From Paraglomus brasilianum (Eukaryota), in contig CAJVPI010000068.1 in NCBI GenBank assembly GCA_910592345.1, forward strand, positions 1-61,875: a DNA stretch of 61,875 nucleotides. The letters are read 5' to 3'. Under the pieces are notes generated by a model. The model was given only the letters and a program-made list of their open reading frames with translations, was not told the origin of the DNA and made no database searches. The translations under genes and the position numbers were made by a program. The first letter of the stretch is position 1; each line of letters opens with the position of its first letter. Shown here one piece after another: positions 1-61,875 of the stretch.

Positions 1-2901
1 TGTTCTTCAGGAGGTTATGTCTGCATATGTATTCTTCAACAGCTCTTGCCTGCCAAATGGCAGGCTGACAAAGACATGTAGTATGTAATTGAGTTTTAGG
101 TTTAGGTTTGCTTATGTATCTCGTTTGCGAATTCAATCTGGAGGCAAACTTGATGACTACTGTCAGCACAACTTGAAGGAAAAAAACTTCATGTATTTAG
201 CACACAGATGTAATTTTGGCAAGATAAATGAATTCAAGTTGGCGAGGAAAAATTTCTTGTCATTCAAGTCTTCTAAGTCGAATTGAAGCTAGACCATTAG
301 GGAGTGGCAATCTTTAGTTCGACTGACGTTTAGATGGGAAGACGATCGGATGGAACTGGAGTATGATCATGAGATACTGCTTGCTTTGTTCCCCCCAGGC
401 GGAAAAAATTAAGTTGGTTGTAAAATAATAAGTACCTGATCCATTGTTATCCAACAAGACCAACCTTTTCTCTAAAATATATGGTCTGCTTTCAGCTTTG
501 GGACTTCTTGTTCACCGTACATAACTCCCAAACAATTTATGGTTCTGTCATGAATTGCTCCGCAACATCAAGTAATTTTACCCGGGGGGAAGTACCAAAA
601 AGACAGGCAATTATATTTTATATTACATCAGTATCTGGTATGTCCTCCTTCAGCAGCGAATTTTATTTGGCATTGATCGCACCACGTCACGATATGCTTT
701 TTTCGAAAATCGCTTCCCAAATCTCTTTCGACCTGATCGTTTTTTGGAAAGTTTCCTGATTGATGAATCCTGCAACTTTTGCAATTTTGGTCTTATTGTG
801 GCCTAATTTTTTGGTTGCAATAATGCTTTCTTTTATGCAGAAGTTAATTCTTTACCAAGACCCTTACGCAAAAATTGAAATGATAGAGATTTTCAAAACA
901 AAGTGTAAAAGATTAACTTAAAACAATAAACAGCAATCCATGTAGGTAATATAGGCGAATATAGGCGAATATTGTATAAGAATCACGTAGGCAATGCCAT
1001 ATTAAAATTTCGAACGTGAATACTTTTGATACTCCCCACATGTGATACAAAATCAGACACGCGCGGTGAGAAGACAGATAGAAGAGTATACAGTATGTGG
1101 GGCTTAAAATTTTATTTAACTTTAATCTGTCACATTTATTAACAGAATAATAATTATAAATAGAAGTAGAATTTCGCCATGTTCCAATGTTCTGCTGACC
1201 CTAAAATACTGATTATTCCGATTAATCGGAATAAAGTACTCTCTTCGCTGCTATATGGAACTTGCCTTAACTGTAAAACTTACGGTTACAATAAACGTCG
1301 GTGTGCGCACGTGTATTTCTATGATAACAAATTACGATCATTGTCGATTCTCTTGCTATTAGAAAGAACCCATCTAATAGAAGGACGAGATTTAGGGCCC
1401 AATTTAGAGTTATTGTTAACAAGAACGTATTATCACTTTAACTGGCCGTTCGTCCGGCATAACATTGTAAAGAATCATGTGATCTTTAATTAACATATTA
1501 ATATGGCTTGATAGCTTTATCTGTATATTTAATGACTATAACCAAAACATGATTTCCCCAAATTCATGGCTTATCATTTATGAAAAACATATTTCACTGA
1601 TACTAATTACTACAAGCAAACGCGATTTCGATTATATATTCAGTATTGTACGACTTTCTTATCATAATAAGGATATAAATATGCTCTTTCTGCTTGTCTT
1701 ATAACAATAGAGTTACTTATAACAATAGAGTTGAAGACCAAAACGAAATATCAGAAATTTCAAGTAATGTTTGCGGTTAATTATTCCCACTTACTATATA
1801 TTAAATGTTATTAAAGATAACAAAAAATAACGCTGTGGTATATCGATATATCAACCCCAGATATCTGAATCTTACAACTGTGCGACACTTCGATCTGCAG
1901 GGTTTTCTAATTATGCTTGCATAAAAAGTGGACGCATTATCCTATTTTTAAATTATCAATGCCATTTACATTCATTATCTCTATAGTTGTACCGTTTTCA
2001 ACTGTTGTAACACTTCCCAACGGGGCAAAATGACTCTTATCTTGCGCTTGATTTTGTTTAGTAGATGGGGCGAGATTCTATTTTTCATGATACTGTGACG
2101 CTACAAATCAAAAACCCATACTTTGAATTTGTTATGTATTTCGGGAATGCTTTTTGCGCGTTACATTGTATGCCAACATGCATACAAGACTTTCTACATG
2201 TAAAAAATCTACAATTCACTATTTTCGATGTTTACATCAAGAGTTCCGGAATACTACGTTTGCCCATCATCCTTTCGGGTTGTCATAATTTGGTGAAGCA
2301 TAATAACTTACATGGGTTTGCTCTATTTACAAGGATTAACAACATTGGAACATTAATTGCATTTGGCGTTGAATGCTTCCTCTGCTATACACCCAATCAG
2401 CAAAAAGTTGATTAGTCAAACACCAGCAATTGTGACATCATGTTCGCTTTAGTACATTATTCCTGAAGCAACTTTAGTGGTTATGAAGTAGTAGCAACGA
2501 GGATCTGGCCAATTACGTGATTATGTACCGGGCGAAAACCTGATTTCGTATCAAATAATATTAATCTCATGTGTTCATCTGCAAGATGCGCGCCTTTCTT
2601 ATGACAACAAATTGTGCGCCTAATTACAGTTAAACAGTGTGAAAACATGAAACACGATCCGAGCATGCATAAGCTCGATTCATACAACTCGCAACAGTGA
2701 CAATCGCCGATTGCTGCATATACTTGAACCTAATATGGAACCACTAGTCGACTATACGGCACTTTAAGTTATACAGGCACAGTCAACTAACAAACAAATG
2801 GCATTCACTTATATGTTGTTGTAGATCACGAGCATGTATTTGTAGGTATGATAGTAATATTCTCAGCGTAGAGAAACAAAATAACAATGGGGTATTGGAT
2901 G

Positions 2902-2935
2902 AAATATATATATGTATATATATATATATATATAT
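2902..2935. repeat. (TA)n microsatellite
   Basis: atatatatatgtatatatatatatatatatat. Confidence 0.9.
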
Positions 2936-4030
2936 TCAATCTATATATAATTCAATCTATAAGTAGAATAAGTTGATTGTAAAAACTTAGTGCAATGAAA
3001 ATGTGTAAAAGAGGGGGGAACTTAGAGCGTAGACATAAAATATGACATTAAAGGAAGGTGGATTAGGTCTCATTCCAAGTTTAGAAAACCTTTACAATAG
3101 TTTGAATTGAACCTTTCAGTTTTCACAGCGTTGAAAAAACTGTCAGAACTTTATAGGTTTTTATGGTAGACTGAATCTACGAGAACGTGTTGAAAGTCTA
3201 AAAGTCTAGCAATAAAGAAAAGCAAAAACGTTGATGCTCTATATAGTTGAAAAAGAAATTCGGATTTTTGTATTGTCTAAAAGAGAAAAAAAAGAATAAG
3301 TCTATAAGTTGAACAAAACTCTGTACATTATAATATATATAATGGTTATACACAGCAAAGAAAGTTAAGATATAAAGGAAAAACAAAAAAAATATAAACC
3401 AAGGCATTACAAATAAAAGTCCTAATCATATATCGTATATATATATATATGAAACTGGTATTTGCAAGAATGGATAAGAATGGGTGGTGACATTAAGTCT
3501 ATCTCAAAATGAAACCAGCAGATGAAATAACTTCTTTTGAAAAAGAAAAAAGCGCTTGATACGGGAAACCAGCCACAAGACCAAGCCTTTTTGTATCTTT
3601 GTTCTTTAGTGTTTCTTACAATTAAGAAACCAATTACTAATTTCCTTGCACCGTCGCCGCACACTTACAAATCCCCCATCGAATCCATATGAACATTACC
3701 AAAAAAAGAAAAAGAAAAGAAGTTCAGTGACAAAAGGAAAAGCAAAAAATAAAAGGGAAAGCTAAAGAATTATAACAATTAAGAAAGTATAAATGGTAAA
3801 GGGAAAGGCAAGAGAACTGTATTGAAATACAACACATCCCCGCCTCTTTTTTTTAAAAGAAATTTGACTACAACGATAAAAATCCCATCCGATCCCGCAC
3901 AATTAACTAAAACACCTATTCATAAATCACAACCCCGCTTGCACGTGTAAGTAATTAAAAACATTCGTCCCCATGCCAACAGCATTAACAACACACATTC
4001 CCGGCGTACACCCATAACGCACACACCATT

Positions 4031-5176
4031 TTACAATCTTAAAGTAGTGTAGATTGCATTCAACTGCCGCTGATCTTCACTGTTTCGAGTATTATCCCAT
4101 CGAATGTCTTGTGGTGGCAGCTGAGTAGGTGGAGGATAACTACTTGGGAAAGACAATTGCTGAGGTTGAGGGAAAGTGAACCTCCCGTTAGGAATATTGA
4201 TCGGTGCCGACCCAACGTAACTTGAAGTATCGCTACCCCCCGGTTGGATAAATTTAGCTGGTGGATAAATGGCCATCGACGGTGTTGATGATGTTGTTGG
4301 CGGCGTTGTCGTTGTAGCAGTAGTTGATCCATTTCTTCTGAAATGATCCACGAATTCTTCTTCTGTAGTCGATGGTGAAGATGAGATCGAAGGAGTAGAG
4401 CATGCCGAGTGTGAGTCTATTTGCATTGGATCCGAACCAGATAATCTATGTGCGGCGTGAATATGTGAATGATGGTGGAGAGCCCAGGGATAAGGCGGGG
4501 TGCTGCCGTCACTTGAGAAAGTTGGGTGACTGTGTTGGTGTTGATGGTGTGGATGGTGTGGATGATGTGGATGATGGTGGTGAGCATGGTGCTGACCGGC
4601 GTAGTGCATATGACCGGCGTTGTCGACACTGGACGTTTCTGGGTACATTCCCTTGGGGATTGTGATTGATTTTAGTTTTTCGTCTTGACTTGGTATCTGT
4701 AGTTTATTATTTATTACGTCTGCCTTAGTATAATAGCAGATAAGATGCAATTTCTGGTGATTACTGGCTGTAATAGAAAAGCTTTGTTTAACTAATCCGC
4801 CGTGCTTGTATCTACTGCATTGTTCCGTCGTACTTGAAATTTTCTTCCCCTGGTAGCTCTCACTTGAGTCTGTATCTTCACTAGAAAGATCGTTAAGGTT
4901 GTTGCTCCCGCGTGATCCTGATTTTCGTTTTGATTCTAGTTCTCTGTATGTGAGAAACGAGCCACTAACGCGGGAAGCTGACCATGACTTTCCGTCAGTC
5001 CAACGGCGCATACCAGCTTCACGTTCGTCCCAGACGAAGACTGAACCCGAGCGAATTTGCGAGCGTTCTTTCTCGGAGAGACGACGTTGTATGCGATTTA
5101 AGCCGCCTAAACGACAGGCTTCGAATAGTATGATGGCGTCTTGGGGTGCTTTGACGTAACCGTAGTATGTCTCCAT
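4031..5176 (-). CDS. WOPR-box (Gti1/Pac2, Wor1/Ryp1 family) transcription factor, intronless, 381 aa
   Basis: METYYGYVKAPQDAIILFEACRLG...RRLSEKERSQIRSGSVFVWDEREAGMRRWTDGKSWSASRVSGSFLTYRE (WOPRa) and YKHGGLVKQSFS...KLHLICYY (WOPRb); His/Ser/Pro-rich tail; C-terminal EDQRQLNA motif as in Pac2-type members. Confidence 0.96.
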   Translation of the reverse strand: METYYGYVKAPQDAIILFEACRLGGLNRIQRRLSEKERSQIRSGSVFVWDEREAGMRRWTDGKSWSASRVSGSFLTYRELESKRKSGSRGSNNLNDLSSEDTDSSESYQGKKISSTTEQCSRYKHGGLVKQSFSITASNHQKLHLICYYTKADVINNKLQIPSQDEKLKSITIPKGMYPETSSVDNAGHMHYAGQHHAHHHHPHHPHHPHHQHQHSHPTFSSDGSTPPYPWALHHHSHIHAAHRLSGSDPMQIDSHSACSTPSISSSPSTTEEEFVDHFRRNGSTTATTTTPPTTSSTPSMAIYPPAKFIQPGGSDTSSYVGSAPINIPNGRFTFPQPQQLSFPSSYPPPTQLPPQDIRWDNTRNSEDQRQLNAIYTTLRL

Positions 5177-8100
5177 TGAAATTTATTTTAGGTAGTCTAT
5201 TGTTGATGTTGATATATGTGTTGTGTGTAGTGTGTAGAATGTTGTATTTAAAATGTCTAGCTGGTGAATAAGAACGAACGTTGGAAATTGCGAAATAAAC
5301 AAGTCAGTATTTGAGCAAGTTGAAACATACAAAAAATAAATAAATAAAATAGTATGACAAGACTATTTTTCAGTACGCTATGGTACGTCTTTAAATATTC
5401 ACAGTATGCGAGAGAGAGAGAGAGAGGGGGGGAGGAGGGGGGAGAAGAAGAAGAAGAAGAAGGCAATAATAGCGTAGACACTCGGACTCTTTACGACCTA
5501 CCCAGAGGACTGGAGCCTAACTACACAGATTCTTATTTCCTCTCTCTCTCTCTAATGCGCCTTGTCATATGTGCTCTTTTACTTTTGATACTTACCAAAA
5601 GAGTTTTGTTACTCTATAGTCTAAGAAGTAGTAAATTTCAGCCCTCCGCAAGAGTTGAGAGTGTGGGTTTTTTGTATGTTCTCAACAACAGTAGTGGAAT
5701 TGTTGCGTGCTTATGGTTGAAGTTCTTGGATTATAAGTTGTAGAGAGATTCTTTGGCCAGTCAATGACCAAAAAGTAAGCGATTTAGAGAGAAAAAAAAA
5801 GGCTGGTGGGGAAGGAAGAGATAAATGAGTATGGACCTTATAAATCGATTTAGAGTTGAAGGAAATTGGGGGCTCGCAGGATAAATAGATAAATAACAAC
5901 GTATAAATAAATAGTAAGAGTATGAGAGATGTTACACAGTATATATTTAAATGTTTATAATCTACACTCTATTACATAATATGCAATCATAGGCTATTTA
6001 TATTAATTAGAATAGGTTTATTTATGTTATTGCCACTCGGAATGAATGATTTTACAATAACAACGGCGATGAATAAAGAATGATTTACTAATCCCGTTAT
6101 TATTAATGTGGTTGAATAGGAGTATATTTTAATAATCACTGTTCATTTTTATACTTCATTCTATTATTATTTAATTGTTTAAGTGTATCGATGACAGATT
6201 GGTCAACAGGCCATGAATAAAAATGTTTATTGAATTTATGCTTATTACGTGATTATCCAATACATACACATCCATAACTCTCCTCTTAATAATCCCCATC
6301 ACCTGACTTGTCTCATATCAATCGTATCTATGGACAGATATGTGTATGTGTGGAGGCATTTATCCTAATGTGTGTATGTGTGAAGGCATTTACACATTAT
6401 CATCATGACATCACTCGACAACCTAATAGTCTAGAACATCTCACACCTTTACTACAAATATATGCATCTGCCATTGTTATATATAAAGTGTATACCCACA
6501 AAAAAAATTGTTCTTTGTAGGATGTGATCATCGTAGTAACATCATAGCCTATGAAACGTATGCAGGTGTCTGCCACCAAAAGTAGAACAAAAATAGCATT
6601 GATAAAGGAGAGCGTTTTTTTCGATATGAAAGTGGAAAATGAGGTTGCATTGGATAGTATGCAACATGCGGGAGCTGTTAGTATGTGCGTAATACTACGT
6701 GAGCAAAGGCGTAAACATGTATCGTTCTATTTGGTTTCTATAATATCTCACGATTTCACCAGCATTCTAATGTAAGCGCTCATGTATTTTCCGAATGCCG
6801 TAAATTTAATTAATACATGTTACCCCATTTGTATGTGGATCGTTAGATAAAAGCCAAGTCAAGTGACCAAGTCAAGTAGCCAAGTAGTCGGCAGCAAGTA
6901 ATGAGATTTATGATATGATAACCCAAATGTTTAGAGGGGAGAGGAAGGGAAAGAAGTAAAGTTGTTGTCGTTCGTCGCTTGTCGTCGGACGCGATGATAT
7001 ACATTTTCGTGATTACCCAGTTTCCCATTCATGTATCATGGACTTTTTATTATGTAACCTCTTTTTTTTTTTTTTCCTCCTCTTTTCTCCCCCCCTTATG
7101 CAGTGTGTTATCATCCTTATCAGTTTGTTAGTATTTTGAGTTATAGTTGTTGCAGCGTCTACTTCTATAAATAGTTATTGTGTGATAACAATAAAACAAA
7201 GATATATTACATATAACGTCATATTTGACTATGTTTTGTACCTGCAAACATCAATATAGAATAAACATATTATGCATCATAAATTATAATTCTCTGGATG
7301 TTTGATTAGCCAAGTACAGCTAATTTATCGCCATAATATGCTTAGCACTTGCTAATCTCGTTGACATACCGAGACTGCATGATATCAGTCTGTCTCATTG
7401 TCGGTTACCCACATTTACGTTGTAGCTATTCGTTGATCACCTTCCCGCAATACCATATTTGACTTTGAATGTTCTGTGTATAGTAGTAAACTGAGTTAAT
7501 TGACGGAATATCACTTCATACGGAAATTAAATCCATTTAATTAGACCATGAATGGCGGATGGATGGAGAAATCGCTTGATAAATTTGACCGGACGGATAA
7601 AGTTGCTAATTAATTGGCTTGATGAATAATAAACATACTGTTTACTGATGCAGTAGTACATCATATTGGCAATATATTTTTTATATTAGCCTTATTTGTT
7701 TAATAGTGCTAAAAAGAGCTTGCTCATCTTTTCTTATCAAAGACCTCGCTTATCTCATATTAATTGTATCAAAACTTGCTTATCTTGATTGAGGCTTTTT
7801 TCGACTTGTGTGTATCACTAGGCTCAATCAGCAAGTAATGAACACAATTTGTCTAGAGATGAGCTAATTGGATAACGTATTAGTGCTGATGCGTTGGTAA
7901 TCTAATTGGCAACAATAGTAAATATAAATACAATGATAAATTATACAGCATTATCCATCATCTTTTATATTTATCGTGTGTCTCCTTTTCTTTAAGTTAT
8001 CAGCAATGACAAGATGTTGTGGATCGATGTGATTGCTTGTGTGCCATTTTCATTAAGCTTAATTCTTTTCAAGCGTTTAAAATATAATTAAAAGTCTAAA

Positions 8101-8699
8101 GGTGGGCTCGCAGAACCCGGCTTTATCCGTCAATAAACTGTTGCTGTATTTTTTACAATACTATGCAAATTATTACACCATTATGAGTGGTTTCATGTTG
8201 GATGCACAGGGTTTAACATTTGGGGCATACAAATAATGGAAGAGTTGAGCGAGTGAATGAATGAATGAATGACGAATGAGTGGGTGGGTGAGTAGGTGAT
8301 TGAGTGACGATTTATCCATTATATTGCCGTCATTTCGGTGTGATACTATTTATAATATTATCATATACAATCTACCGTCGACTTGAAGATCTTGTGATAT
8401 TCTGGTGAGTTAGATAAGATTTTGCCAAGTAATCACACAACGTGATACAATACATGTCAAACGACTTATCTGTTACAATTGACGCAAGTCGGGTTTGGCA
8501 AATTATCGTTAGTGGAAGGCACTCGGAATACTCAAAATACAAAGGGGATAGTGCATTCCGATTTGTGTGATAATTACCCCAATATCATATTATGATTTGG
8601 AATCCTACATGTGAGGTATTCCCAAATTCTATTAGTACCGTGTGAGAATGAGGTGTGGATCACGTGAAAAATTCATTATCACACATGCAAAAAGCAGAC

Positions 8700-8769
8700 T
8701 ATTATTGTTGTTGTTGTGTTATTATTATTATTGTTGTTGTTGTTGTTATTATTATTATTGTTGTTGTTG

Positions 8770-8800
<31 letters not shown>
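8700..8800. repeat. Compound (TTA)n/(TTG)n microsatellite
   Basis: Alternating runs of tta and ttg triplets over ~100 bp. Confidence 0.95.
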
Positions 8801-11800
8801 CTTTTATTAATCGGGATTTGACAAAAAGTTTTTTCCACTAGATTAGTATTAAACATTTTATTATTTATACCAAATATTTAACCAACTTTAATCACTTTTA
8901 CATTTACAAATTGTCTATTAGGCTGATGCAAGCCATTTGCGGCTACTTCAAACGACCAGCATCTTATTGTCTATAAACAGCAACCTTACCAATCGGTCTT
9001 ATTCTCAAACCAAGCCTCGTGAAAAAACTGTGCGGTAACCTAGAAGGAATAGACGCAACTTTGGGGTGGACGGTACACTAGACAACTCATATGAAATAAT
9101 ACAGTAATCAAGTGATAATACAGATGTAGCATTTATTTTCAAGTACAAACTTAGAAACTTAAGTTTTGCTTATTCGATAAATCAGTTAATTTGACCGCTG
9201 CAGTCGAACACTGATTAGCTTTATCCTCTGACATGTTCCATATTTAATTAATAAATAACTTCCAACTCGATCAACATACCTGCATTGCTGTGGGAAAAAT
9301 AAAGAGGGTAATCGGATGAATCGAAGATAATTAGGGACAGCACAACAAGTATGGTATACTTACACAGCATTCGAAAAAGACAACTTTTTTTTGTTTACCC
9401 ATTATTAACTATCAATTGTGCTTAATCGACGTATCCCTTGTTATCTGTTTCGATCAACAAACATTATGTGCGCACTGTGATTGACTTTCCGTTATAATAA
9501 TAACCTTATCACATGTGGATAAATGTAAATTACGTTCTTCACTGTCACTGAGGGGAAGAAGAAGAAGAAGAAGAAAAGAACAATTGGTGTCTTCTCTACA
9601 ATTAGTATTCGCAGGCGAGGGAACCAACTTAAATGATGGTAACTTGGTTCTGAGCAACATAAGGAAGGATTGGGTAAACGTCTCGCGTGAACGATAGCCA
9701 TATTAGTATACCAAGTCATTTTAAAGGATTGGGACTCGCTCTCGCAGTCTAACCATAAAAATATTCACTATGAAAAAATTTCATTGTTATTAACACACAT
9801 TGGAAGACATGTTTAACTCATGTCTATCACAACAGCTCATGTCTATCACAACTTGGTTCATCCACACATCTTTCACTTTCGCATATCACCACCAACCAAC
9901 CTCCTTTGCTATTTTCTCAAATAGCAACCAAGCACATGTCAACCGTGAGAAATTGGATGAGTAATGTCAGGATTGGGTTATTTTAAACGAGGGCAATCAA
10001 TGATAAGCTTATCGGCAAATCTCCCTCGCATTTGTCATATCACGTGGTGGATTGTACAATGGTGGAAAGATAGTAAAAAAGCACAGAAAGAACTCGATTT
10101 TACGAAGGTACAATATGTATGGGAATAGAATTCAACAACATGTAAAGGAAACGAATTTGTTACAATTAATAATTAAGTCAACAGCATTAATAGTTTTGCA
10201 TTTGCTTTCGATAGAGAGCTTCAAGTAGGTGGGGCATAAGGTTTATGTGATTGTTAGGAAAACGTTTCATCTCTACCATCCAATAGATACATAGTTCGTC
10301 AACAATAATCTAATTAATTTACCCGTCAAAGTCTTAACCTTTAACTGTCAATCGTTAATTGGTCCGTTCATCATTAGTTTTTTACTCAATGTTTAAAAAG
10401 CCCATTCGATAGTTTCAACAACGTCAAGATTATTTGCAAAATGTACCATGTGTAAAGTTTAATTTGAGTTTTCTTATTATATTGACACCAGAAAGGAAAC
10501 GGGCAGTGCACCAAACAACAGGGGAGCAAACTTCACTATTGTTGTAACATAAAGCGTAATTCGCATAATTCATAATACTCATTGACTATAATTATTTGTG
10601 CTGCTTTTAGCCCATTGATTAAGTCAAAACAAAAAAAAAAAGATAAGGTTTTTCCTTGTCCCGTTTCACAGATTTCCTTTATTTCTCCTTCCCCCCTCGA
10701 ACGAAAAAAAAAAAAGTTTAAAACCTTTTCGCTTTATTACTATCAGATCATGAATATTAAAGTTATTTAATAGAGGACAAACAAAATACAAGTTGGATAA
10801 TAAGCTACAAGACCGAGGATTGTTGTTATTTAGAAATAAAAATCATGCATATACTCCCTCACTTATGTAATTGATAATTAACGTTAGATTCTCTTATAGA
10901 AACTCACATTGCATGTATCCCCTGCCTATAATTACCATTCTCTTCGACGTTGTCTTTTCCCCGTGTATGACACGTACCAACGGAAAATTTTTTCCATTGA
11001 CGAGAGACGCTTTGGAGGAAATTTTCAATCAGGGGTAAAGAACCGCATGCGGAAAGAGAAAAGAACAAAAAGGAGAAGGAAAGTGTTTCATTTTTTGACG
11101 GGTGATAGATAACTATATGTAAATATTCCCTATCTGATAGGTTGCTTTGTCATCATGTAAATAAATAATACTATCAATCAGGTAATTGTTAGAATGCAGA
11201 TGGGTAATAGACTTTTTGAAAACGCGGATATGGATGTAAACGTGATTGGATGTTTGTTTGTTTCTTTTTTTCGTTTGACATCAACCCCTCCCCCTCCCCC
11301 CACCCCTCAATCTTCCCCTCAATCTCTTTTATTTTTCTTCTTCTTCCCGTCATTCATTATGCTCATATTGGGAATAGCCGAATGAACAGTTCGATAGAAG
11401 GCATCGATGGAACTATTTGGCGCTGTAATGTTTGATCACGTGATACTACACAGGGGTCTAGCCCTTTACCATGGAGGAGTGTTGTGCTCCTCAGCCCAAC
11501 AAGTTCCTCATAGGGCAATTCACCTGCAGATGTAGTCTGTCACTGTTCAACTAAAGCTTATAAATACATAAATAAACAAAATAAATAATGTTTATCAAAA
11601 AAGAAAATGTTTATGACCGCCCAGACGTTTCACAATTAGGAAGATATACGCCAAGACTGATATCTGTTTGTGTGCGGTCAGTCAGTCGTACATCCCATTG
11701 CATTTCGCAGGTCTTGGCCATTGGACAAATTCACCCGGAAACCCTCTTTCCTTTTACGCTTATTGTTATTCCCTTAAAAGCACAATCTGCTGCCAGCCCG

Positions 11801-13311
11801 GTTTCTTTTCTGCTCGGGTTTATGTTAATCCAACCCGCGGATTTACTTTTGCTGAACTGCAGCAAATTTCCCTAAAAGGATTTATAAACCGCAGTACATC
11901 AGAACACAAGACTTTTCGATTTGCGGGTAATAATAGCGCGTTTGACATTTTAATACCGATTGGCGTGATGTTTCCATGGTTCGATACTGGAGAATTTTCT
12001 TTTTCTATTTTTAACTAACGTGGTGTATCCGAGTTTGAGGGCGTAACAAAGCCAAACATGCCTTTGCAAGGTCAATGTCAATGATATGATATATGGCATG
12101 CACATTAAAATGGTTGACCTTTAATGCAAATAACGAATAACACACTAGTATTAGTTGTACGTGCGTTGTCCCATTTTGAAATATGCGTACGGAATTCCCG
12201 GTGCTGTACTTTGAGACAAGCATGTTATTAATCCAAGAATTTCCTTGCAATGTTTGTTTAAATATCACGATAAGCTTTATGGGAACCATTTTACTACACT
12301 AACACCGTTATGCATAAACAATAAATTTTAATTTCGGCTCAAGTTAACATCTACAATGAAAGATATTTACCTTACAAAAACTTTATTCTTCCACTTGTTT
12401 GATAAGCAATTTCGTGCACTAACATGCATTATACAAATGCGTACATAGTATAGACGTGCTTCATTAACGACCTCTTTCAGATTTATTCGACAAATCCGGG
12501 CTTTGGAAAAGCAATGGAGTTGGTACAAAATATTGTTTATACTGTGTATTCAGTTGTTTAACTCAACGACAGTATTTTAATAATACTGTATTATTAATGT
12601 ACCAACTCTGATTCAACACTCAAAACATTGTATTTCTTTGAATGACTTGTCTAGGGTCCAGATAATTAAATCAACAATTCAAAATTGGGTTAAATTATAT
12701 GCCATCAAAATAACAGTATATACTGTTCTAACCTAACTTTGCTAATAGGTTTGACTATTTGATATAATTTTAAGTTGGTTTTTAAAGCTGTGAAAATTAT
12801 TATAATTGCAACAGGTAATGTTGAGTTTGAATGGGCATACTAATACCAAATATCAGTAACTTTTAAGCAGAGGATTATCGGGTTATTTACTTAAGAAACA
12901 GTACTGCAACAAAGATAGCTTCTCATAATATCTCTCTTTATTGGGTTATGCAACTGAAATTCTGTTGATTTTTATTCATACTTTGTATGTGAGGTCTTCT
13001 TATGCATAAATTACAATATTAATATAACAGTGACTTATTAAACAACACTGGACAATATTTTACTGTTGATACAAATTAATTTACAAATAAAAATGAACAA
13101 CTAGCTAAAAGTGATGTTATTAATTTATGTTTTCAGATGCTAAAATTTGACATTATAATATAATTATGGTTCAGTATGTAAAACCAATTCTTGACTGCAT
13201 ATATGTAAACCTACCAACAGGTTCTAAATAATTGGCATTTTAGAGAAGTTGGCTAACTTGAAATTAGGATTTTTTAACATACTAGCTCTTAGCTAAAACA
13301 TAATGTGGCTA

Positions 13312-13455
13312 TACAGTCAACTCTGTCTATACCGGCCTTTTTTATACCGATTTCGCCTTATACCGGTCCAATTTTGATGCACCAAAAGATTATATATTAA
13401 CCCACCCCTTATAACAGCTGAATCGTATACCGGTCTCTCGTTATAACGGCGCCGG
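13312..13455 (+). mobile_element. pogo/Tigger-like (Tc1/mariner superfamily) terminal inverted repeat relic
   Basis: TA|CAGTCAACTCTG start followed by repeated TTATA(C/A)CG sub-terminal motifs; the same 14-mer occurs reverse-complemented at 27940-27953 and 59286-59299. Confidence 0.6.
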
Positions 13456-14947
13456 TAATAATTTAGCTGACTGCCAAGCATTAGACCATTTTGGAAAATA
13501 AATGTGTTGTTGTTAAAAAGTTTTAACAGTCATCCTCCCTACGGTCATGCTGTTGGGAACAATGCAACTTCGTGCTTATAGAGGGGGTAGGGTTGACTAT
13601 ATTGGAATATTAAAAATGTATGTTTATTCACTAACCATAATTATAATCCAATTTTTGAACCTGTTTGCGAAACGGCTTTCGATTTCTTCCTTTCTCATTG
13701 TACAGGAAGTTATTCGAACACTAGCATATATTTATGTAGAGCCAACGAATATAATGTGGTTCGCTACATATTCTCACAACTTTGATTGGTGTACAATTAC
13801 GCGGTGAATCCGCTCAGTGAATGGTGTATAGTAAAACAAACGATTTCTATCGATTGTTACAGACCCGCCCCCTCTTCCGCCTCTCATTAAGCACATTGAA
13901 GTTTCCCATATGTTGTCTATGAGGTGAGGAAACACTAATACCAATCCAATCATTTGCAGCTTATTATCGAATTACGAAACGCCATCCACTCTGATTGACA
14001 TTTGTAAGTTTAGCGTCTCAAGTTAATAACCGAGTACATTTTTATATAGCTTGCGTTTCTGACATAAGAAATTACCTTAACAAGTTTTCATATTCATTTT
14101 AGTGCCTGCACAGTTTGTGCGCGTTGCATCAGTAGACCTTGACAAGAAAAGATCTGCCCGAGCTTTATTCTAATTATAGTCGGCCTGCATTTGCATAAGA
14201 ATGATTGGTGCGTACACACGTGCAATATTTCTAAACCGTCAGTGTCCTACGTTGAGTTTCAAATTTTATACTTGCCAACCCGTCATACTGGCAATAAACG
14301 TTATTACTACTAGAGTTATAGTGTATCAATGAGTGAGATAATTCATTCTACAACAGACTCGTTGCGTATGCTTGTAATACCTATACGATCGAGGCGTACC
14401 AATAACCCTATAATTCTGATGTAATATGGAATCTAATATGCATAACGTAGAGTGTGCGAACACGGAATCTGTGTAAAAGATAAACAGTTCTTGACTAAAA
14501 TGGTATACACCGGAAAATCGTTAAAAGTCGTTAAACTTCACATGTGCAGTAGACTTATATATAGTTACATTATTAAAATAACCCCATCTGCCAAGCAATT
14601 TTTAACAGATAAACAAGTATATAAATTACGACAATAATCGACATTGATTTTTAGGCCATCCATAAGATAATCTATTTTTTATCGTGTTTGTTATGTGGCT
14701 AGGACGTATCCTGTCCTAAAAGGGACTTTGGCACAACAAAATATTAATAGAGAAGTGCGTTGGATGAATTTGATTGGTTATTAATATCAGATATACGCAT
14801 GTCTATGCCGTCATTCAACAACGTATTGATTGTATTGTAATTTCCTAATTGTATATGTCATTGAACACTTGGTGTAACGAACCTGCCAATATACAATATG
14901 CAATTAGCAATATTATTCAACAATACAAAGGAATAAGGCTTTTGATA

Positions 14948-15042
14948 TGTTGTACATCAGTTGGGGACCTGTCTCAGTTCGGAACCCAGTAACTCAGTCC
15001 AGAGCGTCCAGAACTGAGACAGTCCCCAACTGATGTACAACA
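14948..15042. mobile_element. 95-bp foldback MITE with ~32-bp inverted repeats, TGT...ACA ends and apparent 4-bp TSD (GATA)
   Basis: tgttgtacatcagttggggac(c)tgtctcagttc ... gaactgagacagtccccaactgatgtacaaca; gata on both flanks. Confidence 0.8.
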
Positions 15043-17008
15043 GATATAACCATAGAAGCCAAGCCGCATACATTAGTATTGACGCATTTATAGCTTAAAT
15101 TATAGGTAAAACTATTACTATTACCGACCTCTCGTGTTGTCGATACAACCAGGTCGGGATGCCAGTAAGGGCAAGAGGAATAAGAGCAATCTTATTTATC
15201 GTTCAGTAATAGAAGTACGACGTACTATTTGTATCCCCATAAAATCGGCCAGTTGTGACAGAATGAGCGATAAATGCCGACAATTTTCTCTCGCGACGGT
15301 AAGATTACCATGTAAGAAGAAGGGATAGCCATGAAGCAATCGATTCAGAGTTTATCTTTTGGAAGAATTAGTTGGCACCGTGTACAGAGTTATCTCAGAT
15401 CAACATTGTCTGTAATAAAGAAACTCGTGAACGCGCGGTTTTGGGTGACTGTCGTCAACAAAAGTGTTTCAACGATACTAGCTTGTGGCAGCATCTTGAG
15501 CGTCTAGTATTATAGATTTAAAGAGGTCAATATTGATATACAATTGCTTTATTAGCTTACCAAAAAAGGTGTCGAGCTCGCCGCTTAAAATTTACTTTGC
15601 CTTCCAAATCGCTCACATCACCATAAACACGTTTAATCGTCATTTAAAGTGTCTCACAAAGACATTAGTATTTCAGATTTAGAAAATCAGAGTATCCAAG
15701 CAACAAGAATACTCGGATAGATATAAAAGACTATACGGAACCTTGTCCATAACGATGTATAATAGATATCAAAGCTAACCTTTACAATCCGCTGCATGAC
15801 TTCTTTGGAAAGTGCTATGTAAAAATATATGCATTAGTTTTCAGGAAATAAAACTGTACCTGATATAAAGTCACGCCGATAAATCTCTGTTGTGATACTT
15901 GTTTAACGCGTTTTATAATTCTGTCGAAACATACAAACGTATTCTATGTTAACTGACAAAGTCATGGAAAATAATATAGCCAAATTATATTAATTACTTG
16001 TCTGACAGCAATTTGATCGACTATCTGTTTGAATGGTAACAATCTTCAACCGAGAACGCTTGCATATGAATTAAAGGGCAACCGTGTACAAAACTTGAAT
16101 GTATTGACTACTATACATATGACAACATATATGTCGCGGATACGCGTTGATATGTACTATATATGTCTATATATCCATTTGATTTCTGCAGTCCTATGTT
16201 CTACCTATATACGAAAGCAAGTATTATAATTTATGGTTTACATTAATTAGTAACAGAAATCGGTCGAAAATCGGGTTAGAAACGCTTATACGAAAGAAAA
16301 AGTTAACGCGCCTTAGATAGTCATATCACCCTCAAATAATTCAACGTTAATGATAATTTTTACATTTGGCAGCAGCATTCGACTTTGTGAGAGAATGGAT
16401 AAGACATGGATGTGAAAGCACGCGGTAGAGTCTTGATAAAATCCGTAGTCTATCAAATTGCTAAATCTATAATAGCAGATTCTCTTCTTGGTTGATTTAC
16501 AGCAAGAAAGAAATGGTTTACAAACGACTGTATACCATTACAGGTTTCTCTAACTGTAATTGTCAATAAAATCTGAAAAGTAAGTTAATATTTGACTGAA
16601 ATTTGCTCGCTTCACATCAAATCCATCCGCTGTTGAACTATCATTTGTCGGCATTAATGTGAGAACTTTATTTCATCGTCTATTTTGGAAAGGAGTAGAA
16701 GGCTACAAACGAATCATCTACCCTGACATATTACAAGCAGGATAATAATGAACGTACAACTAATACATGCATTAACAAACCATCAATTACAGGTTCATAC
16801 ATAAAATTACTTGGTAAATATTACGAATCTTTAGCGGAATGAGAAAATATACAAGTGTCCATGAGAATATATATCAGCAAGGTGAAGTAAGAGTGCTATA
16901 TCATGAGAGTATGAAATATAAAAATACAAAGTGAAAATATGGTAGGGATTTCGTTAAAAAGTAGATGAATGCATTGATCAGCTCTTCATTGCATCATCTC
17001 TTTTCTTT

Positions 17009-17666
17009 TTAAAAACTCTCTTCCTTCACATCATCCTTGATTTTACTCCATCGACCTGGGTTTTGACTCTTCATTGATTTAACAGCTTGGTTTAGTCTAG
17101 CAGGCGTTTGAATCATGCTCAAGTACCGTTCCCAAGTATCGGAACAGCGCGACGAGCGCGACGATTTTATGTGGGATGGCGATGGTGGAGTAAGATCGAT
17201 TGTTTCGAGTGGCGTCATGCGGGAGGTTTCCGTTGGATTGGCGAGATTTGTCTGGTTCTGTTTGTTAGTAACGTTAAAAGTTAGAATTACCAAACGATAA
17301 TCTTTTACAAAAAATATCAAACCGCATTCGCATGCTCTTTCTCTTTCCCCTTCTCTAGCGCATTGTACATACCTGAATCTTTTTAGCCCTTCTTCTCATA
17401 AACCATCTAATACCAGACCATCCAGCAAGTAAACTGCCTAGAACAAGTGCTACGACAACTATAATGACGACCAGTTGTATAATGTTCTTACGATCATCCT
17501 CTTTGTCACTTGCGTCTACCAAATCCCGTTTCGCAGGTACGGCAGTAATATTACCGTGGAATAACCCAACCATAATCGGCACTGCCGAGACGGTTAATGA
17601 TTGGTGGAGGAAGGCAAGAAGAGTATAGAGGAAGAAGGATGACGGTTTATGAATGTTTAGAGCCAT
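17009..17666 (-). CDS. Orphan single-pass membrane protein with N-terminal signal peptide (180 aa; exons 17666-17373, 17257-17009)
   Basis: Hydrophobic N-terminus ending TVSA|VP; TM segment IIQLVVIIVVVALVLGSLLAGWSGI followed by RWFMRRRAKK; intron CAG|GTATGT...TACTAAC...CAG joins the two ORF-track fragments in frame. Confidence 0.75.
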
Positions 17667-19824
17667 TGTTATTTTCGCAAGGTAGTGTAATGGGATTATG
17701 AGATTAATAGATTTTTCGCCTGTAGTGCAGTTCCGATATATGTATATATATATATATATATATGTATATATAGTCGATGGATAGTTCTATGGATGGTGTA
17801 TATTCCCGCTGTATTGATGTATTCTAATGCTTGTTCAATGTATCAGCATTATCCTGATAAGGCCAATTGCTAATATTCCCGATGAAAGGTTACTATGCCC
17901 AGTGTTCCTCTTGTTACCCTCGATCAACCGAAAGAAAGCAGTCGTCAAGACAACGCTTTCAGCCCGCGGTTGATGAAGTGTGAGGTGAGTTAAATAATAT
18001 CTCGACTAATTCGGTCTACTCCTCGACTTTGAGAAGAATGCTCCTATTAAATAAGGATAATTTGAGAGGTTAGGACAACGACATACATACATACATACAC
18101 ACACTCTCTCATGCATACAATTATAATTTGCGCGAAACGCACATACTCACTCTATTCTATTAGTATATTCGATTAATGCGGAGAAACTGGGACGTCGAGG
18201 TATTTTATATAAAACCGAAATGCTCTTATTGTTGAGAATTTGAAACAAGGAAACGTGGGGATAAACAAAGAGGAAGAAGGGCGTGGAGGAGTTGGATGGG
18301 TGAATGATTGGTTTCAGGTACAATATAAAAGAATTCCGAAACTCAAACGAAGTATAGAGAATATAGTATGCTGTATAAATAGCCGCATGATGGAAGTCGG
18401 TCCAAGTTGAGAATGTATTGATCACCATCTATAATTAACAAGAGAATGCAAAATTGGCACTTACGCCAATAGGAAAAATTACACGAGCATAGCCTAATTA
18501 TAAGTTCGGTTGAAAGAAGTAACCGTAACAATCGTAAGGCCGATCCACAGCCAATAAATCCTAATAAGGCAATAAATAGCGTGTGAAGAGAGCAACAAGT
18601 TTCAAGGATTCCGATTACGAAAACGATGTTAGTACTATACCATTTGCAAATAGATTCAAGTCATATGAATTACTAGCTAGCGTTTACAGATTTAGAGCCG
18701 GAGATTATACGACACAATGGGGAAGCGAGAAGCACATACAAACTGCATGCGGCGCATAACAAACATTCAGCTATATGTACGGGTGAGGTGTACAATAATA
18801 ACCAAAGAATTGGCTGACAAAGAATGCTAAATTCAGTAACTGGTCTTTCCTTGTCCATATTAAAACCATCTCTCACACAACGGCCGGTGACAATAATGGT
18901 CATATGGTAGCACTATATAAGCAATTCTAACAATTTACGACAGTGCTCGTCGTTTTGGTCAGGGAACTTGGTATGTAAATGGCCACAACAGCGTGAAATC
19001 CGTCCCTTGATTGAAAGACATGTGAGAACATAATTTCACATAGCGGTCTTCCCAACGGTTTACTGATCGATAACCCCACGACACAATAGCACGTTGTTTA
19101 TAGAACGAATTAATTGGGTTTCAAAAAGATAATTTATCTCAACGACCAATTTGCAAAATAAGACACTATTGTGTCAAGAAACTTTCGCAAAAAGCATTTG
19201 CTAGCCAATAAACGATAAATTAGACACAGTGTCGAATTGATAGCCTCCCCATCTACTTTAATTTAATGTGGATATTACTTTTTACAGTGAAACAGACGTA
19301 ATATCTCTCCCTTGTTACATACAACAATGATGTCACGATGGGAAAGGAAACCTTATTAATTTGATGTTTAAAAGGATATGAAACGTGCTGCAACAAGCAA
19401 ACACCAAGTTTCTATCTACTTTACGTTCTATTCTCTTAATAAGATTTACTTATCTATCCTAAATATGTTAACTACCGCGAGTAAGCAAAGGACACAAAGC
19501 CAGTAAATAAATGAAATACTAATTAGAAAATTTGAGGTTCAACAATGTTTATAATTTTATGGGACGAGTTTTCTAAGCAGTCTGTAATTTTCAGGCGTAG
19601 TAGTTACTGTTTAATATAACTTGTCTTTTCTCATTTAAGGTTATCTAAACTCACGATAGCCGTTTGTAGATTAATACAGTACATTAGTATCACGCTGCAT
19701 TGGAAAATGAAGAGTGTTAAGTACAAAAAGCCCATCTTAAGCAGTAGTCCGTGTGTGTCGACCACATTGAAAATCGAAATGTTCGGGACGGTTATTAAGC
19801 TCATTTCTTATTTCAGTTGGTTAA

Positions 19825-19960
19825 TACAGTCGAACCTCCATAAAAGAACCCTCTTTAAAGGAACAACCTCTCATAAAGAACATTTAATCGTAGACGACTC
19901 TGACTTATTAGTAAATGAATAAGCTCTATAATATAAGAGAACACCTCTATGATAGAACAT
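19825..19960 (+). mobile_element. pogo/Tigger-like TIR relic
   Basis: TA|CAGTCGAACCTC start with repeated ACCTCT...A(A/T)AGAACA sub-terminal units. Confidence 0.5.
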
Positions 19961-20742
19961 AGCTTGGAGTTTTATTGTCTAAACCTACGTAGAACATAAC
20001 ATGGCTGTCCCGACAATTTTAAGAATTAATATACAACTTGTCTCGGGTGATGCCAAACACAGATAATTATCCAAAATCACGCATTGCTAGCACATGCAAT
20101 TAATTATGCAGTTCGTCAATCTCTACTTTTAATTTTATCATAAAATGCAAATTTGGTATTAATGAAAAACTTTATCGAGAACAACCAAGAAAAACGAAAA
20201 ATAGAAATATCCCTTAAAACCGTCAATATTAACGCATGTCATATCAATACGACCCAACAAATGGCTAATTTTCAAGTCGTATGAAATTTGGCATGCTCCG
20301 GCCATGGAACTTCTCAAAAACGCTCAAGCGACCCATTTGTACTATATAACATGGTGACATACTTTACGTTATTAGGATTAGTATGTTGAATAATTTACAA
20401 AAATTAACTTTGGGATATTTATATCGATAATTAATATTCCCAATGAGAGTAAAATACTCTTATTTACACCCGAATTAGCAAACAAGTAAAATATCTTGTT
20501 TATTATTTATATAGAATGGACAAAAACTGTCACGATTGCTATTGTGAACACTCCTAGCGGCCAAATTTGCCGTTTAAGGGATAAAGCGAAGAATATAAAT
20601 AAATTTCTTTTCAATAACATGTCAAAAACTAGGCATTCTTTTTTACTTTATTTAAAGTAAAAATTTCTTTGACAATTAGATTAGAATGATTAATTTATAT
20701 GGTAGAAATTAATGGTAACCAAAAATTTCCTCAACCTTTAAA

Positions 20743-21540
20743 TTACTTCCTTACTTTCATTTTTTTCAGTTCTTTAACTTCAATTTGAGCAATTTGCCCA
20801 TTCCGCATGTTTTGTTGCTCTTTTAATTTCTTAATCTTATCCAATGACACTCGCTTCTGTTTTTTATTTTGCTTCTCGGATTTTTTGAAACTTATCCATT
20901 CCTCTCTTTCAATTTTTAATCCTTTGACAGTTCTCATTTTCTAGACAAGCACTAAAAGACTGAGTGATTAACTCTTTATCAGAAAATGGTTTAGTTGATT
21001 TAGCTTTTAACGCCTACAATCTATTTCTCTTTAACTTACCACATTTCTCACATCACAGAAGAGCATTACTTATATTATCAAATCTTTTTACACATAACCA
21101 TGGGCATGAATTTCCTTCAAACATGATAGCAGGTCTGGTAAATAGTTCCAATACTCTTGTTTCTTGGGAAAGCTGAGAAAAGCTCCTGTCTTTTAGTACT
21201 TTAATCTTCAGATAAAAAGCGAGTTAATTGATGTAGCATATAGTAAGAAATGCTACCAAACAAACTGAGCCTACCTTCAAAATGGTATGCTGGATTCCAC
21301 AATCAAGTATTTTAGCCAAGAAAGCAATGTCCAAGATGATATATAATCTGTACTTGAATGTAATTACCAGAGTCTGTTCTGATAGGTACTCCTTCGACAT
21401 CGCCATAATGTTGGTATGGAGGACTTTTTTCCTCCATCTTGGACAATAATTCATCGAAATACTGATCAACTTTCTTAACCATCAATGATGACAACTTAAT
21501 CTGACGGTATGAATGCGAATGTTCTTTGCCTTATCCCAAT
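20743..21540 (-). pseudogene. Decayed coding relic of unknown family, probably transposon-derived
   Basis: Protein-like fragments in shifting frames with stops (VKKVDQYFDELLSKME; SCPWLCVK; CEKCGK; Lys/Glu-rich coiled coil). Confidence 0.3.
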
Positions 21541-22360
21541 GTCGTTACGGTCAAATTTTTTTACGTGCTTTCTCTAAGCTCGACACGTCCCAGGATACGG
21601 TTGCTCAGCTGTTGTTATAAACAACGGTAAATCTGCTTACGAGGTAAGCTATTGGAATGGTTTCTCGCTAATATTCCTGACTATGCTATATTCTGTAAAT
21701 TCGATATGCAACAAGTAACTCAAGCAGTTTTCATTAGTAACCGTTGAGTAATTGCCAGTAATAATGCAGTAATCGCCAGCATTAGAAACTCTTCCGTAAA
21801 TACTGATAATAGAGTCGCGCGTATTTATCGAGAGACATTTATCTGGTATCTATGGCAAATTAAGCATGCGGTTTAAATTTGATGTTTACCAATGTTATAT
21901 CTGATACGTCTGATGCGTTAATTGTTGTGCGAGCAAATGTAAATATATGTCAGCTCTTCTTGTTAAGTTGTAGTATTTCTTGTCGCGTGATAATTTGTCG
22001 GTTGCGGTTCTTCGATCTTTGCTACTGGGCATTAGCAAAATATAAAAATAGAAAATTCTTATATACGAAAAAAGCTCAATAGGACTTAATATTAAGCTTG
22101 AAATCTCGCGTAAAAATTATTGTCTTTGTTTATCGTTGATTGGTTAATAATCAAGATCGGTCAGTTATTTTGTGACATTATTCACGGTCACATAATTATT
22201 TTATTTTTATTACACTACTGCAATCCATGAACCCAAAAGACTTGATATTTTATTAAACATTTGTGTTCAAAACTTGTTGTACTGATACATACATGATAGA
22301 AATATTATTTTACACCGGATTTGATTATTCATCTAAAATACATTGCTAGAACTGCCTTGT

Positions 22361-24807
22361 TTAACTGTATGATTCCAACTCAAATATAGATTGACAAGGT
22401 TCTCCCATCTTATTATAAGCAGTTACCGTCATACTCACGTCACCGACGGATAGCTGGATATTAATCTCTCTAATCTCTCTGTCTAAGTACTCTACATCTG
22501 GAAGTCCCTATTGAGTGAAATTAATAAAGGCGAAAAGTAATTTACGTTAGTATTTTAAATAGATAAATTCAGAGGCTCAATGCTTCATAACAGTTACCAC
22601 AGTAAGAGTTCCATACAACTGAACCTCGTCCTCATCAAAATACGGCACATTCTCCGCGGTTTTGGACGGCCCGCCCGTACATGTGAGTGAGTCGTCCGTT
22701 TGCGTTTCCTCCTTTTTAGTATATATCTTCACTTTGAGTTCTTCTTGTTCCGGATCCACCTTAACCGTTGTTGAATAGATGGCGTTTATGCGTTGTTGAC
22801 CTCTTGGAACTATTGTTCTAAACAGAGGGACTGTCTCAGGGGGATTACCAACGTGATAGGACGAGTGAAGAGATGGTGAATATGGTGTGGGAGAACAAAT
22901 GCCATATGTTAAAGGTAAAACGCGTGTTTCCACCGAACTTGGATCAAGGGCTTGTCGTCAAAAGAAAAAAGAGAAGGAAAATATTACTATTACTGTCGAC
23001 AAAACTGTTAGGATTAACTAAAAAATACACACCATAGAATACCGAGCCTTTTAGTACGGCAGCTATCGGCTGAGCCGGAACTGTAATTTTCTTCACCTTG
23101 TCTTTAAACTCTTTTTTAATCCTCCTAACCAAATATTCGTTATTCGCAAACCCGCCAACGATAAACATAACGTCCAACTTTTCGCACTGAATAACCTGAT
23201 CGTTTATCAACTTGATAATCTTATCGACAATAGGGTCAAAGAAAGATTTAGCGACATCAAAAGTAACGTCTACAATCCATTCGACAGATTTGAGTTGGGA
23301 GAGGTAAGGCTCAGAGACGAGATATCTGAGATTGGGACAAAGTTCCAGTATATCTAATCGGAATGGCCGAAAATTTTCTTCGATGCCAGTAAATTCGTAT
23401 TTAACTTCCTTGATAAAAACATACAAAAGATATTTCCACTGTCCGTAATACTCTTTCTTCCACTTGGTCAATCCATCGATTCCAACAAGTTTGCCAAACC
23501 AAGCCTCAAATTCCTTCTCAACCTCCATTGCTCCACATATTTCGCCTGTCTGCATTGTGCATTCTCTTAATCTGTCATTTCCTATTAATTGCCTAACGGT
23601 CAATTGTACCGTTTCACCCCCACACGTTACAACAAGGAATTTGCACCCGACGTCTTCGTGATGGCCATGGAGTAACCGCATGCAGTATACGGCTGATGCT
23701 GCTGATTCGTAAACAAAGCGGAGGTTCGAGGAAGGGATTGAGAGGGCCTGCTCAAAGCATTCGCAAAGGAGTTTTTGGACAGAGGCAGAAAAGAACAACG
23801 GGATAGACAGTATAATAGAAGCATTTTTAGCTAAAGATAGAGATGGATAGACCGCCTGTAGAGCCTGTTGGAGTATCTGTAATGGAAAGAGATAAAATTG
23901 GCAATATTCTTAATATTCTCGTTGCACTTCGCTAACGGGTCGCTTTACTAACCGTTCCAAAATTTGTCAGATAGTCCACGACTGCCTTCTTCCATACTTC
24001 CAAGGCATCCTCCCCATCCTTGACAATATTCATCTTGAACGCTTCAAGTTCCTTGAAATTAGTATCCATTGAACCCATCAGTCGACGTCTTTTCCGTATC
24101 AATGACGCCTGAGCTTCTTCGCCCCATTGCACTGCTGTTTCTGTGATTGAATCATACAGGATACTAGTTGACGCTTTCAGATATCCTTGCCAACATGGCC
24201 TGTATTTGACAAGAGGCATAAGATAAACCAAATTCATGATAATGCAGACGGGATAAGAGCCATGCTCAAACTTACCAGTCATCAAAAATTTCAATCACAT
24301 TGGGATTTATGGCATCTGCATAGGCAAATCCTGAGGCTGTCGTCCCAAAATCTAAGAATCAAAGCGAATTGCGATAGTATCCCGCTTGTTATTCTCTTCT
24401 ATGTGCCATATTTATTTTCTTCACATTGAATTCTTCATTTCTCTGTAAGAATACTTACCAATTCCTACAATGACAATTGTTCCCTCCATTTCTTTACTTC
24501 TTTCGACGTTTTTTACACCATTTTTTTTTCTCGAATTTGATATTCTCCTATCTTTCTTTGTAGGCGTCTCTTTTTTCGTCTTGTCCTTTACACCAGATAC
24601 CGGAGACGCCGAACGAGTAGACGATGATGAATTGGATACTCGAGATACAAGCGTGGGACGTGTAGAGTAATGAGATGCCGGACGGGGACGGTTAGTTGCA
24701 TCGCTGCGGGGGACTCTGGCGGTGCTGATCAATAGCGGAGCACGAAATTCTTTTGGCACTGGTGAAGGTGGAGATTGGTCGGAATCTGACATTTCTGCTT
24801 GTTCCAT
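22361..24807 (-). CDS. Atypical Hsp70 (HSPA12-like actin-fold ATPase), 6 exons
   Basis: Spliced GI|DFGTTASGFAYA, KASTSILYD, VQWGEEA, ICGAMEVEKEF, MFIVGGFANNEYL, VPAQPIAAVLKGSVFYG, RVLPLTYGI; GT-AG introns restore one frame to TAA at 22361. Confidence 0.88.
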
Positions 24808-25439
24808 GGGGTTTGACCAAATAATTTAGAGAATAGTTAGAGTGATGGGGTTGAGATGGATTGATTGATTTAGCAAATACTGCTCATTTGCAATGTTGCG
24901 AACTCGCAGTTATTTCCTTTAAACTTTATAGTTTATATTTCGGTTACCTAAACGCAATAACCTTTGTCCTGCATTCAAGATGGATTTGGAAATAATATTT
25001 ATATGGTTAAGGCGCTTGAGAATTCCATTTAGACTGACATATTTGGGCGCACAATCGTATGTAACCGCATATGAATAAATAGTCATTCAGCAGTTAGCGT
25101 ATACCAATAGTTATCGGTGCGCACAAGTTGATATGTTTGAGTTCTTGAAGCTTTCTGTCTCCTTTCTGAAATAGTTCTATATTCCTATTAAATGGGTTGA
25201 CTTTCCATTATTCAAGTATGAGGGTAATTAAGTTTCTTGGGTTCACAGTTAATAATTATCATGTCGATCAAACACAGGCCCAAATTTGGTGTAGCAAGCT
25301 TTGACATGATTTTCGTAATGAGGACATATTTGGACTGTGTCATTGTTCAGCACATAACAAAGAAGACTGAACCACTTCATATAAAAATATAAATTACACC
25401 ATCGAATGTTCCTTACCCACTCGCTCTGGATTAATCAAT

Positions 25440-27593
25440 ATGGTTGATAGCAACTTACTCTCTCCAATATCTGCGTACGATTCTAGAGGTCGTTCCAGTT
25501 TTCATTCACGCTCACGTTCAGTAAGCGGAGATCGTCGTCTTCAAGGTCGATCAATTACGCATTCACCATCGCCTAGTACGAAAAAGACGAATATTATAGA
25601 TGGAAATGTTAAGATTGTTTTTGGAATAGGTAATGTTTCATGTTCATGACAGCATCTTGTGGAGGAAGTACTCTGCTTCTACTTCACATGTCTCTCTCGT
25701 CTATTCTGCGCTAATTCATACCCTCTCCTCCCCTTCACTATAGACTTTGGTTCAACGTCCACTGGTTTTGCTTTCTGCAATGTACTAACTCCAAACATTA
25801 TAACCTCATTCGACTCGTGGCCACACCGTCGAGGTTCATACAAAACACCATCGGCACTCTTGTATGATGACAACCATAAACTCCTTGCATGGGGTGCACC
25901 TGCTCTGGCTGTTCGTCCGGCTAGACTACGGACTGCGGATAGAAAAAATGATGGAGACATTTGGAATAAAAATAATAGTAAACCTGTTGTGAATTTTAGA
26001 AATGCCATTTGTCAAGGCAAAAACGGAGGAGACAAGCTTAACTTGCCTCACGGTTTAACTAGTCCTGATGTTCTTACTGACCATCTAAGACAGATTACCA
26101 AGGTAGGCATGGGATGTGTTTATTCTGGGAATGGAGCCATTCCAACGTAATTATTCCAACATAATTAATTATACAATATGGTCATTTTGACATTAATTCC
26201 TACTAAATGCTTTCTTTTCCCCAATCTTTCGCATAGATGATCGAGAAATCACTTGACTTTAGGTGGCCAGGAATATCACTTCACGAGGAAGGAGCGATAA
26301 TCATGGTAGTACCGAACGGTACTGATGCTGCAGATCACATGCATATACGGATATGTGCTGCTAAAGCGGGACTTATCAATGCTGAGAATGGATTATTAGA
26401 GATAGTAACTGAAAGTATGTTGCTATTCCAGACATGAATTAATCATGTAGCTTTTTACTCGTATACGGTTACTAACTTGCCATTTTGTGCTTTCTCTAGG
26501 CGTTGCAGGGGCTCTTTACTGCCAACCTTTAATATCTCACCATAATCTCAAAACTGATTTCTTCGTCCTCAATAGTGGCGGTATCAGCAGCACACTATCA
26601 ACCTGTAAGGTTGACGAGCATTTCAATGTCTCTTCGGTCACTGATGTACTTACCCTACCCATAGGCTCAATTGATGTCGACAAAGAGTTTATTGACTTTC
26701 TAGAACGTAAACTCGGCTCGATTGCTATCCAAACTCTTAAAGAACAACATGACGGCCAACTTCAGTATCTGTTATTATATTTCTTCGATCAATTAAAAAC
26801 ACATTTTACGGGAAATGCAGAGACCTACACGCCGCTAGGGCTGGATTTGAAGGAATTTTGTCCAGCTGTTTGTAATCATATTCGAACAGATCTTAGACTG
26901 TTTCTAGAAGAGGATGACTGGATGCTTTACATTCAATATGAAGACGTGAAATCCTTTTTTGACAGTGTGATCAAAAAATTGTGCCATGAAATAAGTACTT
27001 ATGTATTATGGGATAGAAGTCCACAGAAAGTATTGTTCTTAGTTGGCGGATTTGCAGAATCAGAATACTTTGTCAACAGCATGCGCGACACCCTCCATCA
27101 GTTTTCTCTCATTGCTGTTCCCAATCAACCAATTACGGCTACATCCCGTGGTGCAGTACAATATGGTCTAAAAATCACTCGTACGTATGCTCGTGTACTC
27201 TTTTACACGTATGGAATCCAAGTTACTCGTCCATGGATGGCAAACGATTTACCCAGGGAAAGGGATGTCAATGGAAATGTTACCGTCTTTCATCCCATAG
27301 TTCAACGTGGAACCGAAGTGCCCGTTGGTCGCAAGTTTACTAAAAACATACACGAATACCGCAAAAGCACGAATCAGCAACTTGAGTATAAAGTTTATCG
27401 AACGACAAAATATGTTGGGAAATACTGTGATGAAGAGGGAATGGAATTGGTTGGAACAGTAAAGGTTTTGAACGTCTGTCATGTTAGGAAAGTCGAATTT
27501 TCTTTGACTTTTGAAAAATTGGCTGTTGTTGCTACTGCTGCAGCCAAAGAATGGGCGAAAGCTTATTCCCAAGAGTTTGTGACTGAGCTGTAA
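25440..27593 (+). CDS. Atypical Hsp70 (HSPA12-like), 4 exons (25440-25629, 25744-26103, 26237-26414, 26500-27593)
   Basis: GI|DFGSTSTGFAF, YKTPSALLYD, LAWGAPA, IGSIDVDKEF, LFLVGGFAESEY, VPNQPITATSRGAVQYG, RVLFYTYGI, FHPIVQRGTEV. Confidence 0.9.
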
Positions 27594-28412
27594 TTAGAAA
27601 GTTAGGGCGATAAATCGATTAGATATTTGTAAGTATATAATAAACCCGCGATTTTGTATTTATTTGCACACAGTTTAGTAAAACTATTCAAACCAAAATA
27701 AAATATATTCACACTTTTATCGAGAAGTAGTATTTGAAAGTAGGTCGAATTATTATACTCGCTACAGAAGCTTCCAAGTTGCGTAAATTTGACAATTTCT
27801 ATAATTGCCTCATGCATTGCCTTATGCATTGCCTCAATTCCATTCAATGGCTTCTCCAAATTCCCCAGCTGAATTCACAACGATTCCGCCTACTACGAAT
27901 TGAATAATGGGTTGCCCGGCTATGCAAGACGGACATAACCAGAGTTGACTGTATTGCAGAATTACCAGAGGAACTTGATGTAGAGCGTGCACTGAAACCG
28001 TTAAAGTGGTTGCAATGCATTTCGAATTAATTGCCTCGTCTTGTGAATAGTTGCAAGTGTGAAAATAATGAGATAACGAGTTTACAAGATATCACTGGTC
28101 TATTCCATCAATTCATGGTTGATAGAAAGAACGCTTTTTAATGTTCATCTAATATAACTCGTATTGAACCTTTCTTACTTCTTTCGCGCGAAATTCATCT
28201 TTTATATTGTTTAACCCTTTTGTTGCAAATACATCCATCTTGATGCTAATATCCCTTCACACATACGTGCGTCCTTTTATACAATGAGTATTTTATATTT
28301 AATTAAGAAAAAAAAATACAGAATCTAACTGTCAATAGAAACATGGGACTTGATTACATGAGCCGAATAATAGATTAGAGTTGTGTTCAATGCCGTCATT
28401 CATTAGTTTACA

Positions 28413-29683
28413 TTACTTAGATCCCTTTCCCTTCTTAATCAGCCATTGAAGAGTTATGTCAATGTTCACCTGGTTCTTGGCTGAAATAGAATAGCAAGAA
28501 ACCTCTCTGTTGTTGATTGATTTCAGATTCCTACATTGAATAAGATATCTCATTTCAGTATGCAATACGGGGTTACCTAATATGGAAATAAGATAGATAC
28601 ATATATCCATTAATATTCGACTCACATCTGTTCGATAATCTCTTCGACAGACAGCGCCTCGGGTAAATCGTTCTTATTTCCTAGTACTAATACTGGAATA
28701 TTAGATAATTGGGGCTTATCTAACAAACTCTTGAGTTCATTCTTTGCAGCTTCTAATTTCTCCAGATCGGCTGAATCAAGAACAAATCTTAATCGAAGGT
28801 AGAAATTGTCAACATATATTTAAAGACACCCCAATTCCTGACCAAATTAGAAAGACTTGATACTTACACAATAGCATTCACACCACGACAGTATCTTTCC
28901 CACATATTTCTGAATCGTGGTTGCCCGCCAATATCCCATAGTTTCATTGTCACATTGCCTTTTGTGACTTTACGCATATTGAATCCCACTGTAGGGATCA
29001 TGTCTTCAGTAAATTGACCCGACTATAAAATATCAGAGGAAGGCATAATTAAGTGAATAGGCTTGTTGTGCGATTACTGTGGTAGATACAGGACCACATG
29101 AATATATGGTTAAAACGCGATCGGGGCAATTAGCTGAATAGCAAACTGTAATCTCTGACATGTGTACGTTATGGAAAGGCAAGCCAACCCTAGCACGACC
29201 TCAATCGTGAACAAGGGGCGCGTCATTAACCGTCCACTCTAATTAAAACAACAGATTAAATTGAGTATAATTTTCATACAAGTTTTTAGTCGAATTATAG
29301 GATAAGTAATGTCATGACCACTTACCGACGGGTACTCATCGCTGTACATGCGAGCATTCTTCCTTCTTCATACCAACCGCACATTTATTCCCACCAACTT
29401 TTCACACTCTTCTCTGCCCAATACTTACTGCGATAACATTAACCAAGGTTGTCTTCCCACTATTCTGCAGTCCAACCAACGTAAGCTCAAGCTCGGTCTA
29501 CCAAATAGATACCTTCACGTCAACATCCAGCGTTTGCATTAGCCCCCCCCAAATATCATACTTCTGAAGAGCATGTCGTTTTTACATACTATCTATGATG
29601 TGAAACATATTACTTGACTAATTCCAAACCTTGAAAAACAGGCTTCGAAGCCAATCGAGTAAGGCTCTAACAACACTAGCCAT
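28413..29683 (-). CDS. ARL8: Arf-like small GTPase Arl8, 5 exons
   Basis: Spliced [93 protein letters not shown]...LGNKNDL...[23 protein letters not shown]. Confidence 0.97.
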
Positions 29684-30071
29684 AATGAATGTCGATGGTC
29701 GTTTCGTATCAAACACAAGGGATAAACGAAGGGGAAGTTTTTCTAGCGAAAGAAAGATAGATAAAAGGGCTGAGGGTGTGATCTGAGCGTTGTGGAACAG
29801 GGGTAATGTAGTGACGACACGATTTTTAAAGTGACATTTCCGGTTGACATTCCCAAGAGTTTTTGCGTCAACAGAATTGCGGACGATAGAGAGACATATC
29901 TATTTATGAATTCATTCACCTAAGGCCTTGTTTACTTGATTTGCCTTCTATATCACTCTTTCGCTCTTTATTATTTTTTTCTCCAACCCTGATTCTGTCA
30001 CTTTCGACTCCTTTTCCTATTCTTTCTCTTGATTTCATCGTCCCACCAAGAAATTAATATTTCCTGGAAGC

Positions 30072-31632
30072 ATGAAAGACAACTTGGACTCTACAGGCAT
30101 GGAGGGCCTGACAAAAGTCAAACCGCCGGGACGAATAGGAGTCGTTATTCAATACCTAGTTGGATATTTTCAGGAAGAGATGCTGTATGTGTTGGTACGT
30201 TGTTACATTCATTGATCCAGTTTGATTCTTATCGACGTAGTAGATGGTTTATTCGATTTCATTACTTGCAGACATATCTAAGTATGGTATTTGGTTTCTT
30301 GTATTTGTTGGGGAAAGTCATGTTAAAAGTGTTCTTTGGTGAATTGCGAGTGATAGAAACGCAGGTATTTATTCCGTTCAATATCTCTTTACCCTATGCT
30401 GCAATCAACATCACCATTATGCCCGTTTATCTTCTTCAGCCCTGATAAATCGACATAAAGACAAAGATCTCCATTCGGATTAGTCTTACCTTTCTATTGC
30501 GTTCTTCAGCGCATGTACGATAGACTCCTCAATTTTCTTTTATTTAAAGTGGTATTTATCGGCGCAATATTGGATCCAAGATGGGAAGACCTATTAATAT
30601 GGACCACTTGGTTTACCATTCTTGGGTTTTTAAGGATATTTAGCATGCTTTGTCGTGATAGATTTGAATTTGTAAGTAAAGTTGGTTTGAAAACCGATTG
30701 ATATATATGAATACTAACTTCATCAGTTTAATGTAGATGTCAACGACCAATGCACCATTTCAAGAACACGGACGAATCATTATTTTGCTGGTTCTTATTT
30801 TCATTGCAGACATATTCTGGTTCATATTGTGTGTAATTGTGTTTAAATCGATGTTGTTACTATTGACATTTGAGGTAAGGGAAGCTCGAGATAAGCATTT
30901 CAGTGACAATAACCTATATGCTGAATATGATCTCTTGATTACAGTGTGTAACACTTTTCTTGGACACAGTACAGACTTTGGTTAAATACATTATACACTT
31001 GAGAGATCTTTCTCGACCTGGTGTTTGGGAGTCAAGAGCATTACTGTTCTATTATACTGAATTTGTGACGGACACTTTGATACTGGTGGCTACTCTAGGA
31101 CATTACATGCATATTATGGTATGTTCTTGTAGCACATACATTGTATACACTTTACTGTATTTTGTTAGAGCGAGCGATTATTTTGTAAACAATTGATATT
31201 CTTTCGTATAACGCAGATTCTCCATGGTATTTCTTTCACACTAATTGATGCCGTGTTATTCCTAAATATGCGGAGTGTGTTCAACAATCTAAGGAAAAAA
31301 ATAGCAGCTTATCGCAGCTATAGGCAAGCAATAACAAACATGCAAGCACAGTAAGTAAACAGACGTTGATTCGGAAATGCAATTACAAGTCAATGGAATT
31401 CAATTATATTCTTGAATCCAACAGGTATCCAAGTGCATCAGAACAAGAATTAGATGAATATAATGATGACTGTGCTATATGTAGGGACAATATGACACAA
31501 GCAAGAAAGCTACCATGTAGACACATGTTTCATTTGTCATGCCTCCGTTCATGGTTAGAGCACCATGAATCTTGTCCGACTTGTCGAAGACCACTTGTCA
31601 GAACCAATTCTTCTCTCCAAAATAGGTCGTGA
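30072..31632 (+). CDS. Hrd1/AMFR(gp78)-like ER membrane RING-H2 E3 ubiquitin ligase, multi-exon
   Basis: FFGELRVIETQ, YDRLLNFLLFKVVFIG, IWTTWFTILGFLRIFSMLCRDRFEF, WESRALLFYYTEF, C-terminal CAICRDNMTQARKLPCRHMFHLSCLRSWLEHHESCPTCR; start codon inferred. Confidence 0.9.
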
Positions 31633-31933
31633 TGAGAAGGTGCTATTGGCAAATCTGTTTGTTACAAAAGTGATGGACATCAGAATATCTTGTAAATAAG
31701 AATGGAGCTCTATAAAACTTCATTCTGTTTATCGTTGGCCATCCATAGTCTCGCACTCTGGAGCTTATCGACTTGTTCCACTTTTAATTATAGTATACTT
31801 CTATTGATCATTTCTTTTAAACATAGACACAACATCTCCCTTTTTATCTCATGTAATATATTCCCTGTGTAGATACAGAAGAACGAAATAAACAAATTCG
31901 CTTCATTCTACGAGTTGTTTCTACTCCCTCTCT

Positions 31934-33606
31934 TTAATATTTACAATAGCCGTAAGCCCTGGGAAATGCAGTAACATCTCTGATATTTTCCACCCCAGTC
32001 AGATACTGCAAAAATCTGTCAAACCCAACACCAAAACCACAATGAGGTACAGTACCGTACTTCCTTAAATCTAAATACCATGAATATTCCTCAGCAGACA
32101 GTCCAGCCTCTTTTATCTGCTTCTCCAATACCTCGTACCTTTCTTCCCTCAAACTGCCTCCAATGAGTTCACCGCCATGTGGAACAATCAGATCAACACA
32201 GGAGACTATGCTATCGTCGTCATCTCTCGCCCGCATGTAGAACGGCTTGAGATGTCGAGGGTAATCTGTAATGAATACGGGACGACGACAGTAAACGTTT
32301 GCAAGATATTTTTCGTGTTCCGATTGTATGGCGGAGCCCCATTTTGTTGGAAAGGTAAATGTTTGCCCAGAAGAGTTAAGAGCATCCAGTGCATCCTTGT
32401 ACGTCATCCTGACGAAAGGAGAGTTTACAGTCATTGATAAGCGGGACGTTAGAGTTGGGTTAAGATATTTGGCAAAATGGTGGATCTCAGCTGGACAAGT
32501 TTCTATTACGCGGTTTATAATAGATTGTAGAAGGTTCTCCACAAATGTAAGCATTTCATCTAAAGAATCTATAAATGCCATTTCGGCTTCAAGCATCCAG
32601 AATTCGGCTAGATGCCTAGAGGTCTGAGATCGTTCTGCTCGAAACGTAGGTCCAAAAGTATATACTTTTGATGCCGAACTAGATAATATTTCTAAATGTA
32701 ACTGACTGGAAACTGTGAGATAAACTGATTTGTCGAAGAATTCACTATCAGTCTCAGTCTCGGTCTCTTTATCTTTATCATTGTCGTTACCATTACCGTC
32801 CTTTTCGGTTGATACTTTAAATGCCTGTCCCCCCCCTTCACAGTCGGATGTAGTTATGATGGGGGTTTGAACATTGAGAAAATCGCGTTCCTATTAAATT
32901 GTGGTTTGAGCCTTTGATTGAGTTGTAGAGTAAGCGGTATTCGAATGAAATATGCACTCAATAGAGATGCGGTTCACCTGGAAAAAATTATGAAAGGCCA
33001 TTACAGTTGCATTACGCGTGCGTAATAATGCGCTGCCAGTGTTTCCTCGAGATCTAAAGTGGGATATCTCTCTAAGGAATTCTGGCGTGTGATGTTTCTT
33101 TTGCAACGGGTATGTCTGTGTATAAATAGTCATGAGTATGTGGTCAAAATCTGCAGATATCTTCTAACGAGATTAGCATACAGCGGCGTCACATTGTCCA
33201 TAAATCTTCATATCTTCTACTTGTAATTCTTTCGTTTGCTCTGTGCCTTTACTTTCAACGAGTTTGCCACGAAACTGTACGCTTGTCCCAGTCGTCAATC
33301 TTCAAATAGAAAATGATTGTTAAAATATTAACGCGGATTTAATTGCAAATAAACCATTCCTACAAACTTTTTGGCATGATGTTCTGAGAGAACTGCTTGC
33401 AATCCTTTCAGGTTTGAGCCATCAGCAATATTAGCAAAACAAATCTTCTTTTGCATTCGAATTGATCTTATCCATCCATTGACGCATACTCCAGTGTCTA
33501 TTGGGGTTGTTTCGATGATGTTCTTTATAGTCTTTGTCGACAAAGAACGGCTTAATAATTTACAGGTTCTGGCTGGTAATATTTTATTTTGGCTATAAAA
33601 CATCAT
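31934..33606 (-). CDS. NARS2: Mitochondrial asparaginyl-tRNA synthetase (NARS2/SLM5), multi-exon
   Basis: Presequence-like N-terminus; VNGWIRSIR...[13 protein letters not shown] fold; [79 protein letters not shown]. Confidence 0.95.
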
Positions 33607-33727
33607 CTTACGTGATGGCTTTCGCAAATCAAACTAGCATTTACCCTCCAAAAAAACTTTTTGTGGAAACGGGGGGCTGCATTGTCAAGCCACAACAACA
33701 ATCCACAAATATATCTAGATTCTGTTT

Positions 33728-35783
33728 TTACTCATTAATTTCCAAGATGCTAACTGGAATTTCGAAATTTTTACATGTCCACATCGTTTGTTTATTTGGT
33801 AGGGTTCGTTTACTAATGTATCTAAGTTGGGCAACTACTATTTCTCCGGAGAGAATCAAGGCTCCATCAATCATTTTCATCTCGATCCACAATTTCGGTA
33901 CTTGTACATCTCGGACGTTGGCGAGATTTTATCGAACGGTTTTTCGTGTTGTCTTTCTTGTTTTTCGATTCATCATATTCGACACCTCAAAAAGAGGAAT
34001 GATAATGGCATCAAATTCGCGAGTAAAAAATGCGCCACTCTTTATAAACTTCAGCTTGATTTTTCGTCGCATCTGAAAGATTGTCTTATCAAGTCGCAAG
34101 GCCTTTTTCTTCTTACATTTTGAACTAGAGGCAGCCAGCTTGTTCTTCATAGAAAGAAGATTATCCATATGCTTGCATAGACGATGATTCGTCCAATGTC
34201 GTATTGGCATGTGAAGGGTGTATGAACGCCAGGGTCAATGGAAACCGCATGAAACAGAACTATCGCTTGGGTTTCGCGGAGTTGTTTTTGCGTCTCGTAA
34301 CCCATGAAAATTTCCCATTCATTAGTTGTGCGAATATACATGTAAGTGATCTTGCAACCTGTCTTTTTTTTCGAATGAAGAGGCCACAAATCGCACACGA
34401 ATTATTATCGTGTCGTAAATCTTTTCGAGATCGAAATGACAAAGACGAACTTTATATTTTGGTTAATTATCTTGTCCCTAAAATTAGTTAAATAAAAACA
34501 AAAGTTTGCAGGCTTGCCTTGCCATGTGTACCTTAATATTAAGGCAGCATTCCAATACGCACAACAGTTCGCACGAGTTCACCCCACCCTACACCCCACC
34601 CCATACGCATGATTTTCGAACCTCTTGTCCTCACGCTCATTAACGCCTTTTTCTACACAAATATCCGTGTAAAGCTTAAGCTTATCTTTAATATTAATAG
34701 GTTGAGACGTCGATAATACAGTCCCCGGCGAAAATAATGGCGGTGACAATCGTCTTTACAAAAATCAGTTATCGGCTATTATAGTACAGTAATATGTAAA
34801 TGTATTATTACTTTTCTTATTTACTTAATAATATTAATATGTCAGACATGATTAAAAATACCCTTGTCTTTATTATTATATTAATATTTGCATTTTAATA
34901 ATCTCAGTGAGATTTGGATTGACTATAAACTTATAATAACAGTCTCAAATTTACTATAATAATAATATATAAATGTTCGCGTATTTAGACTTGTTAATAT
35001 TAATTAAAATTTGGAAGATTACAAATCAAAAAATATAAAATTTGCCTAATATAATCTAATCTGTTAATGTAAAAAAGCTTTTACATTTGCTTTTTGTCAA
35101 CTTACTCAAAATTTTATTCATAATATTAGGGTTTAATTAATATAGATCTAAAAGGAAGCCACTCCACAAACGACTGCACCTCGTCGTCGATACGTTCATC
35201 CAAGCTCTTCTGCAATCCTTGATGAGCCGGGACATAGAGAATGAGATGACGAAGAACTCGATGACTGAAGGGAAGGCGCAATTGGAGATGATGAATGACC
35301 TCATATCATTGATCTCTGCTTCGTTTATTGCTTGTTGTATCAGAATATTATTATTATTGGTTGGATTCATCGAAGAAATGATAACGATAGAACAAGTATT
35401 GGAACCCTTATTTTATCCAAACCCGTCGCGATGGACCAATATGCGAATCTTTGGTGTAGAAACGGCGGTATCGACTCCAGCGGACAACTGCATTATAATA
35501 ATAATAAGCATATCTCGGCCCCAACCACCGTTTCAATAACTGCTTTTGAAGGTGATTTGGATATACTTTGATTAGCAGCGCACGATGAAGTGTTGTCATT
35601 TGTTGCGTGCTGCTGTTGTCCTGATCTTACGCTTTTTTCCTTGTTTGGGGTTCTCGTCGGGTGACTCTTCTTCCTTGCTTGATTGCAAGGAAAGTTCGTG
35701 CTCGTCGGAGGTCGCTTCGTTGACGAAAACCATGAGTTTTGTAGTATGGGGGAGTGGGGTGAGGTTACGGCAGAGTCGGTCAC
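33728..35783 (-). pseudogene. Fanzor2/TnpB-like RuvC nuclease pseudogene (frameshifts, internal deletions, AT-rich insertion)
   Basis: OrfB-type N-terminal motif at 35599-35490; RuvC-I IDPG at 34239-34228; bridge-helix-like ALRLDKTIFQMRRKIK; IIIPLFE motif; RuvC-III DRDEN at 33887-33873. Confidence 0.82.
34717..34738 (+). mobile_element. Tc1/mariner-like TIR at the start of an AT-rich insert inside the IS607 relic
   Basis: TA|CAGTCCCCGGCGAAAATAAT followed by ~400 bp of very AT-rich DNA; no partner TIR found. Confidence 0.4.
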
Positions 35784-36130
35784 AATGGAATTTTGCGTTC
35801 TTTATTTGTTTCTTTATTTGTAGAGTCGGTCACAATGGATAACCACAATTTCTGAGACCATGGTGCGACTTTTCCGTTCCAATAAGGTCTTTAAGTTCGT
35901 AGGAGGAGCTGACGAGTTGTTCGTAGGGGGAGCTGACGAGTTGTTCGTAAGGGGAGCTGACGAGTTGTTCGTAGGGGGAGCTGACGCGTTGTTCGTAGGT
36001 TGGGGAGCTAAGGACATCCTTTTGCTTGAACCCTTTTTTGGTGGTGGTGGCGGTGACGGCGGCGGTGGTGTTAGCATCGAGGAGAGAGTTTATGTGTTTA
36101 CGATTTTGAATGATTTTGATTTTCAAATTG
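35690..36130 (-). pseudogene. IS607-type TnpA serine recombinase pseudogene
   Basis: KIKII...HINSLLD, KKGF..KQKD, RVSS, LKTLLER..VSEIVVIHCDRLCR (DRL motif), LMVFVNEATSDEHELS; overlaps the nuclease N-terminal extension (QNSWFS) in another frame. Confidence 0.7.
35895..36009. repeat. 24-bp tandem repeat, ~4.7 copies
   Basis: Unit gttcgtagggggagctgacgagtt. Confidence 0.95.
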
Positions 36131-37135
36131 CAATGGATATTTGGGGGATAATGTCTTTAAATATGTTTATGGTCGGTAATACCAAGGCAAATCCGTCCGA
36201 GTGAGGAATGATTGGCTCCAAAGATACAGTGCGCGAAAATACGCGTCTAATCAAAACAGTCAACTAATACGTTTTGTGATATGTATGTAACACCGACAAG
36301 AAAACTCAGTCACATAACTTTGCTACTTGGGTCATTGTTTTATTTGTTTACACTTTTGGTTTTGTTATTAAAAATACAACGACAGGGTTTTGTGATTGAC
36401 TGACGTCGCAAAATTATAACCACTCTGTTGGCAAAAGACGCCTACACTTTACATAAATCAACTTTTATTTTGCCTTCTTCTAAGTGTACGATATTAAGAA
36501 GCTTAAAATAAAAGTTTTTGGAAAGAGCTTCAATTTCTCGTTGCACAATTAAATAAGTAACAAAGCCGGGCCGATGTCAAAACCAGAATAAGAGCAATGG
36601 TCATCATTGAATGATATTAGATTTTATTAAATGTTAAACGTCAAGAGCCCACATACGTGAAGTCAAGTCATCCAATTTTCACGAAAATTATCTAGTAATC
36701 ATAAGTGTCGCTGACCCGTAATATTTGAGCGCGGAGGAATACGTCATCGTTTACGCTTGATTGCAATTGGTAACTTGCCTTGTATTTATTATTATATTGT
36801 GTCACTCTTAATTCTAACCACGAGGCGGCAATCGTTTCGCTTTCTTTCTCTCTCTCTTCTTGTAGCTTGGTTTCTAATAGCTTTGGTTGATTTCGAAGAC
36901 TTCTCTCATTTGGATTGACGTATTACCGAAAACTGATAAGGGTTTGTTTGTTATTATTATTATTGTCTAATCAAGTAGCTTAATTTGTGAAACGTTGATA
37001 CGACATACCCCAATTTAGCACTCTGTAATAATAACTTTATTCAGTATATACCATTACGTGTCGATACTAATACACATATTATTGGTCAACCCAGTTTCGT
37101 CTTCTTCAAAATTTTTCTGCTGCTAGCTACTGGAA

Positions 37136-39591
37136 ATGCTAGATTTGCCGACGGCTCAATCAGACGGAGAAGCATCAAGACGACGCGAATCACACGACGA
37201 TCAGGGACCAACCAACATGTTTGACCCTTCGGAGGGATACAGCGAACTGAAACGAAGAGAATTTAACGATGAGCAAGACAAGAAAGAATTGGGTTTTGAT
37301 GACTGGTCGAACAGCCCTACAACAGTTGCCGACAGTTACCCTGGGCTGAGCATGCAGGATAAGAAAAATTTTGCGCTGCTTGTTACGTTATGTAAGTAAA
37401 TATGAAAGAGATCACAAAAAAATCAATGTTCGAGTCGGTTTCCTTTGTTATAACGTATTCGGTTTGTGTCCATTCAACAGATCTTCTCCAAGGAATTCCT
37501 GTGGGCTTAGCATCCGGATCGATCCCTTTCCTCCTCAAATCCAAGCTTTCTTACGGTCAAATAGGAATATTTTCACTGGCTTCCTATCCCTATTCCTTGA
37601 AACTTTTATGGTCGCCTATTGTAGATGCGACATATTCTAAAAAAATTGGAAGAAGAAAGAGTTGGATCATTCCTATTCAGATAATGATGGGAAGTTTGCT
37701 CTTCTGGCTTGGATTGCACATTGATGAAATGTTTACGAATGTGAGTTATAGTAATGATTGAAGCATACTTGTTTAGGTTGGAGTGAACGATTGTGTGACT
37801 GAATGTAAGAAAATTTACTAGAAACCGGACATTCCTACTTTGACATTCTTGTTCTTTACCTTGATTTTTCTTTCCGCTACACAAGGTAAATCAACTGAAT
37901 GTTTGTGTTCTAATATTAAATAACTCAAACAATACAAATACTAACTCGTAACTTTATTCAATTTTTAGACGTCGCAGTAGACGGTGAGTTCTTCTGGCCT
38001 GATCCGCATATCTATTGGAAATGGTAGTATCTCAACTTTCACGTGATATATTTAATCAATAGGTTGGGCTCTCACATTGTTATCGAAGCCAAATCTATCA
38101 TACGCTTCTACCGCGCAAACGGTTGGGTTAAACACAGGATATTTCTTGTCGTTTACCGTGCTTTTGGCATTTCATTCTGCTGAGTTCAGGTAATATGAGT
38201 TAAGTGTGGCGTGGAGAGGAATGCTGCGTAGTAACACCGACTGACTCACATGCATTCTAGCAATAAATATTTCAGAAGTGAACCGAGGGATGAGGGAATA
38301 CTGCAGCTGGGATCATATTTGACATTCTGGGCATTTATGTATTTTGCAGTTACGATATGGCTTATATTTGGCAAAGATGAAGAACACATTCAGCATGACG
38401 ACGATATGATGGACGTCAAATCTGTTTATACAACAATATGGAATATCTGCAAACTACCTCGTAAGAATATAAATACATTATCAGGATAGAGGGTGTTTGA
38501 TATAATGATGAGACCGATTTAATTCTAACAATTTATTGCTATAGATATGAAGAATTTCATTTTGGTCATGCTTTTAGCCAAGATCGGATTTATAGCTAAT
38601 GAAACTGTGACTGGTCTGAAACTCCTTGAGAAAGGATTCAACAGAGAAGACTTGGCCCTTACTGTCTTGATAGATTTTCCTTTTCAGATAATATTCGGTT
38701 ATTATGCAGCCAAATGGAGTAGTGGTCCACAACCTCTTAATCCAGTTGAGTGTATTAATGTTTATTGAGAATACTTTTTACTGATAGATGATACTGACAT
38801 CATTATATATATTGAAGTGGCTAAAGGCATTTTATGGAAGATTGGCGTTTGCTGTTACCGGAATGTTAGTTGTATTGGCATTTCCAAGGGATGGGGTTGT
38901 GTCAACTGGATACTTCCTTCTCGTAATCGCTAGTACTGTGTTCAATTCGTTCATGAGGTGGGCGTTGATTCATTTCTGTATTATATGTAGTAAATACCGT
39001 GCTAACCTTAACCATAATGTGATTGTTTTATTTAGCACTGTGCAATTTGTCAGTATATCTGCATTCTTTACTACAATTGCTGATCCAGTCATTGGAGGAA
39101 CTTACATGACTGTAAGTTACGAAGTTCTTTGAACATATTTGTAATGAAATGCTGATTTAATAATGGCTTTAATTATTGTTAGCTATTGGCTACCTTCAGC
39201 AATTTTGGTGGAACTTGGCCAAGATTTTTCGTGCTGGGTGCGGTTGATTACTTTACAGATGCAACGTGCTCAGTATTGGATGGAAATAGCGCAGTATTGA
39301 ACTGTGTCGGTGAACAGGAAAAAGTATTATGTAAGGATAATGGAGGGACTTGTATTATAGATCGAGACGGATATTATGTTGTATCCGTGATTTGCATAAT
39401 TTTAGGCGCATTGGCGCTGTTTGGTTTTATAAGGCAGGAGGTCAAAACTTTGCAAAGTAAGTTCATTTACATTTGTAGTAATATCACTTTGTTCTTACTA
39501 TACTCATTCATGTTTGTTTGCCGTTCCTCTATTAGGATTGGAAATAAAGAAATGGGGTCTATATAGTCATCGTTCTAGAAGAGGAAGTTAA
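37136..39591 (+). CDS. SLC33A1: Acetyl-CoA transporter 1 (SLC33A1/AT-1, MFS), ~11 exons including a 15-nt microexon at 37969-37983
   Basis: LLQGIPVGLASGSIPFLLK, FSLASYPYSLKLLWSPIVD, GRRKSWIIPIQ, ATQDVAVDGWALTLLS, YASTAQTVGLNTGYF, IADPVIGGTYMTLLATFSNFGGTWP, DGYY. Confidence 0.95.
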
Positions 39592-39959
39592 CGATAGTTT
39601 ACTGCGGTAATAGACATTCATAGAATCTGTTTATAGAGAAAATAAGTTTAGCACTATTATTACTACTTATAATTTTTGTTTTTGGAACAATTAAAAGAGC
39701 ACTTTAAAAACATGTAATATTTTGATATGTCCGCACATCTGTTTGTTTTATACTATTTGATTTATTATACTAGACTTTTTTTACACAGTTTATTTTGAAA
39801 TATTAACTTTCTTATTATTATTCGATATAGTTTCTGAATTTTATTATTATTGAATTGATTGTGTAAAGCTCTTATACAGTATATTAATATCAGAGAGCTT
39901 AATGAAGATGAGCTGAAAGCTTTAGTGGTACTTGAAATAAAAATGATCTTAAGAGCGAA

Positions 39960-40330
39960 TATTAATATGCAATACGTTCAGGAAGACGGAATCATATTGT
40001 GAGATTCGAATTGGTGCAGATTTCCGGACTTGATAATAATATAGGCATTGTTAAGCCAAAAAATATTACTGAATTAGAGGCATTTGTGGGTGAGGTGTGG
40101 AGAATATTCCGGATAGTATTGTCTTGCAAGCGAATTAATTATTAAATTTGATTAATAATATCTATAACGCGTCTGTCGATTGCTTGCAAATTTGTCAATT
40201 GTTTTTCCATGACGTTAGAAAAGCGTGTAATCAAATTTAAAGTTACACAGCTTTCAGATACATTATTCCATAATAATAATTTTAACGTTTTAACATTAAG
40301 AGGTGAATTAGAATGTGAAAACCAGAAATC
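39960..40330. mobile_element. Two tail-to-tail Tc1-like transposase C-terminal relics
   Basis: + strand FPDL...VKPKNITELEAFVGEVW(E)NIPDS; - strand PLNVKTLKLLLWNNVSES...NLQAIDRR; both resemble the end of Tc1 DDE transposases. Confidence 0.45.
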
Positions 40331-40340
40331 ATAAGAAAGA

Positions 40341-43300
40341 ATGGAGCCCACAAACACGCGATATTACAATACTGCCGCGAAATACACTTGGCCACGCCGG
40401 CACCAACAGTTCGTGGACAGCACGTCTGGTTGTTTTGGAGGGCTGCTATACAATGAAACGGCTGCAAGAGGGAAAGAGTGGGAGTATTTGAACGAAGCAC
40501 TTGGAAGTAAGAGATTAACGTCCATAATCGTTAACATGAAATGGTTATTTACAAAGTCTCTCGTTGCACGAAATTAATATGATCCATCAACTAATTTATC
40601 TTTGTTCTAAAGAAAGCCGAAAGCTGAGCGCAACAGCACTTTCCCCCGTATACCAGGTCTTTCCTCACACTCGTCAAAATTTTTCAACTATAAGTGCTGA
40701 CAGAGCCAATGAATTTTCTGTGGTAAGCAAATATATTTACGGCATAATTGGAGAACTTTGTTTCTTTTCTGTTAATACAGTCAATAAAATGAATATGAAT
40801 TTGATGTTGATTCTGGCATTGATAAGCATAGACCAACTATCTGAAGGAGGAATGCCCTGGATTCGATTTTCCCATCGAAATGGTTACTGATCTCGTTCGA
40901 GAAAGCATGCTAAGTCAGATAGAGTGGGAGAAAAATGATCCATATCTGGGCAATCGAATCGCTTCCGGAACGTTTGATAATGGAAAGAAAAAAAAGAAGT
41001 TCCTCGCTTTTCCGATGGGGCTCCATGGGAGTGAGCTGAGTAGGTTGATTCTTAAATTTTATTACCACCGTCCGTTATAATATTTCTTATCAATGTCTGA
41101 TCGTTTTATTTAATGTAATATAAGACTTATCGCTACTCGATTGGAACGAGAGCGCCTATGATTCGAAATCCGATATAGACCAGTATGTATTGCAACCGTC
41201 AGCAGAACCTGTACTGCAATTTAAGGCTCCGATCAGGCAAATTGCTTGTTCAGAAGATTTTGGTTCAGCAAATCCATGTACGCAATTTGTCCTCTTCATC
41301 TCGCATATTATGATTGCAATTAATCTTTTAATTTTTGCAGGTTTGATGGCGGTGAGAACGACGACAGCAACAACGTTTCTGACACTCGTTCCAAAGGAAA
41401 AACGCGATGGTAAACGAGACTTTCCGCGTTCAACGAAGGCTATTGCGATAGATTCGGTTTCTAATATGGGATTGGCCGCAACATCAGAACACATGCATGT
41501 TACATTTAACCCGTTATTATACGGAGAAGCTGCCATTATTGATGGAAGTGGCAGCGTTCATATATGGAGAGCTATGTTACAAAAGAAAATTGCGTGAGTT
41601 ATTTCAGCGAGCGATCTTATTTCTTGCAACAATGAAATTAACGTTGTGTTCTTGTTATTGAATTCTGCTATTAGGCGGTTTGATAAATTTGAGTATAATC
41701 TTATCCAACTGTCAGATCGCTCCTGCGATACACCTCAGAAGGACTGGTGGGCTCGTTGCGAATATGGGGCGCACCCACAGTCGTTGTTTGTAGCTTCTCG
41801 AAGAGAAGCGAGCGTTCTGGACTTTAGGGTAAGTATACCTTTTTATGGTAACGGATTCTAATCCCGAAACTGACTATTCACAATCAGCAGACTCCATCCA
41901 AGACACATTCTTCCGCATTGTTTGTTTCAAAGCCAAACGAAAATATCTATGCATTCCAACGTTCCCCGGCATGGCATTCGTTTGAATCGGTAATAGCTAC
42001 AGACAAACGTGTTATCGTTCTCGATCAACGATTTCCAAAACGTCCCCTAATAGATTGGTTGTCGTATTATCCGCAAAACCCACCCGGAGGAATAGAAGTA
42101 ATATCAAATAATGACGGTAATATAACTAATAGAATGCGCGTATTCTTTACAACTTAACTCCCACCTAACTGCAATATATTCCTTCCCTAAGTCACTGTTG
42201 CAGTATGTTGGTCCGCCGTAAGTGCCAAGATCAACGCATTTACCTTTAACCGGACACCCTCGGGTACTATCAGCTCGCCGATAACTCCAACAGCTATCAC
42301 GTCCTTTCACCAAGACCCGCTCTTTCTTAAATCTCGCAATAGTATAGCTGATTGTGACTTTCTTGCAGAAAAGCAATCCCTCCCCGAAGAACTCATCTCT
42401 CCGAGTCTTCTTCCGCCGTTATCATCCGTCCTTCTCCTAAAAGGTCAATTAAAGATGCGCGATTTCTCCAAGGAAAAAAAACATCGCACGGGAAGAAATC
42501 AAGAAAAATTTAGGTTTAAGAGCGAGGAGGTTTGCAGCGTCCTGCAACTTACGAGCACTGGTGGAATATATGCTCAGGTAGTGCACTTTGGATTGGTAGA
42601 AAAGTTAGGAAGTTTGCAGCATACAGACGAAGAGAAGAACCGAGAATTATTTATTAAAAAAGAGTTTTCGAAAGAGCTATTAGATTTGGAGGCCAAGTCT
42701 TTAGAGGAAAAGGTTGAGAACAACAAGTTTCATCAATTATTACAATTTAATCGATTATGGGACTTTACAACTCGGGAGTTCAAAGGCTCGCTACTGACAG
42801 AATCTGATTTATCCGCATTAAATGGGCGTGCATCAGAACACGGCAGAGGCGAACAGCCTTATTCTACAATACAATCTCAACCCCAGTGCAATTCATCTTC
42901 TGTTCGATTTCCACAATCATCATGTCTTGCACCGAATTCATCATTCTTTCCTTTGTATCTTTCAGCCACCTTCGTTTCTTGGGATTCTCTCTTTTATTAT
43001 CTCAATAGTTATGCTCATTTTCATAACGTAATTTTACGTCCCTCATCATCTACTTATTCTCCTACCGGCTTCCTTACGTCTGTTCGATTTTATTGTGTTT
43101 TGTTGAAGTGTACATGGACGCTTGTTTGCAAAACTAACAAATCAAACGGGAACGTAGTTTTGACGCAATTTTGGGATATGCATAGTCACAAGCTAGAAAA
43201 TATAATAACAAATGACGATTCTTCTGTTAGCGATGAAGAGGCCCGTGAAAAGGATAAGAGCATTAAAGGTGTTAATAAAACCAAATACACCGGTTTAATG

Positions 43301-44429
43301 AAACGCTTCACGAAGAATTTGACGGGTACTAGACGATTTACAAAGGCTGTTACGCAGACAAGTGGCATAGAGTTATCAAAAGAGCAAGTTAATGAAGCCA
43401 GTCAAAGTGTGGGACATCCAGTTACTGCGTATCCTTGAATTTGGGAATTTTTCTTTGAGTATCAACATTCAATCATTTTGTTTCTCTTAACTCTTCTTGA
43501 TATTTATCAATAGCTTCGAAATAAGAAAATATTGCTCAGGCGACTCGATGCAACAATTCATATATGAAGACTCGGTAAAAAACTCTGACCGCACGCCTAT
43601 TGATTGGAATTATGCTGATCCAGGCGTATTTCTTGAGAATCTTCCGTCAAGAAATGAAAATTCTTTGTTTTTAGGTACTCTGAAGAATTTTGGCTTCCCA
43701 GTTATGGAAGACTGTGTTGCTCCAACAGTACAGACGTTAAGGGAAAACATTCAAGAAAACCTATGTAAAGCGTATATCGCGCCGATTACAGACGGCTCTT
43801 CAACTACATCAGCAAATGATTTGAAATTTCGCGAGTTTGCAATATCCGAAATCGCAAACGACCTTCTCCTGAGTCAGGAAATAATCAAACCATGGATGGG
43901 TAGCACGGATGAATACCAATACGTTTCTGATCTGTACCACTTTTCTAAACAAGTGGCCACTTCAGAACGGTGGAATGCGTCAGGAATTACGTTACGCAAA
44001 TCAGCATGCGATAAGGAGATAGAATGGTCTACAGCTACTCGATGGTTGATAGATGATTGGAAATTGGGTCAAAATTATCGGGATTACGTATTCGTGACAC
44101 CGAATAAGGCAAGGAAGGAGAATGGCGGACCTACGAGAGAGATGAGCGTTGGGAGTACAACAGATATATATGCTGATCTCCATCATAGTTTGGTAGATAT
44201 TTCAGCGTCAATTGGCGAAATAGTTAATACAAATAACGGTGAGAGAAGAGAGGTTATGATGGACGACGAGCTACTGATAGTTGAACCATCAACTGCTGGA
44301 TCTGCAATGGACGTGGGTATCATCGATGATGAGCGAACGCCAAAAGATATTACGACAGTTATAGCTACTTCTGAAAATCAGAAAAAAGAGAAACCAAAAA
44401 AGAAGAAACCGCGACGTATGGGATTTTAG
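40341..44429 (+). CDS. RRN6: RNA polymerase I core factor subunit Rrn6/TAF1C, multi-exon, includes a U12-type intron
   Basis: PIRQIACS, LMAVRTT, HMHVTFNP..GEAAIIDGSGSVHIW, CEYGAHPQSLFVASR, VIVLDQRFPKRPLIDW, VLQLTSTGGIYAQ, LIDDWKLG, C-terminal KKPRRMGF. Confidence 0.85.
43429..43513 (+). other. U12-type (minor spliceosome) GT-AG intron
   Basis: 5' splice site GTATCCTT, branch site TCTCTTAAC at 43483-43491, 3' TAG; removal gives in-frame ACT GC|C TTC GAA (TAFEIRKY). Confidence 0.85.
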
Positions 44430-44574
44430 AATATATTCAGACGCGTCTTTACACATTTATTGTAAGGTGGACAATTCTTTGCCTCTAATATACCTCCAAC
44501 AAAGTAATATAGCTTAGTTGTCCTGTTGAGAAAGTACGGGAAGTCGATCTGTCATATCTATGTAGTTTTATAAT

Positions 44575-46068
44575 TTAGGTAGACGAAAACATGCGACTGT
44601 AAATAGCCTTTTCTTTAGACTGATAACGACTTTGAGCACTTATTATAGATTTCTGGAGTGCCTTTAATGAAGTCTCCGTTGGTGCAATCTAGAAAACGGG
44701 ATTAGTAATGGGTATTAATTTTCTAAACTAGTCAAATTCTCTTATTTGTAGATAGCTGAATAAAGTATGAAATGAAACAACGAAAGACAACCTGCAAACC
44801 CTTTGTGATAGCATCAAGTCCCTTCTCGAATTCATTCATTCCCAAATAAGCTTGTCCTATTCGATAAATAACTTTGATATTGTCCGGGTCCTTTGATAAC
44901 ACCTGTTAATTCCCAGAGTCAGTCACGACTTTAGGCGCGCAAAAACTGTATTTATACGGATTGCCTTTACCTTACGACAATACTTTTCGGCATCCTTATA
45001 ATTCTGCTGGGCTAAGAAACAAGCGGCTATATTCGAACCCAAAGCTACTTCCATGTCTCGGAAAGTCTGATCGAAGACTTCTTCATCATTTGTTGACAAC
45101 TGTTGATCTGCTCTCTCATCTTCGATTATTTTGAGTGCCTGAAAATTAAGTTCACATTCAGAGTATTTTTTTTTTCAATGTCAGATCTAAAGACACCGAG
45201 TAACATACCTTTTCATAAAATGAAAGTGCTTCTTTGTAATCTTGGTTTTTGTAGTGGTCGTTTCCTTGTGCCTTCAATTTCGTCAATTTCAACAATTTAC
45301 GCGAAATAGAACTCTATTTTTTATTAGAAAAATATGTATTACTGTTCTCTTGAAGCGTCGTCATATAAAGATCACCTCGTTATTGTTACCTCTGAAAATT
45401 TTAACAACTCAACTTCGAATTCTAACTGACAGGTTGGCGGTATGTATGATGGAGATCCCACTTCTCCGTAAGCTTTCTTTCGCACATTCGACAGTTAATC
45501 AAGACAATGCCAAAGTATTGAAGCTTCTTTGTGAAAACTATCCGACTAGATCGACGCGGACTAACTCACCGTATTCCGGAGAAACAATCGCTTCGCATAG
45601 TTCCCCAACGCGCATACTCTTGATTATCAAGTCAAATCCTTTAATCAGCTGGCCTTTTTTTTTTTAAAGAATATGGGAGAAAATCATAAGAAAATATACT
45701 TTCACACCGATATAGCATGAACTTGTACCAACCAGTGCCTATTGATGCCGTAATTGGCATTCCATATTTCCCTCGCGTTGTTTCAATAATGTCAGCTTTT
45801 TCTGGCTTTGGGTTTTCTTTCTGATCTTTTTGACTCACTCTGCTAACATAATGGACTAACGCAGTGTTTTCTCAGTAATCATTCCATTGTTGATAGCAAT
45901 TTCGCCAAGCAATTAACTAGAGTATCTAAGAATTCTTACTGCGAATATACCAGTAACAACTGACAAGGGAGATGGAATAGGTCCATTTCCTTCACGGATT
46001 ATCCTTTTTTTGACACAATTGTCGGATGTCAGTGGCTTGTAATCATTTGGAACACTTTCTGATGACAT
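44575..46068 (-). CDS. FKBP-type peptidyl-prolyl isomerase domain plus TPR (Hsp90 co-chaperone type), multi-exon
   Basis: VKKRIIREGNGPIP..VVT|VHYV, GTG|QLIKGFDLIIKSMRVGELCEAIVSPEY|AYGEVGSPSYIPPTCQLEFEVELL, KAQGNDHYKNQDYKEA, SNIAACFL, DPDNIKVIYRIGQAY, KEKAIYSRMF. Confidence 0.9.
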
Positions 46069-46146
46069 GTCTGCTTGAAAGTTTTAACCGATGATCAACC
46101 GAGTATTTATGTAAATCACGAGATTTACATCCGCAGTCAATATTTA

Positions 46147-46530
46147 CCGCAACGTCGGATATCACAAATATATCTCTTGCTAGCCTTACGCCTCAGAGGA
46201 GATCGGATATCAAATATATCCCTCTTGCTAGACTTATGTTCCCCCAACTTAAAAAAAAAATTCTTTTAAAAAAAAAACAACAACCTCAAACCAAAGTCCT
46301 CATTTTGAATTTTTTTTTTTTTTGGAAAACAACAACGGCTGCCGTTCAATGAACATTAACTTTTTTAGAATCCGCAACGTCGGATATCAAATATATCCCC
46401 TTTACTTTCTTGCTAGCCTTACGCCTCGAAAGAAATAGACCATGAAGCGTTTTTAGAATCTGCAACGTGGGATATCGATCGATTCAAATATATCCCCCTT
46501 TACTCTCTGCTAGCCTTACGCCTCAGAGGA
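46147..46530 (+). repeat. Four imperfect ~35-75 bp repeats upstream of the FKBP-TPR gene
   Basis: ccgcaacgtcggatatc..aaatatat..cttgctagccttacgcctc at ~46147, ~46203 (partial), ~46371, ~46460. Confidence 0.85.
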
Positions 46531-47491
46531 ATCTCCAACTGCGACACTCATTCGTCCAGCAAGACCTGCTCTCTCCCTCAAGTGATTACAAGAAAGATCA
46601 CCCTGTCTATTGGATTGCATCTTTGCCATCAGCAACTAGTTGGTGTTCACATCAAGTCACCGAGGAATACCAGGCGGCGATAAAAGTAAGCCTTCGGCTT
46701 TTGGGGAAGAGGCCGCAAGACCCTTTGAGTCGTTCACTTACTTTTGTGGAAACATGCAGTACCAAATATACGACGGGCTGAGGGGTTTGCTTTCGAATTT
46801 GAGGCAGAAGATTTAACAGCGGTCAAACTGTCTAACAACAGACTGGAGAGGTATGCGCAGGCAGAGGCCGAGTTGGTGGGGCTACAAAAGAGTGCAGCGG
46901 AGGGAAGAAACGAGGTGTTGAAACGGTAATGGCCAAACGTCCAAACTACTTTGGAGTGGTTGGAATAGACTCTTAATGTGAATTGCAAGCCTTTTCTGGG
47001 TATTCAACGGAGAATGTTACAAACACGCGGTCTAATCGGTAACGAAATTACAGTATCATAGACCGCCGACCTTGGGATTTATAGACTCGGAGGACTATAT
47101 CGATAATTACCAGGGACAATTTATGAAGAATAATAATGTATTTCTGAGTATAGAAAACTACTCTTTTATTTTATTTAAAAATGATTATAATAATAAAGGG
47201 ACCAAAATTCATAATGAATCTAACGGAAAGTCGCACTTCTTTTAAATCTAATTAAGATGTCGTTTCTTACTATTATTCTTAGTGTGTGTGGCTACCATCT
47301 CTGTTGATTATAATTTTATACGTGACGGTTATTGTTTACGGACCATATCCGTTCGATAACCTTCTATTCTAATAACCCAACACTTATCCCCAAACCTTCT
47401 TGTAATGCCTGATACATATTGACTTATTTTGCGTTGGCTTAATCCTATCATTCCGACTGCATAATCTAAATTCTCCCTCCACGACGTGCAA

Positions 47492-47750
47492 CTATATCAA
47501 TAAACGACAGTCGTTCGCTTGAAATATTTTCCTTGGGACTAGAGCAAAAAAATCAAAGTCATCTCTGCCAAGAGCTTCATTGCTGTTTGATATTTTGTAC
47601 AAAGCCATTACGCTCAGAGTTCCGAAACAAAAAATTGGTATTACTCCATTGCTACAACCATTGATAAAAAATGCCATACCTTTATCGTGTAATCAATTCG
47701 TCCAGAACCTTTGTCTAACATTCACGTTGAGGCGTCCTGGAGTATTGGCA
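47492..47750 (-). pseudogene. Relic of a Crinkler(CRN)-associated C-terminal REase-like domain gene
   Basis: DKGSGRIDYTIK|gtatgg intron, GFVQNIKQQ*SS, DDFDF, PRKIFQAND resemble the GRVDYAIK...GFAQNIKQLESS...DDFDYLYGIVTT...PGKISQASD family common in Mucoromycota; contains stops and deletions. Confidence 0.5.
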
Positions 47751-47837
47751 AAACATATTACATCACGTGAATAATTAAAGGTCCGTGTCGGCTCTTTTCT
47801 CCAATACGTCTTTTGTACTAGTCACAGAATTTGTCCA

Positions 47838-48600
47838 ATGTCCTTCCGTAAAATAGACATCGACGCCTTAGACGAGGAGCAGTTATCAAGGGAGGAATTG
47901 TTTATATTCTCAAATGGGGTCGCGAATGGTCCGACTTTGGAAAGTGTCAAAAGTGGTGCAATAGACGTAAGGAATGCCCTGACTAGGTGAGTCGTCTGCA
48001 GCGAGGAACGAGGGGTGATGTGAACGTATATTTGAAACGTGTATAAAGTCGAAAAGATGAGTGACAATAGGCTTTTTCGTCGGAAGAGGTGATACGGCGA
48101 CAGCATTATCAATTGCTTTAGACAATCCACCATATGGGCTTGACAATGACGAGGCGAAGGTACCAATAGTTCCTAACTTCTGGGGAATTGGATTTTCTTC
48201 CATGAATTCTTTAACTATCAACTATCTGCTCACTCTCGTCTCCTGCCAAACAGACACAAAATACAAGAAGCGTCCTCGATGTCTTATCGTCAGTCAAAGC
48301 TAGTGACATTCCCGGACATGTGAAAAGCCTTTCGAGTGACCAACAGTTAGTGTTGATGAAGTATATTTATAAAGGTATGGCAGCACCAGAGACTGGACAG
48401 TCGGCAGTTCTGTTGAATTGGCACGAGAAGGTAAGGAGAAATTGGATATTTGAAGTGGGGGTTCGAAAAAAGACCTTGTATTGCAAGATGTTAATTGATT
48501 CGGTGTGTTCTTGTTCTTTACTCGTTTTTTTTTGTAGCTTACAGAAGTGGCAGGCGTTGGATGTATTGTACGCGTGATTACAGATAGAAAAACTGTCTAG
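47838..48600 (+). CDS. ARPC5: Arp2/3 complex subunit 5 (ARPC5/Arc15), 4 exons
   Basis: MSFRKIDIDALDEE, GDTATALSIALDNPPYG, LMKYIYKGMAAPE, SAVLLNWHEK|LTEVAGVGCIVRVITDRKTV*. Confidence 0.97.
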
Positions 48601-48969
48601 AGCATAATTCAAATTTATCAACTCTATATTATTTTCGTAATTTATGTACCAAGTCTTGTTCAATAAATTAAAAGGAACTTAATCCTTGGTCTTTATTAAC
48701 AGTAAGAGGAGGATTATACAATCGTACGTTTTGTACATGTTTTCAGGTGAAAAATGCCATGATCGAGCGACTTGGTAATTAATCTTCTTCTTTCAATGAT
48801 ATCTAATGTCTTGAACGATCTACTCAAATCTTGGCATTCTCTTAATACGTAAATCAATAAAACGATCCACGCCGAATCTACAAGTCAATCTTCTTTGTTT
48901 CCTTAATTACAGTTTTTGTGATATCATCATCTGTTGGCATCCAGCCAAGTTGCGAATTTATAAATTATT

Positions 48970-50166
48970 TCAAGTTCCAGGCCCATTTGCATCCATGAAC
49001 TCTCCAAATTCATTTGGTGATGGTGATCTCGAACGACGAGCCGAGGGAAGTTGCATTGTACCTTTTTGTAGTTTCTGTCTCATTGAAGCTGCGGATGGAG
49101 GAGGAGGAAGAAATGGTATGGATTCTACAAGGGTGGAGAAGGGATGTAGAATTTGAAATCACAGTGAGTGTAGGTTCCCGGAACTGTTAAGATGTAGAAA
49201 GGATTAAATTTATATACACGTACGATCGGGCCCAGAACTTGAACTTGTCTGTGCGACAGGACGTGATCGCCGCTGGGGATTCTGAGTAAATCAACAGGTT
49301 CTGTTAGTACAAGCGAAATCCCTCCTCGAGAACTTGATTCCAATACCAACTCTTCTTACCCCGCCAATATTAATGCTAATCGTCTCTCCTTCTTTCAAAC
49401 TAAAATCCATTTTCGGTAACGCAGCTCCTTCTTTTTCCTTCTCCACCCGTTCCTTGGTTTCATTCTCCACTTTCACATGCTTTACATGATCTTGAAGGGC
49501 AACTTGGAAATCAAACGCTTCGCTGCGTTCTTGAAAACCAATTCCAATAAATGCATGGCGACCTTTATCTTCAATTCGGAGTACAAAGTAGCGTGAGGAA
49601 TCGAGGACTGGTTCGACCGAGTTTGTTGCAGGATCATGGAGACATTCAGCGAACAGTTCGCCTTTAACGTATAGACGATATTAACAAGTGCCCATAAGAA
49701 GAAAGTCGGAGAAAGAAACTGTTATTTATTGATAGCAGAAAGACAATGAATAGATTCTTTGTTTTAATAATATTAAACCTGTTGTCGAATCCTCTAGCCG
49801 AATGAAGCATTTGTTGCCTTTTGCAAATACGCGTAGCCGGCCCTTCCATAAGAACGTGCCCGCATCTCCCCATTCTTGCGCTCTGTTAAAGTGCAATTAT
49901 TTCAGCAGCATTTCATAAATAATTGATTTAGTCATGTAACAAGTTGAATAGTACCGATATCCTCTGCTCGAAGTTCGTGGGGGAATGCGATACACTAGAA
50001 ATTGTGAGGCGTTGATAAATATTCAAGTTAAAACAATCGCATCGATCCGAGTTGCATTCGTAATAAAGATTTTTATGTATCGAATGGTCTGTTTTATTTT
50101 TTATTATCATTTTTTACCAAGACATTCTCTTATAACAAGCAGAACACTTTCATATTCTTCGTCCAT
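48970..50166 (-). CDS. NECAP: Adaptin ear-binding coat-associated protein (NECAP), multi-exon
   Basis: [106 protein letters not shown]. Confidence 0.96.
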
Positions 50167-50373
50167 GGTTTGGGTTCATGTAAATATTTGATAGCCATAT
50201 TAATCGGTTCTTTTAGTCCAAAAACGATTCCTTATTTAGCCAGTCAGCCACACAGAGATTCAAAAGATTTTAACTGGCGGGACTGTATGTAATACAAAAG
50301 TCATGATCCTGCATGGACGCACAAACACTTGTACCCCAATATATATAATGCAGTAATTCCAAACCTTCTCTCG

Positions 50374-51549
50374 ATGGATGATCAACAAAGCAAAATAATC
50401 AACGATTTAACAGCGGAGCTAAACAATTACGAAGAAAAACTTAATACTATATTCAAAGAATTAAACTGGGACATTGATACTATTACCGAATATGAGAAGG
50501 TATGGAATCTGGCTTGTTAAAGTTGTTTCGAGTGATATGAGCTAATACAAGTTGGTGAATAGGAGGCGAGTAATTTGGTAACATGCCCATTCGACAATGG
50601 ACACAAAGTGCAGGAAAAATCATATAAAGATCATTACAAAAGATGCGAACTAAAGTATCATGGAATAAAGGATGAAAAGAGAAAGGTTGGTATTTGTAGT
50701 TATAAGATTGAAAGCCATACTCTATTAGAGTATTGATTCTTCTAGTCACTTACAAGTTTTCCATGTGTTGACGCAATTGCTGACGTGCTTTATGTATACC
50801 AGAGGAGACAACTTCCAAGTTCACAGTTCTTTTATGAACAATCTCCAATTGTCATTTCTCTTGTGCAAAATCCAGGTTCAATTATTCGGTTTCTCATTTG
50901 ATCTCGTACTTGAGATATATGCTAATACCGTTCTGCATATAGCACCCGATGAATCATTCTCATCTGTTAGGCAACCACTTTCAGTTTCGCAGCGATTGGG
51001 TTCATATCTGGCCGACATCGACTTGTCCAATAAAATTAGACAAGAACAACATAAACCTGTGCGTGACGAGTACAAGGATTTTGATGAAGTATGGGAAGCG
51101 TTACAGAGAATGAAAGGTACGCCCCACAATAACGTTATTTTTAACAACGGAATGTGAAATATGATGGTGCAATACTTATTGTGGAATATTTGTATATTAA
51201 CGTACAGAACAACAGAATCAAGGGCAAAAATCTCGTGCTGAACTATTGGCTGAAATGAGAGACTATAAAAGACGAAGAAAGAGCTACAGAGCTAAGAATA
51301 TAAGTATAACAAATAGAACAGCAACTCAGGTATTCATAGAACATCTCTTTTTGATTTGTGAGTGGCATTGAACTCTGAGATTTGGAAACAGGTGCTAATA
51401 GTAAGTTCTTATCCACGAATGGACAGGTACATCATGATCTAATCGCAGCATTTACAGAGGATTATAAATTATTACATGAATTTGGGGATATGTTATTAGA
51501 TGCAGTAAGGGATGAGGGCCACAACGACAAGCATGTCATGAGTCGATGA
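50374..51549 (+). CDS. SNRNP48: U11/U12 snRNP 48 kDa protein (minor spliceosome), multi-exon
   Basis: CHHC zinc finger CPFDNGHKVQEKSYKDHYKRC, SSQFFYE, signature ELLAEMRDYKRRRKSYRAKNISIT. Confidence 0.92.
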
Positions 51550-52337
51550 AATAAAGAGTAGAACATTGTTGGCCAACAAGACTATATAACTTGTAGACAC
51601 TACTGATGGAACACATATCATTCTCCCTTTAGTCCCATCACGTGATAAAAATATTTAACAGGTATTGAGCCTTGCTCTATATAGTAAAAAAGTCTAAAAA
51701 AAGAGCAACTATCTTGGACGTGAAATTTGTGCCTTTCATAAAGTTAACATGCCATGTACTCGATATCAAGCTGAGATTACAGCTCATTTTATGCTAAGTA
51801 TGACTTAACATTGATCGGACATTGAAGGAGCGGCCAAAAATTTTTTTAAAACATTGTCGATTTAAATTTCATTTGTTAGAAGAGGCAACAAACGAGCAAG
51901 TCTGATTACGAAAATATATATTAATATTATTATCATGAATAAATTTTGTGTGACTCTCCACAGACGCATGGTGTGACTAAAGAGTATGCATAGCTTATCT
52001 CTTCTTTGAGATTTTTACTCGAATAATTCGTGTCAAACCCTCTTATATTATATAAACGCGTAATTTTTTAATACACATACGTAATTTTTTATCCTAATAA
52101 TATAAACCCGTATTTGTATAACGATCTAGCTTATGCTTAAAATTTAAAGCAAAGTAAGGGCGAATCTGTATAATAGTCTCGCCCCCACCAGCCGCCCCGC
52201 ATTGTGTAACGAAGACTTTTGAATGATTCATAGCTCCTATGTAAGAGATTGAAGAAATAATATTTTTTTTTTCTATCTTATAACATGTTGTAGGCTCTTA
52301 AAAGATTTTTATTTCCAGTGGCGCCCAATATTGACAT

Positions 52338-52889
52338 CTAGACTTCATCCTCAGTAAGTAACATGTTGGGTATCCCATCCATGATGGTATAAACGTGATT
52401 GCAATTGAGACATGTCATCTTGCCTTGCTCAATGTGTGTCTGTAAAGAAAGAAGAGAAAAAAGCATTGTAAGATGGAGGTAATGATAGTAGATATCACGT
52501 GGCGAACCAAATAATAATCAGACTTACTTCCAGCAAGGTGTGGTGAAGTGTCCTGAGAAAAGCCTCGTCAATCTGTTCTGGCAGTTTCTCCGGAAGACTC
52601 GCTAATCCGAGCTATATAAGGCAGATTCATGTCAGTACAAAATGTTTACTATATTTGGAAACTGTAAATCAACAAAGTTATGGCCTGCACAAACTAATAC
52701 CACACCGACCTCAGCAGCAGTCTTGACGAGACCATCCCACTTTAATTTCGACAACATGTTTCTTAAAAATGGTTCATTGAATTCAGTTTCATGAATTCTA
52801 ACGACAGTCTCCGAAAATTGTAAAGGGGAGTTTTTTACGGTACATCCCTTGACGTGGCATTGAAGCATATTATGAGTGATTAAACGCAT
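52338..52889 (-). CDS. TRM112: Methyltransferase activator Trm112, 3 exons
   Basis: MRLITHNMLQCHVKGC, EFNEPFLRNMLSKLKWDGL, FLRTLHHTLLE|THIEQGKMTCLNCNHVYTIMDGIPNMLLTEDEV*. Confidence 0.97.
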
Positions 52890-53161
52890 GTTGTTATATG
52901 TATATATCTGTATATAGGGGCGGCAGTGTTTTTGTGGGGGGCGATAGATACTAATAGATGATGAAGAGGAATATCGAGAAATCAAAGCCAGAGGTTCAAG
53001 TTTATATAGATTTTTTTCGGATCAGACCTTATTATTGTTACACGTATGCTGTATGTCATCATAGACATTGTTTAAATTATTGACTTGATTCTTATATTAC
53101 TGCACACCTTACACAACATCAACGAACGAACAAGCAACTCCCGGATATTAACGACATTGAC

Positions 53162-61875: not shown

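What the first reader, a model, noticed from the sequence alone, without database searches (positions are those of the whole stretch)
33728..36150. Fossil IS607-type TnpA + Fanzor2 RNA-guided nuclease element in a fungal chromosome
Seen in the sequence, on one strand and in the expected order: serine-recombinase fragments (RVSS, LKTLLER...VIHCDRLCR, LMVFVNEATSDEHELS) overlapping in another frame a disordered extension (QNSWFS). This leads into TnpB motifs: IKVYPNHLQKQLLKRWLG..YNAVV, FRSRKDLR, RuvC-I SIDPGVHTPFT (34239-34228), a bridge-helix-like segment, IIIPLFEVSNM, a degenerate Zn-ribbon YKYRNCG and RuvC-III DRDEN (33887-33873). Established: Fanzor2 nucleases derive from IS607 TnpBs and carry Pro at the canonical RuvC-II Glu position, with the catalytic Glu relocated downstream. 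The IIIPLFE motif fits this, and the segment expected to hold the relocated Glu appears deleted here. Inference: an OMEGA-type element that still carried its recombinase colonised this lineage, and intact copies with their own omegaRNA and TAM may exist elsewhere in the genome or in relatives. The ORF track hides it because it is split over about seven short ORFs.
Basis: partly seen in the sequence, partly recalled or inferred. Interest (0 to 1): 0.88.

Follow-up and report, generated by a model that had tools for sequence, protein, structure and literature searches.

The report
Dead fungal IS607-Fanzor2 transposon with intron
This is a broken copy of a known kind of bacteria-derived jumping gene (an IS607-type recombinase plus the RNA-guided DNA cutter Fanzor2) lying between two ordinary genes of what is likely a fungus; it has lost key catalytic parts of both enzymes, but its family has whole-looking relatives and a predicted spliceosomal intron, and likely kept jumping after gaining that intron.

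Summary
Confirmed as a relic of an IS607-type element (TnpA serine recombinase + Fanzor2). Every named motif is present; the pieces match close relatives at 84-91% nucleotide identity in aligned columns. Those relatives carry DPG, the relocated Glu, both CxxC and DRD, match ApmFz2 best, and group with named fungal proteins, one already listed as a Fanzor in a published table. This copy is dead: the TnpA catalytic motif, the relocated-Glu/first-CxxC segment (106 bp), the first guide-scaffold hairpin and the right end are deleted, and 703 bp of unidentified repeated DNA interrupts Fanzor. Corrections: the 'RVSS' sits in a tandem repeat, not at the catalytic position; QNSWFS aligns to an ordered part of ApmFz2. 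New here: the Fanzor start (36077); a GT-AG intron remnant (34503-34478) shared with relatives; the family's right end from four loci with four different flanks; many diverged copies in the same organism. The long +1 TnpA/Fanzor overlap is clade-wide, also in bacteria and viruses. Left end, TAM, splicing and intact copies in this genome are untested. This scan found similar fungal relics before on other DNA. New member of a known kind; modest interest.

The parts
36100..36760 (.). Upstream repeated DNA; candidate left part of the element (left end not defined; may be a different repeat)
   Evidence: Depth stays above flank level up to about 36760 in X1, X5, X6, and one X1 contig of 1844 nt matches 36571-36760 and then diverges. 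No TnpA HTH remnant found, no match to fetched loci and no clear phased motif array.
35588..36100 (-). IS607 TnpA (serine recombinase) remnant: linker and KKGF, catalytic YARVSS deleted, then KTLLER..VSEIVV, HCDRLCR, LMVF..DEHELS and C-terminal tail, in several frames
   Evidence: tblastn with TnpA relatives 50-85% identical per piece; profile positions 110-135 at 35897-35820 and 130-168 at 35787-35689; gap after KKGF against P0143/P0145/P0179/P0182.
35895..35999 (-).
   Evidence: TRF period 24, 95% matches; the unit resembles QLLSS..PTYE of TnpA and NNSSAP of the Fanzor frame in relatives; contigs of X1 lack the array (joints).
35411..36077 (-). Fanzor2 5' part: start codon 36077, Pro-rich N-terminus, PYWN..KLWL and QNSWF motifs (overlapping TnpA in the +1 frame), basic patch, WED/HTH segment IKVYPN..WIK
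   Evidence: Start matches P0196/P0205/P0185; tblastn P0036/P0040/P0185; HTH_OrfB_IS605 E 0.004; NSW aligns to ApmFz2 residues about 80-85, inside RuvC-R, residues 65-91 (PMC11832414).
34708..35410 (.). 703-bp foreign insertion (one T ambiguous at the ends), itself repeated; origin unknown
   Evidence: Absent from L002, L003, L004, L006; skipped by contigs of X1, X5, X6 and covered above flank depth; no terminal inverted repeat; no protein match for the one frame searched; coding score near zero in all six frames.
34400..34707 (-). Fanzor2 REC/WED middle part (QPI.DKLKLY, VRTVVRIG, GTHGK, RDKIINQN, FRSRKDLR), frameshifted and thinned by deletions
   Evidence: DNA alignment to L003, L006, L002; tblastn P0019.
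34478..34503 (-). 3' remnant of a predicted spliceosomal intron (T-rich tract, branch-like motif, AG acceptor); donor site deleted
   Evidence: Matches the 3' end of GT-AG introns of 76, 76 and 94 nt (85-92% A+T) in L003, L004, L006, whose removal restores the frame read through in L002 and P0019. Splicing not shown.
34228..34239 (-). RuvC-I IDPG, catalytic Asp kept
   Evidence: invariant DPG in alignment A1, aligned to GIDPG of ApmFz2.
33932..34183 (-). Helical REC2/bridge segment and RuvC-II strand IIIPLFE (Pro at the canonical Glu position)
   Evidence: 58-66% identity to P0185/P0019; helices 464-529 in the model of P0185; Pro aligned to Gly of ApmFz2.
33873..33931 (-). Deletion junctions (23 bp, then 106 bp removing the relocated Glu and first CxxC), second CxxC with Cys to Tyr, RuvC-III DRDEN
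   Evidence: alignments; coordinates.
33834..33873 (-). 3' tail of ORF and stump of the predicted guide-RNA scaffold; first hairpin (29 bp) and the right end are missing
   Evidence: unique flank begins by 33827 (X1 contig of 7008 nt).
31934..33606 (-). Neighbour (not part of the element): class II tRNA synthetase gene, read as asparaginyl-type from recalled motifs, start about 220 bp downstream of the relic
   Evidence: PF01336 and PF00152; start region.
37136..39566 (+). Neighbour (not part of the element): acetyl-CoA transporter gene, divergent
   Evidence: PF13000 in three ORFs.

Best explanation
This is a dead copy of a multicopy IS607-type (IS607EU) transposon with overlapping TnpA and Fanzor2 genes in what is likely a fungal chromosome; the intact element would have moved by serine-recombinase cut-and-rejoin and would have used Fanzor2 with a right-end guide RNA to cut vacated sites. 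Shown here: identity of both genes, their +1 overlap, the lesions, the insertion, the intron-like segment shared with relatives, the family's right end, many diverged copies in the same organism. Inferred from characterised IS607 and Fanzor2 systems: TnpA excises and inserts at a GG dinucleotide without target duplication; the guide scaffold overlaps the last codons of Fanzor and runs about 45 nt past the stop to the right end, with flanking DNA as guide; the TAM is likely short and G-rich; cutting the empty site restores the copy by recombination. Inferred from my data: one sub-lineage gained a spliceosomal intron and kept transposing as DNA afterwards. This copy then decayed by about 30 small deletions, a tandem expansion and a 703-bp insertion, and can make neither enzyme nor a guide.
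For: Relatives; NCBIfam NF033518 passed by 4 of 4 TnpA relatives and NF040570 by 7 of 9 nuclease relatives. ApmFz2 best match: profile E 3.7e-54 vs 1e-14 for ISDra2 TnpB; Foldseek E 2.2e-21 vs 3e-5 for Fanzor1 SpuFz; VIA Z 21.2, rmsd 3.8, 427 aligned, the only top row reaching into the N-terminal domain. Tree: window copy inside a 54-row clade (SH 0.997) without any viral or GTDB locus; its named rows are Cetraspora, Diversispora and Borealophlyctis; the Borealophlyctis protein begins and ends like KAJ3297308.1, labelled Fanzor in Table S5 of PMC10711439. Lesions: 26 gaps in the window against L003 in the 3' part alone. Multicopy: 259 contigs of run X1 laid in four identity bands (46/70/92/51), depth rising from 143-698 on flanks to 15,400 on the element, same pattern in X5 and X6. 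Right end: L001, L002, L003, L006 share one terminus and then differ (4 of 7 loci); 2 of 4 continue with G, giving CGG as reported for IS607-type IStrons (PMC13565253). Intron. Host: intron-split genes and a Gti1/Pac2 gene in the window.
Against: Left end, insertion-site dinucleotide and TAM were not determined. No empty site was seen. No nuclease relative reaches the NF038280 (IS607 TnpB) cut-off (0 of 9). VIA Z of ApmFz2 and ISDra2 TnpB differ by only 1.0. Scaffold folding is weak (z -2.18 and -1.76; 0 of 29 pairs with compensatory change in 4 near-identical rows). Contig depth is not a copy number and run X1 may be the source sample. All 7 metagenome loci are partial and none shows both genes intact; no locus with DNA for a whole element was obtained. 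Splicing has no RNA support, L003 and L004 share the same intron sequence, and whether L002 is genomic or spliced is unknown. Gilbert and Cordaux found no evidence of IS607 transposition in the eukaryotes they studied (PMC3673617).
Confidence: 0.88

Rival explanations
1. The TnpA-Fanzor2 cassette was cargo of another eukaryotic DNA transposon (Fanzor2* in the sense of Yoon et al.), and the repeated DNA at 36100-36760 belongs to that carrier.
For: About 600 bp of repeated DNA upstream of the recognisable TnpA, no defined left end; such captures are published for algae and molluscs (PMC10711439).
Against: No long inverted repeat pairs the two ends of the region; whole-looking TnpA relatives exist; the right end lies close behind the stop and ends CCG(G) without a visible TIR.
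Confidence: 0.06
2. The stretch is a passive piece of an endogenised giant virus or of a bacterial endosymbiont or contaminant and never moved inside the fungal genome.
For: In a midpoint-rooted FastTree the fungal-type TnpAs nest among viral loci (SH 0.985 with 4 viral rows), which fits a viral route of arrival.
Against: Flanks are intron-split host genes without viral genes; closest viral or bacterial nucleases are about 2 substitutions per site away against 0.6 for the family; intron; many copies; shared right end with different flanks.
Confidence: 0.03
3. The relic is kept as a guide-only ('ghost') locus or as a regulatory element for the neighbouring tRNA-synthetase promoter.
For: It ends about 220 bp before the neighbour's start codon; ghost loci are known for Fanzor1 (PMC10432273); the same insertion junction is seen in a soil metagenome contig (X5 record 19).
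Against: The first scaffold hairpin and the right end are deleted; decay is spread evenly over the copy.
Confidence: 0.02
4. The 5' (TnpA/HTH) and 3' (RuvC) halves are two unrelated elements separated by 700 bp.
For: The 703-bp gap with no Fanzor similarity.
Against: L002, L003, L004, L006 and contigs of X1, X5, X6 join the two sides directly.
Confidence: 0.01

Closest known systems
ApmFz2 (mimivirus L79, PDB 9B0L) in its IS607 element (PMC11832414, first fifth read; PMC10530073, passages)
   Same: DPG, inert residue at canonical RuvC-II, relocated Glu, C4 zinc finger, DRD, N-terminal domain with the NSW motif, upstream IS607 TnpA.
   Different: About 22% identity in the structural alignment; Pro instead of Gly; family proteins 580-650 aa vs 520; nuclear fungal location with an intron in one sub-lineage; guide scaffold appears to overlap the ORF end instead of extending 200 nt past it; this copy is dead.
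IS607EU / Fanzor2 elements of eukaryotes (PMC3627910 passages; PMC13565253 passages; PMC3673617 passages)
   Same: Serine recombinase plus Fanzor2, no TIR or TSD seen, CGG-like right end.
   Different: The elements with TnpA named in the passages read are from amoeba and viruses; this family is fungal, multicopy and intron-bearing.
Fungal Fanzor2 proteins in published catalogues (PMC10432273 Supplementary Table 1; PMC10711439 Tables S2, S5; rows seen)
   Same: FZ2 rows from Diversispora, Cetraspora, Rhizophagus; the Borealophlyctis member of this very clade is listed as Fanzor; a Cetraspora gene model fuses TnpA and Fanzor parts.
   Different: Listed as proteins only in the rows I saw; I saw no description of this family's ends, intron or copy structure (searches; only the first two hits per term of the tables were read).
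Pro-Fanzor TnpBs of cyanobacteria and other bacteria (PMC10711439, parts 2-5 of 7 read)
   Same: DPG + relocated Glu, IS607 TnpA, long +1 overlap of the two frames (59 of 68 bacterial loci with TnpA).
   Different: Separate clade; no intron.

Membership tests
Fanzor2 | DPG motif at RuvC-I | tested here: met
   Window 34239-34228; invariant in 29 of 29 rows of A1.
Fanzor2 | Canonical RuvC-II Glu replaced by Pro or Gly | tested here: met
   IIIP in the window aligns with ICIG of ApmFz2 through relatives.
Fanzor2 | Relocated Glu six residues before the first CxxC | tested here: met
   Met in the closest relatives (NEAYTSKTC; 94 of 104 held proteins with a full RuvC half); deleted in this copy, so the copy itself cannot cut.
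Fanzor2 | Closer to TnpB/ApmFz2 than to Fanzor1; HTH_OrfB_IS605 present | tested here: met
   Model of P0185: 9B0L E 2.2e-21, SpuFz1 E 3e-5; PF12323 in relatives and weakly in the window.
Fanzor2 | Eukaryotic genomic residence | tested here: met
   Intron-split host genes on both sides, Gti1/Pac2 gene; clade's named members are fungi; intron in the gene. Host species not determined.
Fanzor2 | Structured omegaRNA from the right end, expressed and bound | tested here: inconclusive
   Hairpins predicted in relatives but z only -1.8 to -2.2 and no covariation; largely deleted in the window; no small-RNA data.
Fanzor2 | RNA-guided, TAM-dependent DNA cleavage | not testable with these tools
   Needs a biochemical or cell assay on an intact relative.
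IS607 / IS607EU | TnpA with N-terminal HTH and serine-recombinase domain upstream of the nuclease | tested here: met
   Relatives pass NF033518 (4 of 4) and match IS607-family TnpA structures best; in the window the C-terminal half remains, HTH and catalytic motif do not.
IS607 / IS607EU | GG crossover at both ends, no TSD, no TIR | tested here: inconclusive
   Right end CCG in 4 loci, followed by G in 2 of 4; left end not found; no empty site seen.
IS607 / IS607EU | Repeated TnpA-binding motifs near the ends | tested here: inconclusive
   Only loose 8-mers recur in 36150-36800, without regular spacing or a chance control.
Fanzor1 | Expanded REC/WED architecture and association with non-IS607 eukaryotic transposons | tested here: not met
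   IS607 TnpA partner; Fanzor1 structures rank 44-49 in the fold search.

The most novel reading that the evidence does not exclude
A fungus-wide IS607-Fanzor2 lineage became a true nuclear transposon: it gained a spliceosomal intron, kept moving as DNA by its own serine recombinase afterwards, reached tens of copies per genome, and still has intact members (641-648 aa Fanzor2 with all catalytic residues, whole TnpA, compact right-end guide). That would give a natural system for showing serine-recombinase transposition and RNA-guided homing in a eukaryotic nucleus, and new eukaryote-adapted compact nucleases.
Probability: 0.45. Interest if true: 0.55.

Novelty: new member of a known kind. Interest (0 to 1): 0.27.

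Why it matters
The locus itself is ordinary transposon debris. Its value is as a pointer to the family. A 2013 survey found no evidence of IS607 transposition in the eukaryotes it examined (PMC3673617, passages), and a 2026 review calls IS607EU the only eukaryotic DNA transposon with a serine recombinase (PMC13565253, passages). Intron-bearing copies with one shared right end and different flanks, many copies in one organism, and whole-looking Fanzor2 and TnpA ORFs make that question testable in fungi and offer further compact RNA-guided nucleases. Fungal Fanzor2s and intron-bearing Fanzors are already in print, which caps the surprise.

Tried and rejected
No whole genome is held for this window, so no genome-wide tblastn or family consensus. 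Rfam: 0 matches at E up to 1 in 33000-37500. Pfam/NCBIfam on single fragments: nearly blank. P0005 against viral contigs: 0 of 14 candidates. The insertion: no hit among 1.84 billion representatives for the one 59-aa frame searched (five other frames not searched), no tblastx hit and only weak AT-rich blastn hits to fetched loci, no TIR, no coding signal; the ESM Atlas did not complete. RNase H-like and Tc1-HTH-like looks of that stretch are recalled impressions without support and are rejected. TnpA HTH upstream: scores 21-28, no credible remnant. The relocated-Glu counts used a pattern off by one residue and are dropped; one search has the corrected counts (58 of 69 viral, 48 of 65 bacterial, 94 of 104 protein rows). 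The long TnpA/Fanzor overlap as a fungal novelty: rejected, since 50 of 54 viral and 59 of 68 bacterial loci with TnpA have an open +1 overlap of 200 nt or more (loci were the best hits to an alignment that includes this region, some are duplicates, and an open frame is not proof of translation). Donor of the fungal lineage: nuclease tree unresolved (support 0.42 above the clade), TnpA tree leans viral; both midpoint-rooted FastTree runs without outgroup or topology test, so no claim. A closer read of the left end by a second laying of contigs was not obtained, so the left end stays open. Literature: 'Fanzor'+'Glomeromycot' and 'Fanzor'+'Mucoromycota' gave 0 papers, but supplementary tables do list such proteins; none of six genus names occurs in the 2 supplements of PMC10530073; one scanned supplement of PMC10432273 could not be read.
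Full report
Observation. Single fragments barely register with Pfam or NCBIfam, but fragment 33932-34234 finds four proteins at 67-76% identity (4 of 164 candidates). One member of their clusters (P0005) finds 1553 relatives among 2570 candidates, of which 120 were listed; the closest named ones are from Diversispora, Cetraspora, Gigaspora, Rhizophagus and Borealophlyctis. Seven metagenome loci (7 of 80 candidates) align to the window at 84-91% identity in ungapped columns for the four aligned. Profiles of relatives score 70.7 and 17.9 bits on the region against at most 5.5 in 200 shuffles (partly circular).

Anatomy. Reading downward: repeated DNA of unknown role from about 36760. Then TnpA remnants 36100-35588, in which KKGF is followed directly by KQKD, so the catalytic LYARVSSV of relatives is gone. 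The Fanzor frame starts at 36077 with a Pro-rich N-terminus like P0196 and P0185 and runs in the +1 frame over TnpA through PYWN..KLWL and QNSWF. The latter aligns with ApmFz2 residues about 80-85, within the ordered RuvC-R segment of that structure (PMC11832414, first fifth read). After the WED/HTH segment a 703-bp insertion (35410-34708) interrupts the gene; four loci and contigs of three runs lack it. Then follow the REC part, an intron stump (34503-34478), RuvC-I IDPG, the long helices, IIIPLFE, a 106-bp deletion that removes the relocated Glu and first CxxC, a second CxxC with Cys to Tyr, DRDEN, a 29-bp deletion and a tail that stops matching at 33834. The relic lies between divergent host genes for a class II tRNA synthetase and an acetyl-CoA transporter.

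Family. Four of four TnpA relatives pass the IS607 transposase cut-off and seven of nine nuclease relatives pass the guided-TnpB cut-off; none of nine reaches the narrower IS607-TnpB cut-off. Alignment A1 has invariant DPG, E-x-Y-T-x-K-T and DRD, the Fanzor fingerprint of Yoon et al. (PMC10711439, parts 2-5 of 7 read); Pro or Gly at the canonical position is from Jiang et al. (PMC10530073, passages). ApmFz2 is the best solved match by sequence, profile and predicted fold (model of P0185, mean pLDDT 67.6). Seventeen of the 208 proteins held are 540 aa or longer with all motifs. In a FastTree of 227 rows the window copy (135 residues, X at breaks) sits in a 54-row clade (SH 0.997) with no viral or GTDB locus; the clade's Borealophlyctis protein is listed as a Fanzor in Table S5 of PMC10711439. 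The +1 overlap of TnpA and nuclease frames is shared by 50 of 54 viral and 59 of 68 bacterial loci with TnpA, so it is inherited, not a fungal invention.

Intron, ends, copies. L003, L004 and L006 carry GT-AG segments of 76, 76 and 94 nt at one position; removing them restores the frame that L002 and P0019 read through. L001 and the window keep the 3' part. L001, L002, L003 and L006 share a right end about 45 nt (less in L006) behind the stop and then show four different flanks; three of the four carry the intron, which argues for DNA-level movement after intron gain (inference; the loci may come from different species). Predicted scaffold hairpins overlap the last codons but have weak statistical support; the window lacks the first hairpin and the end. 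In run X1 (same organism label; possibly the source sample) 259 contigs fall on the region in four identity bands, and depth on the element is many times that on the flanks, as in two soil runs (contig depth is not a copy number). Some of these contigs hold segments deleted in the window, but no whole intact copy was seen.

Mechanism. Shown: composition, lesions, family placement. Inferred from IS607 work (PMC6188088 passages; PMC10711439; PMC13565253 passages): TnpA-mediated excision and insertion at GG, guide RNA from the right end, G-rich TAM, restorative homing. None of this can happen at this copy.

Prior knowledge. Fanzor2 in IS607-like elements: PMC3627910 (passages). Fz2 'broadly in fungi': PMC10432273 (passages; supplement rows). 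Introns in Fanzors: PMC10530073 (passages). IS607 in eukaryotes without evidence of transposition: PMC3673617 (passages). I found no main-text treatment of this fungal family, but catalogues list its members. This scan has reported similar fungal relics in other genomes and none for this DNA.

Verdict. Real, correctly typed, dead; new member of a known kind. Interest 0.27 for the locus; the family-level case (intron-bearing, once actively transposing nuclear IS607-Fanzor2 with intact members) has probability about 0.45 and would deserve about 0.55.

Noticed in passing
window 34708-35410: 703-bp insertion that is itself repeated in X1, X5, X6; has a 270-bp stretch open in three frames, an AT-rich middle and a GC-rich end; no TIR, no protein match. 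Unidentified repeat.
   Followed up: partly
window 35772-35839: An 18-bp direct repeat 50 bp apart brackets a 12-bp tandem (35798-35821), splitting the TnpA HCDRL motif into two copies.
   Followed up: partly
P0183: A degenerate relative from another collection shares several of the window's shortenings in TnpA, hinting at a deleted sub-family or an orthologous copy in a close strain.
   Followed up: no
L001, L003, L004, L002: Many premature stops in these relatives look like CGA-to-TGA changes, as expected from CpG methylation decay (seen by eye, not counted).
   Followed up: no
L008 3995-5906: In a 1.02-Mb viral contig the Fanzor2 ORF starts 7 nt after the TnpA start, so TnpA is overlapped almost end to end.
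   Followed up: partly
P0044: A Cetraspora gene model fuses the C-terminal half of TnpA to a partial Fanzor2; probably a gene-prediction artefact over a decayed copy.
   Followed up: no
window 52632-53021 (-): Weak CxC4 (KDZ-transposase-associated) match, E 0.005; possibly another transposon relic.
   Followed up: no
window 22944-23909 (-), 26451-27593 (+), 42191-44429 (+): Long ORFs (321, 380, 415, 312 aa) with only weak or no Pfam matches; 42191-44429 follows an Rrn6 match at 41124.
   Followed up: no
window 4031-5182 (-), 49291-49680 (-), 54865-55527 (-), 57860-58216 (-): Ordinary host genes: Gti1/Pac2, DUF1681, phosphotransferase (APH family), F-box.
   Followed up: no
window 8700-8809, 54246-54325, 59185-59234: Microsatellite and short tandem arrays (periods 3/27, 27, 21).
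   Followed up: no
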